The notes under the pieces: generated by a model | The model's database searches: none | Seen by the model: only the letters and a program-made list of their open reading frames with translations | Told to the model about the DNA's origin: nothing | Program-made: the position numbers and the translations under genes | Assembly: GCA_000004985.1 (NCBI GenBank) | Contig: GG738890.1 | Source: Naegleria gruberi | Taxonomy: Eukaryota | Direction: 5' to 3' (one strand) | DNA length: 64,000 nt | Part shown: piece after piece, positions 1 through 64,000 of the stretch | How positions within the stretch are numbered: position 1 is the stretch's first letter | Layout of the letters: each line of letters opens with the position of its first letter

Positions 1-7
1 TATAAAT

Positions 8-889
8 ATGCTGGATTGGATCCAAGAGAATGAATGGAATTGGTTTGAAAAGGACTTTCAAAAGAAGAAGGCTACATATGCACTCTATGCCATGCATGCT
101 GCTGGATTTGTGGGATGTTTCTTGTTGAAGAGATTTAATCCTGGCATGTTTAAAAGATTCTATGATAGACATGTGGCGATTAGTTTGAATAATATGTATG
201 AAAGAAGATTTCACACACTTATTTTAGGTCAATTCGCTCATACGAATGTGCTTTCTCTCCTTATTCCATTAATTTGCCTTAACAACTTTAGTGATATCAT
301 GGAGAATAACTTTTCACAAGCTTCATTACTTGCCCTATATTTTGTACTTCCAGCATTGGCCTGTATGGCCCACTCGTCACTTGGTGCTTTAATGTTGAGA
401 TATCTTGTCAGTCCTAGCAATAGAGTTTTACAATATCGCATTGCCAAAATGGGTCAGTTCAATATTATTCAAGCTTCATTCTATTCCATATTTTTTGCTC
501 CAATTGCTTTAACACTTCCTGATTTTTTGATGACACATGCTGGAATAACAAATTTGGAATTGAGTTATATATTATTTGGATTACAATTTTTATATTCAAT
601 TATTTCTAAAGGTTCTCCATTTATGGTTGCAGAATTGTTTGCTTTTTATGGATCATATTTTGCTTTAAACCATTTGATTGAAAGAGAAGGATTTCAAAGA
701 TCAAGAATTGTAGAGTTGGAGAAGGGATTTCGTTATTATTTGGGAGAGAGGGTAAATATCAAGAATAATGGAATGGCTATCTTTATTCCAGATAATAGAG
801 AAACACTTGAATTGGCATATTATAAGAATGATAAGAAGGAAAAAGTGATCAAAACAAAGACACTTCTCGGAAAGGATTATACTGAATAA
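8..889 (+). CDS. Hypothetical multi-pass membrane protein; ORF may continue upstream of the window edge
   Basis: 293-aa ORF that is open to position 2. It has several hydrophobic segments and an AHxxGxxxG-like motif (HAAGFVGCF) near the N-terminus, reminiscent of rhomboid TM6. I did not recognise any diagnostic family motif. Confidence 0.4.
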   Translation: MLDWIQENEWNWFEKDFQKKKATYALYAMHAAGFVGCFLLKRFNPGMFKRFYDRHVAISLNNMYERRFHTLILGQFAHTNVLSLLIPLICLNNFSDIMENNFSQASLLALYFVLPALACMAHSSLGALMLRYLVSPSNRVLQYRIAKMGQFNIIQASFYSIFFAPIALTLPDFLMTHAGITNLELSYILFGLQFLYSIISKGSPFMVAELFAFYGSYFALNHLIEREGFQRSRIVELEKGFRYYLGERVNIKNNGMAIFIPDNRETLELAYYKNDKKEKVIKTKTLLGKDYTE

Positions 890-1358
890 TATTTTCAAAC
901 CAAGTACAGTCTATTCATTACCCTTTGCAAACCATTCAGGAATGGAATCAATATTGTAATAACATTTCCATTTGAATTAATTACTTAATCAGATATCCTG
1001 AATATATTTCTTTTCATGGAACTCAAATGATGCAGTAGAATGTGAGAATTTTAATTATCTTTGGAATTTCTTTTAACCTTTATTCGTAACTTTTGTTCTC
1101 AGACCATTTCTGTTGTGGGTGTCTTCTTGGCGAATAGCTTGGTTCATTTCAAGATTTAGTCCAACAGAACTTGCTTGTTTTTTTTGCTAAATCTTGAGCA
1201 TAACCGCCTTAGTTAAAATTATTCCGCCAAATATTTATTCAAACAATTCTTTGAATAATCCTTGAAGACTCTCTGAAGATGATGTTTAATAATTGAATCC
1301 AGAGAATTAGGTTATTCTAATTATCCCCATTCTCTTCTTAATTATTTCATAATACTGT

Positions 1359-2475
1359 TTAAATTGTAAAATTGAATGAAAGGTCAGCATAGCTTATATT
1401 TTGCAACATGACCCTCTGATATTTGCAACTTGCAGCACCAAATAAAAGTTCCCATACGAAATCTAATTCTTCCAATGTTGAGGGAAGATAGAATACCGTT
1501 GCTCTTCTTCCACATCTTCCAGATCGTCCGCTTCTCATTCGACTGAGCGCCTTATCGCAAATCACATCAAAATGCACAACCAATCGGCAAAGTGGCATGT
1601 CAATTCCAAACCAATCCTCATGAGTTCCAATCATTAATTGTGAAAATTGGTTTTCCAAATTGAGGAGTTAGCTCAATGGATGGATATACTGATTCCTTTA
1701 GAATTTTGTAATATTGTTCTGCTCTTGTGTATGTGTTGCAGAATAGGAGAGCAGGCTCAAATTCATACTCATAATTTTGAAAGAATGATTCTCTTAATAG
1801 GCTTAGTTTCTGCTCTTCTTTTGGACAATAGACAAAACGTTCTATAATGCTCTCGCTCAATTCTTCGAAATCGCTATCACAATAACTGTTGCATGTTGTA
1901 ATGAGTGAATCCTTCAAGTGCTCATCGTGCATGTAGCATTCAATGGGCAACGTTCTTGTACCAGTGCATAAAATTTCACATTCCTTTGGGAGTTGACTAA
2001 ATATTCTCTTGATACATCTTCTTGATTCAGTTCCAATTTCCAACATGAAATTCATTTCGTCAATAGCAAGAATTTCCAATTCACTAACATTTATACCATT
2101 CTTGATTGCCTTTTGTGGTGTGGTAATTAAAATTCTTAGATTTTCAGTAACTTCATTCGAAATTCTCGAATGATCAATAAAATCAGCTATGGCATTCATT
2201 GTTCTATGTATTTGATATTCCAAATAATCGGTTGGAACAAGAACTAAACCTTGCAATTTACCATCATTCTTTGTAAAATCCACTTCTTTCAATACTTTAA
2301 TAATTAATCCAACAGTCTTTCCTGCTCCGGCAATCCATTGAACAATTTTGGAAGATTTCACATCTTCTGATTGTGGATTCAATATTACTTTCTGTACGAT
2401 TAGCATGTTCTCCAAGCCGTAGGTATAAATTCCTCGTAATAGATTATCTGTCAAGTTACAATCATCAAATAACAT
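1359..2475 (-). CDS. eIF4A-like DEAD-box helicase paralogue with degenerate catalytic motifs, split across two overlapping frames (1618..2475 and 1359..1658)
   Basis: N-terminus FDDCNLTDNLLRGIYTYGLEN matches the eIF4A Q-motif region. The catalytic motifs are altered: Walker A is AGAGKT, DEAD is DEMN, SAT is TGT, and motif VI is SRMRSGRSGRCGRRA in the second ORF. The two ORFs overlap by 41 nt and no GT..AG intron is visible there. Confidence 0.6.
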
Positions 2476-2650
2476 TTTTTTTTTAAAATTAAAACTTAAT
2501 TTGCCTTGTTTGGTGCATTTTGAAATGTAAAAATGTTTCAGTGAAAAATAGTGATAACATTTGAATTAAACTATTAGATGTACATCTTGCAATACGTATT
2601 TTGAAAATAGTGAGATAATATTTGACATGTACATTTAGAATTTTACAAAA

Positions 2651-3334
2651 TTACTTCTTGTAATATTTAGCAACTTGTTCAGGAGTTGCCTTTTCCAAAA
2701 ACCACCAACTAATAGCATATAATATTCCAGTAGAACGAACAATTTCCTCATCCATCATAAACTCCTTTGCTTTTGCAAGTGGCAACTCTATTACATCAAT
2801 CATTTCACCTTCAGATTCCAAACCTCCTCCTTCACTAACCTTCTTTGAAATCAATCCAGGATCAGTCGATTCACTCAATTCCTCCATCACTTCCACATAA
2901 AACAAATGTTGAATTGCATTATTCTTTGCAGCTCCAGAATAATAATTAGTGATTGGTTCAATCGCCTTCAATGGTACTTGATATCCACATTCTTCCAAAA
3001 TCTCAGCTTGCATTGTTTCAACTGGTGATTTGCCATCCTTATCCAACAAACCAGCACATAATTCAAAACTCATCTTGGCTTTTAAATTTGTTTTTTCCTC
3101 TTCAGTTTTAGCCTCCATTAATTGTCGAACGAATACAGGTGGTCGGAATTGTTTTACCAACAAGAAACATTCCCTCTCTCTATGATACAACAAGGCTGCA
3201 ACAGAATCCTTCGTGATGGCCATATCCCACGATTTAGAAACTCCATTCTGTGAGTAGTAAATTCTCTGTAGGGAAATCCATTTGGATCCTGCTCCGAGAT
3301 TGGTATCAATGTGATAGTCGGTTATATTGTCCAT
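2651..3334 (-). CDS. Nudix hydrolase, NUDT14-like (UDP-sugar pyrophosphatase family)
   Basis: Nudix box ELCAGLLDKDGKSPVETMQAEILEECGY. The order of blocks is the same as in NUDT14: QNGxxKSWD, LLVKQFRPPV, GGGLxxEGEMIDVIELPL, GILYAISWWF. Confidence 0.8.
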   Translation of the reverse strand: MDNITDYHIDTNLGAGSKWISLQRIYYSQNGVSKSWDMAITKDSVAALLYHRERECFLLVKQFRPPVFVRQLMEAKTEEEKTNLKAKMSFELCAGLLDKDGKSPVETMQAEILEECGYQVPLKAIEPITNYYSGAAKNNAIQHLFYVEVMEELSESTDPGLISKKVSEGGGLESEGEMIDVIELPLAKAKEFMMDEEIVRSTGILYAISWWFLEKATPEQVAKYYKK

Positions 3335-3540
3335 TGCTATACTAGTGAGAGGTGTTGGTGTTGTAAGTGAGGATGATGAAATTTCTCTTTCTGTTGAGTT
3401 TGAATATTTTTTTTAATTTTTTTCCAATTTTAATTATAAATTGTCTTGTTTTGTCCTTGTCAAGAATTTGCCAAATAAAATCTTCAATTAATCATACTTT
3501 AAAATAATGGAAACTTTCTCAATCATCGAGCTCACCTAAA

Positions 3541-5079
3541 TCACAAATGAAATAGGAGTAAGTCTCGTGGATCACTGATTAATTGTTTGTCTAATACATT
3601 GTAATGTGGTGCAATATCCAATAATTGTCTGAGTATAGATCTTAATAGAGGTCTACATTGAGAGACGGAGTCTTTTTCTTCCTTTGACTGACATCTGTAG
3701 TTCATTGATTCCCAAGATATTTGATCTTCTCCTACATAGATTCTCCATAATTTTAAATAGTCGAATATGGGATCTTGGGTATTAATGCGGAATAATGCAT
3801 CACTTTCATATCCATCATGACCATAGTAGAATTGTTGCTGAACAAATAGCTTTGCCTTGGCACTAGATTTCTTGTAAGTAATGTCAAAAGTCAAGTCGAC
3901 ACAAAGTCTGGGCTTTCGTTTGAAATTAATAGTGAGAATTCTTCCAATTACGTTCGATACTGATATCTCAGAATCCTTCTTCTGGATTTGTTGGCTCTTA
4001 ATGGATGTGAATGCACGACATGCTACTTTCCAAGCCAAATCCAATACTCTAGTTTCCTTAATATTTTCCAAATCATACAAGTCAATTAAATAGTTAGATC
4101 TCTCATCATGAATTTCGATATCCCTATTAAATTCAACATCTACAATTGGTTTTGGGTTTTCCTTTTCTCTTTCATCCTCATATTCGCTCCATAGAAATGA
4201 ATTGAATGGTGATAGTTTGTGCTTTTGTTTGGGAGTTTTCAGTTCTTCATATAAAGAATCATAAAACTTGTCATTGATTTGATATTCCTCAATTTCACAA
4301 TCAGCATCTTCAAATCCTTTGGCATTCACTTGTAACACTATATTCCTTTTAACATTTGGATCAATGTTCAACCTTTCTTTCCATTTAAAATCACTATGAC
4401 CTTTCACCACATCTACATAAATAATTATATCTTCATTGATTGAGTAGAGAGCACTCATTTTCAAAGTAGCTTGCTCATTCAAATAGATCATTAACACTAC
4501 CAACTCTTCCCCTTCTCTAAACAATTTCTCCATCTTTGTAATTCTAATCTTGGGATAGGTGGTTGAACTTATGTTTTCAGATAATAATCTAGTCAACCAC
4601 TCACTAAATGATTTTTTTCTCTTATTCTTTCCAAACCCGGAAATTACATATTGCCGAGCAAAAAGCCAATGTTTGACACTAACTAATAATCCAATCATAT
4701 TTCTTTCCTTTTCCTTCTTGCTTGAAATTTCATTCGAATTGGAAATTAAATTAAATTCCTGAACCAAATAATTCTCCACTCTATTAATTAATGCAAATCG
4801 AAAATCACCCAACAACAAACTTTCATACCACTGATGACTCACCAATTGCAAACAATGTTTTTGAATTTCATCAAATGGAAGAAAAGAATAAATCAACCCG
4901 ATCACATCATTAGAAAGAAGCAATTTTTCCCTTCCTATCCGATTATTAACATCCTCGTCGTGAGAAGAGTATTTGGCTAACTTATTGTTTGTGGGTGAAT
5001 CACTCGTTTCCTCTTGTATTGCTCGTTTCATTTTTTTTTGTAAAAAATCAGGCGGCAAAATCAACCAATAATATTTCAT
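3541..5079 (-). CDS. F-box-like domain protein (hypothetical)
   Basis: 512-aa ORF with an ATG start. An F-box-like segment is present (LIYSFLPFDEIQKHCLQLVSHQWYESLL); the rest is low-complexity and Lys/Glu-rich. Confidence 0.45.
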   Translation of the reverse strand: MKYYWLILPPDFLQKKMKRAIQEETSDSPTNNKLAKYSSHDEDVNNRIGREKLLLSNDVIGLIYSFLPFDEIQKHCLQLVSHQWYESLLLGDFRFALINRVENYLVQEFNLISNSNEISSKKEKERNMIGLLVSVKHWLFARQYVISGFGKNKRKKSFSEWLTRLLSENISSTTYPKIRITKMEKLFREGEELVVLMIYLNEQATLKMSALYSINEDIIIYVDVVKGHSDFKWKERLNIDPNVKRNIVLQVNAKGFEDADCEIEEYQINDKFYDSLYEELKTPKQKHKLSPFNSFLWSEYEDEREKENPKPIVDVEFNRDIEIHDERSNYLIDLYDLENIKETRVLDLAWKVACRAFTSIKSQQIQKKDSEISVSNVIGRILTINFKRKPRLCVDLTFDITYKKSSAKAKLFVQQQFYYGHDGYESDALFRINTQDPIFDYLKLWRIYVGEDQISWESMNYRCQSKEEKDSVSQCRPLLRSILRQLLDIAPHYNVLDKQLISDPRDLLLFHL

Positions 5080-5228
5080 TAAGGTACACTGTGCATTATC
5101 TCAATGATCGACCTAATATTTAAATTGTAATCTCTAAATAAGGAACGGGATCGTGAAGCGAACTATTTGCTCTTCTCATCATTTTACCATCCTTAAAAAA
5201 AAATTCCAACTATTGAGGGCGCAATAAA

Positions 5229-6536
5229 ATGATCCGAAGCGGTTTTTTAATAATCATGATTGTTATCCTGATGATGATAATGATAAATAATCATTATTAT
5301 TGTGAGGCAAGCGGAGTGAAGTTAAGGGCTATGGGACCTGATTCTAAAACTCGAATGAGAGAACAAATTAACAAGATGGAGAATATTTGCTTATTGACTT
5401 TGAGTGGTTTGGATTGTCCTGGAAAGGGTCTCGATGTGAATTACAAGACTTCATTGATGAGAGGAGCTATGGAAGACATGCCAATCATTGCAGGAGTTGG
5501 TTACAATAGAGTAGATAAGAGTATTAATCCTCCAATTCTCAAATCTCCAAGGGCAACACCTGTGAATGAACAAAAGACACTCACTCGTACCATAAACGGA
5601 GCTACTGATTATTTCAATATGTTATATCCAAGTGATGGAAGTGAAATATTCAATGGTCTCTACAGTCATGGAACAACTGCTACCGACATGATTTTTAAAA
5701 AGTATTTTGAAGGAGATTTGAGAGGGTACAATATCCAGAAACAATACTATACTCACTCTGTTCAAATAACAAATATTGAAGTCACTGACGAATTTAAAAA
5801 GATTATTGACATTCTTCCAGATCAAATGGATGAAGATTTGTACAATATGGTCATTTCATCATTCGGTGATTCTATTGCTACTAAGGTAACCTATGGAGGA
5901 GTTGTTGATCTGACCACATCAGTTCGATCATGTTATAGTAGTCCAAGTATGGAACAATACTTGGACATTCAATTGCAAGTAACTATTGGTATTAACACTG
6001 ATACCAGTAAGTTACCAAATGGATACATGAGATATCAAAGAGTTGGTTCATTGGATATTATTGGTGGTAATCCACAAATTAGCTCCATCAGTCAAAGAGT
6101 TCAAACTTTTGCTAATAATCCAGTACCAGTGAAATTTGAAACCATTCCAATCTGGAGAGCTTTCCCTAATGGGCCAAAACAAGAAAATATGAAAAAGATT
6201 TACAACAAGTTTGTTTCCTCCAATTCCATGAGTGTCGCTCAAATGGTTGCACAAGTTGAGGCCAAGAGACAAGCTGATAAATTAGCTCCTCAACCATTCT
6301 ATGCTTTCAAAGTTAACAAGGTAAATCAAATGATTGAAAAGTTGGGAAGTGGTAATCCAGCCTTTGTTGCAGCTGGTGGTCGTGCAGAATTCACAGAAGA
6401 ATACCTTATTCTAACAAAGAAATTGACACATCGTGTCTTTAAAGCAACTGTTGAAAGAAATGCAGATGGATCTTTTTATATTCACTTTATTCGTGTCAAG
6501 TGTGATAGAGATAAGAATTGTGTTGAACATCTTTAA
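5229..6536 (+). CDS. Secreted protein with MACPF-like signature (putative pore-forming/perforin-like)
   Basis: N-terminal hydrophobic signal peptide (MIRSGFLIIMIVILMMIMI). A MACPF-like block is present (...ITNIEVTDEFKKIIDILP...FGDSIATKVTYGGVVDL), resembling Y/W-G-T/S-H-F/Y-x6-GG. A Cys-rich ORF follows in another frame at 6433..6708. Confidence 0.45.
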   Translation: MIRSGFLIIMIVILMMIMINNHYYCEASGVKLRAMGPDSKTRMREQINKMENICLLTLSGLDCPGKGLDVNYKTSLMRGAMEDMPIIAGVGYNRVDKSINPPILKSPRATPVNEQKTLTRTINGATDYFNMLYPSDGSEIFNGLYSHGTTATDMIFKKYFEGDLRGYNIQKQYYTHSVQITNIEVTDEFKKIIDILPDQMDEDLYNMVISSFGDSIATKVTYGGVVDLTTSVRSCYSSPSMEQYLDIQLQVTIGINTDTSKLPNGYMRYQRVGSLDIIGGNPQISSISQRVQTFANNPVPVKFETIPIWRAFPNGPKQENMKKIYNKFVSSNSMSVAQMVAQVEAKRQADKLAPQPFYAFKVNKVNQMIEKLGSGNPAFVAAGGRAEFTEEYLILTKKLTHRVFKATVERNADGSFYIHFIRVKCDRDKNCVEHL

Positions 6537-6850
6537 AGATCCAGAAGATGAAGACGATTTCGTTTCAACCACCGGAAAGGACACTTGTATTTTCCATCGT
6601 TTGGCAGGTAATTATAATGTTGGAGGTGTTTATCTATGTGGTGGATGTATGCCTTCCTTCTCTTCTGATTTTAAGAGTTTGAGTTGCACTTGTCCATATC
6701 TTGTATAATCCAATTTAACAATTAAATAAATATTGTTAATAAGGATCAAATTGTTAAGTTTATTAAAAACTTGTAAGAACCAAGTATCTCAGTGACTTGA
6801 AAAATAACCATAATTAAGCAATAGAGTTATCAATAATTTATTTACAAAAT

Positions 6851-8164
6851 TTACTTTTGGTTTGGATTAAAGTGCTTTTGAATGTTAATCCAACACTTAT
6901 AATAATCCTTATCAATATTCATTTCATTCATGGCATATTCTGTTGGATTGATAATGTAGGTAGATTCGAACATGAAGGCCATACTTCCTTCAGAGACACG
7001 TTCTGGTTTCAATTCAGCATTGGATGCCTTTTCAAAGACCTTTTCTTCAGGGCCATGAGGAACCATACAATTGTGAAGAGAACCACCTCCCATAACGAAA
7101 CCTTCTTCTTTAGCTTCATAAACTCCTTCAATTAAACCCATATATTCATTCATGGTATTTCTGTGATAGTATGGTGGACGGAATGAGTGTTCTTGAACTG
7201 ACCATCTATCCTTAAAGATGACAAAGTCCAAAACAGCAACACCCTTCTCAGCTGATTGACAGGTCAAAACTGTGAAAATGGATGGATCCAAGTGGTCATA
7301 TGATACAGAGTTGACAACATTGAATAAATTCAAGTCATATTTGTATGGAGCATAATTTCCGTGCCAAGCAACAACATCAAATGGTGAATAGGTACATTTA
7401 GCAGAAAAGTATTGGTTTTGGAACTTTTGAATAATTTCATATTCAACACCTTGGTCACGATCTTCATAACAAGCAATTGGATAGAGGAAATCTCTTGGGT
7501 TGGCCAAACCATTAGCACCAATTGGTCCCAAATCTGGAATAACAAAGTGTCCAGCATAAACTTCAGACATGTAACCTCTGGCAAAAGTACATGAGCTATC
7601 AGCAAAGTCAACTGTGAATTTAATACCACGTGGAATGACACAAATTTCCTTTGGCTTAACTCTCAATTTACCACATTCAGTAGTAATTAACAATTCTCCC
7701 TTTTCTGGAACAAACAAAAAGTCACCATCTGAATTACACATACAACGATCACCCATTGACTTGGTGAATTGATATTGCAAAATTGAAAATCCAGTTTTCA
7801 ATTGTGGACTTCCCGAACCAGCAACAACTCTCAAACCATCAACAAAATCAATTCCTTCTTCAACTTTCTTTGGTGGCATCCAACGAATTTGTTGTGGTGT
7901 CACTAAACGTCCCAAATCAATCTTGACTGAATTGAGTGGTGAAAATTGTTCATTTCCTTCATAATTTGTAAATGGAAAATGTACAACAGAAGGTCTAATT
8001 CTATAAAACCAAACACGTTGATTACAACTACGTGGTGCAGTAAATGCTGTACCTTGTAATTGTTCAGCATAGAGTCCGTATGGACACTTTTGTGGAGTAT
8101 TCTGTCCTAATGGAAGAGCACCTTCTAATGCTTCGGTACTGAAGGTATTTCCCCAACCACACAT
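6851..8164 (-). CDS. hgd: Homogentisate 1,2-dioxygenase
   Basis: Full-length colinear similarity to HGD: GWGNTFSTEALEGALPLGQNTPQKCPYGLYAEQLQGTAFTAPR, DLGPIGANGLANPRDFL, VVAWHGNYAPYKYDL, FRPPYYHRNTMNEYMGLI, HGPEEKVFEKAS, KCWINIQKHFNP. Confidence 0.95.
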   Translation of the reverse strand: MCGWGNTFSTEALEGALPLGQNTPQKCPYGLYAEQLQGTAFTAPRSCNQRVWFYRIRPSVVHFPFTNYEGNEQFSPLNSVKIDLGRLVTPQQIRWMPPKKVEEGIDFVDGLRVVAGSGSPQLKTGFSILQYQFTKSMGDRCMCNSDGDFLFVPEKGELLITTECGKLRVKPKEICVIPRGIKFTVDFADSSCTFARGYMSEVYAGHFVIPDLGPIGANGLANPRDFLYPIACYEDRDQGVEYEIIQKFQNQYFSAKCTYSPFDVVAWHGNYAPYKYDLNLFNVVNSVSYDHLDPSIFTVLTCQSAEKGVAVLDFVIFKDRWSVQEHSFRPPYYHRNTMNEYMGLIEGVYEAKEEGFVMGGGSLHNCMVPHGPEEKVFEKASNAELKPERVSEGSMAFMFESTYIINPTEYAMNEMNIDKDYYKCWINIQKHFNPNQK

Positions 8165-9068
8165 GTATTCTAATCCATCTTGAATACAGGTTGTTTCCTT
8201 TTGATGAAAGGATGGAAATCTAAAGTGAGTCGATGATGATGTTGTCCTATTATATTGTTGTTCAATAAATTTGAAGTAATGTTATTATTATTGTTGTTGT
8301 TGTTAATTTGAATATTATTATAATAATAATATGAATGATATTTTGATGTAATTTTAGAGAGGATAATAATATCAATATATTGTTGAATAGTAATAGCAAT
8401 ATCATGATGATGATGAAGAGTTTGATATGGACAAAATTTCATCATTATAAAAACAGTAAGATTTTTCATTCATCACACGGAGTAAATTTTGTTAATTATC
8501 ATCACACATTAATTATCATCTTCAACCTACATCTTTGGTGGTGGAGTGGGTATGTGGATTTTTTTTTGATTGTGGTTTTTTATTAGCCTTTGTACGGTTC
8601 CTAATTTGAACAATTTTTGGTGTACGATGAGGAATAGAGTTTACAAAACGATTGAACCTTCTTTCAATGCCACAACAAACAGCATTCAGTGTGGTCACTT
8701 TGGCAGTTGGTAAATACCCCAAGGAGGGTGTTTTTGATTATCGCCTTTATTGGATGGGTGGTAATCACTCAGTTGGCAAAATTCGCACTCAGACAAGAGA
8801 AATATTTCCAATCAATTGTAGTGTATAGATCGTTACACTGTTTGGCTATTGACTCCTTAATGATTGCATAACGATTTGAAAATCGAGTCGACACTCATTG
8901 ATTTCGCTCCCTCGTTCGTTGAATTGACTTTCAGAGAAAGATATGCTTGATGTCAATTCATTCAGGATGATTCTGCTTTCAAGCAATTGATCATTTTTTT
9001 TGTAATCTTTTAAATACTATATTTAATTATTTAAATAAAAACGGTTTTTATTAAAACTATAAAAAAAA
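8165..9068. promoter_or_regulatory. Divergent AT-rich intergenic region between hgd (-) and ppme1 (+)
   Basis: Very AT-rich with AAT/ATT microsatellite-like runs (8270..8420). It is flanked by two divergently oriented start codons. Confidence 0.3.
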
Positions 9069-10370
9069 ATGGAAAGAAATCTATTTAAGAGGAAGGTTAC
9101 TGAAAATCAATCATCATCATCATCTCCTTCATCACCACCAACAATGTCTCCACCTTCCCGCCCAACTTCCTTCATCCCAAAACATACATCATCATCATTC
9201 TCCGATAATAGAATTTCATCTTCAATACAACAACAAAATGATGAGGCTTTTAAACCAGAAGTTGACTATGCTAGTCATGGTTTAGAGCAACATGATGTAG
9301 CAGTGGAGGGAAGAGGAGTTTTCCGAATGTATACAATGAATCATTTGCATCATCAAAATACTAATAACGAACAATCAAACACTAATACAACAACAACAAC
9401 ATCACTTCCTGCTCACTTGATAAAAACAAGAAAATGTGAGAGTGTTTTGGTATTTATTCATGGAGCTGGGTTATCTTCCTTGTCTTGGACTTTGTGTATG
9501 CAAAATTTAAGACAATTAGTGATTAGAAGTGGAAATACTAATAATGTAAATATTAATTTTATGAGATCACCTCCTACTCCAATAGAGATGGGAATGGGAC
9601 AACCTAAATCCGCATCAGAAGCCTTTAATGTTGATGATTATGAATATTGTGCAATGGATTTGAGAGGACATGGAGCTAGTCATACGGAAAAGGATTCTGA
9701 ACTCAGTATTGATACATTGGTGGATGATATTATTGCTCTTTTACAACAAGTATATAGAGGAAAGAAGAGAAATTTCATATTGATTGGCCATTCACTTGGA
9801 GGATCAATAGCTGTACGATGTGCTCACAAAATGGACATCATAGAGGAACAGGAGACCAAGTCTGGCACTGTACAATCACACGAATTAATGACAGTGAAAG
9901 GAGTGGTTGTTATTGATATGGTTGAAGGAAGTGCACTGACAAGTCTGCCAAACACTAAGAAATTCATCGAATCTAGACCAAACAAATTCAAAAACATGGA
10001 AAGTGCCATCAAATGGTCCATTCAACATGGTGTTGTCAATAATATTTCGAGTGCTGTTATTAGTATACCTTCACAATTGATGCATGTTGAGGAGGGAAAT
10101 TATTATACTTGGAGAACTAATCTGACAGATTCGGAAGAATATTGGACAGCATGGTTTACAGACATGTCACAGATTTTCCTGGAAGTCAAAGGATTGAAAT
10201 TGCTCATGATTACATCGACTGATATTCTGGATAAAGAATTAACAATTGCCCAAATGCAAGGTAAATTCCAAATGAAAGTTCTCAACAGGTCAGGCCATTG
10301 CATTCAAGAAGATGATCCAGCCCATTGCAGTGAAGTTATCTTTTCCTTTTTGCATCGATTTAGATTGTAA
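9069..10370 (+). CDS. ppme1: Protein phosphatase methylesterase 1 (PP2A methylesterase), alpha/beta hydrolase
   Basis: HGAGLSSLSW, the lipase motif GHSLGGSIAV, and a C-terminal LDKELTIAQMQGKFQMKVLNRSGHCIQEDDP that is almost identical to PPME1 LDKDLTIGQMQGKFQMQVL..GH..HED.P. A Ser/Pro-rich low-complexity N-terminus precedes the catalytic domain. Confidence 0.9.
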   Translation: MERNLFKRKVTENQSSSSSPSSPPTMSPPSRPTSFIPKHTSSSFSDNRISSSIQQQNDEAFKPEVDYASHGLEQHDVAVEGRGVFRMYTMNHLHHQNTNNEQSNTNTTTTTSLPAHLIKTRKCESVLVFIHGAGLSSLSWTLCMQNLRQLVIRSGNTNNVNINFMRSPPTPIEMGMGQPKSASEAFNVDDYEYCAMDLRGHGASHTEKDSELSIDTLVDDIIALLQQVYRGKKRNFILIGHSLGGSIAVRCAHKMDIIEEQETKSGTVQSHELMTVKGVVVIDMVEGSALTSLPNTKKFIESRPNKFKNMESAIKWSIQHGVVNNISSAVISIPSQLMHVEEGNYYTWRTNLTDSEEYWTAWFTDMSQIFLEVKGLKLLMITSTDILDKELTIAQMQGKFQMKVLNRSGHCIQEDDPAHCSEVIFSFLHRFRL

Positions 10371-10556
10371 TTTTTAATCATCTTATTTTGATAAGTTTTA
10401 AAAAGTGAGTAAATATTATTTATTAAGATATTTGAATTGACAGAATTTGTAATTCATCATAGAATGTTTGAATTCTTGACAAAATTCGATAAGAGATTGT
10501 AGCACGTTTAAATGTGTGGGTTCTCACTAACATGTTGGCTCACGTTTTAAAAAAAA

Positions 10557-12215
10557 ATGTCTCAAGATCTATTACTGCCAGAGATTGTCTTTCAGTGTCT
10601 TACCTATATTGATCTTGCAACTCTTCCTACTTGTATGGTAGTATGTCGGGAATGGCATGATATGATCAATCATTCACCCATGTTGTGGCGTTTATTGTTT
10701 GATCAATATTCGGAACAATTATCAACAAATCCTCGACAAGTATTTGCTACTTTTATGAATCTGCCAACAACGAGTGAAGAGGAAAATTCACTACAGGTTA
10801 AATTTGAAGAAACTTTTAGAAAGAAGGGATTATTGAATGATGAAAAATTGTTGAGATCCTTGAAGTTAGATGATAATCAGGCCAAGCATGAATTAGGAAT
10901 GCTCATTGGAAGAATTTATGCTCACTGTTGGCATGTGCATTTGTTGGAAGAGCATCCACCAACCAAATACTTGGATACCTTACTATTTTGTGCTGGTAGA
11001 ATTGGAAATTTCCAATTATATGAGATTGTAAGATTGTTAGGTCTTACTCAAAAGTGTTATCAACTCTTTAATATTAGTTATAATTATGAAAAGATAGAAA
11101 CATTGAGGCCTTTGTTTAGTTTGTCTTATTTTTGTAACATTGCTACAATGTTAGTTAGAGAAGTTGAAGCAAAGAAAGACAATTATACCCAGACATTACA
11201 GACAATTGTTGGATGGGAAAATTTCATGGTTAAATATTTTGAAGAAGGAAATAATATCATTCTGCCTGAAAATTTATTTGAGAGCGATTCGTTTCAACGT
11301 ATGGTTTTCGATTCCTTTGATGACATGATTAGATTTAAAGTTATTAGAAAGGTATTTGGTAGCAAATGGCCTAGTGGAGAGGAGGTCAATAACATATTGT
11401 TTTCTGTTTTTTTGAACAAGCTGAATCAAAGATTTATGGAGAATAAGGTGAAACCAAATGATTTAGTATCCAATATTGACCAATGCATTGAAATATTCAA
11501 TATTGAGAAATGTAGTCATGAACCATTTATTCAATTAATTGAAGGACGATGGTATGGACAGATTGTAAACTTATTTAACTCGTACAAACACTTACTTGAT
11601 GTCAAACATGTAAAGAGACTATTCCAAAGTGCATTTGTTGCCACAGATTATCCAGACTTGATCAAGTATCTCGTTACTGAATATGATATTGACCCATTGG
11701 AATTTTTTGATGAGAGAAATATCATTGCTCAATATTTTGAACGATTGCTTGAAAATAATGATTACTCTCTCAGATACATAATGGATCCACTATTATGTGG
11801 CAGAAAAATGAACCTTGCAGAGTTTTGTACCAAATGCCAAGAAAATAATTATCCAAATTTGTCAAGTGTGGAGAAAGTTTTCAATATTATGGAATTATTG
11901 GCTAAAAGTTGTCCTTCCTATGCATTTGTAGCTCTTATGTCAACTTTGAATAATTTATTTGAACCTCAAATCATAGTTAACCATTCAATCATTTTTGAAA
12001 GATTATTAGAATTTTATAATGAAGGAAAAGCTCAATTGAGTGCCTACGAAGAGCTATTGTACAATACACAAATAGTCAGTAATTATTCAGGTATTAAATA
12101 TCAGTCACTGAAAGAAATGATGATTCAAGAGAGAGAATACAATCCATTGTTTAGTGAAGTTCTAGAGCTTTGTGAAAAATATATTAATGAAAAGAAACAG
12201 ACAGAACAGAACTAA
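10557..12215 (+). CDS. F-box domain protein (hypothetical)
   Basis: N-terminal F-box: LLLPEIVFQCLTYIDLATLPTCMVVCREWHDMINHSPMLWRLLF. 552-aa single ORF. Confidence 0.5.
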   Translation: MSQDLLLPEIVFQCLTYIDLATLPTCMVVCREWHDMINHSPMLWRLLFDQYSEQLSTNPRQVFATFMNLPTTSEEENSLQVKFEETFRKKGLLNDEKLLRSLKLDDNQAKHELGMLIGRIYAHCWHVHLLEEHPPTKYLDTLLFCAGRIGNFQLYEIVRLLGLTQKCYQLFNISYNYEKIETLRPLFSLSYFCNIATMLVREVEAKKDNYTQTLQTIVGWENFMVKYFEEGNNIILPENLFESDSFQRMVFDSFDDMIRFKVIRKVFGSKWPSGEEVNNILFSVFLNKLNQRFMENKVKPNDLVSNIDQCIEIFNIEKCSHEPFIQLIEGRWYGQIVNLFNSYKHLLDVKHVKRLFQSAFVATDYPDLIKYLVTEYDIDPLEFFDERNIIAQYFERLLENNDYSLRYIMDPLLCGRKMNLAEFCTKCQENNYPNLSSVEKVFNIMELLAKSCPSYAFVALMSTLNNLFEPQIIVNHSIIFERLLEFYNEGKAQLSAYEELLYNTQIVSNYSGIKYQSLKEMMIQEREYNPLFSEVLELCEKYINEKKQTEQN

Positions 12216-12290
12216 AATCCCAATTCTTGTTTTTGATACCAAATATTTTTCAATTGTAAAAATTTCTTGGATGTTAATGAATCGGCAGCA

Positions 12291-13937
12291 TCATTCAAGC
12301 CCTTTAGGAAACAATAACTGTTCTAGTGTAATTTTTACGGGAAGATTATCAAGCATGCTTCGATACTTGGATATAAGGGTAGATCTTTTTTCAGGACTAG
12401 TATTGCTTCTAGTTGCCCTAATCATTACATTCTTTGGTGTATGTTCTGTATCAATAAATTCAATAACGTTTGTCTTGTAGCCCATAATTTCCAAAAGTTG
12501 ACATCTCAATGCATCTGTGTAAATGGAACAAAATTTTTCATTGAAAATGTTGTGTTGTAATAGTGGTTCCATAAAGTGATTCTCTGGGAGGGATTTCATA
12601 TGTTTCATTTGTTGGTAGACCTCGTGTTGGCAACATGGAACGGCTAGAATAATTTGACTCTTCCATCTTGTGGCTTGTTCGAGGGCCTTATCTGTTGCTG
12701 TATTGCAGGCATGCAAGGAAACAACAATGTCTACTTGGGAATCATCTTTGTATTCACCAGCAGTGAAATGTGAAGAAGCATCAAATGAATGAATGTCTCC
12801 TACCATAAATTTCAACTCCTTTTCATAGGAATACTTTTTTGAAATGTTATTGCAATGTTGAATGACATCCTTCTTCAAATCCAAACCAATAATTTGTACA
12901 TTTCCAATTTTCAGCACTTCTTTCAAATAGTAGTGAATAGCAAAAGTGAGATATGACTTTCCACATCCAAAATCAACAATTCTCAATGTCATATTTTCTA
13001 CATTTCCCTTCTGGTGTAATAGAGATGATATACTCTCCTTGAAAATCTCCAAAAAGTGATTCATTTGCTTGAACTTGTTATATTTCTGAGCGAGGATCTT
13101 ACCAGAAGTTTCATGTTGTATCCCCAATTCAACAAGGAAATTAATCAACTTGCCCTCTTCCAAAATGTAATCCTTCTTTCTGTTGTGTGAAAACTCATTC
13201 TCCACTGTCGATGATTCTCTAGTGCTTGTTGTTGCCTTAGCCAAATTTGCAATCTTGCTTACTTTCACTTGTTTCATCTTAGTTGTTTCCTTATCATACT
13301 TCACAAGCATGTGAATGTCCTCTGCTGAACCTCTTCTCTGAATCAAAACTTGCTGATAACTTGCATTGTCCATTAATTCTTGAATAATTCGCAATACTTG
13401 TGATAAATCCTCGAAATTTCTATGAATTGCCTTTCCATCCTTCAAAAACAAACTAAATTGAAAACAAGCCTTTGAATCCATCATCATAATCGGCCTCACT
13501 GAAAACTTGAATATTTCAACCTCTCCCAAATTTAATTCCTCTCTAATAGTGGTACCATTATTAATTGATGTTGTCTGTCTTGGTTCACTGAAAGTAGCCT
13601 TGATGAATTCCTTTCTAGAATTAACTTGTTCCGAAATTAAATTAATAAATTCTATTGTACTCGTGCTGATTTGTAATTTTGTATTTTCCATTAATGATGA
13701 TGGTGATGAGGAAGCATTGTGTTGTTGTTGTTGTTTTACATTCTTATCATGATTCGGAGCAAGACCTCGATTAAAATTTAATATGTTCGAAGAATGAAAA
13801 TTCCTTCGTGATTTACATAAAGATGATGAATTCCAAGCCACTTTTCCCATACCCGCCGAGAATGCTGATGATTTTGCCATCTGCTTCGTGTTGGCACCAA
13901 CAACAAACTTTGACTTTAATTTCGAAATCTTTTTCAT
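12291..13937 (-). CDS. Class I SAM-dependent methyltransferase (METTL25/Methyltransf_32-like)
   Basis: Motif I IVDFGCGKSYLTFAI, motif II IGLDLKKDVI, and a downstream LHACNTATDKALEQA...AVPCCQHE block that is typical of that family. Confidence 0.5.
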   Translation of the reverse strand: MKKISKLKSKFVVGANTKQMAKSSAFSAGMGKVAWNSSSLCKSRRNFHSSNILNFNRGLAPNHDKNVKQQQQHNASSSPSSLMENTKLQISTSTIEFINLISEQVNSRKEFIKATFSEPRQTTSINNGTTIREELNLGEVEIFKFSVRPIMMMDSKACFQFSLFLKDGKAIHRNFEDLSQVLRIIQELMDNASYQQVLIQRRGSAEDIHMLVKYDKETTKMKQVKVSKIANLAKATTSTRESSTVENEFSHNRKKDYILEEGKLINFLVELGIQHETSGKILAQKYNKFKQMNHFLEIFKESISSLLHQKGNVENMTLRIVDFGCGKSYLTFAIHYYLKEVLKIGNVQIIGLDLKKDVIQHCNNISKKYSYEKELKFMVGDIHSFDASSHFTAGEYKDDSQVDIVVSLHACNTATDKALEQATRWKSQIILAVPCCQHEVYQQMKHMKSLPENHFMEPLLQHNIFNEKFCSIYTDALRCQLLEIMGYKTNVIEFIDTEHTPKNVMIRATRSNTSPEKRSTLISKYRSMLDNLPVKITLEQLLFPKGLE

Positions 13938-14087
13938 TCCGGACTTTTTTTTTTGTAATAAATCTGAAAAAATTTAAAAATTAAAAAAAGTGAAAAGGAA
14001 AATGAATGAGAGATTGCCTAGTCCAGCAGTATTGTAGGAATAATTCAAGGGAAGTGAAAATGAGTTTATTAATCCTGGTTTCAATTA

Positions 14088-15732
14088 TTACTTCAAAATA
14101 GGAATTGCCTTCAAAATTCCAAGTGGACTTGTGTATTGTCTCAACTTGTTACTGTCCTTAATATGTTTCACACCATTCACGACACACTCATTGGCATGAG
14201 CAATGTTATATTCAATGCAGTCCAATAATTCATCTTGGTGTTCAACGAGATTGGCAAAATCTTGGAATAATTGATTGAGTTGAACCATGGAAAAGTATAA
14301 TTGTTTGATATCTTCATTACTTTCCTTTGCAAGTTGATATTCCACATCCAAAGTTGCTTCCTGAGATTGAGTCAAGGCATATTTAGTGTCACCCTTCAAT
14401 AATTCTTGGAATTGCAATTTATCTTCCACAATCATGGTCTCAATCTCTTGAGGAGTTAGGTCAGCATATGGTGATGCTGCATTTTTACCATTTCCTTTAG
14501 CATAAATGTCAAAGAGACGTTTCACACGACCAATCTTGCTTTGTTTGCATTCTTGTTGTACAGATTGGAATTTATCCATTTCTTGCATGAAGAGTTGAAT
14601 GAGTTTTTGCTGTTGTTGAGATCTGAGACGAGTGATGGCATTCTCTTCTTTCATGGCTTCTTTAATTGAGGAAGTTTCGATGGAAATTTCCTTAATGGCC
14701 TCTTGAATTGTAGATGAAAGTTTAGAAGTAACATCAACTTGTTCTCTCATTTTACTGAATTTCCATTTTAAAAATTATTCGAAATTATTTGAAACCTACC
14801 CTGAAAGTTCATCCAAAACTTTAGAATTTGATTCAGTTTGTACCTTATTAGAAAGACTTTCCAATTTGTTAATTTCATTCACCAGATCCACAGTAATCTT
14901 TCTTTCAATTTCATCCTAAATTTCAGATATTTCATTAATTTTCAAATAGTTCCATTTGTTTCATTTAATTTTTCAAAATTCTCAACTAGTACTTACTGCT
15001 TGTTTTTTAAATCTATTCAAATGTTCTTCAATAGTTTCTTCCGTTGGACCACTATTACTATTTGAAGATGCACTTTTAGATTTTTCAGAACTTGAGCTAG
15101 TGGATGACAAACTTCCAGAACTTGACGAAGATTTCATATCAGAAGCACCAAGAGAAACATTCACAAGTATTTTACCATTTCTAACTTGTTCCAAATCCAA
15201 CCAGAATGGTCCCTTTTCGGCAAGTTTCGTAAAATCTGCAATGGTTTTCTCGACCTTTCCCATTGCAACATTCATTAACAGTTTATTCTTGTCAAAAACT
15301 GCAAATTTCAAAGTATCACTTGGTTTGACTCTGTAATAATATTAAATTAATTGCATTATTATTTTATGGATTCGAATAATGATGAAATTATAAACTTACT
15401 GATCGAAAGTAAATTCTTCATTCCATTCCGGATCCAAAGTTTTGTATTGTACTTTAGTCTTTTGTTCATTAGATTTGGAAAATGGCAACTTGATGAGAGA
15501 ATCATTCGGATTGATGGTTCTTTTTAAAAATTATTATTATTCGAAACTTGATGATATTCGAAACTCACATTACTACAAACTAATAGATCATCACAAATTG
15601 TTAAAAATTATAATAATAATTATTTAATATAATTCACATCACACATAAAATACCTACTGGATCACTAGAACCATTCAAATCTTTGCACTGAAGTTGTGAT
15701 CCTTTCACAACCGAAACTTGAAGTTTTGACAT
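14088..15732 (-). CDS. Multi-exon gene: N-terminal C2 domain, Ser-rich linker, then syntaxin-like t-SNARE (Habc + SNARE motif) with no C-terminal TM
   Basis: The SNARE motif is IKQLYFSMVQLNQLFQDFANLVEHQDELLDCIEYNIAHANECV in the ORF 14088..14750. Hb/Hc helices are present, and Ha (DEIERKITVDLVNEINKLESL) lies in an upstream exon (14800..14915). The C2 exons carry SKLQVSVVKGSQLQCKDLNGSSDP...KTKVQYKTLDPEWNEEFTFD (15401..15732). GTAAGT donors are at 14991-14996 and 15395-15400. The exon phases are compatible with one transcript. Confidence 0.55.
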
Positions 15733-15941
15733 TTTTTTTAATCTATTTTTGATATGAAATCACTGTTTCCAATCACGTTTCAGAGTTTATTTACAACAAT
15801 ACAAATGAAAAACATAAATTAGCAATTCACGTGAATTAAATGTCTCAATTGACTAAAAAATCCAATCAATTTCATCCCATCAGGTATTTACCAGGATACC
15901 CAACAACAAATTGGCATGGTTAATATTATGTTTGATATAAG

Positions 15942-16634
15942 CTATGAATCAACTTCAATTGTAAAGATATCATGTTCAGAGTTATAACAAAGTGTGTGCA
16001 ACATTAAATCTCCAATTTCATGACCCCAAATTCCATACTTTCCATTGGTAGAACATCTATTAATTAAAGAACAATTTGGATCTTGATCACGCATTGGTTG
16101 AGCAGTGATGGATGAAGAACCATCTTCCTCTTCATATATTTCCTTATATCCCCTACAAATCAAGGCAACCAATTGTCTCTGCGTGAAACCATTCACAGGA
16201 CGTTCAAAAGTCTTCCGAGCAGGAATTGATAATGGATAATCATATTCAATAGTAATAGATTGTCTATTCGGAATCAAATCTGTGGTATCTTCATATCTTT
16301 CCAATTCATCTTCATAACATTGAACGGAAACATAGACGTTTTGTTCTTCCATATCATCAGACTTGACCATGTCGGGCTTGACCATGTCGAGGATGTTTGG
16401 AGAGGCTAAATAGGCTGGTGTTGTTGCTGATGGAGTTTCTTGTTTCTGCTCTGCTTCGGAGAAAATTTGATGTTGAGAAAAGAAGCGTGATTGTTGATAA
16501 ATATTATTCATTACTTTCACTTGTTGGGTCAAACAAGGTTCAATGTGTGTGGCACCGACACCTCTAAAGGCAGATACTTGTTGTTTTTGAGAGGAGAGAG
16601 CGGCACGACGAATGAGAGCAAGACTTTTTTTCAT
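15942..16634 (-). CDS. Hypothetical protein with presequence-like N-terminus
   Basis: 230-aa ORF with an ATG start. The N-terminus is basic and hydroxylated (MKKSLALIRRAALSS). A 15-bp tandem repeat encodes MVKPDMVKSD. I recognised no domain. Confidence 0.4.
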   Translation of the reverse strand: MKKSLALIRRAALSSQKQQVSAFRGVGATHIEPCLTQQVKVMNNIYQQSRFFSQHQIFSEAEQKQETPSATTPAYLASPNILDMVKPDMVKSDDMEEQNVYVSVQCYEDELERYEDTTDLIPNRQSITIEYDYPLSIPARKTFERPVNGFTQRQLVALICRGYKEIYEEEDGSSSITAQPMRDQDPNCSLINRCSTNGKYGIWGHEIGDLMLHTLCYNSEHDIFTIEVDS

Positions 16635-16794
16635 TTTTTTTGATTGAATTTCTCAAAAAAGATTGAATTTTACAATGAATTTGATTGAACGTTTTGAAAA
16701 ATTGTAAATTTGGAAAATTACAAATGAGATTATTACAATAATTCGAACACATTCGAAAAAGAATCACGTTTGAACAAATTCAAATTTAAAAAAA

Positions 16795-17778
16795 ATGATT
16801 AAAAATTCGATCAGACAATTCATAAAAGGTGCATCTTTAAAGGCGCATCATCATCAGCTTTATTTTAATACTTTTCATTATACGAAAGTAAACTATTCTT
16901 CTTACACCCTTCCAGAGATACAAAAATCCATCGAACAAATCAACCAACAAATTTTGAGCACCGAAAAATCCTATCAACTTCATCCGAACATGAAGAATAG
17001 ACTATTCTTTGAATTATCTGAAAATTACTGCGAAAGAGCTTCCTTTCTTTTTTTACTAAAAGATTACAAAAGTGGAACGAACGATCTCACACAAGCAATT
17101 TCATTCAATCCAAGAAATTATAAAGCTTGGCTTTTGAAAGCTCGATATAACTTTGAAAAAGTTGGAGATTTACAAAAAGCTTTGGAAGATTACAACAAGG
17201 TACTTGAATTGCATCCACAACATGTTTTTGCACTCATTGGTCGATGTGATATTTATTTGGAATGGAATGAGTTGGATAAATTGTTGAATGATACTTCTAC
17301 TATTATTGATTTAGTGAAATTGAAAGAAAATCAAAGATTGGAACAAGATGAGAGTGGAGGATTGAAATATGATTCCATTAACATGTTGATCAATTCGTAT
17401 AATAAGAGATTTATTGCATTTCTTAGAAAGGGAGAGTATGAAGTAGCTTTGAATGAATTAAATGAATTAATTAAGGAAATTCCAATGGAGAAAACAGAAA
17501 AATTAATTCAGATGTATTTATTGAAAGGAGTTTTGTATCGTGATCAATTAGCTCAGCCAGATAAGGCACTGGAGGAGTGCAGTAAGATAATTAAGATTGA
17601 TCCGTCTCATGTAGATTCCTTGATTATTAGAGCTTCTCTTTATATGGAAAAGAAAGATTATCAAAGAGCATTGGAAGATTATGAGAAACTACTTGAATTG
17701 GAGCCAACCTCTAAGAATGCCAATTATAGAAACATCATTGAGTCAATCAAAAAGTTGGAAAAAAACAAGTCAAACTAA
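16795..17778 (+). CDS. TPR-repeat protein
   Basis: Repeated 34-residue TPR-like units: AWLLKARYNFEKVGDLQKALEDYNKVLELHP, ALIGRCDIYLE, ALEDYEKLLELEP. Confidence 0.6.
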   Translation: MIKNSIRQFIKGASLKAHHHQLYFNTFHYTKVNYSSYTLPEIQKSIEQINQQILSTEKSYQLHPNMKNRLFFELSENYCERASFLFLLKDYKSGTNDLTQAISFNPRNYKAWLLKARYNFEKVGDLQKALEDYNKVLELHPQHVFALIGRCDIYLEWNELDKLLNDTSTIIDLVKLKENQRLEQDESGGLKYDSINMLINSYNKRFIAFLRKGEYEVALNELNELIKEIPMEKTEKLIQMYLLKGVLYRDQLAQPDKALEECSKIIKIDPSHVDSLIIRASLYMEKKDYQRALEDYEKLLELEPTSKNANYRNIIESIKKLEKNKSN

Positions 17779-17809
17779 TTTGAATATATTGACACAGTTG
17801 TTGGTCAAT

Positions 17810-19426
17810 TTATTCTAAAGTGGAATCTTCTCCTTGTAAAGGAGAGTAATCTTCGAGATTGATAATGTCTGTTGCAATTTTCTCAGTAAAGTATCTATCA
17901 TGTGAAGTAGCAATGATAATTCCAGGAAAATTCATTAATGCTTCCTCGATTACTTCTAAACTTGGAAAGTCAATATGATTAGTCAATTCATCCAATACCA
18001 AAATTGAGCATTTTTGCATGATTATTTTACATAGCTGTACCTTTCTTCTACATCCAATACTCAACGATTTCAATGGTGAATTCAAATCATGCCAAGTATA
18101 AACTCCAAGATTACACAATTCAGTAATAACCTTTTGTTTTGTTGCTTGAATACTCGAATCTTCCATCAACAATTCAATTGCAGTCTTGTCGAGTGGCATA
18201 TTTTCCTGTTCCTGATCTAAATAACCAATCTTGGCATGCTTACTAATATTTACACTTCCTTCATCGGATTCTGTCAATCCCATAATTATGTTCATTAAGG
18301 TTGTCTTTCCAGAACCATTAGGTCCTTGAATGATTAATCGATCTCCACTAACCAAAGTGAAGGAAAGATTTTGGAAGAGAGGTTTTTGGGCAAAGGATTT
18401 GGACAAGTCCGATAATTCAATACTTAGAGAGGATGCAATAGAACTTTCATCAAATTCGAACGAAATTTTGTTTCGTTCTTGAATTAAATCTGTTCTATTC
18501 TCGAGCAAGTGTTCTTGCTTTCTCGTGATTTGATTAAATGCTTTGGAGGTACCCTTGTGAACTCGTTCCTCTTGATTGTTATAACTGAGTTTATCCCTAT
18601 TCTTTGGATCTCTCAATTTTCTAGCTTTCATGGAAGATGCCATCTGAATTGACTTTTGTTTCAGGTTTTTCAATTCCTTATCTTGAAGTTCACGTTCTTG
18701 CATGGCTCGTTGACGTTTCTTTTCCTCTTGAGCAAGATAATTTTCGTATCCTCCCCTGAAGTGAACAAACTTTTTGGTGTGAGGAGAAAGTTCTGAAATT
18801 CTATTAGAAACTGAATTAATCAATGTTCTGTCGTGAGTCACCATCACAACTGCTCCATCATAATCCTTCAAGAAATGTTCCAACCATTCAATACCTTGCA
18901 CATCAAGGTGATTAGTTGGTTCATCCAATAATAAAATGTCAGGTTTCACAATACTTAGAGCACACAGAATTGACTTGGTTTTCTCTCCACCACTCAAACT
19001 CTCAAATGGTTGTTCCAATAAATCATTATTCAATCCAATAAGTTTCGTCTGCTGATAAATCTCATCTCCAATTATCGAATTCAACTCATTATACCACTCC
19101 TCAGAAAGTGGTTGCAAAGGTTGTTCCAAAAACTGTTGAATATCAGCATCAGGAAAGAATTTCAACATGGTAATAATTGTCGACTCATCACCCTTAGTAA
19201 TTTCTTCAAAATGTTGAGGCAAGAAACCAATCTTTCCCTCAATCTCCACCATTCCAGTATATTCAAAGTCAATCATACCAAATTGAGATGTTCTATTATG
19301 ATTATCATCATCTTTTTGATCATGATCATCATTATTTAAATAAGCACTATTCATCAAACGGAGGAATGTAGTTTTGCCACATCCATTCTCGCCCACAAGT
19401 GTTACCTTCGCACAATATAGGATCAT
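17810..19426 (-). CDS. ABC-F family ATPase (two ABC cassettes, no TMD); 5' end is probably incomplete in this ORF
   Basis: Walker A GENGCGKT and GPNGSGKT. Signature motifs LSGGEKT and LSIGCRRK. Walker B LLLDEPTNHLD and LVLDELTNHID. The ORF begins only 12 residues before the first Walker A. An ABC-F-like DIKIFNITIKHSNRMIIS segment lies upstream in another frame (about 19530..19640). Confidence 0.8.
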   Translation of the reverse strand: MILYCAKVTLVGENGCGKTTFLRLMNSAYLNNDDHDQKDDDNHNRTSQFGMIDFEYTGMVEIEGKIGFLPQHFEEITKGDESTIITMLKFFPDADIQQFLEQPLQPLSEEWYNELNSIIGDEIYQQTKLIGLNNDLLEQPFESLSGGEKTKSILCALSIVKPDILLLDEPTNHLDVQGIEWLEHFLKDYDGAVVMVTHDRTLINSVSNRISELSPHTKKFVHFRGGYENYLAQEEKKRQRAMQERELQDKELKNLKQKSIQMASSMKARKLRDPKNRDKLSYNNQEERVHKGTSKAFNQITRKQEHLLENRTDLIQERNKISFEFDESSIASSLSIELSDLSKSFAQKPLFQNLSFTLVSGDRLIIQGPNGSGKTTLMNIIMGLTESDEGSVNISKHAKIGYLDQEQENMPLDKTAIELLMEDSSIQATKQKVITELCNLGVYTWHDLNSPLKSLSIGCRRKVQLCKIIMQKCSILVLDELTNHIDFPSLEVIEEALMNFPGIIIATSHDRYFTEKIATDIINLEDYSPLQGEDSTLE

Positions 19427-19710
19427 CAATAATAAGTGTTTCTTGTTTTTCTTTTTTATATGGAGTTGACTCTATCATTAGAAAAACACAAATGGGAGAT
19501 GATCATTCTATTAGAGTGTTTAATGGTGATATTAAATATTTTGATGTCACTAGAAGAATTAAAGAATCTAATATAAAGTACGACTATTTAAAAGGGAATT
19601 CTTGGTTTGATAATAGATTAATAATAGATTACAAAAGTCATAACACTAGAAGTTTCTTGTTTGTAAGAAATTTCACAATCCATTTATTATTCTGTTCACT
19701 AAATAATGAA

Positions 19711-20253
19711 TTAAATATCTTCTTGAGCTAATACACTGGAAGCATAATTTTTTAAGGTCTCTACATACTGTAACTGGTCAACTTCAAACTTATCTCTATC
19801 ATTAGAGAATGTTATTATTTCGATATTCTTCTCTTCATTAAATAGGATCTTCTTTAATTTCATACAAGCTTTCCAGTAATGATACTCAACTAGAAAGATT
19901 TGGTAGTTCTTGTAAAGATAATCAAGATCAGAATCTTTAAAAATAATCTTCAGCTCTTTTCTGAAATTGGCTGGTGTGATTATTTTAAAATCAGCAAACA
20001 GCTCGAGCTTTCTATACTTTCCTTTAATTTCATTAATATCCTTTTCACCAACATAAATGTCAATAATGAGTGTTTTTTGTCTTCCATTTCCCCTCTTAAT
20101 TACAAAGTCTGGTGTTGAATTGTTGAGAAGACATTTAATATCGTGTTCTCGAGTAATAATGTTCTCTGTAATAAAAACTTCTTTCTTTTCTATCAACATA
20201 TCTTGTATCATGTAATACAAATAATCATGTACCATTTCATTATTGTCTTCCAT
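19711..20253 (-). CDS. Hypothetical protein (possibly the 3' part of the same gene as 20331..21041)
   Basis: 180-aa ORF with an ATG start. The reading frame stays open upstream into 20254..20345 in a shifted frame that connects to the neighbouring ORF. Confidence 0.35.
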   Translation of the reverse strand: MEDNNEMVHDYLYYMIQDMLIEKKEVFITENIITREHDIKCLLNNSTPDFVIKRGNGRQKTLIIDIYVGEKDINEIKGKYRKLELFADFKIITPANFRKELKIIFKDSDLDYLYKNYQIFLVEYHYWKACMKLKKILFNEEKNIEIITFSNDRDKFEVDQLQYVETLKNYASSVLAQEDI

Positions 20254-20330
20254 ATAGCCTAAAGCCTTTAGTCTTTGTTCGATATATGTAAAGGCTTGTT
20301 TAGTATTGGATACGGCATACTTATGCTCTA

Positions 20331-21041
20331 TTAAATCCTTGAAGTGAGCATTCTTCTTCCATTCTGATGGAATATGAAATTTTTTTCTAAAAACCTGAAG
20401 TAATGACGAAGTGTTTTGGCTGAGACAAAACTTAAGACATCTCCATCGGATAGTCTATCACCAACTTCGTAGTTACGTCTAATCTCCTTGATAGTAGTTA
20501 GACCCCAATGTTTACCAGTGAAATCCTCATCAGCGGATTCCTCATCAGGGTCTTCATCAAGTTGATTAGCTTGTTGCAGAACAGGAGGAACAGCTTCGAG
20601 ATGCTTTATTCTCTCACCCAAAGAAGTGATGGCGTTGAGAATAGCATCAAGGTTCTTTTCAGAACCAGCTTGGTTGTTATCCAAGGTTTTGGATGTTGGG
20701 TCAACCACAGAGGGGAGTGAAGCTGAGCTACCATTGTCAGTTACTGGGATGTAACCAGACTTGTAGGTAGAAGTTGAGGATTTGCTTGCTGAAACTCTTT
20801 GACGAATGTTGGAAATATTCGCCTTGCTTGGTGTTTGAACCATTTCAATATACTTAATTTTTTTGAGCATAAAATTATTTATCAACTCAATTTTATTGTT
20901 TACAATTTGTCGAAATACTAACGTTGCATCGTTCCTCGCAACTCTACATTTGTCACTACTAATCATTCCCTGTTGTTCAAATGGTACGTCAACTCCTTGT
21001 TGTGTCATACAAACTTCATCAATTATTGCTTGTTCAGACAT
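20331..21041 (-). CDS. Hypothetical Ser/Thr-rich protein
   Basis: The listed ORF starts with GTG; the first ATG is at 21039-21041. It has a coiled-coil/low-complexity middle, and its C-terminus runs into the frame discontinuity at about 20330-20400. Confidence 0.4.
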   Translation of the reverse strand: MSEQAIIDEVCMTQQGVDVPFEQQGMISSDKCRVARNDATLVFRQIVNNKIELINNFMLKKIKYIEMVQTPSKANISNIRQRVSASKSSTSTYKSGYIPVTDNGSSASLPSVVDPTSKTLDNNQAGSEKNLDAILNAITSLGERIKHLEAVPPVLQQANQLDEDPDEESADEDFTGKHWGLTTIKEIRRNYEVGDRLSDGDVLSFVSAKTLRHYFRFLEKNFIFHQNGRRMLTSRI

Positions 21042-21360
21042 CGTCACTTTGGTGCTTGAAGTTTTTTTTTTATTGTTCTTTAAAAAATTAAAATTATTGT
21101 GATTTTGAACATGTTACATTGCAAATTAATAAAAACAAGATTGAGAACAAGTAATCCTCATTATAGAGATGGTACTAAGTGACAGTGAAACGGGGGACGG
21201 ATGAGACGGAGAACACTCAGTTTCTTACTAAAGACGGGAGAAGAGCATCCGCTTAATACTGATGACGGTAAACCAAAATGGAAAATGCACAACCTTAGTA
21301 ACACCGATAAATTGAATGATACATTTAATAAAGTTAAGAATATGAAAAAATATTTCAACA

Positions 21361-21870
21361 TCTAGTACGTGATGTACTTTGATGATTCTTCGAGTGGTTT
21401 CACATCCGTAAGCTGCCAAACGTTCACATCATCATCTCAACATCATCTAAATAGTAGTAATAGTAGTAATTTTTATTATTGGACTTTCATCATAAAATAG
21501 TAAATCAATTTTTGGATTATAATTTTTCAAGTTGGTAAACCATCATCGGAACACTCACCAACCGTCATCATAGATATATTTAATATAGTAGAATAGTATG
21601 GGTGATTTCTATGTCTTGGAAATATCTTTATTTTGGTGAAACTCAACATTTTACTAAAATCATCCTCACTGTTGAATCCATTGGAAAGATTGGAAAACTA
21701 TTAATGTAGGATTGTTGGAAATGGTCAATAGTAGCATAGTAAATTTTGAACAGTGGATTTTCATCAAGTTTTAATAGGGATAGGTACATGTGAATTTTAA
21801 AAAGTACATGTACCATTACTCAACATGTACTTGACCAACTTGGAAATCTTCTAGTACTATTGTTTAAATC
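21361..21870. repeat. Interstitial copy of the subtelomeric repeat (about 75-80% identical to 62831..63535)
   Basis: It shares ordered blocks with the terminal repeat: cgagtggtttcacatc, caaac.ttcacatcatcatctcaacat, tagtagtaat..agtaatttttatt, aagttggtaaaccatcatcgga.cactcaccaacc.tcatcat, gataggtacatgt...caacatgtacttgaccaacttggaaa. Confidence 0.6.
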
Positions 21871-22695
21871 ACTAATAAACACCATATTTAATATCAGTTT
21901 TTCATTATTTTGTGTTTTGGCTTGGAGAGTGATTTCTAGCCAAACCTTTTATCATTCACTCCTTCAAGAGTGATTCAAAAATTATCAAACTCATTGTGAA
22001 CATTACACAATGATATTAAAATAATAAAATTCTTGTTTTTTCTTTTTATTTCATTTCTTTCACCTTAAATCGAACAATTAACCTTATTTCCTTAAACATC
22101 ATTAAGATCAAATTGAATTTCAAAGATAACCAACTTTTTCAACATCTCAAATCCTACACGTTATAGGGATCACACTCATATCAATTAATCCTATTTTTCA
22201 TTTTCAGTAAAAAATCAAAATTTGAACTTTCCAAAGTTTACTATTTACCTGAATTGTTTGAGAAGGAAACTTCTCATAAAAAGAAGGGTAGTTACCCAAC
22301 AGTGTTTTAATCAACTAAGTCAAATTATTTCATGTCATTCTTAAATTTGAGACAGAAAGAGTGAAATCTTTGATTTTAGTGAATATTCCACAACAGAGGT
22401 GTTGTGTTTGTTACCGTCACACCGTCAATTAGTATCTCCTCCTAATTATACTAATGGGTATTAAAGCTCAGGGACTGTTTCACCTTTAAGGTGATTCAGC
22501 CTTGAGACCTGCTTTAATGGATATAAATCTTTATTAGCAGGTCCCGAGATTAATAAATATGGCTCTTATAAAAAACTTATCAATAGTATTAGTAAAGATA
22601 AGAAAAAAATTAGGAGATGCGAATAGGAGGCATAAACTAAATTGAAATTAAAATAAAAAAGATATCATTCGATGAACATTTCAATATGAATGTAA

Positions 22696-22769
22696 GCAGC
22701 GATAGATCAGTTGGTTAGATCGTAAGCCTAACACGCTTAAGGTCGCGGGTTCAAGCCCCGCTCGCTGTA
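22696..22769 (+). tRNA. tRNA-Val (anticodon AAC)
   Basis: Cloverleaf: acceptor GCAGCGA/TCGCTGT, D-stem GATC/GATC, anticodon stem TAAGC/GCTTA with loop CTAACAC (AAC). T-arm GCGGG-TTCAAGC-CCCGC. Discriminator A, followed by a downstream T-run. Confidence 0.9.
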
Positions 22770-22951
22770 TCCATTTTATTTTCTAATTATTTTTGACGTA
22801 ACCAATTCCAAAGAATTCAACCAACAATTGGACTGCAGTTTCGTCCAATATTTGAATTGTATAACTGAAAGGGTTAATTAGAATTGGTCCCCTTGGTGAT
22901 TATTTCATGTCTTGTGCTCTTGCTTTTTATTGAATTTCTAATTAGAAAGTA

Positions 22952-24493
22952 CTATTCTTTAGCATTTTTCATTCTCATTGATTGCATTGCTTGACTAATC
23001 TCCTTATTGGAAGATTTCAATCTTTCGAATAAATCAGACATGTCCAATAAACAGTGATTTTCCAATTTTTCAAAGAAATTCAAATCCAAACTTTCACTTT
23101 CTTCGATAAGTTTCGAATATTCTACATTCTTCTGTTGAATATAAGGAATATTCAATTCGAAAGGTGAACCAATCGTTAAATAATTCTCAACAATCTTTCT
23201 CGCATGATTTTTCACAACTTGTTGGTCAACTGAACGTTTCTTGAAAATTTCCTTAAATTTCTGAATATCTTTCCAAGACGAAACACTTTCCACACAGAAA
23301 GAACGTCTCGCAAAATCCAAAACAATCTCAAAATATTTTCTATTCAGTAAAATTAATTCAACTTCTGATTTTTCTTCAACTTGAGTTTCGGTTTGATTCG
23401 TTTTCTTTGAATTTAAATATTGAGAAACTGCTCCATACACAGCAGGTCCAAACGTATAAATCAAAACTTCACACAATGAATAAACTGTCAGGGTATATCC
23501 AAAAGGTAGAAAATAATCAACCAATGATGAAATGACATCGATTCCTGTCATTACTCCAAATGAAATAATTCCAACAAGTTGAATCACCAAAAGTATGACA
23601 GTATCTCTCTTGATATTCCATGTATCCTTATCTGAGATCATTGCAAGAATAATGGAAACAAATTCCAATATGAAAAACATTACAAAAACACATGCCAAAA
23701 GGATTACAAAATTTGTGCTCAATGCACAGCCATGTGAAAAGTTAAAGAACCCAGTGTCTGGAATCATGATTTTGGGTGATGAGGGATTGGATTGATACAT
23801 GGTTTCTTCCACAGCTCCCAAAATTATCCATAATAAGATGACGCCAAATGTCAATAGAAAATAACAAATCATCATGAATTTGTAACTTGCCAAGAATGTG
23901 AATATTTTCATTTTCAACTTCTTTTTCCTATCCAATAACATGCTTTCTCCATCCTCCTGTTTGATCGATGTTTGAATTGTTTCCTCCTTCATGGTACTTG
24001 TCAACTCAATTTGACTTGTATTTTGCATGTCGTGCATGGATGACGAAATTTCACCACTACTCAAAGATTTGACATTAAAACTCTTCAACAGATTCAACCT
24101 ATACAATGCAAACAATCGAATACATCTAAAACTGGTCGGCATTGTAAACATTGCAGGGATTAGAATAAAAACTAGAGTAAACAATCCACATGGAAAAATC
24201 TGTCGTCCAATGGCCAACCGAAACAACAATAATCCTGTCAAAGTACAATGAGCACACACTGAAAAAACCAAATAGAATGGGTCTCTTGCCTTTACATAAC
24301 CAGATTTTCTATAAATTATTGTCAAAATTATTCCACTCAACCCGAAAATAAACATGGCAGCAATGAACATTGATGAAGTAATTGTGGTGGAAACAAAGTC
24401 AGGACATAGACCATATTTTTCGGTGGAATTGTTGGAAAGAAGTAGTGGATGACAAGTGGAATTAGTAGAGGAGGTGATGTTTTGTGTGGTCAT
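22952..24493 (-). CDS. Seven-transmembrane receptor with C-terminal RGS domain (7TM-RGS, AtRGS1-like architecture)
   Basis: About 7-8 hydrophobic helices in the N-terminal 330 aa. C-terminal RGS-like block: FEIVLDFARRSFCVESVSSWKDIQKFKEIFKK...ARKIVENYLTIGSPFELNIPYIQ. Confidence 0.75.
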   Translation of the reverse strand: MTTQNITSSTNSTCHPLLLSNNSTEKYGLCPDFVSTTITSSMFIAAMFIFGLSGIILTIIYRKSGYVKARDPFYLVFSVCAHCTLTGLLLFRLAIGRQIFPCGLFTLVFILIPAMFTMPTSFRCIRLFALYRLNLLKSFNVKSLSSGEISSSMHDMQNTSQIELTSTMKEETIQTSIKQEDGESMLLDRKKKLKMKIFTFLASYKFMMICYFLLTFGVILLWIILGAVEETMYQSNPSSPKIMIPDTGFFNFSHGCALSTNFVILLACVFVMFFILEFVSIILAMISDKDTWNIKRDTVILLVIQLVGIISFGVMTGIDVISSLVDYFLPFGYTLTVYSLCEVLIYTFGPAVYGAVSQYLNSKKTNQTETQVEEKSEVELILLNRKYFEIVLDFARRSFCVESVSSWKDIQKFKEIFKKRSVDQQVVKNHARKIVENYLTIGSPFELNIPYIQQKNVEYSKLIEESESLDLNFFEKLENHCLLDMSDLFERLKSSNKEISQAMQSMRMKNAKE

Positions 24494-24903
24494 TCTTTTT
24501 TATTAGAAAGTGGGAGATGGTCAACCGGTGCAGAAATGAAATGGTGGGAGCACATGAACAATGTACTACGAAGCTCTGCAATAGTATGACTAAACTTACA
24601 GAATACTAACTAATAAACCAGAGCTCTTCGTTATGCAACAGTTGATGGATGACACTTTGGGAAGAGTTAGTACATTGAAGGTTACAAGATAATATTGCTG
24701 ACAGCTAATCACAGCAATTAGTTTGCTCACTTAATCTTTTTGAAGTTCAAATTAGATTTTACAATGAATATTGGTTGCTTATTTTTGATTGATTTAGTTC
24801 TTGTAAAGAATCACGATTTGAATCTTTTTTGGGTTTTTTCACGTTTCATTTTGCTTTTTTTCAGGCATTTGCTGTTGTGTTTCTTGAAAATAAATATAAA
24901 AAA

Positions 24904-25302
24904 ATGTTTTCAGAAACAATTCAAACTCAATTCTACTCTTTCTTGATTGGTATTCTTTGTTTTGCTATGAGTAGTGTAGCTTCATCAGCACTCTCGAAAG
25001 GCAAAAAGGAAAGTGTTTCCCACCATAATAATTCTCATACGAAACAAGACGATTCAGATTTATGGAATTTTACTGTCTCCCAAAGAAAAAATGAATTGAG
25101 GGAAGAACGTAGAGTGGTCCATAATCAACGTTCAAACAATTATGAAACAGTTCAATCTTTGGAAAAACAATTATCCGAAACTGAAGTTGCCCTTTTTATT
25201 GCTAGAGAACAATTGAGTGCTGCAAACAAGGAAAAGGAAGCGTTGGAAGAACAAGTTATTATTCAAGCTTGTCATATTCAAGACTTGGAGAACAAATTTT
25301 GA
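24904..25302 (+). CDS. Small signal-peptide/TM + coiled-coil protein (hypothetical)
   Basis: The listed ORF begins with TTG; the first ATG is at 24904 (MFSETIQTQFYSFLIGILCFAMSSVASS). A heptad-rich C-terminus follows. Confidence 0.35.
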   Translation: MFSETIQTQFYSFLIGILCFAMSSVASSALSKGKKESVSHHNNSHTKQDDSDLWNFTVSQRKNELREERRVVHNQRSNNYETVQSLEKQLSETEVALFIAREQLSAANKEKEALEEQVIIQACHIQDLENKF

Positions 25303-25407
25303 AGAAACTAGATATCAAAACAGTGAGCAATAAAATTAAGTACAAAAGAATATTTACGAGCTAGTCTTTTTATAATGATATTAAGGAACATTTCATTTTG
25401 AATGTAA

Positions 25408-25481
25408 GCAGCGATAGATCAGTTGGTTAGATCGTAAGCCTAACACGCTTAAGGTCGCGGGTTCAAGCCCCGCTCGCTGTA
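25408..25481 (+). tRNA. tRNA-Val (anticodon AAC), second identical copy
   Basis: 74 nt identical to 22696..22769. About 25 bp upstream (gaacatttca..tgaatgtaa) and 14 bp downstream (ctgtatccatttta) are also shared. Confidence 0.9.
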
Positions 25482-25563
25482 TCCATTTTACATTTCAATT
25501 TTATTGTCCAAGAATTTATTCTAATCTAATGTTCGTAACTTTACAATTTTTTTATTCACAAAT

Positions 25564-28343
25564 CTACAAATCAGCTTGGAATGATAAATCTTCTTCTAAT
25601 GGTTGTTCGACAAAGGCATCATCCTCTCCCATGTCTTCTCCAACTATATCTTCCATAGATAAGTTGAGAGCATCAGAGACAATACCCTTTGACAATGCCA
25701 TTCCCATAGTATTGAGGGAATTGCTATTTTGCCTTACTTCTATCTTTAAGAGCTTGATTGCTTCCTCTTGTTTTCTGTTGGCATCCCTTAATTGAGTGAT
25801 TAACTTTTCCTTTGCAGCATCCTCTGCTTCAAATTGTTGAAGGAGTACCTTGAGATCGTGAATTTCTTGTTGTAATGTCTTTAATTCACAAATCTTCTTC
25901 CAGTACTTGTCAGATCGTTCCTTGGCATCCTTGTACTTGTTCATGTATTTGAGAAGCACTTGGTGAGTTTGTTCCAATTCACTAACTCTTGCTTGTTCAT
26001 CCTTTCTGCTTTGACGTAAATCATTTTCCAATTGGAGAATGTACTTGTTGGTAAACTTAATGTCTTCCTTTCTCACCACTGTTTGAATGATTGTATTTCC
26101 AGATGATTTACCTGTTGAGGAAGGTGGAACTGAAGAAGAGGATCCATTTTCAACCTTATAAGCACTTCCACCAGCCACCGATCCTGCAGCACTGCCTTGA
26201 GTTGTTGGCGTTGACATTATAGTTGATGAGACCACTACTTGTGCCTTTCTTGCCTCATCCAATTCCTTACTGAGCTTTTCAATCTGAAGCTTGAGTTGCT
26301 CATTTTCTTCTCTAAACACTGTGTTGTCATTTTCTGCTTTTTCAAAGCTTTGTTTGAGATCAATATTGCTTTCTGTCAATTTCAAAACTTCCACCTTCAA
26401 TTGATCAGTAGTACCGGCCTTGTCCATCAGCTCTTTCTTTGTATTTTCAATGATGGTAATATGTTCTTGAGCATTATGCAATTTAAGCTTTAACTCTTCA
26501 ATGACAATATCATCTTCCTTTTTGACCTTCTCACAAGCTCTCTTCAATTTGGTTATTCTTGCTTTGTGGGCAGAGTTGAAGAGTTTTGTTGGAGCAATAC
26601 CCTTAACATCAGTTCCACGACCTGGAGAGAAAACAGCCTCTGGATAAACTTGACCCAGTTCAGAGGTATTTTGATTAATACCAAACATTATATCAATCCA
26701 TTTGTGTAAATTTTGGGAAACGTGTTCACACTCCAAGGCATCTCTAGCTTTTTGGATGAAATCTTTAGCACTCTCGGCCCAAGGTGGAAGGCTAACGTCA
26801 CCAGTTCCTCCCAGAGGAAGACTCTTAAAATTAATGAGAACCAATCCTTCACCACTGTACAAATCTGGAATTGTTTCTTTTGGATCACTTCCAGACACTA
26901 TACCCTCCCAACATTTCTCAAGAGACATGAAAAGCTTATTGGTATCAATGAATTTGCCGTCATTAAAATGGAACATGATATCAGGATAACATCTCACCAA
27001 ATAGGAGAGGATATTTTCATAAGTCATGCAGAAATTGTCACATACTGGCCTTTCCAACTTTTTCCTTGCGGCAGAGTTGATGCATCCAATATGTTTGGAC
27101 AAGTCTCTGAATGTGGCAGGGTTTTCAAGATCTAACTTTTCTGATTTCAAATCAGCAAAAATCCAAGGGAAGATTGGATACAAGTAGACATCATTCAATG
27201 TACGCCCAGCGTATCTGTTAAGATTTTGGATATATTCGAAAGTGGAGAGATAACCTGTCACCCATTGTTCTTGATCTCTTTTCACTGATTCATTAATATC
27301 GATCATGCTGTTTTGTCCATAGCTGATCTTTTCAAATGTTGCATCTCTTTCCTCTTCCTTATCAAAGATGAAGAGTGCAGAGGATTCATTATGTAAATGC
27401 ATGACAAATGCTTTGGATCCATTCAAATATTCTGTTTTTACAAGTGCCAATACAGATGATGGGGAAAGTTTTAAAATGTGAGGCTCACCACCAAAACAAA
27501 AGTTTGGTTGGAAGTACACTCTTTTTGAGGAAATTGCAAATTTACCTCTCAACTTTTCAAATGAAGAAATCATGAGAGCTGAGGTAGTGTAAGAAACACT
27601 TTCATCCTCAGTCAGCCATCCAGTATTGAATGGTGTTCTCTTTTCAATCATTTCAACCATGTCTGCAAGTTGTTGATTTCTTGTTTTGTCATCCTTTGTA
27701 AGAATTACTGATTGCATTCTTTCTAACAAATCGTAAACCTTTTGGAAGTTTTCTTTTTGAATACCTAATGTAATTTTTGTAATCTGTGTGATTAATTGAT
27801 GATGAGTTTAAGGATTTTAAAATCATATAAACCAGTAAGAATAGCCATGAACATCATTCCAAAAATAATTGAAAACATACCTTCATCTTACTGTGATCCT
27901 TGCTATCAATTAAACAAACTCTTGCAGTTGAAATCGTCACTGTGGAACATTTCTTTGAAAATCCCTTTGCAGCTGCCTTCTTAATGTTCGAAATATCCTT
28001 AGTCAGAATACGATAAACTGGAAGTGTAAAATCCTCAGGACAGAAGGTTAATGATTTTGTGGCGAGAACAAGATGACCTCTTGGGTGATCATCTTCCTTT
28101 GTATTGACTTGAATATATGTTGAATGACTTGGGAGAATTTCCAATATCTCTTCATCACTCTCCAAGTACATGGATGAAAATCGAACACATGCCGGTTTGG
28201 CCTTAAAGAAATCTATAGGTGATGATTTGTCAGAGTTGTCATTGTTATTATTGTCGTTTGCAGAGTTGTTATTGTAGATGTGAGTGAACAATATAGAATT
28301 TTTTATTATTAGACCATCATAACGGCTAGTACTTACTCAACAT
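25564..28343 (-). CDS. BEACH-domain protein (PH-like + BEACH, C-terminal coiled-coil, no WD40), 3 exons
   Basis: BEACH motifs: YLSTFEYIQNLNRYAGRTLNDVYLYPIFPWIFADLKSEKLDLENPATFRDLSKHIG...LPPWAESAKDFIQKARDALECEHVSQNLHKWIDIMFG. Intron 27753..27891 runs from a GTAAGA donor to an aaaaag acceptor. The PH-like exon is 27892..28212. A putative 7-nt first coding exon ATGTTGA sits at 28337..28343 and is followed by a GTAAGT donor. Confidence 0.75.
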
Positions 28344-28858
28344 TTTTGTCTCAATAAAAACGTAAGGCTTTTCTAGGGTTGTTTGTCGACAATTTTTTTA
28401 ATGTTGTGATTTTAATAATTTTTTGGAGGGAAACTTCTACAACCCATCAACAAGACTTCTCTCCACATTGTTATTGGCAGTTGAAGATTCCGATGAAGAA
28501 TCCTGTTGTGGCTCTATGAAATCAGTGAACGACTGCATTGAGCCTTATTACCATTTCCCCATGAAACGGCTATGTTTGTACTAGCTAGTTTATAGTGGCA
28601 TTCATTTTCATTATCATTAGGTTTTGTGTAAAATTCAAGGATTTTCTCCTGTATTGTTCCTATTTGTTAGTAGACTAGATCAAATAATTGACAACTTTTT
28701 CTTTACATTAAAATACAAGAAGGATTTATATTATTAAAATTATTAGATGTTTGATTATCAAATATACATTTTGTGGAAAATAATTGTAGAATTACAACTA
28801 TGACAAGTTTGTTGTTGTTGTATGGGATGATGACTTAGATTTTCTCTCGGCTAAACAA

Positions 28859-29404
28859 TTAATAATAGGTTCCCTTCATGTAGTTCTTTGCTTTACGTTT
28901 AAAGTCTTCTGGTTGATCGACGTAGTGCTTGGCAGCATCAACATCGAGAGGATCATCGGGATTTGGTTCGAGGAAGAGGAAGTGAAGACCAGTAAAGATG
29001 GCATTCAAGTTCAAAACTGGCTTCCAGTCAGCTCTCAAAATATTCAAACAAACAGCACCATTTTGATCAATATTTGGGTGCCATACTTTTGTTTTACAAA
29101 TAACCTTTGGAGGCTTGATTGGATATTCGTTTGGAATGTTAATTTCAAATTCGTGTGGGTGAGCCTTCCAAATTCCGTCATCAGGAACAAGGACAAGAGT
29201 CATCTTGTTGAGTTTGTTAGCATCGTCAATTTTTAAATTATCAGACCACTTCTTTTCAAGTTCATCAAGATCTTTTTGAACACGAATTTGATAACCAGTG
29301 CTACGACCACCACCACTGGCAATAATACCTGTTACACCTTGGGTGGCTTGAGGAGTACCTGATTGTTGTTCCTTTTCCTTTTGAATACGGGCTTTGGCAA
29401 ACAT
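28859..29404 (-). CDS. ube2m: NEDD8-conjugating enzyme E2 (Ubc12/UBE2M)
   Basis: UBC fold with HPNIDQNGAVCLNILRADWKPVLNLNAIFTGLHFLFLEPNPDDPL. The N-terminus MFAKARIQKEKEQ...IRVQKDLDEL is the Ubc12-type extension. The listed ORF starts at GTG; the first ATG is at 29402-29404. Confidence 0.9.
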   Translation of the reverse strand: MFAKARIQKEKEQQSGTPQATQGVTGIIASGGGRSTGYQIRVQKDLDELEKKWSDNLKIDDANKLNKMTLVLVPDDGIWKAHPHEFEINIPNEYPIKPPKVICKTKVWHPNIDQNGAVCLNILRADWKPVLNLNAIFTGLHFLFLEPNPDDPLDVDAAKHYVDQPEDFKRKAKNYMKGTYY

Positions 29405-29736
29405 TCTAGTATTTTTTTTTATAATAAAAATAAATTCCTGTTCTTTTGTTAATAAAATTTTATTCAGCACAAGTTCTTTCTCTTTACAATTCTTTAAAAA
29501 TAGAACAAGGTGTTGTTTTTAAAAACTTGGGATGAACTCTCTTACAATTATTTTCATCATCAGATGACAATAACAGAGGGTGTTATCAAATTATTCTTCT
29601 TCTTAGGGAAGTGCTAACTAACAGTGAGCAGTATTATGAAGAACTTCATCACCTACAATTTGTTAAAATATTTCCTGATCATCAAAAACGTTATCCATGA
29701 CAATGATGATAACTTTTAACATCATCTTGATAACAT

Positions 29737-31200
29737 TTAAAAACCATCAAAGTTAGTATCACTCAAGTAGGATTGTCTTGATGAGCTTCTACTATCATTG
29801 ACAGGCATAAATTCACAAACAAAATCATTCCACTCAGCAAAAACATTGGCCAACTCCTTGCTCGGATCGCTTCTACCACCAAGAATCATCATTTGGTCAT
29901 CAGAGAAATCGGATGTAGAAACACCATTAGATTGTAAATTGAACATTCTTTCTTCAATTTCAATTTCTCTTCTGATAAATTCATCTTCATCTTGACAATT
30001 ATCAAAACAAGTTTCATCATATGATTCTTGTTGATAGGTTGGTGAGGCAACATCTAATTTACATTCGTATGGAACAATGGCTGAACCTTCACAGAGAAGA
30101 ATTTCCTGTTGGTCAAAGTTGTACACTGACTCGTCAACTAGATCATCTTCCAAGCTAATTGGAGCATTTCTAATATCAAAGTCTTGTCTCTTTTCTGATT
30201 TTATGAGAGGAGCTGATGATGGTCTAATGATAAGTTGTTGTTGACTTGTTGTTGAGGTGGTAATCATTTGGAAAGGATCTTCATTACACAATAAATCACC
30301 TTCGTTGGAGAGGTGACTATCTGTGCTACTAACATTGGAAACACTTCTCTTCTTTCTACTTTGAATACTGGATGAGGAGCTCTTTTTAGCTTCAGTTTCA
30401 AGGGTATCCTTGAGTTTTTCTGGAATTGGAACATTTGAATTACAGGTAATGTTGGTTCTCGAGATTGGTCTACCTTTTCCTTCTTGTTCATACTTTCTAA
30501 GCATGATCCATCTGTGTCTGCATTGAATATCAGTTCTTCCTTGGAATGAATCAGCAATACTCTTCCAAGCACTTTCACCAAATTCTCTGACCTTATCAAT
30601 GAGGATGTTATCTTCCTCTTCATTCCATGGTTTTTTACAAATCTTTGGATTTAAGACTCTCCACCAATGTTGATTACATTGGTCGCTATTCTTTGTGGCT
30701 ACCATCTTGGCAATTTCATTCCACTTCTTTTCACCATACTTTTCAATGGCTTTGAGGAGGAGTTCATTTTCATTCTTGGTCCATCTGTTGCAACTCTTTC
30801 TCTTACCATTGGCACCATCATCAGTTGGTGAAGTTGGTTCCGATTTAACCTTTGGTGGTTTTGTTGATGATTTTGAGGCACTGTTCTTTCTCTTAGTTTT
30901 TGATGTTTTAGTGATGGAATTAATTGGTGTACGAGGGAGGGCAGCAATATCAAAGTCTTCCTCTGGTTCCTTCTTTGGTGGCATTGTTGAAACAACAGAG
31001 GCCATAGCTTTCTGTTGTTGTTGCTGTTGTTGCAAGAGGATGGTTGTATGATTAAGGGAGCTGTACAAAACTGATGAGGTATTACCAAGGACCATATTAA
31101 TAGGAGCTGATGTTATAGTCATTGGTGTTATGGAGGATGAGGATATTTCAATCCCCGAGTTAAGGCCGGTTGGGCTACTGGTTCTAGAACTTTTCACCAT
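29737..31200 (-). CDS. Myb-domain (R2R3-type) DNA-binding protein
   Basis: Two Myb/SANT repeats: RWTKNENELLLKAIEKYGEKKWNEIAKMV...QCNQHWWRVLNP and KPWNEEEDNILIDKVREFGESAWKSIADSF.GRTDIQCRHRWIML. There is a poly-Q tract, and a CAA/CAG repeat at about 31020. Confidence 0.7.
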   Translation of the reverse strand: MVKSSRTSSPTGLNSGIEISSSSITPMTITSAPINMVLGNTSSVLYSSLNHTTILLQQQQQQQKAMASVVSTMPPKKEPEEDFDIAALPRTPINSITKTSKTKRKNSASKSSTKPPKVKSEPTSPTDDGANGKRKSCNRWTKNENELLLKAIEKYGEKKWNEIAKMVATKNSDQCNQHWWRVLNPKICKKPWNEEEDNILIDKVREFGESAWKSIADSFQGRTDIQCRHRWIMLRKYEQEGKGRPISRTNITCNSNVPIPEKLKDTLETEAKKSSSSSIQSRKKRSVSNVSSTDSHLSNEGDLLCNEDPFQMITTSTTSQQQLIIRPSSAPLIKSEKRQDFDIRNAPISLEDDLVDESVYNFDQQEILLCEGSAIVPYECKLDVASPTYQQESYDETCFDNCQDEDEFIRREIEIEERMFNLQSNGVSTSDFSDDQMMILGGRSDPSKELANVFAEWNDFVCEFMPVNDSRSSSRQSYLSDTNFDGF

Positions 31201-32038
31201 TTGATTATCAAATGATTATATTGAAAACGGTTTAAAAAGTAGAGTGTATTTTTCTTGAGGGTCTCAGTTTGTTCAAAACAGAATTGGAGGACGTGTGTTC
31301 TCTTATTGTGTTACGTCTCTTGTTCGTTGTTGCTCTTTGTACAGCGCGGCAACTGTGTGTTGTACTTTTTTTCTATGGATGAAATTGTGTTCCTTAGGCG
31401 GGACTCTTTTAAAACTTAACGTTTATTGAGAAGTTGAGGAAACAATTCTTGAACAAACCGCTCTACCCGAATGTCTCTGGCGCCAAATGAAATTCTTAAC
31501 GCCTCAATGACCATTATGGACTAGCATCTCACCTTATTTGTCTTATTCTGCTCTTCAATTTGTTTTTCCAAGTTGTTGAAAAATTTTGGAGGTAAAAGAA
31601 AAAGTGATGGTGACTGCCGTTGTAGTTTTACTTCTTCAAGAAGAAGCATCATCAATGATCATTAAATTTGATGGTTTTTTATTATTTTAAATGTGAGGTG
31701 ATGAAACAATGTAAATGGGATTTGATGGTTCTTGATGGACTAGATAGGGATGAAATGATTCGGAATGGAATAATTATCGGAAGAAGAGGGTTTAATGGCA
31801 CAACTATTAAATTCTAGATTGTTGTGATTATAATTGAAAAGAATGTGTTTGTTGGGAATTCACAAACAATATTCTTCTAAAAATCCCGTATTTGATATTT
31901 ATGGACATGGTTTGGAATTCACAACTCAAACATTTTGAAAAAATTCATGGTGGAGAGTTGTTCTCTCACAAAACAGTTTCAATCCAACAAAAAAAGCAAC
32001 ACAACAACCTTCTACCTTTCTAAATCCTGCAACTAACA

Positions 32039-32986
32039 ATGAGTCAAACTCAATGCGCAAGAAAATCATGTGCCAGCTCTTCATCTTCCAATGAAGGAGT
32101 TTCCAACACTAAAGAAAACCAAAAAGCAATTGAGTTGGAAATTATTAAAAACAATATTGCAAGATATCATGAAGAAGCACTCGATCAATTGAGAAGATTG
32201 ATTCCAAAACAAAAAGAAGAAGAAACGAAAACAACATTCAATCCATCAGATATTTGGCAAGAGTTGAAATATCCAGAATTTGCTTCTTTGGAAAAGCCAA
32301 GTATTATCACTCAAGCAGATGCTAGTAGTAGAGTGGATAGTGATGTGTCTAGAATTGCTCCATTTGCTGAAACTGAGAGCATGTCCAGGTTTATTGATAA
32401 TAACATTGAAAGAGGGTCTCGTGTCATTGACTGCATGGGAGGATATGGACATGTAGCTATGGCTTGTATCCACGGAGGAAAACGTACAGATTTGGCAGTA
32501 TTTGATCACTTTGAAAACGATGAGAAATCAAGAAGTGTAAGAATGAAAGCAGTACAGAAGAATATGGATCAATATCATACCAAATTTTCAGGAAAGAGAA
32601 AGGCCAACATCTATGAGCATGGGATCCATTTAAAACAAGAGATGAGAATCAACAATGTTTTACTACTGGATGCAAGATTGATCACTGAAAAGCTTGAGAA
32701 AATCATTGAAGATTTTAAGAATTCTAATGCAAGAGAAATAGTGCTCAAGATTCCAATTCATTTCACACTGGCTAATGAGTTTGCTAGTAGGAATCCAGAG
32801 CTGAGAGGTATTGGAATGGTCATGAAGTGTCCAAGTACTAGAATTCACAATGAGACAATGCTTGGAATGGAAGAAGATTTCATTCAATTGCTTATTATTA
32901 GAAAGTTGGTTAAAAAGCAAAACAAGAATGATAGACAACAACAATATTATAACAATGATAGAAGTAAAAAGCAAAAGTATTATTAA
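32039..32986 (+). CDS. Degenerate TGS1-like methyltransferase-fold protein (paralogue of 34481..35563, lacks the PPWG motif)
   Basis: Colinear with the downstream TGS1 gene: RVIDCMGGYGHVAMAC vs IYDATGGIGGNTFGFV; NNVLLLDA vs SLVLIDAPWG; EIVLKIPIHFT vs MVVLKVPMHYS. The catalytic D/SPPWGG motif is replaced. Confidence 0.45.
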   Translation: MSQTQCARKSCASSSSSNEGVSNTKENQKAIELEIIKNNIARYHEEALDQLRRLIPKQKEEETKTTFNPSDIWQELKYPEFASLEKPSIITQADASSRVDSDVSRIAPFAETESMSRFIDNNIERGSRVIDCMGGYGHVAMACIHGGKRTDLAVFDHFENDEKSRSVRMKAVQKNMDQYHTKFSGKRKANIYEHGIHLKQEMRINNVLLLDARLITEKLEKIIEDFKNSNAREIVLKIPIHFTLANEFASRNPELRGIGMVMKCPSTRIHNETMLGMEEDFIQLLIIRKLVKKQNKNDRQQQYYNNDRSKKQKYY

Positions 32987-33179
32987 TAACTAATAAATTG
33001 AAGAGATAATGATTGTAATATTATAAACTGTAAAAAAGAAACAAAACCTAGAATTAAAATTTAAATAGTTTCATCAAAAAATTGTTTATTTCAAATGAAC
33101 CAAAGGACCTGACTGAATGAGTTACATTGAGGATTTAATATTGTTGTTTTATCAAGTTTCAATTCAAGTAGTTGTTTAT

Positions 33180-34310
33180 TTACAAGTCATTTGCCAAATG
33201 TTTGATAATAATTTCTTCATTCTTCTTTCCAAAGTATTGAGCCAATTCATCAAGTTTAACAAATTTAGCTTCACCATACATATCACTATATCCCTTTCTC
33301 AACAATTCTTGGTCCTCATTGGAAAGTTCCTCAAAGATCCAAACCTTTGTGTGAGTGAATAAAGGTAGCTCAACTTGAGATTCTTCAAATGATTCCTGAC
33401 CTGGATCTCTGACCACATAATCATTCAATCTTCCCAATCTAATAGCTGGTAATTCCTTTTTGCCATCAAAATTATTGAGAGATTTGTTCTTTCCTACATT
33501 TGCATATTTCAATCTAAAGAGTTTGTAACACTTATCAATGCTCTTTCCTTCTCCCATTTGTTGAATCTTTTTAGCATTTTCGAAACAATCGAGAATTTCT
33601 GCTAGGATTTGATTGGCCTTGAACTCTTTGAATTTTCTCTCCAATTCTTGAATTCTCTCAAAACTCAAACAGGAAAGTAACAATTTCAAAACGTTACAAT
33701 CAAAGGTTTCATGATTCAAAGGCAATTTTGATTTGGAAAGCTTTCTCAAGGAATAGTCCAATGAACCATATTCGATTGGCTCAGTTTCCTGAACGAGAAA
33801 CTTTTGGTCCTTCTTAATGTAAACTAAAGTACCTTCTGATTCAATAAGAAAGTTAAATGGACTTCTTTCCAACAATTTCAATGACTTTCCAACTTGTGTC
33901 ATTCTGGAACGAAACACTCTAACTTTCAATTGAATCATTTGACCAATCTTGAGTCTCTTGTTGGAATTCTTCTCAGAGCAAACTAATCTAACCGTAGCAG
34001 TATTATCAGAAAGGTAGTAAGCATATTCTTCTGCAAATATTTCAGAGATTACACCTTTAACAAGGAAAATCTTGTCAATTGCCTTTGGTGCTTGGTCAAT
34101 CAGTGAAGCCAAGTTTGAAACCTTCTCTACCAATGGAACAGTTGAGGTTTGCTTGAAATGCTTTCTTTCAGTTACAGTAGTGAGATTATTCTTGTTATTC
34201 GAATCAACTTTTCTGGTTTCAAATTTTTCTTGTGACTCTTGTCTATTAGAATCTTGCTTTTGCTTCTTCTTAATATTCAATGGTTGATTGCTATTCTTAT
34301 TGTCTGACAT
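33180..34310 (-). CDS. Hypothetical basic protein, possible OB-fold
   Basis: 376-aa ORF with an ATG start and a Lys-rich N-terminus. The central block (IFLVKGVISEIFAEEYAYYLSDNTATVRLVCSEK...KIGQMIQLKVRVFRSR) has an OB-fold-like pattern. This is speculative. Confidence 0.35.
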   Translation of the reverse strand: MSDNKNSNQPLNIKKKQKQDSNRQESQEKFETRKVDSNNKNNLTTVTERKHFKQTSTVPLVEKVSNLASLIDQAPKAIDKIFLVKGVISEIFAEEYAYYLSDNTATVRLVCSEKNSNKRLKIGQMIQLKVRVFRSRMTQVGKSLKLLERSPFNFLIESEGTLVYIKKDQKFLVQETEPIEYGSLDYSLRKLSKSKLPLNHETFDCNVLKLLLSCLSFERIQELERKFKEFKANQILAEILDCFENAKKIQQMGEGKSIDKCYKLFRLKYANVGKNKSLNNFDGKKELPAIRLGRLNDYVVRDPGQESFEESQVELPLFTHTKVWIFEELSNEDQELLRKGYSDMYGEAKFVKLDELAQYFGKKNEEIIIKHLANDL

Positions 34311-34480
34311 TTTTTTAAAGTTGAGAAGATTTTCCCTTTGACTTGGTCGTTAATTTTATGGCAAAATGTTGTGAATTCGTTTTTGAATTGTTTGCGTTGT
34401 GAATTCTAAACCTTCAAATGTGAGTAATAAATAGGGATTTTGTTGACATTTTTGATTTTGTTGATTTTTTACTGACAGGT

Positions 34481-35563
34481 ATGAAGGTTTGGAATTCACA
34501 ACGCAAACAATTCATTTTTAATATTAGAATTCTTTTGCCAGAGGCTTTTTTATTCAAAATTAACAAAAAAACAAAACTAAATATGCTTGCTGTAGTTAAT
34601 GAAGGTGTCGAAAGATTGATAAAGGAAGCTGAGAGAAAGAAAGAAGTGGCTTTGCAAGTGAGAAATCTATTCGAAAGTTCAGATGAAATCTCTGATGAAA
34701 TTCTCAAAGAAAGTAAGCAGCTTTGGGAAGAGTTTGGATTCACAGAGGAAATGTCCAAGATTACTAATAGAAAGTTGGCAATTCAAATTTTGCAAATGTT
34801 TGAAGATAAATTGGATGAAATTCTTCTTTTACTTTCTAACAAAGTTAATCCAACACAAGAAGAAACTAAACGAAAGGATAGAGATCCAAAGGTTTCTGAT
34901 TATTTCCATAGGAGAATTCGTTTCGGTATGAAAACAGATAGTGTTGATGCACTTTCGTATGTAACTCCATACAGACAAGCAAGAGATGTTTCTCATCATA
35001 TTTTGAAACAATTCGAAACTCAATTTCATAACATTCCAACTCATATCTATGATGCCACTGGAGGAATTGGCGGAAACACCTTTGGTTTCGTCGATATTCT
35101 CAGAAAATACTATTGCACTCAACAAGTGAATTTGAAAAGTTTCGAAATGGATTCGAATAGATGCAACTGCTTGAGAGATAACTTGAAAGTTTATCTGAAA
35201 GAATATTCCAGACAAGACATGAGAAAAATATCAACTCAAGTACTGGAAGGAAATTTCCTTGAGTTATGGAAAGAAATTCCACAAAACGAAAGAACAAATA
35301 GTTTAGTCCTAATTGATGCTCCATGGGGTAATTCAGATTATTCGAAACATTCGATTATTTACGATTTGTATCTATTCGATAATGAAACTCAGAAGAGTGT
35401 TAATGAAATTTCACATGAATTACTTTACAATGATGGAGTTTCTATGGTTGTGCTGAAAGTTCCAATGCATTATAGTGAAATGAATTTAGTTTCGAATAGT
35501 GAAAAGGTGAAAGTTGAAAGCTATCTCTTGAGAAAGAGTAAATATTTAATCATTTATAAATAA
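34481..35563 (+). CDS. tgs1: Trimethylguanosine synthase (RNA cap guanine-N2 methyltransferase, TGS1)
   Basis: SDYFHRRIRFGMKTDSVDALSYVTPYRQARDVSHHIL matches TGS1 [37 protein letters not shown]. Motif I IYDATGGIGGNTF. The catalytic LVLIDAPWGNSDY matches VVFLSPPWGGPDY. Confidence 0.7.
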   Translation: MKVWNSQRKQFIFNIRILLPEAFLFKINKKTKLNMLAVVNEGVERLIKEAERKKEVALQVRNLFESSDEISDEILKESKQLWEEFGFTEEMSKITNRKLAIQILQMFEDKLDEILLLLSNKVNPTQEETKRKDRDPKVSDYFHRRIRFGMKTDSVDALSYVTPYRQARDVSHHILKQFETQFHNIPTHIYDATGGIGGNTFGFVDILRKYYCTQQVNLKSFEMDSNRCNCLRDNLKVYLKEYSRQDMRKISTQVLEGNFLELWKEIPQNERTNSLVLIDAPWGNSDYSKHSIIYDLYLFDNETQKSVNEISHELLYNDGVSMVVLKVPMHYSEMNLVSNSEKVKVESYLLRKSKYLIIYK

Positions 35564-35627
35564 ATTTCCAAATAAGATTACATAATAAAATCATATCCAA
35601 ATCCACCATTAAATATATTCCTCTTCA

Positions 35628-36638
35628 TTAGTAATATTCTTTAATATCCAAAAGGGGAAGAATTATCTGTCCCATCAAAAACATGTACAACATTATTTTG
35701 TGAGCTTGTTCAGAATCATTAAACTGTTGTTCAAAATAGAGAGAGGAATCCATAGTTTCGTATGCAAATTTCTCAGCCACTTGTTTAGAAATCACTCTCT
35801 TCGTTCGTTCTGCCTTATTTCCAATCAGAACAAACTCTGCAATTTGATCTCTCTCTTTATACATACTCTTCAAACTTTCATACATTGTTTTGGCTGTTGT
35901 GAAGGACTTTTCATTATCAATGGCAAATATTATTGGAATAGTTCTGGATTGACGACTAGCTAATGTCAGAGATGGTACTGAAGGGAAAAATAATCCATGC
36001 TCGTATGAATTATTCTCTCCAATCTTGTAATCCACTTTTAAATATTCAGTCCAATTTCTATGGATTTTATATTTCGCCTTATTGTAAACAACTGTTTCAC
36101 AAAATGTTGATCTTCCAACGTTGAAATCTCCGGCAATATATGAATAATGTTTCTTTTTCTCTTTTGGTTGTTTGGCTTGGTATTCATGAAAGCAAGTGCA
36201 GGAATTTTTCAATTGTTGAACTTGTTTCTGCCACAAATCAGGATCAAATACAACTGACATAGGGCTCCTCACTGTCCTATTATCATTAATTAAGCAACAG
36301 GCAGCTTCATAAACATGAGTTTTGAAATATCTCTTCAAAATCTTTCTGTCCAATATTAAATTTTCATCAATTCTAATATTTTCCATCATGAACAAGTCCA
36401 TCATCATTGAATTATTGAATATTATCCCTTTTCTGTAAATTAATTCTATAACGACTTTCCGAAATGATTTACAAACTCTTAGCAGAGAAAACCAACTCCC
36501 TGAAATGTATTCGAAAATTTCACATAAAATTTCATTTGGAATTTGAATGATTTGGGAGTTTTCTCCGATTGGAGTTGAAGAGAATGAACGTAATGTTTCT
36601 AAAATACATGAAAATGGACCAAGTAACAGTTTGATCAT
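35628..36638 (-). CDS. F-box-like protein with C-terminal degenerate Ras/Rab-like GTPase domain
   Basis: F-box-like IPNEILCEIFEYISGSWFSLLRVCKSFRKVV. The C-terminal IPIIFAIDNEKSFTTAKTMYESLKSMYKERDQIAEFVLIGNKAERTKRVISKQVAEKFAYE matches the Rab G3-G4 region (VYDxTxxESF...LVGNKCD). G1 is degenerate (GDFNVGRST), and G4 is NKAE. The listed ORF starts at TTG; the first ATG is at 36636-36638. Confidence 0.5.
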   Translation of the reverse strand: MIKLLLGPFSCILETLRSFSSTPIGENSQIIQIPNEILCEIFEYISGSWFSLLRVCKSFRKVVIELIYRKGIIFNNSMMMDLFMMENIRIDENLILDRKILKRYFKTHVYEAACCLINDNRTVRSPMSVVFDPDLWQKQVQQLKNSCTCFHEYQAKQPKEKKKHYSYIAGDFNVGRSTFCETVVYNKAKYKIHRNWTEYLKVDYKIGENNSYEHGLFFPSVPSLTLASRQSRTIPIIFAIDNEKSFTTAKTMYESLKSMYKERDQIAEFVLIGNKAERTKRVISKQVAEKFAYETMDSSLYFEQQFNDSEQAHKIMLYMFLMGQIILPLLDIKEYY

Positions 36639-36747
36639 TTTTTTGTTGATTTTACGAGTAAAATAGTTGGAAAGAAAATTGGTGTGACAGTGAAAGTCAA
36701 TGAAATAAGGAACCTTCAAATTGTTTTTCTAGTAGTTTAAAGTTAAT

Positions 36748-39700
36748 TTATTTCTTTGAAATTTCCTTCAAGTAATCCACAAGCAACAAGCCAACATCAT
36801 GTTTAATCTTATCAGTGGCAATCTTGAAAGAACCTAATTTACCCAAACCACCAAATCCTGACTTGGATAAGGTATCATCATAATTAACAGGAGTCTTTGG
36901 TTTAAAGCTCTTTTCCTCAGTTTGTTGCATTATGGTATCAATCAATGTAAGAGAAACCTCGGCAATACGAGTAATATTGGCCTTATTGTAAACATTGATC
37001 ATGTGTGGTAAAATGTCTGGATAAACTGAAATGAAAACAGATGGCAATTTGTGGAAAGCTTCTTGAAGAGCAGAGTAAATGGCAATACGTTCTGTATCCA
37101 TATCAACATGTTGTACAGCTGTGATTAAGAATCTAGTGAAGAGAAGTGGAGTGAATGAAGATGAAGAGAAGGTCTTGTCATTGAAGAATACCTTTCCACC
37201 CAAAATTTGGCAAAGTTTTTCAAAGTCTGATGGAATCAAGAGAGCAATGAAACCAAGAATTGAATAATAGAATTTGATGCTGGATTCACTGATAATCTTT
37301 GGTGTGGATGGAAGTGAGGATCCTTCCATAGAAACAGGTGAGCTTGCAGTTGAGAGGTCTGATTGAGAGGAACTTTGCAATTGAGGTTGGTCAATAGAGC
37401 TCAGACCATCTTCTTCTTCTCCCAACATTAACATACGATTGTGTTGCAATCTGGCAGATAAGGTAATGAGATTGGCACAAATGTTGGCAGTGGTGGACTT
37501 TGTTTGTGCATTGGTGAGACCTCTCATCAACAAACAACTCAAAGCAAATGAAAAGTGAGTACGGAAACTAACACCAATGGAAACTTCAACCTTTGTAATC
37601 ACGTTATCAATAAGGGAACCAGAAACACGACAATAACTATTAAAGTATTCTTCGATGGAAATACATTTTTGGAATTGTGGACTGGCACCAACAGCATTCA
37701 AAACACAATCGAACAAGTGAACTACAGCAGGGAATAATGATTCATCACTCAATGCCAATAGCACAATTGGAATGGCAAATACTTGCTTGAGAATTGGTTC
37801 ATCAGGTGAGAGTTTGTAACTGTACTGACCCAAGCACAACAAGGTGGCAATCTTATAGTCAGTACGGAAAGCAGCAGTATGTTCATTGTTTGCAGAGAAA
37901 CTATCAATGAGACGTTCAACAACAAATGGAAGAGTTTCTTGTGTTTCTTCGCCTGGTTTGATGAGTACACCATACATAGCCAAAAGTCTTGGAAGGAAGA
38001 CTGGATTAGTCTTCAAGGCCTTGGAGTGACACATTTGAGTGAGTTCCTTATGCCAACGTTTTTGAATTTCTGGGTCGACCAAATAACAAGTCTTGGTAAC
38101 TTCATAAAAGTAGTGAGCAAGAGTTTCCAAATCCCACATGTTAATTGGTGAAATCTTGAATGGCTTTTCCTTCTTGGCAGGTGTTGTACCATCATTTTCA
38201 AAAGAAACAAATGGATCCATATCACGAGCTCCATCAGTACCCATAAACATGAATTGGAATTTGTCAGAGACTAGGGTATTCAAATGTTGTTGCATAATCT
38301 TCTTGTGTTCATTCGTAAAGTCCAAACTAGTGGAGAGTGAGTGAACAACATTGATAGCAAAGCCACGAATAGTAGCACGTAAGAACATTGATCCTCTTCC
38401 AATCATCATTGAAATAATGTAGAAGAGAGTTGGGAAGTTGTCCAAAACGGAGATTCTGTTTTGGAAACTTAACATGAGCAAGAATCTGCTATAGATAATA
38501 ACCTTAGCCCAACCTGGATGTTCTTCAAGAGGTTCAACAACTTCGTGAATTTCATTATCCATAACATCCAACAATTGATCAACAATCATCTTGACAACAG
38601 CAGGAGCATGACCACCTGAAGCCAATGTAACAACCAAATCATTCAAAATATCAACCTTCTTGGACATCTTTGGTCCTGCTTCGTGAGCAGCACTAATAAT
38701 ACATCTCATGGCAATATCAACAAGAGCACCATCCTTTGAAAGTTCTCCCCAAATTTCACTCAAAACAGCAGGATAAATATCTTGGAAGTCAATGGTGGAC
38801 TTGACCAAATCAGGGAACCACTCAGTGGTTCTATCAATTTGAACTTGAGCTTCAAAGTTACTCATCATACTTCCACCAATGATAGACATTTCATAATTTG
38901 CTCCCTTCATTTCAGAGTTCATTTGTTGAACTGGTTGTTGTTTGGAATCATTAGCTTGAGCATAAATCATGGACAAATTCTTAATCCATGGCTTCATGTA
39001 CTTCAATACCAAGTACTTGTATGGCAAACTGACCTTGTTGAAACCACGCAATGCTTCACGAAGGAATTGAGTGGTCAACAAAGGTTTAGCCTTGCTGACT
39101 TGTTCAGATAATGCAACAACCAAGTCACCAGTATTGTGAGGAACACAAATAATATCAGTTTCTAATAAGGTAACTGGGAATTCAAATTGTTCAGCAAGAG
39201 CAGCCAATAAATTGTAAGCTTCGGATCTAGTTCTTGGGAATTTAGATTCCAAGTTGAGGAAACACATGTTAAGTAAAGAACCTGGAATATCTTGTTGACG
39301 AATACCTTCAGCACGTTCTCTACCAACTCTGTCGTCGAGAGTGGCTTCACTCTTTTGTCTGAAAATGGAATTTCTAATATTCATCAAAAGCAAGTCATTC
39401 TTTTCGGCCTTGATCATCAACTTGTTATTACTACCATATTCAACAGAGACATGTTCAGTGTTACCAGCATTTGTTGAAATGGTGGCATGTGAAATTGAAA
39501 GTAATTCAATAAAGTCAATTCTCTTGGTATCGTGGTTGAGAATATTATCTGAGGTAATAACACACAAATACTTCTTTGAAACCTTAACGACAGCATCCTT
39601 CTTTTCACCACGTTGTGAAAGAATGAAAGCAGAGCTGAATGTTGATTCAACATCACGTTCATAATCAAGAGTTGATTGTGGAAGGTCGATATTCTTTCTT

Positions 39701-42700
39701 TCAATATATTCTTCCAATTCACGAACAGAGATACAGAAAGAAACCTTCTTCTTGATAGCCTTTCTCTTAACATAGGAGAACTTTTGAGAGAGGTGAGTCT
39801 TGAGATAGGAATTTGGATTAAAGATGATGGTTCTGGCGCAATTCTTACGAGCACCAGTTGGTAAAGTCTTGAAGAAGTTAACAATGTGGCCAGCTTGAAG
39901 ACCTGTTTCTTCACGTAAACCAGTAACATCAACAACAACTTCGTATGGTTTAGTCCAGAAATTCATCAAAGTCTTAAAGATATGGTACATGACCTTGTCA
40001 TCTTCCTTATCTCCTGTACTTTCAGCAAAGTGAGATCCCAAGTTTTGAGTGATAAAGTAAAAGACTGGTCTTGCTTCCTTGCTTGCACCAGATCTGTAGA
40101 AGATCTTACGTTCTTCAATTACGCTCAAATCCTTATCCTTATTGTCACTAATGAGTTGAATGAGATGAGGAGTGCTATATTCTTCAGAAGCTGAGGCCAT
40201 AGTTGTCTTCTTGACTTCCTTTTCTGGAGGTTTACCCAACTCTGTCATTATAACTTGCATACGTTCAATAGATTCTGCCAATTTCTTTGGGTCAGTAACT
40301 GGAGAAATGATTGAAAGATCACTATCGTCAATAGTCTTTCTGGTATCCATCTTTTGAGTAGATTGTTGACCTGAACGTTGGAGTTGTACCAATCTTTGTT
40401 GCATCTTTTCCATGTTATTGAAGAGGAATCTGTGAACACACAAGAAGTTTTCTTCACGAACTTCATCTTCCATAATAAATTCAGCTTCTTTGAAATCATC
40501 AGGGCACTTGGAAGAAACAGAGTCAAAGAATTGACGAGCTCTATCAAAGTTCTTGGCAACGAATGGATCCATCTTGACCATGAAAGCTTCCTTATTAAAA
40601 CTCTTGGCATCAGAGGCACTTTGTTTTCTTTCAAATTTGATACCATTGGCAACGTTTTGCAACAATTTGGAAATCAACAATAAACATCTGGAAGCTTCAG
40701 CAGTTGGTGATTGATCTACGAGACCAGAAGTCTTTGGAGAAACAATAGCTGGATTCAACAAACGCAAGAACAACAAACCACCAACAACAACGTGTTTGGT
40801 AGAGTGTCTTTCTTCGTCATCATAAACTGGTGGGAATTTGTTATTAACAGATTCTGCCAAATAATTACAAAGATAACGAATTTGAAGTGGGAGCTCATCA
40901 ACAGAAGTAAAGACATGTTCAAGGAAAGCTTGAGCAGTGGCAGCTAATAATGTAGCATTCTTTTCAACAGCTTCATTTGGTTTCAACTTGGTTTCATCTA
41001 CTTCGAAATTACCAGGATCAGAAACAACCTTTTTTACAAGTTCAGACAATGTATCAACAATATACTTGAATCCAACAGAGTTACAATAAGCTGTCAACAT
41101 CTTCGAAGCAGAACTGTTTGCTCTGAAAAGAGTAGAGGAAGAAGATGTTGCATCAACCTCCTTATCAATAGATCTCTTCAATAATTCCAAAGCTTTACCT
41201 CTTTCAGCAAATAATCTGATGAGTGCCTTACACAAGTCATCCATTTCATTTACAGAAACACTTGATACCATCAAGAAGACCAAATCCAAGTTTGGATCTT
41301 GAATTAAGAGATTGAGAAGCTTGTCGTACTTCTTTACACTTTCAGTATTTTGCTCTTCTTCCAATTGAATACCTTGTTTCATGACACGAGTTAATACACT
41401 CAAGAAGGCAGAACGAGTTTCTTGATCTTCAATATAGGTCATCTTCATGAATTGTTCGAGACCGTAGTTAATATTAGACTCGAGCAAATTACCCAAAGAC
41501 AAGATGGTATATTCACGCAATTGTGGATGAGCATCCTTATCAACCTTGGATCTTGTCAAGTATCTTGAGAGGAATGAGAAGTGCTTGATGAATTCACGCT
41601 TGTTCATATCATCATTCTTTTCACCATTTCCAGCCGATTGTTTATCACGAACTTTGGTAAAGTTCAAATCCTTGAGAACAGCAGAAATTGCCTTCATACA
41701 CAAAGCATCCAAGTTAGGGAAATCAAGTTCAACAACTGATGTTGTACTACTGGCAGCTGTCTTGTTGACGAATTCACTAGTCCATTCAGTAATGTGTCTC
41801 AAAGCTTCAAATCTGAACATAATTTCATTGTTAAAGGTGATATATTCCTTACGCTTCATCATGATATCAATCAAGATACATAATTTACACTTGATAACGT
41901 TATAATCCTTATTCAAAACCAATTGGGAACAATAACGAATAAAGCTCAAAATGAGAGTTTCAAACTTGGCCATGGCTAAATCTTCAGAATTTTCTTGGGC
42001 TTGTTCAAGGACAGAACGAACAATGTGAATGGCCTTTTCTACGAATAAAGTAGAAGAGGAAGAAACACGAACAATGGAAGCACCTTCTTCAAAACATCCA
42101 GAAACATAACTGTGCAAAGATTGGAACAAGACACCATATAGTGAAGGAGCCAACTCTGTACCAATAGTTTGAGCAACATTGTCACGAATGAGTGGAACAT
42201 CACTCACAACCAATCTCATCAAATTTCTAATCAAATCATCCTTCATGGAAAAGTCCTTCTTTTCCTTCTTGAGAGTGGTACCACCACGAACTCCTCTAGC
42301 AGATAAACTACCATCATTAGTACTGTCATCTGAACCTTGATCCTTGATTGGAACTGGATTGTTGGATGGATTCAATAAAGTTTCACTTGATTGTAAGCAA
42401 ACACCACCCATAGAACATAAGAATGCTGTATAGTTCTTCCACAAGTTCTTCAAACGAGTATGTTCAACTAATCTGGCATCATCAATGAGTTCCTTATTTC
42501 TAATTGAACCTTCCTCGAGAGTTTTGGTAAAGTCCTTCCAACGAGAGTACATTTCAATGAAAGCAGCCAAGTTGGCCTTTGTTTGCAATTCAACACGACG
42601 CAAGAGACGACGAATTGATTTTTGTTGGTGATTTCTGGTTTTACCTAGTTCATCCAATTTAGAAATCTTACGATAGAGTTGATAATTTTGAGCAATACCA

Positions 42701-45249
42701 TTGTGAGTTTCCTTATTTTCCAAAATATCAATCATGTCACACAAATCTCCAAAGACACCAGCAGCAGTTGTCCAAATATCTGGATCAGTGGAACATAAAA
42801 GAACCAACAAGGTTGATTCAGCTGATTCCCACATTTGTGTACGCTTTCTACTGGCTAAGTTTTGGTCGGTAATCTTATCTTTGTGTAAACTCAAGAATTT
42901 GTTTGATGCAGTACAAACATCCTTGACTAGTTCTAAAATGGTTGTAACATTTTGTCCCTGAGATTCCTTATCTTGGAATAAGATGAAACATAATCTAGAA
43001 ATAACAGAAGAACTCAAATCAATGAAACCTGTAGCAATATCTTGAGGACACCATTGCATAATATAGTGAGGTTGGAACAATTTTTGAAGTAATTTGTAAG
43101 CTTGAGCTTGAACTTGATAATTTGATACGCCTTCTAAACAATTGACCAAACCAACAAAGAAGTACAAAATTTCGTTAATGTGGCCAGAAATATTGTCACT
43201 AGTATTTTCCAATACAAGTCTAGGTTCAGCAAAGAAGACAGCCAAACAAGCTAATAAAGTCTCAGTGGAAGGAGGGGTAGTAGATCCAGAACTTGAACCA
43301 CTTGGTTGGGCAACTGATTGGCCACGCTTATTGTACAAGAGACTTTCTTGTTGGAGTAATTCTTGGAACATGTTACGAACAAATTTTGCAATATGTTTGT
43401 AACTGTGAGCAAGAGTTGGATGCCACTTGAGGGATGTAGAATTCTTTCTAGCAAGTTTTAACATGGCTTTAGCAAGAGCCAATTTAAAAACTGTATTCTT
43501 GGTTTTGAAACAGTGTGGGAAAATGTAACTGGTTACGTGTCTTTGATTGATTCTATAAGCAGAAACGAAAAAGTCAACCATTAATTTCACATCAACGTCA
43601 TCTGTACCATTTTTACGAACTGGATTATCAACATTCATTAAACGTTCATGTAATGCATTTTGAACTTCACTGTTTAGGAAACGGAAAGCTGTCAAATCAC
43701 GACTCTTCAAATAGGTACTGGCCTTGTAAAAATCTACAAAACAAACAACTGCAGTATCAGAATTTACATCACGCTTAGTATTCTTTTCCTTGAGAGCTTT
43801 GAGAATATTTTCCAAGAATTTGTACTCCTTCTTTTCAGATGGCTTTGGTTTATCACCTTGTTTAACAGCCATAATTGTATTGGCAAAAACTTCAGGACAC
43901 AAGAGAAGAATCATTGTTTGGAGTGGCCAAATGAATGGAGCTTGTTTCTTCAATTTTCTCTCTGCAATAACATTGAAAAGTTTTTGTGGACCTCCTGGTA
44001 ATTCAGTTTTGTTTTTACAATTTCTAATGAATTGATGAGGATAGTTAGTAATCCAATTCCAAACTGCTTGTCTCAATGGACCTGCAAGAGCAACAAAAGC
44101 TTTTGCCTTCAATTTTGCTTGAACTTCATTCAATAATGAAATTAATCTAGTTAATTTAGCATTGTCAAAATTAATATATTCAATCATTTGATAAATTCTA
44201 TCATCAACTTCGTCTGATTTCATCTTTTTGAAAAAGTCTTCAACTCTAACAAAAACAACTTCAAAATTAACAACAGACAATTTGAACAAGACACGAGCAG
44301 CCAAATGTTTAAGATATTGATGTGGTCCCTTCGTCCTTGTCGATTCATCAGTTGAATTATTGTTGGCAGTATTTACATTACCACCACTTGTACTTAATGA
44401 CCTAATATTGAACAATGTATCAATAATTTGTGTTAAAAGTGTTTCAGAGTAATCATTGCCTAATTTTGTAATTTCACTTTCATTAAATCCAGCTGGAGGT
44501 GCCAATTCTTCATCTGATGTTGAACCAGAATCATCAACAGTTGGTTCACCAGATTGATCAGAACTTGGTTCACTATAATCAGAGGCAGTAGTAGTAGCAT
44601 CTAGACCTCCAGTACCTGCATCAACATTGGAAGAATCAGCTTCAATCATTAACAAGTGATCATCATCAAATCGTAAATCTAAACGATCATACTTGATTGC
44701 AGCACTTAGGGTTTTCAAAAAGAGTTGGAAAATGATGATTTTTGAACGAATGAAACGTTCAGAAACTTCCTCTTCAATAGCATGAAGAGTTTCAGGTGGA
44801 ATTTGTGAACCAACTCCACTTCCTGTGTTATTATTATTGTTATTATTTGGATTGGCACCTTGTGCAATGTTTTTAATACCATCGAAGAGGTTTAATCTAC
44901 TTTGGGTTGTTGGTCCACTATTAGGAATGAGGAAAGAACCTCCTGTTGTTGTTGTAGTAGTATTATTATTATTCGTAGTGTTTCCACCATTACTTCCCAA
45001 TGATGAGGATGATCCAAATGTACCTGTTGTTTGATTAATTATTGATGGATTTGTTGAAGAATCACCTGAAGCACCTGGTGTAAGATTACCACCACCAACA
45101 GACAAGGCTAGAGTTTCAGGTGAAGACATTACATTTTGATAATTCTTCTCCAATGATGTATTCACGTGGAGTAGACCATTGATTACAGTATCAAGTTGAT
45201 AATTGGAGAGTTTGATCAGGGATGTTGCTGTTTGACGCAAATCTCCCAT
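36748..45249 (-). CDS. NF1: Neurofibromin (NF1) orthologue: RasGAP-related domain + Sec14/PH-like region, single 2833-aa ORF
   Basis: RasGAP signature FLRLLNPAIVSP with flanking TLFRANSSASKMLTAYC and LPLQIRYLCNYL. The Sec14-PH region RKIFYRSGASKEARPVFYFI...KPYEVVVDVTGL matches NF1 [20 protein letters not shown]...KPYEIVVDLTHTG. Also DIPGSLLNMCFLNLESKFPRTRSEAYNLLAALAEQFEF and KYLVLKYMKPWIKNL. Confidence 0.9.
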   Translation of the reverse strand: MGDLRQTATSLIKLSNYQLDTVINGLLHVNTSLEKNYQNVMSSPETLALSVGGGNLTPGASGDSSTNPSIINQTTGTFGSSSSLGSNGGNTTNNNNTTTTTTGGSFLIPNSGPTTQSRLNLFDGIKNIAQGANPNNNNNNNTGSGVGSQIPPETLHAIEEEVSERFIRSKIIIFQLFLKTLSAAIKYDRLDLRFDDDHLLMIEADSSNVDAGTGGLDATTTASDYSEPSSDQSGEPTVDDSGSTSDEELAPPAGFNESEITKLGNDYSETLLTQIIDTLFNIRSLSTSGGNVNTANNNSTDESTRTKGPHQYLKHLAARVLFKLSVVNFEVVFVRVEDFFKKMKSDEVDDRIYQMIEYINFDNAKLTRLISLLNEVQAKLKAKAFVALAGPLRQAVWNWITNYPHQFIRNCKNKTELPGGPQKLFNVIAERKLKKQAPFIWPLQTMILLLCPEVFANTIMAVKQGDKPKPSEKKEYKFLENILKALKEKNTKRDVNSDTAVVCFVDFYKASTYLKSRDLTAFRFLNSEVQNALHERLMNVDNPVRKNGTDDVDVKLMVDFFVSAYRINQRHVTSYIFPHCFKTKNTVFKLALAKAMLKLARKNSTSLKWHPTLAHSYKHIAKFVRNMFQELLQQESLLYNKRGQSVAQPSGSSSGSTTPPSTETLLACLAVFFAEPRLVLENTSDNISGHINEILYFFVGLVNCLEGVSNYQVQAQAYKLLQKLFQPHYIMQWCPQDIATGFIDLSSSVISRLCFILFQDKESQGQNVTTILELVKDVCTASNKFLSLHKDKITDQNLASRKRTQMWESAESTLLVLLCSTDPDIWTTAAGVFGDLCDMIDILENKETHNGIAQNYQLYRKISKLDELGKTRNHQQKSIRRLLRRVELQTKANLAAFIEMYSRWKDFTKTLEEGSIRNKELIDDARLVEHTRLKNLWKNYTAFLCSMGGVCLQSSETLLNPSNNPVPIKDQGSDDSTNDGSLSARGVRGGTTLKKEKKDFSMKDDLIRNLMRLVVSDVPLIRDNVAQTIGTELAPSLYGVLFQSLHSYVSGCFEEGASIVRVSSSSTLFVEKAIHIVRSVLEQAQENSEDLAMAKFETLILSFIRYCSQLVLNKDYNVIKCKLCILIDIMMKRKEYITFNNEIMFRFEALRHITEWTSEFVNKTAASSTTSVVELDFPNLDALCMKAISAVLKDLNFTKVRDKQSAGNGEKNDDMNKREFIKHFSFLSRYLTRSKVDKDAHPQLREYTILSLGNLLESNINYGLEQFMKMTYIEDQETRSAFLSVLTRVMKQGIQLEEEQNTESVKKYDKLLNLLIQDPNLDLVFLMVSSVSVNEMDDLCKALIRLFAERGKALELLKRSIDKEVDATSSSSTLFRANSSASKMLTAYCNSVGFKYIVDTLSELVKKVVSDPGNFEVDETKLKPNEAVEKNATLLAATAQAFLEHVFTSVDELPLQIRYLCNYLAESVNNKFPPVYDDEERHSTKHVVVGGLLFLRLLNPAIVSPKTSGLVDQSPTAEASRCLLLISKLLQNVANGIKFERKQSASDAKSFNKEAFMVKMDPFVAKNFDRARQFFDSVSSKCPDDFKEAEFIMEDEVREENFLCVHRFLFNNMEKMQQRLVQLQRSGQQSTQKMDTRKTIDDSDLSIISPVTDPKKLAESIERMQVIMTELGKPPEKEVKKTTMASASEEYSTPHLIQLISDNKDKDLSVIEERKIFYRSGASKEARPVFYFITQNLGSHFAESTGDKEDDKVMYHIFKTLMNFWTKPYEVVVDVTGLREETGLQAGHIVNFFKTLPTGARKNCARTIIFNPNSYLKTHLSQKFSYVKRKAIKKKVSFCISVRELEEYIERKNIDLPQSTLDYERDVESTFSSAFILSQRGEKKDAVVKVSKKYLCVITSDNILNHDTKRIDFIELLSISHATISTNAGNTEHVSVEYGSNNKLMIKAEKNDLLLMNIRNSIFRQKSEATLDDRVGRERAEGIRQQDIPGSLLNMCFLNLESKFPRTRSEAYNLLAALAEQFEFPVTLLETDIICVPHNTGDLVVALSEQVSKAKPLLTTQFLREALRGFNKVSLPYKYLVLKYMKPWIKNLSMIYAQANDSKQQPVQQMNSEMKGANYEMSIIGGSMMSNFEAQVQIDRTTEWFPDLVKSTIDFQDIYPAVLSEIWGELSKDGALVDIAMRCIISAAHEAGPKMSKKVDILNDLVVTLASGGHAPAVVKMIVDQLLDVMDNEIHEVVEPLEEHPGWAKVIIYSRFLLMLSFQNRISVLDNFPTLFYIISMMIGRGSMFLRATIRGFAINVVHSLSTSLDFTNEHKKIMQQHLNTLVSDKFQFMFMGTDGARDMDPFVSFENDGTTPAKKEKPFKISPINMWDLETLAHYFYEVTKTCYLVDPEIQKRWHKELTQMCHSKALKTNPVFLPRLLAMYGVLIKPGEETQETLPFVVERLIDSFSANNEHTAAFRTDYKIATLLCLGQYSYKLSPDEPILKQVFAIPIVLLALSDESLFPAVVHLFDCVLNAVGASPQFQKCISIEEYFNSYCRVSGSLIDNVITKVEVSIGVSFRTHFSFALSCLLMRGLTNAQTKSTTANICANLITLSARLQHNRMLMLGEEEDGLSSIDQPQLQSSSQSDLSTASSPVSMEGSSLPSTPKIISESSIKFYYSILGFIALLIPSDFEKLCQILGGKVFFNDKTFSSSSFTPLLFTRFLITAVQHVDMDTERIAIYSALQEAFHKLPSVFISVYPDILPHMINVYNKANITRIAEVSLTLIDTIMQQTEEKSFKPKTPVNYDDTLSKSGFGGLGKLGSFKIATDKIKHDVGLLLVDYLKEISKK

Positions 45250-46402
45250 ATTATTTGTAGTGGTACGAGAATTGAATGGAAGCTAAATATATATATTAAA
45301 TTGTGTTATGTTAGTCATTATATTTTCATTATTATTATTCATAATAATAATATTGGTGGTGAGAAAGTGGCACAGCGTTATTGTTATTAATTATTATTGT
45401 TGTTGTTGTTGGAGGTTACATGTAATATATTCATCGTTATGATGATGATTTAATAAACAAGATAATATTCATCATCATCAAATCATTTTTTGTTGTTATC
45501 GTCGTCATCGTAAAGATTGGTCCATCAACCACCACACAATCAAGTTGATTTGTTTGATGTAATAATAATAACAACACAAACACAAACAACAACATGTTCA
45601 TCATGATGATCATCCGTAAATTAATTTACAGAGTGGTGTGAGAATCGACAGCAAATTCACCATATCGCAGAATATAATTATTATTTAGTTCAACTCGTTG
45701 TAAAGAAACGTACCAATTTCGCAATTCTGTCCACAAGACCTTCAATTAGAGTATCCATCTTTAAATTGTTGTATATTTGTAATCTCTTGTTGAAAAATCA
45801 ACTTGGTTTGTATTGATTATTGACTTGATGTTTTCAAAAAATGTGAATTTTATCAAAACAACAGCAACAAGAGAGTGTTTGTAGTTGGGAGGATGAAATT
45901 AATTTTTTTCTGATGGATTGTTGTTCACTTATCCACTAGACGATCAAATGTCAACAATGACAGGCCGTTTTTTAAATCTCTTCTTTTGTACTGTGAAGGT
46001 TTCGTCCTTGTAACCTCCGATTTGAGAATAGCTAGGGTTTCCTGTTGTTTAATATGTTTCACAAGTCAACATCTTTTTCTCAATAATGTGCTTAATATTA
46101 TTAGAAAATGTTATATTCGAAAGGTTTTTGCATTTCACCCCAATTATTTCATGATGTATTTTACCATTCCTATCTAAGACCACAAGATGATTTAAAAAAC
46201 AAATTTAAATGTGTGTAAATTGGTAGAGCAATTTTTTAATAAGACTCGATTGAAAATGCTTTTTTAATAAGACCATCCTAATAGGAAAATCAACCAATTT
46301 CAATTCATCTCTCGACCTTACCCGCCAGTAATTCTTTTGCCAAACTATTTAATATAGATATTATTTTAATAATAATATCTGCTGCTGGAATCATAATCAG
46401 TT
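45250..46402. promoter_or_regulatory. AT-rich divergent intergenic region between NF1 (-) and the penicillin-amidase-like gene (+)
   Basis: No ORFs are present. It contains homopolymer and ATT/AAC low-complexity runs and is flanked by two divergent ATG starts. Confidence 0.3.
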
Positions 46403-49400
46403 ATGATGATGGCAAATGTCACGCCCAATACAAAACAATCAAGAAAAAATAAAATGGCCAACAATCGATCATCACCCTCTTCCGTTGTCATTTGGTGGGT
46501 GGTAGCAATAGCCATCTCTTCCGTTCTCTTCTTTGTTCCACTCATTTACTTGATTGCCACAATTCCCCATCTCATTGCAATTTGTAATTCACTCTTTGCC
46601 TTTGTAGTACTCTCACTTGTTGGTTTCTTCTTGATTTTGGCAGTGTGGGTTGGAATAATGATCAGAGATATGAATAAGAATGTTGTCAACAAGACTACAA
46701 AGAGGAGTGTATTGGAGGAGGAGGTGGATGAAGGTCGCTTGAATGATTATCAGAGAACCTTTGGAAATCAGGCTAGATTGTTGAATGGTGGTGGCGATGA
46801 TGAAATGTCGGGAGAGGAATATGATGATGATGATGAAGAATCATTGATTCAACAACAACAGGGAAATAACGAATTAGTAATGGAGGAATCGAATAGAGCT
46901 GCCAATTTGATTGAAGAAACTCGTAGAAATCAACAATACAAACAAACTACAGAGTATATTGTACAGTTTTTGAGAGTTGGCTCCTTTTTGATTTTCATTG
47001 TACTTTTAATTGGATTGTTACTGTTTTCTATTTGGATTGGAACAACAAAGAGTAGAGCAGAAGGTCTTCTTCGTGGATCCATGTCAATTAATGAGATTGT
47101 GACAAGAGCCAATGCTGGAGATGTTTCCTATAAGGAAGCTCAACCATACATTCAGAAATTTTTGGAACAATTAGGTCAGTCTACTGTCAAGGTTGAAAGA
47201 GATTCAAATGATGTAATTCACATCACTGCCCCAAATGAGTATACACTCTATTTCACTCAAGGTTTTGTTCATGCTCAAGAGAGATTGTGGCAAATTGATA
47301 CTTTGAAGAGTACAATCAAGGGAGAATTATCCAGCTTGTTTGGATATGGACTCATCTTCTCTGACCAGTACTATCTTACCATGGGATTATATGAAGCTGC
47401 TCAGAGAGATTGGGCTAATTTGGGTGATGATTTAAAACAAAGATTGGAAGCCTATGCTTACGGATTGAATACCTATGCCAAATTATTGCCAGGTCTTCCT
47501 GTTGAATTTCAACTTTTGAGTTACAAGCCAGGTGTTTTCACTGGTGTTGATATTTTGGCTCATCACAAATATATTAGTTTAACTCTTGCTGGTAATATTC
47601 ACTCTGAAATTGCTAGATATGGTCTCGAATTGGTTGGTTTATCATATGATAGAATCAAGACTATTCTTCCAAATTCTTATCCAAATGGATTCCCAATTAT
47701 TTCATCACCAAATGCTAATATTACTTATCAACCAAGTTCAACCACATCATCCACAACTAGTAGAAGTAGTAGCAGTTCAACTAGAAAGAAATCACTCTCT
47801 GCATCCATTTCTGTTTTGGCTGGACAAATTATCTCAGGTCTGGAAGATTTGGTAGATATCTTTTCATCTTCATCCACTATAAGACAGAGATTTGCCCTCT
47901 CCATGTTCGATCCACAAAATCACTTCTCCTCTCCAGAACAAAAGAATGCCTTCCTTCAAGCTAGTAATAATTGGGTCATTGGTGGTGCCTACACATCAAC
48001 TGGAAAACCATTACATGCCAATGATATTCACCTTCATTTCCAAGGTCCAAATATTTTCCTCTTGATGCACCTCAAGATTGAAAGCTCAACAAAACCAATG
48101 CAAGTTATTGGAGCTTCAATTGCTGGATTACCATGTGTTATTGTTGGCAGAAATGGAAATGGAATTTCATGGTCAATTACCAATGCTGGAGCAGATACAA
48201 TGGATACTTATTTAATTGATGAAAATGCAGATGGTCTCACCTATAACTATGGTGGCGCCAAAAACAGTTATACTATCAAGACAGTTACACTTTCAGTTAA
48301 GGGAGGCTCCAAGGCCATGTTTAATGTTACAACTGCAGGAAGTTTTGGACCTCTGGTTGATAAATTGTACAATATTCCAAATCTCCCAAAGCAAAAGCGT
48401 CTAGCCCTCAGATATTTGGATGTTTTATTGAAAACTGATAAGAGCACTCAAACATTCTTTGATTTGCCTTATACAACCAACTATGATCAATTTATTGAAG
48501 CTTTTAAAAATCTCAATGCTCCAGTTTTGAATATTCTCTATGCCGACAATAATAATAATATTGGATATATTATGGCTGGTAAACTTCCAAAAAGAGGTTC
48601 GACCACTACTGACAATTTAGGATTGAGACCTGTCAAGACCTATGATAGCACTGAAAAGTCTTACACATGGGAAACTGATGATAGTGGAAATTACAAGACC
48701 AATGCTTTTGATGATTTACCAGATATTGCTCCAGAGGTAGCTACTTCACGCTTTATATTCTCTGCCAACAACAAGGCTGAAGCTAATCCTGTCACTACCA
48801 TTACTAATGACTATAGCTTGTTGTATGGAAGAAGTATGAGAATTCAATCCTTGGTTTCCTCCCTCATTGCCAGAAAGAATATCACACTCTCTGATATGGC
48901 AAAAGTTCAAAGTGATAGTGTCAGTGTGCTCTACTTGATGAATAGAAATATTTTTGCTCGTATGAAACCTTTCACAGATACTTATAAGGAAGGTGTCAGA
49001 AATGATTTGGCCAACAATTGGGATGGTGATATGAAGCCAGATTCCAAGTATGCAACCATTTTCGAGTACTGGATGACCTATCTCACTAATTTGGCTGCCA
49101 ATGAAACCAAACAAGATAATGACTTACCATTCTCCAAAAAGAAGAGTTTCCCTCTTTCATTGAGATATGCCCTCTCTGCTATTCAAACAGAACTCTCCAC
49201 TGGAGTTACCGATCAAAATTGTAAGTCATTCTCCAGTGACAAGACATGTCTCGGATACGCCAAGGATCAATTGGAAGCTGTTCTTGTTGCTTTAAGATCT
49301 AAATTCTCATTCGTTCCACTTTACAGTTCCTACAGAATTCACCAAACTAAATTTACTCATCCAATCTTTGGCGCCTATGGTTTAACAGGATGTTTGGGAA

Positions 49401-49672
49401 CAAGAATATCGAGAAAGAGTGGTGGTACTGACACTATCAATGAAGGTGGTCCATCTGATGCCAACTTGTCAAACAATTTCGGTCCAACCTATCGTCAAAT
49501 TATTGATCATGCCAATCCAGAAAGCTCAGTATTTATAATGCCAATGGGTCAATCAGGAAATATCTTTTCTGACACGTACGATAATTACTTACAAGCATGG
49601 GAAGATGGTAAATACATTCCAATGAAAACTAAGGATTATATTGTTAGGGATGTTTTGATAATTGCCAAATAA
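46403..49672 (+). CDS. Penicillin amidase (penicillin/cephalosporin/AHL acylase, Ntn-hydrolase S45) family protein with N-terminal TM anchors
   Basis: Alpha-subunit block FTQGFVHAQERLWQIDTLKS...GELSSLFG. Beta-subunit N-terminal nucleophile context SNNWVIGGAYTSTGKPLHANDIHL. N-terminal hydrophobic helices VVIWWVVAIAISSVLFFVPLIYLIATIPHLIAICNSLFAFVVLSLVGFFLILAVWVGIMI. Confidence 0.8.
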   Translation: MMMANVTPNTKQSRKNKMANNRSSPSSVVIWWVVAIAISSVLFFVPLIYLIATIPHLIAICNSLFAFVVLSLVGFFLILAVWVGIMIRDMNKNVVNKTTKRSVLEEEVDEGRLNDYQRTFGNQARLLNGGGDDEMSGEEYDDDDEESLIQQQQGNNELVMEESNRAANLIEETRRNQQYKQTTEYIVQFLRVGSFLIFIVLLIGLLLFSIWIGTTKSRAEGLLRGSMSINEIVTRANAGDVSYKEAQPYIQKFLEQLGQSTVKVERDSNDVIHITAPNEYTLYFTQGFVHAQERLWQIDTLKSTIKGELSSLFGYGLIFSDQYYLTMGLYEAAQRDWANLGDDLKQRLEAYAYGLNTYAKLLPGLPVEFQLLSYKPGVFTGVDILAHHKYISLTLAGNIHSEIARYGLELVGLSYDRIKTILPNSYPNGFPIISSPNANITYQPSSTTSSTTSRSSSSSTRKKSLSASISVLAGQIISGLEDLVDIFSSSSTIRQRFALSMFDPQNHFSSPEQKNAFLQASNNWVIGGAYTSTGKPLHANDIHLHFQGPNIFLLMHLKIESSTKPMQVIGASIAGLPCVIVGRNGNGISWSITNAGADTMDTYLIDENADGLTYNYGGAKNSYTIKTVTLSVKGGSKAMFNVTTAGSFGPLVDKLYNIPNLPKQKRLALRYLDVLLKTDKSTQTFFDLPYTTNYDQFIEAFKNLNAPVLNILYADNNNNIGYIMAGKLPKRGSTTTDNLGLRPVKTYDSTEKSYTWETDDSGNYKTNAFDDLPDIAPEVATSRFIFSANNKAEANPVTTITNDYSLLYGRSMRIQSLVSSLIARKNITLSDMAKVQSDSVSVLYLMNRNIFARMKPFTDTYKEGVRNDLANNWDGDMKPDSKYATIFEYWMTYLTNLAANETKQDNDLPFSKKKSFPLSLRYALSAIQTELSTGVTDQNCKSFSSDKTCLGYAKDQLEAVLVALRSKFSFVPLYSSYRIHQTKFTHPIFGAYGLTGCLGTRISRKSGGTDTINEGGPSDANLSNNFGPTYRQIIDHANPESSVFIMPMGQSGNIFSDTYDNYLQAWEDGKYIPMKTKDYIVRDVLIIAK

Positions 49673-50127
49673 ATTGTTGAATTTATTACAAAATATATTG
49701 AACATTTTAAATGAACTTTCATTAGCTCTCACATTAAACAAACTTAAATCGCTTTAACCAAATGAATAGTTTATCGGCGCTAAGGAAGAATTTACATCAC
49801 TCAACTACAATTTTTTTCAATTTTGCGAGAGATTTAATTTCATCTCCAATCAAAACAAAGATTAGAGACAATTCCATCACGCTCAATCAAAACTAAAACG
49901 TACCAACTGGGCCATTTATGAAATGTTGGATTCTTTCAAAGATCCAGTGGAGAGTGCCAGTACATGCAGTTTGTAATTAATTTTCTCTAAAAAAACTATT
50001 CGAAACCCTCTCTGTTTCTTCTCTCGAATAGTCTAATTGAATAAATTGCAATACTGTCAACAAAAAATAACCTGATATCATCAACATTATCAATTAAGGA
50101 TTTTCAATAAACTCATAACTCAAAAAA

Positions 50128-50343
50128 ATGGAAACTCAACAAATGACTCCCGAGGTTTACCTCTCACTCTCAAGAAGACGATGCTCCACCATACATGCAC
50201 TTCCACAAGATCCACAGCTAGGAGAAAGTATGTTCAATTCCTTCTCATTTCCACCTAGAAAACCAGGTCATGATGTGGTGGATGATGTTTTGGACGAAAT
50301 GGAAGAGATGAATCTCCATGAAGAAGAATCGACGGATGAATAA
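50128..50343 (+). CDS. Small acidic ORF (71 aa) with a basic RRRCST motif; hypothetical
   Basis: ATG start in a plausible context (aaaaaATGG). It is isolated in a 1.2-kb intergenic region. The C-terminus is strongly acidic (DDVLDEMEEMNLHEEESTDE). Confidence 0.25.
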   Translation: METQQMTPEVYLSLSRRRCSTIHALPQDPQLGESMFNSFSFPPRKPGHDVVDDVLDEMEEMNLHEEESTDE

Positions 50344-50918
50344 TATCAATTGTTACATATGATGATTCCTGTAGTATATATCAAAGTCTATCTATCCTCG
50401 AGAATTTTGTAAAATAACATTGTAAGAAAAAAGAAAAATCGCAAAGACCAGATTGTAATAAAAAAGCGCAATTAGATCTAGAAGTCAACAGTTGTCTCCA
50501 ATTATTCCCTCTCATTAACAAAACCAATATTCCTTCATGGCAACTCCCAATGCTCCTGTCTTGTGAACTCTAATCACAATATGAGCGAATTTCCAGTGCT
50601 GTTGAAATAAGGTGGCACAATTTCCTTACTGTCCAACAACACACACCCACACCATATGTTTGGTTGAAGAGTATTGAAAGTTGTTTATGTTCAAGTCTTC
50701 AATTGTCTGATGTGATTACAGTAAATATTATAATCGGGTAATAGTGGAAGATCCAAATCATGATTTGTTTTCAAACGATCAATATCATCAATAATTGATA
50801 TCAAACAATACTACCAACAAATATATTATTATTATTTAATTGATATTATTTAATTATTTACAAAATTTCCACACAAATTTCAAAAATTCTAAATTTCCAT
50901 CTCACTGATTTAAAAAAT

Positions 50919-51464
50919 TCAAATATGATGTGTTTCATTAATTTCAAAAAACTTTAAAACTCTCTTATAAATTTCACCACCACTTCCTTCCAATCTATTT
51001 TCCAAAACTAATTGCATTGTAACTTGATCAAGGAAATGCTGGAGTTCTGTTTTTCTCTTTTCTATTGTTTCTGGATTTGTGTTTCCAAAGAAGATTTTAC
51101 CTGGAAAATCATATTTAACATCAGTTGCACCGATTGTTTGCATTTGTGAACTGTCAGATGTCTCGGAATGTTGATGGGTTATTGATGACAGTTGTTTGTA
51201 TAAATCTCTTAATTCTGAATATCGTTTGGCTACAGAAAGTGTAAAAACGATGGCTTGGGATTTTGTTCTTGTTAGTTTACTGGGTGATTGTGAATCGACA
51301 GGTAAAATTGATTTGACAGTAAATGTCACATCATAAATGACAGTGGCATGTTTGTCTTTTGTTGTTACTACGTTATATCCGTCAATTGTTAGTGAAAAGG
51401 AAAGTTGATTGGTCTTGTAGGGTGGTAATTTGTTTGATGGTATTTCGTCTTGAGATTCGTACAT
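50919..51464 (-). CDS. PX (phox-homology) domain protein
   Basis: VAKRYSELRDLYKQL ... DFPGKIFFGNTNPETIEKRKTELQHFLDQV matches the PX consensus (RYS-F..L, proline-rich loop, RR..L..YL). Confidence 0.65.
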   Translation of the reverse strand: MYESQDEIPSNKLPPYKTNQLSFSLTIDGYNVVTTKDKHATVIYDVTFTVKSILPVDSQSPSKLTRTKSQAIVFTLSVAKRYSELRDLYKQLSSITHQHSETSDSSQMQTIGATDVKYDFPGKIFFGNTNPETIEKRKTELQHFLDQVTMQLVLENRLEGSGGEIYKRVLKFFEINETHHI

Positions 51465-51928
51465 TTTTTTTAAGTTTCTAATAAAAATTAAAATTGATGA
51501 TTTTTAAATTTCTAGTTGGAACTTGATGATGAAATGTTGCAGAACTTTGGAGAGATATTTTTTTAATTTTCCAATTCATCATACTTTTATGGAAAGTTTA
51601 GTTTATCAGTTTAGTTTTGACATTCAATAAATTATTATATTAAATATATATTATAATATTGTTATTCAATATTATTGAAGGGAATGTGGATTACCATTCA
51701 TGTTCTATTGAGATAATTTCCATTAGAAAGTTCAATAACAGGATTCGAATAAAAAAATATTCATGAAGAAAGAATAGCTTTTTCGATAAACTACAATCCT
51801 TCATTTCTAAAATTATTTGAAGAGAGAAAAACTTCATCCAATATCAATTACCTTTTGTAATACAGTGAAGAGATATTCGAAACTACGTAAGTTCAATTAA
51901 AAAAAAAGTTGTAGTATCGAACATTAGA

Positions 51929-54900
51929 ATGAAAGTAAAGATCTCATTTCTCTTGCTCAATATTTTATTCCTTCTCTTCCTGTCAATATTTCTTGACACT
52001 TCATTGAGTGCTGACACCTTAACTTTTGTTTCGAAAGGAAATGCGCCTCAAACAGGTTCTTCTTTATATTTCCATAAAGCTAGTAACAAGTTGTATGCGT
52101 TTGGAGGTACCACTGATAGTAACAATGTTGTAAATACTATTAAATCTGTCAGTGTCACGTCAACTGTGTTACAGAGCTTGTCAAATCTTAATTCTAACTT
52201 CTCAACGACTAGTTTGTCCATTAGTACTTCTTTATCATCTGTAGGATCAGTATCAACAGCGTTTTCTTATGGAGCTTTTCATATTTTGACAATTGACAAT
52301 CAAGAATATGCATATATATTTGGAGGATCAAATAATCGTATTCAAAGAGCAAATACTTCCTCATTAACATCATTTACAACACTTTATAGTACATTACCTG
52401 AAGCCTATTTTGGAGGAGCTACCTTTAGAACAGAAAGTTTCGTCTATTTGATTAGTGGAAGTGGAACGAAGGCAATGTATAGAGCTAGTGTCAGTAATCC
52501 AACAAATTGGACAAATATTGGTAATTTTCCAGTTACTATTGTGATGCCAGGAGTTTTTACTTACAAAAGAAAAGTTTATTTGGTTGGAGGTTCTTCTTCC
52601 TATTTAGGAGGAACTAATTATAATACTATTTACTTTGCAACTTTTGATGCTCTTGACAAGATGACAAGCAGTTCGAGTGGAGTTTGGTCCCTATCCACTT
52701 CCAAGTTACCAGTAGCAGCAGGTAGCTCAACATTCTTCATGACTGATACATATGCTTACATGACATCTGGCACTCTTGGTACAAAACTTTACCGAGCTCC
52801 TCTTTCTTCATTAACAACCTGGACAGATAGTACACTGACCACCCCTTACTCAGCCTCTCTCGTCACTTCCTTCACAAGTGGTAATACTCTTCTCTACTAT
52901 GCTGGTTTGAAATATTCGACAATTTTATTTTGGACTTCAATTTCATCACTTGATAATTTTTACACTTCACAAGTTGAAGAGTTTAAGGGATGTTTTAGTG
53001 TGCCAGTTTCGGATTTGACTGTTTGTAATGGAAGAGGAGGCTGCGTTGCAAGGGATGTATGTCAATGTAGTGATGGGTTTTATGGAGATGCTTGTCAGTT
53101 TGAAAGAGTTTGTTATGGAGTGACAGCTGGCAGTTCGAATGTTTGTTCTGGAAATGGAGTTTGTATGGCTGATAATACGTGTGTTTGCAATAGTGAAAGT
53201 ACTGGTTCTACATGCTCTGATTTTACTTGTTTTGGTATTTCTCCAACTGATTCGAATATTTGCTCTGGAAATGGAAATTGTCTTTCACATGACAAGTGCC
53301 AATGTAAAACTGGATATTCTGGACAAAATTGTGATTCTTTCACTTGTTATGGACTCCCACCAAGTGATCCAAAGGTTTGCTCTTCCTTAGGTCCATGCAT
53401 TGGTTACAACAATTGTTCATGTCCAAATTCTCTGGCCGAAGATTGTTCTGCATTTGGATGTAATGGAATAAGCGCCAATAATCCGAGTGTTTGCTCTGGA
53501 AATGGGATTTGCACTTCTTTGGATGTTTGTGTTTGTAATGAGACAGTTAGTGGTCAATTTTGTAATGTGTTTTCATGTTTTAATGTTTCGAATGATGATT
53601 CGAATGTTTGTTCGGGAAAGGGAAGTTGTTTGAAATCAGATATGTGCTCTTGTCAGAATGGATACAGTGGTAGCCAGTGTGAATTATTTTCATGTGGTGG
53701 AATTAGTCGTTTGGACAGTTTAGTTTGTTCTGGAAATGGAAGTTGCATTTCTCCTGATTTGTGTAAATGTAATGAGGGATGGAGTGGTGATAATTGTGAA
53801 TTTCCATCATGTTTTGGATATTTATCAACTGATGGATTAGCTTGTAGTGGTTATGGAACTTGTGTTTCGAATAATAGCTGTCTCTGTGCGCAAGGATTTC
53901 GTGGTCAATCATGTGAAATTTACACTTGTAATGGCAAATCAAATCAAGAAATTCAATGCTCTGGAAATGGTCAATGTTCTCCTCAAACTCTCACTTGTAA
54001 TTGTAGAGAGAATTACTTTGGACAAGATTGCGAATATTTCACTTGTTTTGGTGTGCTAAATAATCAAACAAATGTTTGCTCTGGACATGGCATTTGTTTG
54101 GGTATTAATAATTGCTCTTGTGAGAGTGGTTATTTTGGATTTTCATGTGAATTGCATTCATGTGATGGTATTCCACAATTGTCTGACATTTACAAGAATA
54201 TGACAAATAGTCCTTTCTCAAATTGGGAAAACCAAATTCCTTGTAATGGTAGAGGAGCATGTACTGCACTCGATACTTGCCAATGTGATTCTGGTTATTT
54301 GGGAAAATATTGTTCAGATTTCAAATGTTTTGACAAGCTCGTTAATGACACAAATGTTTGTTCAGGGAATGGAACATGTACATCTCCAAATAAGTGTCAA
54401 TGCAAAGAAGGATTCTATGGAAATGAATGTGAAAGTTTTGATTGTTTTGGAATTGAAAAATCATTCAAAACTGTTTGTTCTTCAGCTGGCATTTGTATTT
54501 CTCCTGAAAATTGTTTTTGTAAGGCAGGATTTTATGGAGCTGATTGTTCCAAGTATGAATGTTATGGTCTATTATTTAATAATTCGAATGTTTGTTCAGG
54601 AAATGGCAAGTGTTTGGAGCCAGAAAGTTGTCAATGCAAGGAAGGATTCTTGGGTAATAATTGTGAACTTTATTATTGTTATGGAAAGGTCAATAACGAA
54701 ACGAGTGTTTGTGGAGGAAATGGAAAATGTTCTTCATTGAATACATGTGAATGTAGGGATGGATATATTGGGGATGAGTGCTCTGTTTACAAGTGTTTCG
54801 AAACATTTAGTAACGATTCCACAGTATGCTCCTCTTTTGGTAAATGTTCTGGAATTGATACATGTATTTGCAATGCAGAACATTTTGGAGAAAAGTGTGA

Positions 54901-57900
54901 ATTAACTTGGTGTCATGGAAAGGCTTCAAATGATAGCTCAGTATGTAACGGTAAAGGAATTTGTAACAGCTTTGACACATGCATTTGTGATCAAGATTAT
55001 TTTGGTGAAACTTGTCAAGATTTCAAATGTGGAACCCTGTTAAAGAATGATTCTATGGTTTGTTCTGGAAGTGGATCATGTTCAAGCCCAAATAATTGCA
55101 CATGTTTGGATGGTTATTTTGGAACTCATTGTGAATTATTTGAATGTCAAGGAAAGCTCCTCAATGATTCTAATGTTTGCTCTGGAAATGGAACATGTCA
55201 ATCTCCAAATAAGTGTCAATGCAAAGAAGGATTCCATGGGAATGAATGTGAAAGTTTTGATTGTTTTGGAATTGAAAAATCATTCAAAACTGTTTGTTCT
55301 TCAGCTGGCTCGTGTATTTCTCCTGAACATTGCGTTTGTAGGGCAGGATTTTATGGAGCTGATTGTTCCAAGTATGAATGTTATGGTCTATTATTCAATA
55401 ATTCGAATGTTTGTTCAGGAAATGGCAAGTGCTTGGAGCCAGAAAGTTGTCAATGCAAAGAAGGATACTACGGAAATGTATGTGACAGTTTTGATTGTTT
55501 TGGAATTGAAAAATCATCAGAAACTGTTTGCAACTCAGTTGGATCTTGCATTTCTCCTAACTTGTGCAAATGCAAGGATGATTTCTATGGAGCTACCTGT
55601 GAAAAGTTTAAATGCTTTGGTGTTAATATGACCGATGAAAAAGCATGTAATCAGAAAGGTACATGTATTGGAAAAGACTTGTGCACTTGTGAGAATGGAT
55701 ATTTCGGTAGTAACTGTTCCCAATTTGGTTGTTTTGGAATTGTTAGTAGCAATGCTAGTGTTTGTTCGAATGGAAATGGCAAATGCATTGGTAGAGATGA
55801 GTGTGAATGTTTAACAACCAAAAATGGTTATTACACTGGAAATGAATGTCAATACTTTGTGTCTAACATTACACAAGTTGCATTTGTAATAGATATTGAT
55901 GAAAATAGAAAGGAAATATTATCAGAACCTGGTGAAGATAGATTTGTGAACTTAAAAGTAACAATGAGCTCGTTGTCAAATGTTACCTTCTTGGTATGGT
56001 GTAATAATTGTACAAATTTTACAAATACTGGAATGGATAATGCTCTTGTTTTTTATACACCCCAAATGGTTATTGATGTTTCTAATTTAGCTGTAGGAGG
56101 TACATTTGAATTTTCAGTCATTAGTCAGAACATGGCAGAGAAAACCGAATTCTCCAATATTAGAAAGTTTATCTTGGCAATAGTGGTTCGCCCTATTGAA
56201 CCTTATAAACCTACTGACGTACGAATTGAAAGTTTAGAGGTATCCAACTTTCCAAAGGCAATTATCTACTCATCCTCTCTCAAGTTTGATTTCATTCTTT
56301 CCAAATTGACTTTGAACAATTTAGAAGGCAGCAAATTGTTAATGAGTGATTGTATTTCACTCACTGACGAATCTTGTCAATTAAGATATAATTATAATGT
56401 ATCTGTTTTTGATACATTTAAAAAAGAAGAAATTATCTATGGTTTGAAGGTTAAAGGACATGTATTCTGCCCCGTAGCCAATTATACTAATACTCTAAAG
56501 CTTTCACCTGCTATTAATGTTCAGTTCGCTCTTCCAACAAGTAACTTTTCCGCTTCTTCCCTCAAAATAGTTTTTAGTTTTGAAATTGGAAGTGAAAATT
56601 ATTCAATCCAAACATATTCCCAATCAGAATTAGTTTCTGTGAGTGCTGAAGGTATAAAACCTCCAAATAATTATCAAGTACAAGTTTCTCCTCAAACATC
56701 AGTAGCCATAGTAGAGAATGTCACAATAGCTTCACCTGTTTGGAATTGTGACAATGAAAATTTCAATCCTATTCGCTACGCATTTGGTTTTTACAATCCT
56801 ACTGTCGATAGTAAGAAAGCATGGATAAAGTTGACAGAATATTCCACAAATCCAACAGCTAGTTTCCCACTTCCTTATCTATCCAAGCAATTAAGCACTT
56901 CCATGCAAGTAGAAGTTGTAATATTTGTGATGGACTCTCAAGGGAATAGTCAATATCTGAAAATAGGGCAAGCAAAAGTTTCTCCATTTCAAGGAATTTT
57001 GCCTTCCTCCATGAGTGATCTAGAGAGAAGTGTTCTAGCCTACGATCAATTTACTCTATCCCATATGGCTGACAGTTCTGTGGTTGTGGATATCGTTAAG
57101 AGTATTTCTGTAAATCCTGCAGATCCTGGATCTTCATTGAAAGTTCTGGACTCGCTGACTTCTGACAGTAGCTTGTTGAGTAATCCAGATATTGCAAGTC
57201 AAGTGGCTGATACAGTTACCTCCTTCTTGTCAAGTGCCCTTGAACTTTATCAAAACGAGCTTAAAACAAATGGTTTTGTCTCGTCTAAAATGTCAGAAGA
57301 AGCCAAATCATCAGCTGTTTCAGTAATTTCCAATTTGTTTACATCTGTTGACACAAATTCAACAACATCTGCAAGTAATGATATTGCCAAAAAGACAGAA
57401 CAAATGATTCTCTCCTTCTCCAAGTTAGTTCTAGCCTCAGAAGTTCCAAAAGTGTTAGAAACAAGTGACTCTGGATCTCTCGCATTACCAGTGTTACAGT
57501 ACAATACTCCATCCATGAATGTTACATTCTCCTCATTCATGCTTAGTGGTGGTGCTTCAAAGAGGTCTTCTAACAATCAAGGTACTTATCAATTAACAAG
57601 TGGAGAATCAAATATTCAAATAGACTTGAATGAAATAGTTGGAAAATACGGAGGCTATTCGAAACCACTTGGATTGTCCCTTGTCACTTTTGAAAAGAAT
57701 ACCAAGGTTGATAACTTTTCCCTTTCCAATCCAATGTCCTCTATAATCAACGAGTTGAAATATTACCAAAACTCTGAAATTGTGAAGTTGAATGATTTAG
57801 ATAGTCCAATATCTTTGCAATTTGGAATTAACTCTGCTTCTCTTTTACTCCTTTCTAAAGGGGCAAGCATTACCTCTCAGGAAAGTTTCAATCAAACTCA

Positions 57901-59833
57901 AAATGTAACAATAATACAGGAACCCTATGTTAGTTGCATGTATTGGGATGAAATTGAGAATGGATGGAGAGATTACGGGTGTACACTTCTTTCCTTTGAT
58001 AATGTAACTGGAAAGGCAGAATGTGCCTGTACTCACACCACTAAATTCTCAACCTTTGTGCAATACAAGAAGAGAAATGTTACCTCCACTTTAACACCTG
58101 CTCAAGTTGTTGCTGCTCTCAGTGAAACAACATTTGAAATTATCCTGAATAGCTTTGAAATAGTTGCAGGAGTAGTCTTTGGTTTTTTCTCATTCATTTT
58201 GTTGGTGCTCTTGATAGTGTACAGAAAGCGCCAGCCAATTCAGAGCAGAATGTTGACACCGTATATTGGTATGGTAGCATTACTTGTTGAGAATGTTTTA
58301 ATTTCCATACTACAGAAAGGTCTCCTTCTCCAAGATACGAGTAATCCATCGAATAGCAGTGATAGTTTAATCTTGGGAGCCAATTTGACAGGAAATATTT
58401 GCATGATTATTGTAAATACCTTGAATATTACTGCCATCTTTGCCTATTTAGTTCAAGTTATTCGATTCCAATTCATGAAGTCACTCTATGAAAAGATTAA
58501 GAGAACAAGAACAGAACCATCAAGGAAAATAATCCAATTTTTGAAATTCATTACTTCCAAACTTGTATTCTCAGTTTCGGTGTTCATTTGTGCGTGTGTC
58601 AACTTGTTGTTATGGACAGTGTGGGTAGCTATATTGAGATCTAACACTATTGATTCATCCACTTATACTAAAGGAAGTGCAATTTGTTATGCCATACTAT
58701 TAATTGGATGTAGCATCTTGATTTCCATTACAATTATTGTTGATATTTTCACAACTGTTACACGAGATGACGATCAACAAATTACTGAAAGAGCCAGATC
58801 CAAAATCTTCTCACCAGAGGAAATGAAAAACATCAAAGAAGGCATTGAAGAAGTGCAAAGTACCTCAGCAGCCTCTCCAATAAGTATTACTGATACACCA
58901 TCCTATTCATCCTTTGAATTGAGAAAATTATTTAGAAAATTCCTCCACCGAGATGAACCACTGTACTTTAGAATGGAAATGCTCTTCTTCTTGACATGCT
59001 TTGTTTTCTGTATCATTCAATTAGTAACTGGCTTGATTATTGATCAAATCAAATCATCTGAATCAACAGTAACTCCAACAATACGTGCCCTCTCAGTCAT
59101 TCAATTCATATTTGAAGTACTCTACTCTGCAACCTACTTGCTTGTATTTGGTGGTTTCTCTCTACTTGTTCTCATTAAACAAAAGAAGGCAACAAAAAAG
59201 CCAATCAATGAAGCTGATTCACTATTTGACGATTCAGAAGTGATGGAATTATTCCAAGATGTACAAGGATTTGAAATCTTTGAAGAGTTTGCTCAAAAGG
59301 AATTCTCTGTTGAAAACCTCTATCTCTATGCTGAATTGTTATCCAACAAACAAGTGATTGCTGGTAATGCTCTCCGAAAACTACCAAACTTTTTGGAAGT
59401 ACTCTCTGATAAGTTTATCCAAAATGGATCCACCTATGAAGTGAATATTCCCTCCTCTACAAAGACTGAATTCAACCAATTGAGAAAATCCCTAAAGGAG
59501 GTGTTAATCATGATGAATACTCAAAGTGGAGGGCAACAACAAGCCCATGTTGTGGATATTATTCTTGAGGATGGAGATGAGCAAGATGACAATAATCGTG
59601 TTGAAGATAATGTAATTGGCAAGAATCTAGATGAGGAAAATTCTCTGAAGGCAAAAGTGTTAAGCTTCTTTGATGCTCTCTCACGACAAGTTGCCATTAA
59701 TTTGAGCGATACATTCAGTCGTTTTGCCAATACCAAGAGTTACAAATCCTACAGGAAGAACCGAGATTTCATTCAAAATATGGTCAAAAAGGCCAATGTT
59801 GAAGCCTTCCATACAAGTCCCAATGTTGTCTAG
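51929..59833 (+). CDS. Giant adhesion-GPCR-like receptor: signal peptide, N-terminal beta-propeller-like region, about 30 tenascin-type EGF-like repeats, GPS motif, 7TM, C-terminal RGS domain
   Basis: Repeated CxGxGxCxxxxxCxCxxGxxGxxC units across about 52980..55860. GPS-like CMYWDEIENGWRDYGCTLLSFDNVTGKAECACTHTTKFSTF. Seven hydrophobic helices at 58140..59180. C-terminal RGS consensus FEEFAQKEFSVENLYLYAELL...YEVNIP. Confidence 0.8.
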   Translation: MKVKISFLLLNILFLLFLSIFLDTSLSADTLTFVSKGNAPQTGSSLYFHKASNKLYAFGGTTDSNNVVNTIKSVSVTSTVLQSLSNLNSNFSTTSLSISTSLSSVGSVSTAFSYGAFHILTIDNQEYAYIFGGSNNRIQRANTSSLTSFTTLYSTLPEAYFGGATFRTESFVYLISGSGTKAMYRASVSNPTNWTNIGNFPVTIVMPGVFTYKRKVYLVGGSSSYLGGTNYNTIYFATFDALDKMTSSSSGVWSLSTSKLPVAAGSSTFFMTDTYAYMTSGTLGTKLYRAPLSSLTTWTDSTLTTPYSASLVTSFTSGNTLLYYAGLKYSTILFWTSISSLDNFYTSQVEEFKGCFSVPVSDLTVCNGRGGCVARDVCQCSDGFYGDACQFERVCYGVTAGSSNVCSGNGVCMADNTCVCNSESTGSTCSDFTCFGISPTDSNICSGNGNCLSHDKCQCKTGYSGQNCDSFTCYGLPPSDPKVCSSLGPCIGYNNCSCPNSLAEDCSAFGCNGISANNPSVCSGNGICTSLDVCVCNETVSGQFCNVFSCFNVSNDDSNVCSGKGSCLKSDMCSCQNGYSGSQCELFSCGGISRLDSLVCSGNGSCISPDLCKCNEGWSGDNCEFPSCFGYLSTDGLACSGYGTCVSNNSCLCAQGFRGQSCEIYTCNGKSNQEIQCSGNGQCSPQTLTCNCRENYFGQDCEYFTCFGVLNNQTNVCSGHGICLGINNCSCESGYFGFSCELHSCDGIPQLSDIYKNMTNSPFSNWENQIPCNGRGACTALDTCQCDSGYLGKYCSDFKCFDKLVNDTNVCSGNGTCTSPNKCQCKEGFYGNECESFDCFGIEKSFKTVCSSAGICISPENCFCKAGFYGADCSKYECYGLLFNNSNVCSGNGKCLEPESCQCKEGFLGNNCELYYCYGKVNNETSVCGGNGKCSSLNTCECRDGYIGDECSVYKCFETFSNDSTVCSSFGKCSGIDTCICNAEHFGEKCELTWCHGKASNDSSVCNGKGICNSFDTCICDQDYFGETCQDFKCGTLLKNDSMVCSGSGSCSSPNNCTCLDGYFGTHCELFECQGKLLNDSNVCSGNGTCQSPNKCQCKEGFHGNECESFDCFGIEKSFKTVCSSAGSCISPEHCVCRAGFYGADCSKYECYGLLFNNSNVCSGNGKCLEPESCQCKEGYYGNVCDSFDCFGIEKSSETVCNSVGSCISPNLCKCKDDFYGATCEKFKCFGVNMTDEKACNQKGTCIGKDLCTCENGYFGSNCSQFGCFGIVSSNASVCSNGNGKCIGRDECECLTTKNGYYTGNECQYFVSNITQVAFVIDIDENRKEILSEPGEDRFVNLKVTMSSLSNVTFLVWCNNCTNFTNTGMDNALVFYTPQMVIDVSNLAVGGTFEFSVISQNMAEKTEFSNIRKFILAIVVRPIEPYKPTDVRIESLEVSNFPKAIIYSSSLKFDFILSKLTLNNLEGSKLLMSDCISLTDESCQLRYNYNVSVFDTFKKEEIIYGLKVKGHVFCPVANYTNTLKLSPAINVQFALPTSNFSASSLKIVFSFEIGSENYSIQTYSQSELVSVSAEGIKPPNNYQVQVSPQTSVAIVENVTIASPVWNCDNENFNPIRYAFGFYNPTVDSKKAWIKLTEYSTNPTASFPLPYLSKQLSTSMQVEVVIFVMDSQGNSQYLKIGQAKVSPFQGILPSSMSDLERSVLAYDQFTLSHMADSSVVVDIVKSISVNPADPGSSLKVLDSLTSDSSLLSNPDIASQVADTVTSFLSSALELYQNELKTNGFVSSKMSEEAKSSAVSVISNLFTSVDTNSTTSASNDIAKKTEQMILSFSKLVLASEVPKVLETSDSGSLALPVLQYNTPSMNVTFSSFMLSGGASKRSSNNQGTYQLTSGESNIQIDLNEIVGKYGGYSKPLGLSLVTFEKNTKVDNFSLSNPMSSIINELKYYQNSEIVKLNDLDSPISLQFGINSASLLLLSKGASITSQESFNQTQNVTIIQEPYVSCMYWDEIENGWRDYGCTLLSFDNVTGKAECACTHTTKFSTFVQYKKRNVTSTLTPAQVVAALSETTFEIILNSFEIVAGVVFGFFSFILLVLLIVYRKRQPIQSRMLTPYIGMVALLVENVLISILQKGLLLQDTSNPSNSSDSLILGANLTGNICMIIVNTLNITAIFAYLVQVIRFQFMKSLYEKIKRTRTEPSRKIIQFLKFITSKLVFSVSVFICACVNLLLWTVWVAILRSNTIDSSTYTKGSAICYAILLIGCSILISITIIVDIFTTVTRDDDQQITERARSKIFSPEEMKNIKEGIEEVQSTSAASPISITDTPSYSSFELRKLFRKFLHRDEPLYFRMEMLFFLTCFVFCIIQLVTGLIIDQIKSSESTVTPTIRALSVIQFIFEVLYSATYLLVFGGFSLLVLIKQKKATKKPINEADSLFDDSEVMELFQDVQGFEIFEEFAQKEFSVENLYLYAELLSNKQVIAGNALRKLPNFLEVLSDKFIQNGSTYEVNIPSSTKTEFNQLRKSLKEVLIMMNTQSGGQQQAHVVDIILEDGDEQDDNNRVEDNVIGKNLDEENSLKAKVLSFFDALSRQVAINLSDTFSRFANTKSYKSYRKNRDFIQNMVKKANVEAFHTSPNVV

Positions 59834-59882
59834 GTTATTGAAGATGATAGGATAGTTTGAACTTTATCGTGTAACGATGATA

Positions 59883-62830
59883 NNNNNNNNNNNNNNNNNN
59901 NNNNNNNNNNNNNNNNNNNNNNNNNNNNNNNNNNNNNNNNNNNNNNNNNNNNNNNNNNNNNNNNNNNNNNNNNNNNNNNNNNNNNNNNNNNNNNNNNNNN
60001 NNNNNNNNNNNNNNNNNNNNNNNNNNNNNNNNNNNNNNNNNNNNNNNNNNNNNNNNNNNNNNNNNNNNNNNNNNNNNNNNNNNNNNNNNNNNNNNNNNNN
60101 NNNNNNNNNNNNNNNNNNNNNNNNNNNNNNNNNNNNNNNNNNNNNNNNNNNNNNNNNNNNNNNNNNNNNNNNNNNNNNNNNNNNNNNNNNNNNNNNNNNN
60201 NNNNNNNNNNNNNNNNNNNNNNNNNNNNNNNNNNNNNNNNNNNNNNNNNNNNNNNNNNNNNNNNNNNNNNNNNNNNNNNNNNNNNNNNNNNNNNNNNNNN
60301 NNNNNNNNNNNNNNNNNNNNNNNNNNNNNNNNNNNNNNNNNNNNNNNNNNNNNNNNNNNNNNNNNNNNNNNNNNNNNNNNNNNNNNNNNNNNNNNNNNNN
60401 NNNNNNNNNNNNNNNNNNNNNNNNNNNNNNNNNNNNNNNNNNNNNNNNNNNNNNNNNNNNNNNNNNNNNNNNNNNNNNNNNNNNNNNNNNNNNNNNNNNN
60501 NNNNNNNNNNNNNNNNNNNNNNNNNNNNNNNNNNNNNNNNNNNNNNNNNNNNNNNNNNNNNNNNNNNNNNNNNNNNNNNNNNNNNNNNNNNNNNNNNNNN
60601 NNNNNNNNNNNNNNNNNNNNNNNNNNNNNNNNNNNNNNNNNNNNNNNNNNNNNNNNNNNNNNNNNNNNNNNNNNNNNNNNNNNNNNNNNNNNNNNNNNNN
60701 NNNNNNNNNNNNNNNNNNNNNNNNNNNNNNNNNNNNNNNNNNNNNNNNNNNNNNNNNNNNNNNNNNNNNNNNNNNNNNNNNNNNNNNNNNNNNNNNNNNN
60801 NNNNNNNNNNNNNNNNNNNNNNNNNNNNNNNNNNNNNNNNNNNNNNNNNNNNNNNNNNNNNNNNNNNNNNNNNNNNNNNNNNNNNNNNNNNNNNNNNNNN
60901 NNNNNNNNNNNNNNNNNNNNNNNNNNNNNNNNNNNNNNNNNNNNNNNNNNNNNNNNNNNNNNNNNNNNNNNNNNNNNNNNNNNNNNNNNNNNNNNNNNNN
61001 NNNNNNNNNNNNNNNNNNNNNNNNNNNNNNNNNNNNNNNNNNNNNNNNNNNNNNNNNNNNNNNNNNNNNNNNNNNNNNNNNNNNNNNNNNNNNNNNNNNN
61101 NNNNNNNNNNNNNNNNNNNNNNNNNNNNNNNNNNNNNNNNNNNNNNNNNNNNNNNNNNNNNNNNNNNNNNNNNNNNNNNNNNNNNNNNNNNNNNNNNNNN
61201 NNNNNNNNNNNNNNNNNNNNNNNNNNNNNNNNNNNNNNNNNNNNNNNNNNNNNNNNNNNNNNNNNNNNNNNNNNNNNNNNNNNNNNNNNNNNNNNNNNNN
61301 NNNNNNNNNNNNNNNNNNNNNNNNNNNNNNNNNNNNNNNNNNNNNNNNNNNNNNNNNNNNNNNNNNNNNNNNNNNNNNNNNNNNNNNNNNNNNNNNNNNN
61401 NNNNNNNNNNNNNNNNNNNNNNNNNNNNNNNNNNNNNNNNNNNNNNNNNNNNNNNNNNNNNNNNNNNNNNNNNNNNNNNNNNNNNNNNNNNNNNNNNNNN
61501 NNNNNNNNNNNNNNNNNNNNNNNNNNNNNNNNNNNNNNNNNNNNNNNNNNNNNNNNNNNNNNNNNNNNNNNNNNNNNNNNNNNNNNNNNNNNNNNNNNNN
61601 NNNNNNNNNNNNNNNNNNNNNNNNNNNNNNNNNNNNNNNNNNNNNNNNNNNNNNNNNNNNNNNNNNNNNNNNNNNNNNNNNNNNNNNNNNNNNNNNNNNN
61701 NNNNNNNNNNNNNNNNNNNNNNNNNNNNNNNNNNNNNNNNNNNNNNNNNNNNNNNNNNNNNNNNNNNNNNNNNNNNNNNNNNNNNNNNNNNNNNNNNNNN
61801 NNNNNNNNNNNNNNNNNNNNNNNNNNNNNNNNNNNNNNNNNNNNNNNNNNNNNNNNNNNNNNNNNNNNNNNNNNNNNNNNNNNNNNNNNNNNNNNNNNNN
61901 NNNNNNNNNNNNNNNNNNNNNNNNNNNNNNNNNNNNNNNNNNNNNNNNNNNNNNNNNNNNNNNNNNNNNNNNNNNNNNNNNNNNNNNNNNNNNNNNNNNN
62001 NNNNNNNNNNNNNNNNNNNNNNNNNNNNNNNNNNNNNNNNNNNNNNNNNNNNNNNNNNNNNNNNNNNNNNNNNNNNNNNNNNNNNNNNNNNNNNNNNNNN
62101 NNNNNNNNNNNNNNNNNNNNNNNNNNNNNNNNNNNNNNNNNNNNNNNNNNNNNNNNNNNNNNNNNNNNNNNNNNNNNNNNNNNNNNNNNNNNNNNNNNNN
62201 NNNNNNNNNNNNNNNNNNNNNNNNNNNNNNNNNNNNNNNNNNNNNNNNNNNNNNNNNNNNNNNNNNNNNNNNNNNNNNNNNNNNNNNNNNNNNNNNNNNN
62301 NNNNNNNNNNNNNNNNNNNNNNNNNNNNNNNNNNNNNNNNNNNNNNNNNNNNNNNNNNNNNNNNNNNNNNNNNNNNNNNNNNNNNNNNNNNNNNNNNNNN
62401 NNNNNNNNNNNNNNNNNNNNNNNNNNNNNNNNNNNNNNNNNNNNNNNNNNNNNNNNNNNNNNNNNNNNNNNNNNNNNNNNNNNNNNNNNNNNNNNNNNNN
62501 NNNNNNNNNNNNNNNNNNNNNNNNNNNNNNNNNNNNNNNNNNNNNNNNNNNNNNNNNNNNNNNNNNNNNNNNNNNNNNNNNNNNNNNNNNNNNNNNNNNN
62601 NNNNNNNNNNNNNNNNNNNNNNNNNNNNNNNNNNNNNNNNNNNNNNNNNNNNNNNNNNNNNNNNNNNNNNNNNNNNNNNNNNNNNNNNNNNNNNNNNNNN
62701 NNNNNNNNNNNNNNNNNNNNNNNNNNNNNNNNNNNNNNNNNNNNNNNNNNNNNNNNNNNNNNNNNNNNNNNNNNNNNNNNNNNNNNNNNNNNNNNNNNNN
62801 NNNNNNNNNNNNNNNNNNNNNNNNNNNNNN
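59883..62830. other. Assembly gap (run of N, 2948 bp)
   Basis: Contiguous N characters. The ORFs translated across it (the X-runs) are artefacts. Confidence 0.99.
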
Positions 62831-63540
62831 TCGGAGTGGTTTTACATCATGAAACCACCAAACTTTCACATCATCATCTCAACATGATCTATATAGTAGT
62901 AATAATAGTAATTTTTATTGGTGGATTATCATCATGAAATTGGAATTTATTTTTCATGATGGAAAATCATAAGTTGGTGTTCCATCATCGGATCATTCAC
63001 CAACATCATCATTATTGTTTTCCATTAATAATAATGTATAATTTCGAGTCTTGTAGCATAATTTGTGAAAATAATGGATATCTATTATTGGATTGTGATT
63101 ATAAATTTGGAATTTAATTTTGACTTTCACAAATTCAAGTTGGTAAGCCATCATCGGAGCAACTACCAACCATCATCATTGTTATTTATCATCATTATAA
63201 TAGTAATATTTGTGGAAATAAATCTGATAATAGTAATATTTTAATGAAATTCAATGTTTTCACTAAAATCATCATCACTGCCAGATTTATATGATAATTT
63301 GGAAAACTTTCAATCTAGTATTGTTCAGCATGGTCAATTCCATCAGGTAAAATCACTTCCGAACATTTCCCTATTGGTTATCATGATGATAGGTACATGT
63401 ATATTTTCAACATGTGCCTGGACCATATCCCAACATGTACTTCAACTTGGAAAATGTCTTTCGGGTTATTCATGGTCACCAATCATGATTCATGCCAAAA
63501 GTACACAGCCAATCATCTTGAAACATTAATAAACATTTAG
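62831..63540. repeat. Subtelomeric (telomere-associated) repeat containing an internally duplicated ~45-bp motif
   Basis: The unit aagttggt..ccatcatcgga.c...accaac..tcatcatt occurs twice (about 62965 and about 63140). It is homologous to 21361..21870 and directly abuts the terminal simple repeat. Confidence 0.6.
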
Positions 63541-64000
63541 GTTGGGTTTGGGTTTGGGTTTGGGTTTGGGTTTGGGTTTGGGTTTGGGTTTGGGTTTGGG
63601 TTTGGGTTTGGGTTTGGGTTTGGGTTTGGGTTTGGGTTTGGGTTTGGGTTTGGGTTTGGGTTTGGGTTTGGGTTTGGGTTTGGGTTTGGGTTGGGTTTGG
63701 GTTTGGGTTTGGGTTTGGGTTTGGGTTTGGGTTTGGGTTTGGGTTTGGGTTTGGGTTTGGGTTTGGGTTTGGGTTTGGGTTTGGGTTTGGGTTTGGGTTT
63801 GGGTTTGGGTTTGGGTTTGGGTTTGGGTTTGGGTTTGGGTTTGGGTTTGGGTTTGGGTTTGGGTTTGGGTTTGGGTTTGGGTTTGGGTTTGGGTTTGGGT
63901 TTGGGTTTGGGTTTGGGTTTGGGTTTGGGTTTGGGTTTGGGTTTGGGTTTGGGTTTGGGTTTGGGTTTGGGTTTGGGTTTGGGTTTGGGTTTGGGTTTGG
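63541..64000 (+). repeat. Telomere-like terminal tract (TTTGGG)n, G-rich strand 5'->3' toward the window end
   Basis: About 76 perfect hexamer repeats, with one variant unit at about 63688 (ttgggt). The tract runs to the last base of the window. Confidence 0.85.

Follow-up and report, generated by a model that had tools for sequence, protein, structure and literature searches.

A membrane-anchored penicillin-acylase-family protein of Naegleria gruberi in a eukaryotic clade with a bacterial sister group

Gene and genomic setting

The window analysed here is a stretch of 64,000 nucleotides from the heterolobosean amoeboflagellate Naegleria gruberi. On its plus strand, at 46403..49672, lies a single ORF that is unbroken from ATG to stop and encodes 1089 aa. 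The product is 100% identical to a 1072-aa protein listed at NCBI as [quoted passage not shown], the annotated protein beginning at Met18 (nt 46454) and the window ORF starting 17 codons earlier, at nt 46403. Since these 1089 codons are uninterrupted and identical to the annotated protein, the gene model is intronless, as the original prediction had it. The gene is therefore an already annotated one and its product is a genuine penicillin-acylase-family enzyme.

Eukaryotic genes flank the acylase gene on both sides, and a telomere-like repeat is found approximately 14 kb away. The adjacent gene (36748..45249, minus strand) encodes an NF1-like protein with RasGAP and CRAL_TRIO_2 domains. It is divergently oriented, with 1153 bp separating the two start codons, which agrees with the distance of about 1.1 kb from the NF1 promoter given earlier. 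The features of the gene, all on the plus strand, are as follows.

46403..49672, +, complete intronless ORF of 1089 aa plus stop (ORF scan, match to the annotated protein)
46484..46555, +, TM1, first arm of a hairpin, aa 28-51 (hydropathy; AF2 helix 26-53 with pLDDT >90)
46556..46591, +, short loop ATIPHLIAICNS, aa 52-63, holding Cys61 (nt 46583-46585); probably exoplasmic, the Cys being kept across the long-form clade
46592..46663, +, TM2, second arm of the hairpin, aa 64-87 (hydropathy, AF2 model)
46664..46981, +, acidic linker, aa 88-193, with 24 D/E against 13 K/R; probably cytosolic, mostly predicted to be disordered
46982..47050, +, TM3, signal-anchor helix, aa 194-216; its position equals that of the sole N-terminal anchor of bacterial relatives
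47051..47707, +, alpha-subunit portion of the acylase domain, from aa 217 to approximately 435, with FVHAQERLWQID (profile match, alignment, AF2)
47708..47962, +, Ser/Thr-rich spacer, about aa 436-520, ending at Ala520 (predicted disorder, alignment; boundary with alpha approximate)
47963..49669, +, beta subunit, aa 521-1089, with Ser521 as the nucleophile (alignment to solved acylases and relatives)

Family membership and catalytic site

A profile search matched aa 261-1078 of the protein to positions 1-670 of the 675 of PF01804. At 504 bits (E=1.4e-150; the cut-off is 21.3) the match is much stronger than chance could give, which bears out the assignment to the penicillin/AHL-acylase family of Ntn hydrolases. 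Both motifs on which that assignment had been founded were recovered, the alpha-block motif FVHAQERLWQID at aa 288-299 (nt 47264-47299) and, in the beta subunit, SNNWVIGG at aa 521-528 (nt 47963-47986) followed by GKPLHANDIHL at aa 534-544. The SNN region does align with the catalytic serine of the family, Ser521 (nt 47963-47965) falling on residue 1 of the beta chains 4hst_B (glutaryl-7-ACA acylase), 4hsr_B and 35sz_C, and this serine is invariant in aligned sets of 13, 43 and 141 relatives.

S521, N522, W524, D541, H543, N789, R810 and R813 vary little or not at all among the 141 relatives. From what is known of PGA, CA and PvdQ we take His543 to be the equivalent of His23-beta, Asn789 (in an A-N-N motif) that of the oxyanion-hole residue, and Arg810 and Arg813 to be the conserved Arg pair. 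S521, H543, N789, R810 and R813 are all intact in 47/47 members of the eukaryotic clade described below, and the last four are kept in at least 90 of the 94 relatives outside it. Membership of PF01804 with an intact catalytic site can be regarded as practically certain, and the sequence indicates a catalytically competent enzyme. That the protein is a dead pseudoenzyme or a binding protein is hardly credible with every catalytic position intact and invariant throughout the eukaryotic clade. Nothing specific speaks for it, although a bacterial metagenome homologue has Ala at the nucleophile position and inactive variants therefore occur in the family.

Two AF2 models (pTM 0.80 and 0.82) predict an alpha-beta-beta-alpha Ntn fold matching that of solved acylases. 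Foldseek related the predicted model with probability 1.00 to 50 acylase chains, with TM-scores on the target of up to 0.78, and grouped it with D-succinylase, cephalosporin acylase, MacQ, PGA and PvdQ. A disordered stretch of approximately 80-95 residues directly precedes Ser521 in the models; pLDDT is below 50 over most of aa 436-516 in one (436-475, 478-496, 498-501 and 503-516) and over 424-519 in the other. This is compatible with removal of the spacer, which is presumed to be a propeptide lost after self-cleavage.

The N-terminal membrane part

Hydropathy places TM1, TM2, the linker and TM3, in that order, ahead of the acylase domain. The full-length AlphaFold model has helices at 26-53, 62-102 and 157-219 and is disordered over residues 101-156. 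Membrane anchoring, which had been proposed earlier, is supported. The number of helices and the presence of an acidic linker also stand, but the arrangement has to be corrected, as the linker precedes the third helix.

Between N. gruberi and N. lovaniensis the hairpin is 67% identical and the linker 33%. Within the linker the sequence DEESLI (aa 144-149, nt 46832-46849) fits the sorting-motif pattern [DE]xxxL[LI] and has the counterpart DEQSLI in two other Naegleria. The pattern is conserved within Naegleria, but of 35 long forms only 6 have it, where 1.9 would be expected. The K/R-rich N-terminus ahead of TM1 is probably cytosolic, and K and R are more common before the TM3 anchor than after it across the family. 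Such a charge distribution makes it likely that the acylase domain is lumenal or extracellular.

A eukaryotic clade of long forms

In a search of 1.84 billion proteins, about 49 of the closest relatives had the whole arrangement, in which a TM hairpin, a linker and a third TM anchor precede the acylase; about 45 representatives display it. The named carriers beyond Naegleria are Balamuthia, Luapeleamoeba, two choanoflagellates and the stramenopile Platysulcus; the named carriers span four supergroups and all of them are bacterivorous or phagotrophic protists. Eukaryotic genes lie beside the long-form acylases in the metagenome contigs that were checked. The N. gruberi protein has every mark of the long forms: the hairpin, the linker, the third anchor, the PF01804 domain, the hairpin-loop Cys and Cys997. 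No characterised eukaryotic member was found in the searchable literature.

In neighbour-joining trees with simple corrected distances the long forms make up a clade with a TBE of 0.965, or 0.93-0.94 once 77 bacterial genome sequences (the sister clade plus more distant ones) are added, and no bacterial sequence falls inside the clade in the tree that includes these 77. The strict bootstrap of the clade is only 18-27%. With Naegleria left out of the HMM for the eukaryotic clade, the N. gruberi protein scores 642 bits with it, as compared with 553 for a bacterial HMM. The sister group consists of Thermus/Meiothermus, Rubrobacter and cyanobacteria (TBE of the union 0.99), and Naegleria is placed in the eukaryotic clade, beside rather than inside the Thermaceae/cyanobacterial one. 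Over trimmed columns the mean similarity of Naegleria to the other eukaryotic members is 0.338 and to the bacterial genome sequences 0.336; the monophyly therefore rests on the tree together with the shared architecture and the cysteines. It is likely that the long-form acylases make up one eukaryotic clade and that its sister is bacterial.

The cysteines are five in all in the N. gruberi protein, of which Cys578 is not conserved. Cys940 and Cys949 form a local pair common to the bacterial sister clade (74-77 of the 77 bacterial genome sequences). Cys997 (nt 49391-49393), on the other hand, is found in 46/47 clade members against 0/94 other matches and 0/77 bacterial genomes, and in one of 71 metagenome loci, which also has the hairpin and the hairpin Cys. 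The hairpin Cys (Cys61) is present in 37 of 38 aligned long forms, the exception (P0046) being the only clade member that lacks Cys997, and is present as well in locus L014 and in missed upstream exons of L001, L006 and L007. The covariation of Cys61 and Cys997 amounts to one double loss plus one joint origin. A Cys61-Cys997 disulfide that would staple the catalytic subunit to the membrane hairpin is a proposal drawn from this pattern, to which we give even odds.

Residence in the host and origin of the gene

The original prediction read the gene as a candidate for bacterial derivation; the picture so implied is that a bacterial acylase gene entered the Naegleria lineage by recent horizontal transfer. 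The family is indeed overwhelmingly bacterial, with 11,479 matches that are mostly of about 800 aa with one TM; moreover the N. gruberi copy has no intron, and its identity to bacterial relatives equals that to eukaryotic ones. However, comparison with the neighbouring genes brought out no foreign signature. The RSCU correlation of the acylase with the other ORFs of the window is 0.955, the top value of all, its GC3 is 0.316, and in GC3 and codon usage it is indistinguishable from its neighbours. At least three Naegleria species have orthologues, among them N. lovaniensis and another in which the gene is interrupted by a GT-AG intron, and penicillin amidase has been reported in Willaertia (PMC6892926). 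In a domain-only exhaustive search the next-best matches were mostly long-form or eukaryotic sequences, the first two with 37% and 33% identity, and a bacterial clade (P0019, P0022, P0023) was interleaved among them. Naegleria shares the hairpin, Cys61 and Cys997 with Amoebozoa, choanoflagellates and a stramenopile. None of these three features occurs in any bacterial sequence examined. With host-like composition, relatives that are mostly eukaryotic long forms and the gene present in related Naegleria, a recent bacterial import is largely refuted and is by now very improbable.

The gene is a resident and expressed gene of N. gruberi. A Willaertia acylase transcript has been reported in axenic growth (PMC7285305), and an N. 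fowleri "penicillin amidase homolog" (Q25548) is listed in protein-identification tables (PMC9312180, PMC7350353). What remains of the bacterial derivation is its older part: the family is bacterial and the clade has a bacterial sister, but entry into this particular amoeba is not supported, the clade being shared by distant eukaryotes and having derived characters of its own. An old eukaryotic clade without a bacterial sister had been named as the outcome that would speak against bacterial derivation; the old clade was found, and the bacterial sister as well.

The eukaryotic clade nests within bacterial diversity, the family goes back ultimately to bacteria, and the sister relationship points to one old bacterial origin. 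A single ancient acquisition of an already anchored bacterial enzyme was probably followed by the addition of the hairpin and the linker in eukaryotes. From the same single origin, the patchy spread might also be due to transfers from eukaryote to eukaryote among phagotrophs and not to vertical descent. The deep branches of the clade do not resolve and depart from the species tree, every named carrier is phagotrophic, the gene lies about 14 kb from the telomere-like repeat, and a preprint on the diplonemid Rhynchopus describes a penicillin amidase there as a transfer specific to the genus. Nevertheless related taxa cluster within the clade (bootstrap of 100% for Naegleria, 97% for the two acanthamoebids and 79% for the two choanoflagellates) and no branching that contradicts the species tree with strong support was found, and we consider such transfers somewhat unlikely.

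Comparison with known acylases

The penicillin acylase of Thermus thermophilus HB27 (TthPAC, TTC1972) is anchored on the outer face of the membrane by an uncleaved N-terminus, is self-processed, prefers an octanoyl side chain (penicillin K) and works best near pH 4 (PMC3461476). Judging by congeneric Thermus homologues, TthPAC most likely belongs to the Thermaceae/Rubrobacter/cyanobacterial sister clade. The Thermus homologues in that clade have the same anchor, with TM3 of the N. gruberi protein in the matching position, and the stretch after the anchor is alike in both (..LPQ..G...L.GL...V.V.R...GV..I.A). TthPAC processes itself to alpha and beta subunits, and the same processing is predicted for the N. 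gruberi protein. The Thermaceae, Rubrobacter and cyanobacterial proteins differ in having about 770-900 aa, a single anchor and a shorter spacer, and they lack the TM hairpin, the cytosolic linker and Cys997 (0/77).

The best solved relative, in sequence (E=2e-37) as well as in predicted fold (Foldseek E=3e-37, with a TM-score of 0.78 on the target), is the D-succinylase (DSA) of Cupriavidus sp. P4-10-C (7eby/7ea4). The two share the Ntn fold and the GSNNW and ANDPH motifs. D-succinylase is, however, a soluble bacterial enzyme of about 22% identity that acts on N-succinyl-D-amino acids and stands outside the sister clade, and nothing suggests a common substrate. The E. coli-type PGA and the class I/III cephalosporin (glutaryl-7-ACA) acylases share with the N. 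gruberi protein the Ser nucleophile, the equivalents of His23-beta and of the oxyanion-hole Asn, and the alpha/spacer/beta precursor. Their E-values are only 1e-5 to 1e-18 at 15-20% identity, and they are soluble periplasmic enzymes whose signal peptide is cleaved, whereas the N. gruberi protein is anchored. Judging by alignment, the carboxylate-binding Arg57-beta of glutaryl acylases is presumably replaced by a hydrophobic residue in the N. gruberi protein. The AHL acylases PvdQ, MacQ, QuiP, QqaR and AiiC belong to the same Pfam family, have the same catalytic machinery, take hydrophobic acyl chains and are secreted or cell-associated; their Foldseek identity is 14-16%, and the Deinococcus sequences stand outside the immediate sister clade.

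Working model and substrate

In the model that we propose, the N-terminus and the linker would be cytosolic, and the acylase domain would face the lumen of endomembranes or phagosomes or the cell exterior. The precursor would cut itself between Ala520 and Ser521 and shed the disordered spacer, giving a membrane-held alpha subunit besides the catalytic beta subunit. The hairpin would present Cys61 at its exoplasmic tip, where this residue would bond with Cys997 of the beta subunit; the freed beta subunit would therefore be covalently fixed at the membrane surface, where the enzyme would take a hydrophobic acyl chain off an N-acyl amide. We give this overall account, with the substrate left aside, a probability of about 0.6.

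The substrate is most likely a hydrophobic N-acyl amide. That it should be, more narrowly, an aliphatic N-acyl compound of bacterial origin is a tentative suggestion. The enzyme might alternatively be a housekeeping lipid amidase that cleaves an endogenous membrane N-acyl lipid and is unrelated to bacterial products. The tight hold of the catalytic subunit at the membrane, by three TMs and the proposed disulfide, would suit such a role, as would the retention of the family across distant eukaryotes and the transcription in axenic Willaertia (PMC7285305). The named carriers, however, are all bacterivorous or phagotrophic protists and the characterised relatives work on exogenous acyl amides, which leaves the lipid amidase rather unlikely.

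More doubtful still is an acyl-homoserine-lactone acylase serving amoebal quorum quenching. The residues at the Arg57 position of cephalosporin acylase, by comparison with the KAC-1 sequence, are hydrophobic, and in the wider family QqaR of Deinococcus and AiiC of Anabaena hydrolyse C4-C14 or C8-C14 AHLs (PMC5474475). Yet the PvdQ equivalog model (NF051460) gives only a partial match of 52.1 bits against a cut-off of 950, and in this family a sequence identity of 20-40% does not allow the range of substrates to be deduced.

Significance

Papers on Naegleria and Willaertia had earlier mentioned "penicillin amidase" only incidentally, as a curiosity of antibiotic biosynthesis or as an antigen. 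New here are its membership in a conserved eukaryotic enzyme family with an architecture of its own and the clade-specific pair of Cys61 and Cys997. The case also illustrates how thin eukaryotic sampling can cause a "bacterial-looking" protist gene to be misread as a recent transfer.

At its widest, the reading would be of polytopic, membrane-stapled Ntn acyl-amidases of phagotrophs in at least four supergroups, of single Thermus- or cyanobacterium-like origin and linked through Cys61 and Cys997, which deacylate bacterial N-acyl compounds (AHL signals, lipopeptides, lipid amides) at the phagosome lumen or the cell surface. In stripping such compounds there they would be predator-side quorum-quenching or digestive enzymes. 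Taken in all its parts together this is an unlikely conjunction. If true, a family that breaks down bacterial acyl amides at the cell surface or inside the phagosome would bring a new element into predator-prey chemistry, and the orthologue in N. fowleri would become a candidate for a surface or vesicle antigen. The disulfide from hairpin to beta subunit, if it exists, would be a new way of keeping the self-released subunit of an Ntn hydrolase at the membrane.

The acylase gene and its surroundings

The acylase is encoded by an unbroken ORF of 1089 codons, and its annotated gene model in N. gruberi (Discoba, Heterolobosea) is without an intron. The 1072-aa NCBI entry retrieved by protein search is 100% identical and begins at Met18 of this ORF. 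The uninterrupted gene, the two quoted motifs and the NF1-like neighbour of the original prediction were all borne out by ORF, motif and domain checks, the motifs being FVHAQERLWQID at aa 288-299 and SNNWVIGG...GKPLHANDIHL at aa 521-544. The upstream gene is called NF1-like because it carries RasGAP and CRAL_TRIO_2 domains; the two genes are divergent, and 1153 bp separate the acylase ATG from the NF1-like start codon.

Features of the window
35628-36719, minus strand: 363-aa ORF with an F-box-like domain and a partial Ras-family GTPase domain
36748-45249, minus strand: NF1-like gene
46403-49672, plus strand: acylase ORF
51929-59833, plus strand: 2634-aa ORF with many teneurin-type EGF repeats
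59883-62830: run of N (assembly gap)
63542-64000: telomere-like array, 76.7 copies of the 6-nt unit TTTGGG/GGGTTT

The 363-aa ORF shares its strand with the NF1-like RasGAP gene and follows immediately downstream of it. The EGF-repeat ORF has a C-terminal RGS-domain match of 23.0 bits, just below the Pfam cut-off of 23.9, and a teneurin-EGF protein is also encoded 4.5 kb upstream of an acylase homologue on L002, an unrelated eukaryotic contig, which may be coincidence. The GC skew is strongly positive (~0.3) over 53-56 kb of the window. The N run produces two spurious ORFs of ~1000 aa on both strands at 59864-62869. The telomere-like array (99% matches) reaches the end of the window, so that a chromosome or scaffold ends ~14 kb from the acylase gene.

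Family membership and catalytic site

The penicillin-acylase-family identity proposed originally is well founded. The Pfam model PF01804 (Penicil_amidase) covers aa 261-1078 with 504 bits (E=1.4e-150, cut-off 21.3), and the best solved-structure relatives by sequence are D-succinylase (7eby, E=2e-37) and a class III glutaryl-7-ACA acylase. Ser521 stands exactly opposite residue 1, the N-terminal nucleophile, of the mature beta chain of the latter enzyme. Moreover, little or no variation is seen at Ser521, Asn522, Trp524, Asp541, His543, Asn789 (within an A-N-N motif), Arg810 and Arg813 across alignments of 13, 43 and 141 relatives. From work on penicillin G acylase (PGA), cephalosporin acylase and PvdQ we take Ser521 to be the nucleophile, His543 the equivalent of His23-beta and Asn789 the oxyanion-hole asparagine. 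The AlphaFold models (pTM 0.80 for the ectodomain; pTM 0.82 and mean pLDDT 81.6 for the full protein) are confident except in the stretch ahead of Ser521, and Foldseek groups the model with D-succinylase, cephalosporin acylases, MacQ, PGA and PvdQ at probability 1.00. On these alignments and models the protein is almost certainly a PF01804 member with an intact catalytic site. It is not a PvdQ equivalog (52 bits with the equivalog model, whose cut-off is 950), nor is it a PGA-type or glutaryl-acylase-type enzyme.

A bacterial-type homologue on a soil metagenome contig (Ga0326726_10023886, locus L080) has Ala at the nucleophile position and keeps His543 and Asn789; it may have lost activity, or the Ala may be a sequencing error.

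Protein architecture and topology

Hydropathy and the full-length AlphaFold model agree on the following layout.

Layout of the 1089-aa N. gruberi protein
aa 1-27: N-terminus, K/R-rich
aa 28-51: TM1, first arm of the hairpin
aa 52-63: loop of 12 residues, ATIPHLIAICNS
aa 64-87: TM2, second arm of the hairpin
aa 88-193: linker with 24 D/E and 13 K/R, disordered at 101-156
aa 194-216: TM3, anchor helix
aa 217 to ~435: alpha-subunit region
~aa 436-520: spacer, Ser/Thr-rich and disordered
aa 521-1089: catalytic beta subunit

Three hydrophobic helices and an acidic linker had been predicted and are present, in a different order: the linker separates the second helix from the third. Bacterial relatives have one N-terminal hydrophobic helix immediately before the acylase domain, so TM3 is regarded as its counterpart, and the hairpin and linker are additions relative to these relatives.

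Throughout the family more K/R residues lie ahead of the anchor than behind it, and the ectodomain has five N-x-S/T sequons. Both features suggest a type-II-like orientation, in which the acylase domain would probably be lumenal or outside the cell. To our knowledge self-cleavage has been seen in all studied family members; the precursor would here cut itself at Ala520|Ser521, and both subunits would stay at the membrane afterwards.

The linker, cytosolic in this orientation, has a motif DEESLI (aa 144-149, window 46832-46849) that fits the acidic dileucine pattern [DE]xxxL[LI], and the motif is conserved in three Naegleria, N. lovaniensis and a third species having DEQSLI at this site. As the pattern is weakly enriched in long-form linkers (6 of 35, 1.9 expected), it was dropped as a family feature and kept as a hint at the level of Naegleria.

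Two other relatives, P0130 (1227 aa) and P0146 (1277 aa), have 6-8 N-terminal hydrophobic segments, unlike the eukaryotic hairpin, and are without the beta-subunit cysteine Cys997. They branch among short bacterial-type forms, and their extra membrane segments indicate that membrane-domain additions to the acylase arose more than once.

A resident gene of Naegleria

Contamination was ruled out by the 350-kb contig, the eukaryotic neighbours and the host codon usage. In RSCU the acylase ORF correlates with the 20 other large ORFs of the window at 0.955, a higher value than any of them reaches, and its GC3 (0.316) is typical. The N. lovaniensis orthologue is 58% identical, and a third Naegleria, whose sequence was assembled from public reads (Logan SRR29240419, L001:351-3982), has an orthologue with 60% identity. 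The latter gene has a 351-nt intron (GTAGGT...AATAG) inside TM2, between ...LALW and VAIMLRD; the spliced LWVAIMLRD equals the N. lovaniensis sequence, and the N. gruberi copy has no intron at the corresponding place. Because this intron splits the gene, the automatic call (P0003, 1019 aa) is without the first two TM helices. No NF1-like, PX or EGF neighbour was seen on L001, where only 350 nt upstream are in reach. In N. fowleri a 'penicillin amidase homolog' fragment (Q25548) is listed in the protein-identification tables of two proteomic studies (PMC9312180, PMC7350353), one on extracellular vesicles and one on immunogenic antigens, and a penicillin amidase gene and its low-level transcript are mentioned for Willaertia magna (PMC6892926, PMC7285305).

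A bacterial acylase gene that moved recently into the Naegleria lineage would be expected to look foreign there. Against such a course stand the codon usage and GC3, which resemble those of the neighbouring genes, and the orthologues in other Naegleria, one of them intron-bearing; we consider it highly improbable.

A eukaryote-wide family

A word-indexed protein search returned 13 proteins and no eukaryotic relative beyond Naegleria, and its repetition with a 43-sequence alignment and with a low-complexity-free block of 20 sequences gave nothing further. When 1.84 billion representatives were searched exhaustively with the acylase domain (phmmer), there were 11,479 matches. About 45 of the best 150 are proteins of 900-1200 aa with the Naegleria layout, in which a linker of 26-217 aa joins a pair of N-terminal hydrophobic helices to a third helix and the acylase domain follows. 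Named carriers of these long forms are the Amoebozoa Balamuthia mandrillaris and Luapeleamoeba hula, the choanoflagellates Didymoeca costata and Diaphanoeca grandis and the stramenopile Platysulcus tardus, in addition to one MMETSP transcript. Four metagenome contigs with long forms (40-320 kb) have plainly eukaryotic neighbour genes, including CENP-C, IFT57, ATE1, CNOT11, Rrp44, RB_A/RB_B, Taxilin, LSM and teneurin-type EGF genes. Two relatives with seemingly one TM helix, P0014 (the closest match outside Naegleria) and P0039, have the hairpin in an upstream exon missed by the gene caller (L007:409-774 and L006:7619-8398, with the conserved cysteine in IIQLCNSL and ISHLCPQL), so several 'single-TM' eukaryotic entries are probably truncated models.

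The N. gruberi gene already has an annotation, and earlier papers note in passing that Naegleria and Willaertia carry it. The eukaryotic entries in a 2017 review of AHL acylases are only plant FAAH and porcine acylase I, and a 2026 preprint takes the penicillin amidase of a diplonemid to be a genus-specific transfer and describes the gene as present in "several protists". No functional study of any eukaryotic PF01804 protein was found in the literature searched, within which the eukaryote-wide clade, the hairpin-linker-anchor architecture and the paired cysteines also appear to be undescribed.

Phylogeny and the bacterial sister group

Neighbour-joining trees of the acylase domain (~680-690 trimmed columns) were built with our own script from 149 full-length sequences and from these plus 77 bacterial-genome sequences (226). 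The long forms group together in both, and in the larger tree 48 of 49 fall in one clade that includes no bacterial sequence. The strict neighbour-joining bootstrap was low (11-27%, and 18-27% for this clade) because one or two rogue sequences move, and for this reason transfer bootstrap (TBE), an independent HMM comparison and derived characters were used instead. Three runs gave a TBE of 0.965, 0.93 and 0.94 (for random sets of equal size the transfer distance is ~46). With Naegleria and P0014 left out of the clade HMM, the Naegleria domain scores 642 bits against it, versus 553 against an HMM made from the other hits.

Sister to the eukaryotic clade are 37 bacterial sequences, which form a clade of their own (TBE 0.98) and come from Thermus, Meiothermus, Calidithermus, other Thermaceae, Rubrobacter, several cyanobacteria, Parabeggiatoa and some gammaproteobacterial MAGs. 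Taken together, the two clades are supported by a TBE of 0.99 and a strict bootstrap of 53%. The one sister-clade contig examined is bacterial (SecG, ClpB, iPGM). Sequences from Deinococcus, Chloroflexota and Acidobacteriota lie further out. The eukaryotic sequences are divergent, and on trimmed columns the identity of the Naegleria protein is 0.338 to other eukaryotic members versus 0.336 to the 77 bacterial-genome sequences, which comprise the sister clade and more distant ones. Eukaryotic monophyly is thus argued from the tree and the derived characters combined. A single eukaryotic clade with a bacterial sister is our main reading, with a probability of about 0.8, and the N. gruberi acylase would be sister to the bacterial clade of Thermus-type enzymes, not a member of it.

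The original prediction had opposed a bacterial derivation to an old eukaryotic clade lacking a bacterial sister; the old clade is there, and so is a clear sister. The ultimate bacterial ancestry of the family is therefore upheld, whereas a recent or lineage-specific transfer has to be given up in view of the host-like codon usage, the intron-bearing orthologue and the eukaryote-wide clade. As this old clade has a clear bacterial sister, we read the relationships as one old acquisition from bacteria. That the gene later spread from eukaryote to eukaryote instead of descending vertically seems doubtful, yet deserves some weight.

Clade-specific cysteines

The cysteines of 47 clade members were compared with those of 94 other hits. 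Cys997 (GLTGC997LGTR, beta subunit) is a cysteine in 46 of the former and in none of the latter; the column has it in 0 of 77 bacterial-genome sequences. The pair Cys940/Cys949 is common in the bacterial sister clade (74-77 of 77) and is thus regarded as inherited. The only conserved residue in the alignment of the N-terminal hairpin is the cysteine closing the TM1-TM2 loop (Cys61, IAIC61NS), found in 37 of 38 aligned long forms; L001, L006 and L007 have it in their recovered exons, and the metagenome locus L014 has it too. P0046 is the sole long form that lacks it and also the sole clade member that lacks Cys997. At the Cys997 position this protein (L002:10001-12805, on a 320-kb eukaryotic metagenome contig) carries ~35 inserted residues. 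There are five cysteines in the N. gruberi protein (61, 578, 940, 949, 997), and Cys578 is not conserved. Identity between N. gruberi and N. lovaniensis is 67% in the hairpin, on a par with the beta subunit (64%) and double that of the linker (33%).

If the N-terminus is cytosolic, the TM1-TM2 loop lies on the ectodomain side of the membrane. A Cys61-Cys997 disulfide would then tie the beta subunit, left chain-free by self-cleavage, to the membrane hairpin. The covariation behind this hypothesis consists of one shared origin and one shared loss, and we give the hypothesis an even chance. A metagenome scan for further losses of both cysteines gave nearly all bacterial forms (Cys997 in 1 of 71 loci, L014, which has the hairpin), so that the covariation stays at one double loss.

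Possible substrates and function

The best lead to the substrate comes from the sister clade. The uncleaved N-terminus of the Thermus thermophilus penicillin acylase TthPAC anchors the enzyme on the outer face of the cytoplasmic membrane, and the enzyme processes itself, prefers hydrophobic aliphatic acyl chains (penicillin K, octanoyl) and has a pH optimum near 4 (PMC3461476). TthPAC (TTC1972) probably belongs to the sister clade, judging from the Thermus homologues there, which carry a TthPAC-like anchor. The more distant relatives QqaR (Deinococcus) and AiiC (Anabaena) hydrolyse AHLs (PMC5474475). Given these properties, a hydrophobic N-acyl amide cleaved at the membrane surface is the favoured substrate, and the site of cleavage may be an acidic compartment.

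In P0032 (L010:562-4242), a sister-clade member of 1226 aa, the acylase domain is fused to a PAF-acetylhydrolase-type lipase domain (PF03403), which hints at lipid-related substrates in that branch.

Cleavage of an endogenous lipid amide is a serious rival, if an unlikely one, to a substrate taken from bacteria. All named carriers are phagotrophs, which makes a bacterial substrate such as AHLs, lipopeptides or lipid amides an attractive, if unproven, target for the favoured hydrophobic N-acyl-amide hydrolase of these organisms.

Follow-up and report, generated by a model that had tools for sequence, protein, structure and literature searches.

EGF arrays occur in metazoan adhesion GPCRs such as those of the EMR/CD97 and CELSR types, where adhesion modules in series lead up to a GPS motif (GPCR proteolysis site) just ahead of the first transmembrane helix. 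The same extracellular layout is seen in the product of NAEGRDRAFT_71475, a gene of Naegleria gruberi. The Naegleria protein differs from these GPCRs in its C-terminal RGS domain and in a membrane region that has no Pfam 7tm match (E up to 1). AtRGS1, a plant 7TM-RGS protein of Arabidopsis (summarised in PMC9283941), likewise joins seven transmembrane segments to a C-terminal RGS domain but, unlike NAEGRDRAFT_71475, possesses no large ectodomain, EGF array or GPS motif. Naegleria itself provides the nearest match in domain order: the '7TM RGS' proteins Nf 7TM RGS2-4 of Naegleria fowleri, which carry EGF repeats and GPS motifs, have been described, and GTPase-accelerating biochemistry on G-alpha has been performed for Nf 7TM RGS1-4 (PMC9283941). 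The order of domains in Nf 7TM RGS2-4, from EGF-like repeats through GPS and 7TM to a C-terminal RGS, is the one found here; NAEGRDRAFT_71475 is an uncharacterised paralog distinguished by its Kelch-like N-terminus and its 24 EGF modules.

The modules themselves recall teneurin/tenascin-type EGF arrays, with tightly packed six-cysteine units, 4-residue linkers and strong Pfam matches (EGF_TEN, EGF_Teneurin, EGF_2), but the host proteins are unrelated and the likeness is confined to module type. Repeat units of other sorts are known to be homogenised within a gene, as documented for the concerted evolution of spidroin repeats (PMC3933166) and in a survey of repeat evolution (PMC5120217). What we describe below shares with these cases the presence of units that are more alike, via duplication or conversion, than the age of the array predicts. 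It differs in that one 295-nt tract has been homogenised among 24 modules while the remainder is old and divergent (54% identity), and we can therefore understand it as a single event in NAEGRDRAFT_71475 rather than as ongoing concerted evolution.

The receptor and its relatives

NAEGRDRAFT_71475 lies at 51929..59833 on the plus strand of the window, the whole 64,000-nt stretch of DNA that was analysed, as an uninterrupted listed open reading frame of 2634 codons, without intron. Its 2634-aa product is 100% identical over its length to a database protein (P0001; XP_002673492.1, UniProt D2VR63) that is annotated as 'predicted protein' only, and a literature search with the locus tag and accessions of the gene found no paper. 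A PX gene is its neighbour, and a 2948-N gap in the scaffolded draft assembly opens 50 nt past its stop codon.

The reading frame opens with a predicted signal peptide (51929..52009, plus strand, as are all features given below), where a hydropathy scan places a hydrophobic segment at aa 3-21. A Kelch-like region follows at 52034..52918, probably a beta-propeller to judge from Pfam Kelch_6 and Kelch-repeat matches that are weak and fall below cut-offs; it is common to the relatives P0019, P0002 and P0004. The EGF-like array occupies 52991..55861 and consists of 24 contiguous modules, M1 to M24, each with six cysteines and mostly 39 aa (117 nt) long, as seen in the module table and in the Pfam matches to EGF_2 (1.9e-85, 17 stretches), EGF_TEN (9.5e-82) and EGF_Teneurin (5.6e-61). 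Further downstream, a Pfam GPS match (57932..58051, aa 2002-2041; 1e-05, 26.4 bits for a cut-off of 22.5) includes the motif CACTHTTKF and directly precedes the first transmembrane segment, which begins at about aa 2078. The seven hydrophobic segments (58160..59176, aa 2078-2416) come from a Kyte-Doolittle hydropathy scan only; no Pfam 7tm family, 7tm_2 included, matched aa 2032-2634 at E up to 1 or the whole protein at E up to 0.01. The C-terminus carries an RGS domain (59246..59491, aa 2440-2521), detected by Pfam in the C-terminal fragment at 25.7 bits (cut-off 23.9); a profile made of 12 family C-termini returned 34 matches in the PDB, all of them RGS proteins, the best at 3e-11.

These features place the gene product among the adhesion-like "7TM RGS" receptors known from N. 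fowleri. A homology search returned 195 matches at E up to 1e-3, and all 23 matches looked up by name were proteins of N. gruberi, N. fowleri or Naegleria lovaniensis, or Logan/JGI metagenome contigs. The N. fowleri and N. lovaniensis members are homologous to NAEGRDRAFT_71475, with E-values down to 1e-156; outside the EGF array, identity with the N. fowleri proteins is only 35-39%. A relative in N. lovaniensis (L001) has about four EGF cores and no synteny with the window, and is therefore unusable as an outgroup at the level of modules. Metagenome scans with the protein as query and with a 35-nt exact DNA pattern taken from the copied tract found no relatives; nor did an ortholog with a comparable array turn up.

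A tract of 295 nt repeated seven modules downstream

Within the array, the best ungapped segment shared by two places is 295 nt long and identical at 278/295 positions (94.2%). Copy 1 (54353..54647) runs from M12 after its first cysteine, through the whole of M13, to CKEG in M14; copy 2 (55172..55466) covers the corresponding part of M19 to M21. BLASTN extends the match to 332 nt at 91.3% (54335-54666 against 55154-55485). The sequence-only reading of this locus had seen near-identical nucleotide copies here, for which it would have accepted nothing well below 85%, and the alignment bears it out, down to each of the six amino acid substitutions that it listed. It had placed the copies about 830 bp apart; measured from start to start, the distance is exactly 819 nt, that is, 7 x 117 nt or seven modules. 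It was also right to see a genuine intragenic copy of EGF sequence in a giant receptor; the cassette of three modules must be cut to about 2.5, as the tract begins between Cys1 and Cys2 of M12 and stops just past Cys5 of M14. With a head of 27 nt and a tail of 29 nt, the 295 nt amount to 351 nt, or three modules.

Both ends of the tract thus lie inside modules, and they coincide with the two most conserved inter-module nucleotide motifs: AATGTTTGYTCNGGNAATGG (NVCSGNG) at the 5' end and TGTCAATGCAARGAAGGAT (CQCKEG, a CxCKEG motif) at the 3' end, motifs common to 12-13 modules in a repeat search (families D3 and D4). The copies had been called tandem; they are in fact held apart by 524 nt (54648..55171: the tail of M14, M15 to M18 and the head of M19), which identity matrix and flank tests show to be old module sequence unrelated to what follows copy 2. 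Tandem Repeats Finder reported no array at the copied tract.

The contrast between the tract and its surroundings is sharp. Over 276 pairwise comparisons of the 24 modules, mean nucleotide identity is 54% (SD 8%), while M12/M19, M13/M20 and M14/M21 reach 85%, 94% and 87%, the next best pair standing at 72%; the best other 295-nt window, at all offsets in the array, has 206/295 matches (70%). Chance is excluded as the source of the identity: with p = 0.54, 278 or more matches out of 295 have a binomial probability of about 1e-53. Synonymous sites tell the same story: dS is 0.16 within the tract, rises to 0.66 (5' flank) and 1.8 (3' flank) outside it, and is saturated between all other modules. 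The flanks are at background, 4-22% of background pairs being equally or more similar for the 5' flank and 18-64% for the 3' flank, and so are the modules that follow, M15/M22 and M16/M23 (47-48% identity, saturated dS). The copied tract is much younger than the remainder of the array. The enrichment in GC that GC-biased conversion might leave behind is absent from it (GC3 is 0.16 and 0.20 for the copies and 0.21 for the array), a point against conversion.

The 17 nucleotide differences between the copies fall in 14 codons, eight of them synonymous and six with replacements (T/Q, Y/H, I/S, N/H, F/V, K/R), and neither copy has lost the reading frame or a cysteine. A dN/dS of about 0.23 for the tract shows purifying selection on both copies. 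When related modules are used as outgroups, five changes are polarised to the upstream and six to the downstream copy, a symmetric split that carries no signal of direction. Seven of the 17 differences cluster at 54491-54522 (p = 0.036, marginal), between blocks that are 98% identical, and four of the replacements (I/S, N/H, F/V, K/R) fall within these 32 nt, in module B's Cys3-Cys5 loops; mosaics of this sort commonly accompany conversion that is patchy or repeated.

An older duplication, this one truly tandem, was found in the same gene by BLASTN self-comparison. Its two-module unit repeats at 55161..55621 in the arrangement [A'B'][C'B''] (55161-55387 against 55395-55621, offset 234 nt, 75.5% identity), as is also apparent in M19/M21 (72% identical) and M20/M22 (71%), and its homology crosses the 3' end of copy 2 without interruption.

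Probable copying between modules and the competing explanations

A sharply bounded block of high identity, in register and including synonymous sites, 94.2% identical inside and at background outside, is what gene conversion is recognised by, and tract ends lying sharply within modules, at their most conserved motifs, fit it as well. It is thus likely that both copies owe their likeness to homology-directed copying, non-reciprocal and between EGF modules in register, that is, to intragenic ectopic gene conversion or SDSA-type repair. The repair mechanism is here what we infer. A break or gap would have arisen in the M12-M14 region and been repaired using as template the M19-M21 region, seven modules downstream, with about 295 nt being copied between end points placed in the conserved motifs NVCSGNG (5') and CQCKEG (3'). 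The reading frame and the cysteine register would have been kept throughout, and substitutions would afterwards have accrued in both copies at similar rates under purifying selection, leaving two nearly identical stretches of 2.5 modules in the extracellular stalk of what is predicted to be an adhesion-type 7TM-RGS receptor. Resident modules would in this way have been overwritten rather than added. Copying probably went from downstream to upstream, with copy 2 as donor and copy 1 as recipient, because the 234-nt tandem homology continues unbroken past the 3' end of copy 2 and M14 is a chimera, with a C'-like head, and a tail of its own that is unrelated, as is the next module, M15.

Unequal crossing-over had been proposed for the repeat. 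A single such exchange would make the whole 819-nt unit similar, and it is excluded by flanking modules that stand at background: since M15-M18 have no counterpart after copy 2, it cannot yield the observed pattern, which conversion can. A seven-module tandem duplication was rejected on the same ground (M15-M18 against M22-M24 are at background identity). An array periodic by two modules was rejected as the cause of the offset, because a shift of seven modules does not fit a two-module phase. So was import of the cassette from a paralog, no relative having an ABC-like cassette above 52% amino acid identity and the 64-kb window holding no further copy. The same final arrangement would come out of a double unequal crossover, in which seven modules were duplicated and seven were then deleted.

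A less likely course, which keeps some appeal, is that the cassette was added as new modules and raised their number, through two successive unequal crossovers or through a repair in which out-of-register re-annealing inserted up to two extra modules. Module number clearly varies in the family, the nearest relatives with the same N-terminal domain having some 4-6 EGF cores where this gene has 24 modules; the paralog NAEGRDRAFT_57455 (P0005) contains a truly adjacent three-module duplication (133 aa, 93% identity, offset 117 aa), the older two-module duplication at 55161-55621 is adjacent too and in the same gene, and the arithmetic of three modules (27 + 295 + 29 = 351 nt) permits it. The copies of the young tract, however, are not adjacent; with M15-M18 between them old and unique, and no remnant of a duplicated M15-M18 block, at least two events would be required. 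The sequence-only reading had further spoken of recent and ongoing expansion, and this part finds no support: dS is 0.16, dN/dS is about 0.23, the changes that can be polarised are divided evenly between the copies (5 and 6), and there is no sign of module gain in the event.

Selection for the same protein sequence, acting independently on the two places, would account for the purifying dN/dS seen in both copies, and yet this explanation is next to impossible: synonymous sites are near-identical in the tract when they are saturated among all other modules and diverged in the flanks, so that the similarity lies at the level of DNA and does not come from convergence of proteins. Out-of-frame translations are near-identical as well, the wrong-frame ORFs 54246..54740 and 55047..55631 both existing and matching across the tract, as had been noticed. 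Very improbable, too, is an assembly artefact, in which a second copy would have been created, or two alleles stitched in series, in a scaffolded draft whose 2948-N gap begins 50 nt after the stop codon. Stitching of alleles predicts a contiguous duplicated block, where the copies observed are split by 524 nt of unique sequence; the 17 differences leave frame and cysteines intact in both copies, and paralogs, like N. fowleri strains assembled independently, have similar internal repeats. A Sanger read exceeds the 295-nt tract in length. The short length of the tract, in an assembly that is Sanger-based (PMC9928731, Table 1), together with the differing sites and the open frame, also makes weak the earlier concern that the repeat might be a hotspot of assembly collapse.

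Internal repeats in the family and what they may mean

Internal repeats, defined as a 60-aa window that matches another site of its own array at 75% identity or more, occur in nine, NAEGRDRAFT_71475 among them, of the 24 distinct relatives that have four EGF cores or more, and they comprise both dispersed and truly tandem cases. The present finding is real but ordinary, and looks like repair-driven copying between repeat units of a sort common in this Naegleria gene family. Taken alone its significance is limited, as a further example of homologous repair reshaping arrays of small disulfide-rich modules. A broader reading, which we hold to be rather improbable, would have the EGF ectodomains of all Naegleria 7TM-RGS adhesion-like receptors actively remodelled by copying of cassettes, through conversion as well as tandem duplication, the replacements in module B then reflecting diversifying selection on a ligand-binding surface; if this were true, the amoeba would vary its environmental or prey-sensing receptors through intragenic exchange of cassettes.

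For annotators and assemblers, the 295-nt internal repeat of NAEGRDRAFT_71475 calls for caution. It is also worth emphasizing that the geometry of a repeat can by itself, without outgroup data, tell conversion-like copying from simple tandem duplication. Lastly, a 'predicted protein' that is now recognisable as a 7TM-RGS adhesion-like receptor, with internal copies in nine of the 24 distinct relatives that have four or more EGF cores, could guide work on the sensing of surfaces or prey by Naegleria.

A receptor gene and its duplicated cassette

The gene carrying the repeat is an uninterrupted open reading frame (51929-59833, + strand, 2634 aa). An exhaustive HMMER search with residues 1435-2634 as the query found a 100% identical protein of 2634 aa, Naegleria gruberi NAEGRDRAFT_71475 (XP_002673492.1, D2VR63), labelled 'predicted protein' at its source. 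A hydrophobic signal-like segment at the N-terminus and a weak Kelch-like region are combined with 24 EGF modules (Pfam EGF_2, 1.9e-85; EGF_TEN, 9.5e-82), about 690 residues that match no Pfam family, a GPS motif (26.4 bits, cut-off 22.5), seven hydrophobic segments (aa 2078-2416) and an RGS domain (25.7 bits, cut-off 23.9). A profile built from 12 C-termini of the family retrieved only RGS proteins from the PDB (best 3e-11). This is the '7TM RGS' architecture of N. fowleri. EGF repeats, lectin domains and GPS motifs occur in several of the 28 genes of this kind described there, whose RGS domains act on Naegleria G-alpha subunits to speed up GTP hydrolysis (PMC9283941). The ectodomain and the GPS motif are like those of metazoan adhesion GPCRs, but the membrane region matches no Pfam 7tm family, and for this reason we did not assign the receptor to that class.

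The EGF array (52991-55861, + strand) consists of 24 contiguous six-cysteine modules, M1 to M24 from 5' to 3', mostly of 39 aa or 117 nt, with M12 to M23 in perfect register. When the gene was slid against itself, the best-scoring segment, at an offset of 819 nt, or exactly seven modules, paired 54353-54647 (the upstream copy) with 55172-55466 (the downstream copy), 278 of 295 nucleotides being identical (94.2%); BLASTN lengthened the match to 332 nt at 91.3%. The top alternative self-match of this length, at any offset, reaches 206 of 295. Mean nucleotide identity over the 276 module pairs is 54% (SD 8%), the best pairs being M12/M19, M13/M20 and M14/M21 and all others at or below 72%; a binomial estimate for 278 of 295 at p = 0.54 is about 1e-53. 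Within the tract, dS is 0.164 and dN 0.037 (Nei-Gojobori), as against a dS of 0.66 in the 5' flank, 1.8 in the 3' flank and saturation in other module pairs. From this identity, the low module background and the contrast in dS, it follows that the similarity reflects a copy made at the DNA level, not convergence between proteins, and that an EGF cassette was indeed copied within one gene, at the positions given, as the sequence-only reading had it. The 17 differences fall in 14 codons, eight of them synonymous and six replacements (T/Q, Y/H, I/S, N/H, F/V, K/R), exactly those which that reading had listed, and the wrong-frame ORFs that it had remarked upon are present and near-identical across the tract. 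Its description of the event as recent holds with respect to the rest of the array only: a dS of 0.16 and a dN/dS near 0.23 show that purifying selection has maintained the two copies for quite some time.

The differences are unevenly spread, seven of the 17, and four of the six replacements, lying in 32 nt (54491-54522 against 55310-55341) that encode the Cys3-Cys5 loops of the second module of the cassette, while the blocks on either side are about 98% identical. This clustering is a marginal signal (permutation p = 0.036), which may have arisen by conversion in patches or in repeated rounds, or else by local, diversifying selection on these loops.

How the young tract was made

The two copies had been taken for a tandem duplication produced by unequal crossing-over, with expansion of the array. 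They are in fact separated by 524 nt (from the upstream end at 54647 to the downstream start at 55172), taken up by the end of M14, M15 to M18 and the beginning of M19. The four whole modules are old and unique, none reaching more than 63% identity with another module of 117 nt (M11, a longer module requiring gapped alignment, scores up to 69% against them). Tandem Repeats Finder, run over 48000-62000, reported no repeat. A single unequal crossover leaves two adjacent copies of all the sequence between its breakpoints. Here the copies are not adjacent, and M15/M22 and M16/M23 are at background, with 47-48% identity and saturated dS. Against a position-specific background built from all other module pairs, the 5' flank is equalled or exceeded in similarity by 4-22% of pairs, the 3' flank by 18% and the module that follows by 64%, all within background. 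The whole 819-nt unit is not similar, which rules out unequal crossing-over in a single step; nor can expansion be demonstrated.

The self-comparison also uncovered an older event, in which 55161-55387 matches 55395-55621 (75.5% identity over 229 nt, offset 234 nt). Naming M12, M13 and M14 of the upstream copy A, B and C, and M19 to M22 A', B', C' and B'', we can describe 55161-55621 as a true adjacent two-module tandem duplication, [A'B'][C'B''], that is M19 M20 followed by M21 M22; the identities of M19/M21 (72%) and M20/M22 (71%) agree with this. The older homology crosses the 3' end of the downstream copy without interruption, so that M21 is the native, full module there. In M14, by comparison, only the head, as far as CKEG, is C'-like; the tail (FLGNNCELYY) is unrelated to that of M21, as is the neighbour, M15, to M22, which makes M14 a chimera. 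It is simplest to suppose that copying ran from the downstream site, as template, to the upstream one, as recipient. Polarised with related modules as outgroups, the 17 differences are divided into five upstream, six downstream and six unresolved; both copies have diverged equally since the event, and polarisation is silent on its direction.

The tract itself is a homogenised block of about 300 nt, in register and sharp-edged, beginning at the AATGTTTGYTCNGGNAATGG motif (NVCSGNG) and ending at the TGTCAATGCAARGAAGGAT motif (CQCKEG), the best-conserved micro-homologies of the array, common to 12-13 modules (repeat families D3 and D4). Such a block, with unrelated sequence between donor and recipient, matches the output of ectopic gene conversion or of synthesis-dependent strand annealing on a misaligned repeat, and we regard one or the other as the probable origin of the young tract: the M19-M21 region would have been copied in register onto the M12-M14 region. 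The event was strictly intragenic, since no relative has an ABC-like cassette above 52% amino acid identity and no further copy was found within the 64-kb window. There is no GC enrichment in the tract. A double unequal crossover, duplicating seven modules and then deleting seven, would leave the same end product. Re-annealing of the copied strand out of register could, for its part, have added up to two modules, and it is in keeping with this that head (27 nt), tract (295 nt) and tail (29 nt) together make 351 nt, or three modules. As to an assembly artefact, a scaffold gap of 2948 N (59883-62830) opens 50 nt past the receptor stop codon, so that the assembly is a draft. Sanger reads, however, are longer than a 295-nt tract. 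The copies differ at 17 sites, retain the frame and every cysteine, and are separated by unique sequence, in a Sanger-based assembly of strain NEG-M (40.9 Mb, 35% GC; PMC9928731, Table 1), all of which makes an artefact very improbable. The two 'ORFs' of about 1000 aa (59864..62869 and 59877..62852) are spurious, being translations of N.

Fluid arrays in the receptor family

The HMMER search gave 195 matches at E up to 1e-3. Among these, the 23 looked up by name were without exception proteins of N. gruberi, N. fowleri or N. lovaniensis, or else metagenome contigs from Logan or JGI. Two metagenome scans found no relative, and the literature held no paper naming the locus. Four or more EGF cores are present in 27 of the proteins retrieved; as three of these cluster with one N. 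fowleri protein, they amount to 24 distinct proteins. Internal repeats, scored when a stretch of 60 aa is matched at 75% identity or more elsewhere in its own array, occur in 12 of the 27 (nine distinct, the present gene counted). The N. gruberi paralog NAEGRDRAFT_57455 has, at aa 346-595, an adjacent tandem of 133 aa at 93% identity, offset by 117 aa or three modules, the structure first supposed for the present gene. Dispersed repeats are found in N. gruberi NAEGRDRAFT_73134 (82 aa, 95% identity, copies 51 aa apart) and in N. fowleri FDP41_005437 (54 aa, 89% identity, five-module offset), where four gene models from the 90%-identity cluster agree in offset and in their 30 EGF cores. EGF cores are much scarcer in relatives that share the N-terminal domain, with six in NAEGRDRAFT_80440 and about four in C9374_006556. 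Over long periods the arrays of this family have thus been free to change in module number and content, and the repeat described here is unexceptional among them: what is new is one more case of a well-known type of event, in a family whose architecture was already described.

C9374_006556 (L001, 10001-17274) is the closest N. lovaniensis relative with a Kelch-like N-terminus; an N/S/T-rich stretch of about 550 aa, probably heavily glycosylated, stands where most of the EGF array lies in N. gruberi, and its gene neighbourhood shows no synteny with the window.

Neighbouring genes

Neighbours in the window are typically eukaryotic, with an NF1-like RasGAP and BEACH, PX and Myb proteins; the first is an intronless gene (36748-45249, - strand) for a neurofibromin-like protein of 2832 aa with RasGAP and CRAL_TRIO_2 domains. 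A second, minimal 7TM-RGS gene (22952-24493, - strand, 513 aa) lies about 28 kb upstream of the receptor; its product has some six or seven hydrophobic segments (aa 42-318), no large ectodomain and a Pfam RGS match at aa 380-484 (25.8 bits, cut-off 23.9). Between them and the receptor, 46403-49672 (+ strand) encodes a 1089-aa protein with a very strong match to penicillin amidase (Pfam PF01804, 1.4e-150); as this family is mostly bacterial, the gene was possibly acquired horizontally by the amoeba genome.

What the first reader, a model, noticed from the sequence alone, without database searches (positions are those of the whole stretch)
62831..64000. Chromosome end: (TTTGGG)n telomere-like tract with an adjacent structured subtelomeric repeat
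The last about 460 bp are nearly perfect TTTGGG hexamers, oriented G-rich 5'->3' toward the terminus. There is one variant unit (ttgggt at about 63688). The 700 bp immediately proximal is a non-coding element built from a duplicated ~45-bp motif rich in catcat and ccatcatcgga. A 2.9-kb gap separates it from the last gene, so additional subtelomeric content is unresolved. The repeat unit is not the rDNA-derived terminus described for Dictyostelium discoideum.
Basis: seen in the sequence. Interest (0 to 1): 0.6.

Follow-up and report, generated by a model that had tools for sequence, protein, structure and literature searches.

The report
Naegleria gruberi TTTGGG chromosome-end repeat
The last 459 bases of this window are a real telomere-type (TTTGGG)n tract at the end of a Naegleria gruberi scaffold, a repeat type already proposed for this species from the same assembly in 2013, so the finding is correct but ordinary.

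Summary
The tract is real. Positions 63542-64000 hold 74 perfect TTTGGG units and two TTGGG variants. The G-rich strand runs 5'->3' into the last base of the window. It occurs nowhere else in the 64 kb.

The organism is Naegleria gruberi NEG-M (Heterolobosea), shown by exact protein matches on a 350,200-bp scaffold. It is not a dictyostelid, so the comparison with Dictyostelium is beside the point. TTTGGG was already published as the candidate N. gruberi telomere repeat (Fulneckova 2013, in silico only).

The "subtelomeric repeat" is only partly as described:
- It is a 166-167-bp unit duplicated in tandem at 71-79% identity, not a 45-bp motif.
- It sits inside a non-coding element of about 630 bp.
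- That element has a one-unit homologue 42 kb inward, at 21389-21850, so it is dispersed rather than telomere-specific.
- About 80 bp of unique sequence separate it from the telomere.

The terminal 1,170-bp contig is joined to the scaffold only across a 2,948-N gap.

I could not test true terminal position, recurrence at other chromosome ends, or telomerase templating, because no other N. gruberi DNA was reachable. Best reading: a genuine telomerase-type chromosome end, already known.

The parts
63542..64000 (+). Telomere-type array: TTGGG, 24 x TTTGGG, TTGGG (63691-63695), 50 x TTTGGG, then TTTGG cut by the window end. The G-rich strand runs 5'->3' outward.
63461..63541 (+). About 80 bp of unique junction sequence between the dispersed element and the array. 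It ends in TTTAGG (63536-63541).
   Evidence: The alignment with the internal copy stops near 63460. Residual similarity further downstream is marginal: 15 of 500 shuffles score as high.
62831..63460 (+). Telomere-adjacent copy of a non-coding dispersed element. Its 5' side is cut by the assembly gap. No conserved ORF and no Pfam hit for its 91-aa ORF.
62911..63077 (+). Unit A of the tandem duplication of about 167 bp. It contains the conserved core AAGTTGGT..CCATCATCGGA..ACCAAC at 62971-63004.
63078..63244 (+). Unit B of the tandem duplication (71-79% identical to unit A). Conserved core at 63137-63170.
59883..62830 (.). Assembly gap of 2,948 N. It joins the 1,170-bp terminal contig to the gene-bearing part of the scaffold.
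21389..21850 (+). Internal homologue of the telomere-adjacent element, in the same orientation, carrying a single copy of the 167-bp unit.
   Evidence: blastn: 78% identity over 185 bp (E 6e-37) and 69% over 379 bp (E 1e-27), with offsets that differ by 167 bp. Alignments.

Best explanation
This is the right-hand end of a Naegleria gruberi nuclear chromosome as captured in the Sanger draft assembly.

The tract of at least 459 bp of (TTTGGG)n is the double-stranded part of the telomere. Its G-rich strand points 3' outward. By analogy with all TnGm/TnAmGo telomeres (inferred, not shown), it is added by telomerase copying a CCCAAA-containing RNA template. The two TTGGG units would then be template-slippage or base-calling variants, and 459 bp is a lower bound set by read length.

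The 710 bp proximal to the tract is non-coding. About 80 bp is unique. The rest is an old, diverged copy of a dispersed repeat that underwent an internal 167-bp tandem duplication. The repeat probably helped cause the assembly gap (inference). Nothing shows that the element has a telomere function of its own.
For: - Array statistics and orientation.
- Species identity: exact matches to N. gruberi proteins EFC40742-EFC40748 and EFC40837-EFC40841, all on one 350,200-bp scaffold.
- Host origin of the terminal contig: it carries a 69-78% identical homologue of sequence at 21389-21850 in the gene-bearing part of the scaffold. This argues against contamination.
- Literature: an in-silico survey of this assembly, which weighed the position and orientation of candidate repeat stretches, named TTTGGG as the candidate telomere of N. 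gruberi (PMC3622300).
- Behaviour of the motif elsewhere: in a scan of metagenome contigs, tracts at contig termini face outward 26 times and inward 8 times. All 13 contigs of one assembly (JAESGV01) that were returned by the capped scan end in outward TTTGGG.
- Accession numbering of + and - strand genes is compatible with the window holding the last genes of the scaffold. This is a weak inference.
Against: - The tract runs off the window, so the distal side is unseen.
- The terminal contig is linked only through a 2,948-N gap and contains a repeat, so its placement on this particular scaffold could be wrong.
- No other N. gruberi scaffold end, no telomerase reverse transcriptase (TERT) gene and no telomerase RNA could be examined with these tools.
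- The published identification is computational only, and its authors state that experimental confirmation is required.
- (TTTGGG)n also occurs internally in many environmental contigs: 98 internal tracts, the longest perfect run 102 bp.
Confidence: 0.85

Rival explanations
1. The contig is a real telomere but is misplaced. The 1,170-bp contig would be a genuine N. gruberi chromosome end that belongs to a different chromosome, joined here by mate pairs that were misled by the repeat it contains.
For: It is joined only across 2,948 N. More than half of it is a member of a dispersed repeat family.
Against: The two visible copies are only 69-78% identical, too diverged to mislead Sanger mate-pair placement on their own. 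About 80 bp at the junction is unique. The orientation is the one expected for a right-hand end.
Confidence: 0.1
2. The array is an interstitial telomere-like sequence or an ordinary hexanucleotide microsatellite, with unique sequence beyond the window end.
For: The distal flank is not visible. Internal (TTTGGG)n tracts are common in environmental contigs (98 of 132 tracts).
Against: The array is 459 bp at 99% purity, far longer than any internal tract seen (at most 102 bp, although that comparison is with short-read assemblies). It faces outward. The published survey judged the pattern in this assembly convincing for a telomere.
Confidence: 0.04
3. The contig is foreign DNA from another organism that carries T3G3-containing telomeres.
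For: From my own knowledge, not tested here: Paramecium telomeres contain TTGGGT units, which are the same cyclic permutation as TTTGGG.
Against: The proximal 630 bp is homologous to N. gruberi sequence at 21389-21850 on the same scaffold. Base composition also matches the host.
Confidence: 0.01

Closest known systems
Candidate N. gruberi telomere repeat TTTGGG (Fulneckova et al. 2013, Genome Biol Evol, PMC3622300)
   Same: Same species, same assembly, same hexamer. That study also based its call on the position and orientation of repeat stretches in assemblies.
   Different: Nothing substantive. This window is one instance of what that survey summarised. Their per-scaffold table (S5) was not available to me.
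Ciliate-type TnGm telomeres without adenine (Tetrahymena TTGGGG, Oxytricha TTTTGGGG, Paramecium TTGGG[T/G]); comparison from my own knowledge
   Same: A short T/G-only unit with the G-strand pointing outward. The Paramecium TTGGGT variant is the same cyclic permutation as TTTGGG.
   Different: The array here is uniform T3G3 (74 of 76 units). The organism is a heterolobosean with ordinary chromosomes, not a ciliate macronucleus.
Subtelomeric repeat families shared between chromosome ends (for example yeast X and Y' elements, PMC11042809)
   Same: Non-coding repeated DNA lies immediately proximal to the telomere array.
   Different: Sharing between ends could not be tested. The only other copy seen is internal, 42 kb from the end, among housekeeping genes. 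The two copies are old and diverged (69-78%).
DIRS-like tyrosine-recombinase retrotransposons of Naegleria (Piednoel 2011, PMC3266345; N. lovaniensis repeat table, PMC6125883)
   Same: A fragment of the gag-like ORF1 of such an element lies 440 bp from the internal copy of the repeat.
   Different: The related full elements on contigs L121 and L122 share no sequence with the telomere-adjacent element (no blastn match). From my reading of its gene coordinates, L122 has only about 280 bp of non-coding sequence, too little to hold a 460-630-bp element. The element is therefore not part of the retrotransposon.

Membership tests
Telomerase-type telomeric minisatellite | Tandem array of a short T/G-rich unit, highly homogeneous | tested here: met
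   76.7 copies at 99% matches. 74 perfect units. 73 matches against 0.02 expected.
Telomerase-type telomeric minisatellite | G-rich strand runs 5'->3' toward the molecule's end | tested here: met
   All matches are on the + strand and reach the last base of the window.
Telomerase-type telomeric minisatellite | Physically terminal on the chromosome (nothing distal; Bal31-sensitive) | not testable with these tools
   The array is cut by the window end. The N. gruberi scaffold could not be fetched. Accession order is only weakly compatible with a scaffold end.
Telomerase-type telomeric minisatellite | Same repeat at many or all chromosome ends of the genome | not testable with these tools
   No other N. 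gruberi DNA was reachable. The metagenome scan gave no contig related to the window. The literature reports a convincing terminal pattern for this assembly.
Telomerase-type telomeric minisatellite | Telomerase RNA template complementary to the unit, and TERT present | not tested
   Neither gene is in the window. No paper in the searchable library describes them for Naegleria.
Subtelomere-specific repeat family | Copies restricted to regions next to telomeres | tested here: not met
   A homologue lies at 21389-21850, 42 kb from the array, flanked by ordinary genes and a tRNA-Val gene.
Subtelomere-specific repeat family | Shared between different chromosome ends | not testable with these tools
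   Other scaffold ends are unavailable.
Terminal or untranslated region of the DIRS-like retrotransposon | Sequence contiguous with, and conserved in, full copies of the element | tested here: not met
   Homology of the window to L121 and L122 is limited to 20401-20949. Neither contig shows any similarity to 21389-21850 or 62831-63541.
Interstitial telomeric sequence | Unique sequence on both sides of the array | tested here: inconclusive
   Only the proximal flank is visible.

The most novel reading that the evidence does not exclude
The telomere-adjacent element, with its invariant 34-nt core (AAGTTGGT-N3-CCATCATCGGA-N7-ACCAAC, present in all three units seen), could be a functional telomere-associated sequence of Naegleria. 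It might be a protein-binding or boundary module that recurs at many chromosome ends. Alternatively, the 2.9-kb gap could hide a mobile element that preferentially occupies chromosome ends.
Probability: 0.07. Interest if true: 0.4.

Novelty: already known. Interest (0 to 1): 0.15.

Why it matters
It matters little beyond bookkeeping. The window documents one concrete N. gruberi chromosome end: the junction sequence, an array of at least 459 bp and two variant units.

It also shows that the adjacent DNA is a diverged dispersed repeat rather than a dedicated subtelomeric structure.

In the open-access library I could search, the TTTGGG repeat remains only computationally supported for Heterolobosea. 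This locus gives a unique 80-bp junction (63461-63541) that could anchor a single-telomere PCR or Southern assay, or a check of long-read termini. That would make experimental confirmation straightforward.

Tried and rejected
1. Fetching the N. gruberi scaffold or other scaffold ends. Exact-protein look-ups for four window or family proteins found nothing on record.

2. Metagenome scan for (TTTGGG)6. It returned 120 loci, none sharing DNA with the window or with the element. It therefore gave no test of other N. gruberi ends.

3. Identifying the organism behind 13 TTTGGG-ended contigs of assembly JAESGV01.
- Comparing ORF lengths under ciliate and standard genetic codes did not discriminate; the N. 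gruberi control behaved the same way.
- Two homologue searches returned only environmental or distant plant pentatricopeptide-repeat (PPR) hits.
- The organism remains unidentified.

4. Hypothesis that the element is the terminal region of the neighbouring DIRS-like retrotransposon. Rejected: the full reference copies L121 and L122 lack it.

5. Coding potential of the element. The 91-aa ORF at 63254-63529 has no Pfam hit and is not conserved in the internal copy.

6. Secondary structure.
- The core hairpin has z-scores from -0.9 to -3.6, and its stem never varies, so it says nothing about function.
- The whole 711 nt folds at z = -2.25 on only 20 shuffles.
- I do not take this as evidence of a functional structure.

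7. Rfam scan of the window found only two tRNA-Val genes.

8. The Myb protein at 29740-31200 was checked as a possible telomere-binding factor. Pfam finds two Myb repeats in the middle of the protein (residues 140-234 of 487). I read that as an R2R3-type Myb rather than a TRF-type protein with a single C-terminal Myb domain.

9. The Fritz-Laylin 2010 genome paper is not held in the library. N. fowleri and N. lovaniensis genome papers do not mention telomeres.

Full report
**What is there**

Reading 59000-64000 shows five features in order:
- the 3' end of a long + strand gene, with its stop codon at 59831-59833;
- 49 bp of flanking sequence;
- a run of 2,948 N at 59883-62830;
- 711 bp of AT-rich non-coding sequence (62831-63541);
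- an uninterrupted hexamer array that reaches the last base of the window.

Tandem Repeats Finder reports one array at 63542-64000: period 6, 76.7 copies, 99% matches. Parsed unit by unit it reads TTGGG, 24 x TTTGGG, TTGGG (63691-63695), 50 x TTTGGG, then TTTGG cut by the window end. A three-unit probe matches 73 times, all on the + strand and all inside this tract. Dinucleotide-preserving shuffles give 0.02 matches. The array is real, far beyond chance, unique in the window, and its G-rich strand points 5'->3' toward the end.

**Which organism**

Composition is 31-38% G+C with densely packed long ORFs. Exact look-ups of window ORFs return Naegleria gruberi NEG-M proteins. EFC40742, 43, 45, 46 and 48 are on the + strand, and EFC40837, 38, 40 and 41 on the - strand. 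All lie on one 350,200-bp scaffold. The taxonomy is Discoba, Heterolobosea.

**Prior knowledge**

A full-text search for TTTGGG together with Naegleria finds one relevant paper. Fulneckova et al. 2013 (PMC3622300) searched 143 genome assemblies for TnAmGo-type arrays and judged them by position and orientation. [quoted passage not shown] They also stated that experiments are still needed to confirm terminal position.

No later paper in the searchable library deals with Naegleria telomeres, TERT or telomerase RNA. The N. fowleri and N. lovaniensis genome papers do not mention telomeres. The repeat type is therefore already known as a computational candidate from this same assembly.

**The proximal 711 bp**

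The repeat finder shows three collinear blocks of 44, 34 and 41 nt, each recurring at a spacing of 166-167 bp. This is one unit of about 167 bp duplicated in tandem (62911-63077 and 63078-63244) at 71-79% identity, not a 45-bp motif.

A blastn of the 711 bp against the rest of the window gave an unexpected result:
- positions 62834-63012 match 21392-21571 at 78% identity (E 6e-37);
- positions 63083-63453 match 21474-21846 at 69% identity (E 1e-27);
- both matches are in the same orientation, and their offsets differ by exactly 167 bp.

The internal copy therefore carries a single unit where the telomere-adjacent copy has two (alignments). A self-comparison of the window finds no other non-genic dispersed repeat.

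Homology starts at the first base after the gap, so the 5' boundary of the element is hidden. It ends near 63460 and 21850. The last 80 bp or so before the array are unique, and the residual similarity there is marginal (15 of 500 shuffles score as high).

All three units share an invariant core, AAGTTGGT..CCATCATCGGA..ACCAAC. CCATCATCGGA occurs three times against 0.01 expected. The small hairpin the core can form has an invariant stem and unremarkable energies, so it is not evidence of structure. The element has no conserved ORF, and its 91-aa ORF has no Pfam hit.

Two conclusions follow. First, the terminal contig is authentic N. gruberi DNA, not a contaminant. Second, the element is a dispersed, old repeat rather than a demonstrated subtelomere-specific structure.

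**Is the element part of a known mobile element?**

About 440 bp from the internal copy, on the - strand (20401-20949), lies a fragment of an ORF that is multicopy in N. gruberi. Homologues at 74-100% identity sit on at least five scaffolds.

In related environmental contigs this ORF is the first gene of a DIRS-like retrotransposon:
- L121 encodes reverse transcriptase, a Dam-like methyltransferase and a tyrosine recombinase downstream of it.
- N. gruberi EFC35549 joins the same ORF1 to a tyrosine recombinase.
- L122 begins and ends with the same stretch of about 120 bp or more. Its name marks it as a k=127 assembly contig, so I read this as a 127-bp overlap and a circle-like unit of 3,980 bp. 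By its gene coordinates it has only about 280 bp of non-coding sequence.

The window's homology to both contigs is confined to 20401-20949. Neither contig resembles the telomere-adjacent element. I therefore reject the idea that the element is the retrotransposon's terminal region. Its class remains unknown. DIRS-like elements in Naegleria are already on record (PMC3266345; PMC6125883).

**Is it really the end?**

The array is cut by the window, and I could not retrieve the scaffold.

One indirect point is available. + strand genes in the window carry consecutive accessions that end at EFC40748. - strand genes carry a separate ascending block that ends at EFC40841. If the - block begins at EFC40749, it would hold 93 genes. 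That matches the window's density of about 17 - strand genes per 64 kb extrapolated over 350 kb. This is compatible with the window holding the last genes of the scaffold, but it is a weak inference.

**Behaviour of the motif elsewhere**

A scan of metagenome contigs for (TTTGGG)6 returned 120 loci.
- Tracts at contig termini face outward 26 times and inward 8 times.
- All 13 contigs of one assembly (JAESGV01) that were returned by the capped scan end in outward TTTGGG with unique junctions.
- At least one other, unidentified eukaryote therefore uses this repeat terminally.
- None of the 120 loci is related to the window.
- 98 tracts are internal, the longest perfect run 102 bp, so the motif alone does not prove a telomere.

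**Mechanism**

Shown: the sequence, orientation, homogeneity and junction of the array.

Inferred from the general biology of TnGm/TnAmGo telomeres: synthesis by telomerase from a CCCAAA-containing template; the TTGGG units as slippage or base-calling variants; and 459 bp as a lower bound set by Sanger read length. Also inferred: the gap was probably caused by repeated DNA.

The main residual risk is not that the array is something other than a telomere. It is that the 1,170-bp contig, joined only across N's, belongs to another chromosome end (about 10%). An interstitial array is possible at about 4%, and contamination is effectively excluded by the internal homologue.

**Verdict**

The telomere interpretation is well supported, but it rests on a wrong guess at the organism, and the repeat type is already published for this species. 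Novelty: already known. Interest: low (0.15).

The only modestly open item is whether the 630-bp element recurs at other Naegleria chromosome ends. A scan of the full assembly, or of the public Nanopore reads (PMC12695648), would settle that quickly.

Noticed in passing
window 20401-20949 (- strand); related loci L121, L122, L123: This is a fragment of the gag-like ORF1 of a DIRS-like tyrosine-recombinase retrotransposon. It is 100% identical over 148 aa to N. gruberi EFC36893, which lies on another scaffold. Family members sit on at least five scaffolds. Contig L121 shows the full set of reverse transcriptase, Dam-like methyltransferase and tyrosine recombinase.
   Followed up: yes
L122 1-127 and 3981-4107: The environmental DIRS-like contig starts and ends with the same sequence. 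I read this as a 127-bp overlap, inferred from the k=127 contig name, giving a circle-like or tandem unit of 3,980 bp. That could reflect a circular intermediate, a tandem array or an assembler artefact.
   Followed up: partly
window 22696-22769 and 25408-25481: There are two tRNA-Val(AAC) genes 2.7 kb apart. They are 98% identical over 105 bp including short flanks. The internal copy of the repeat lies about 850 bp upstream of the first one.
   Followed up: partly
window 51929-59833 (+): The last gene before the gap encodes a 2,634-aa protein (EFC40748) with about 17 EGF/teneurin-type repeats and a C-terminal RGS domain. It contains an internal 395-bp tandem duplication (54292-54686 against 55111-55505, 87% identity). 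A second, 513-aa protein with an RGS domain is at 22952-24493.
   Followed up: partly
L006, L028, L030, L041, L053, L076, L077, L081, L082, L083, L101, L114, L119 (assembly JAESGV01): Thirteen contigs of one public metagenome assembly all end in outward-facing TTTGGG arrays with different junctions. Some share subtelomeric sequence (for example L077 and L101, 92% over 1.8 kb). L083 carries two DYW-type PPR genes and a Ty3/gypsy-like polyprotein next to the array. The organism was not identified.
   Followed up: partly
window 34384-34514: An imperfect palindrome of 131 bp (71% self-complementary) covers most of the 170-bp divergent intergenic region between the - strand gene ending at 34310 and the + strand trimethylguanosine synthase gene, and overlaps that gene's first 34 bases (start 34481). 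It may be a bidirectional promoter feature.
   Followed up: no
window 19711-20253 (-): A 180-aa ORF with no Pfam match lies directly downstream of the DIRS-like fragment. It may be another repeat-derived or orphan gene.
   Followed up: no
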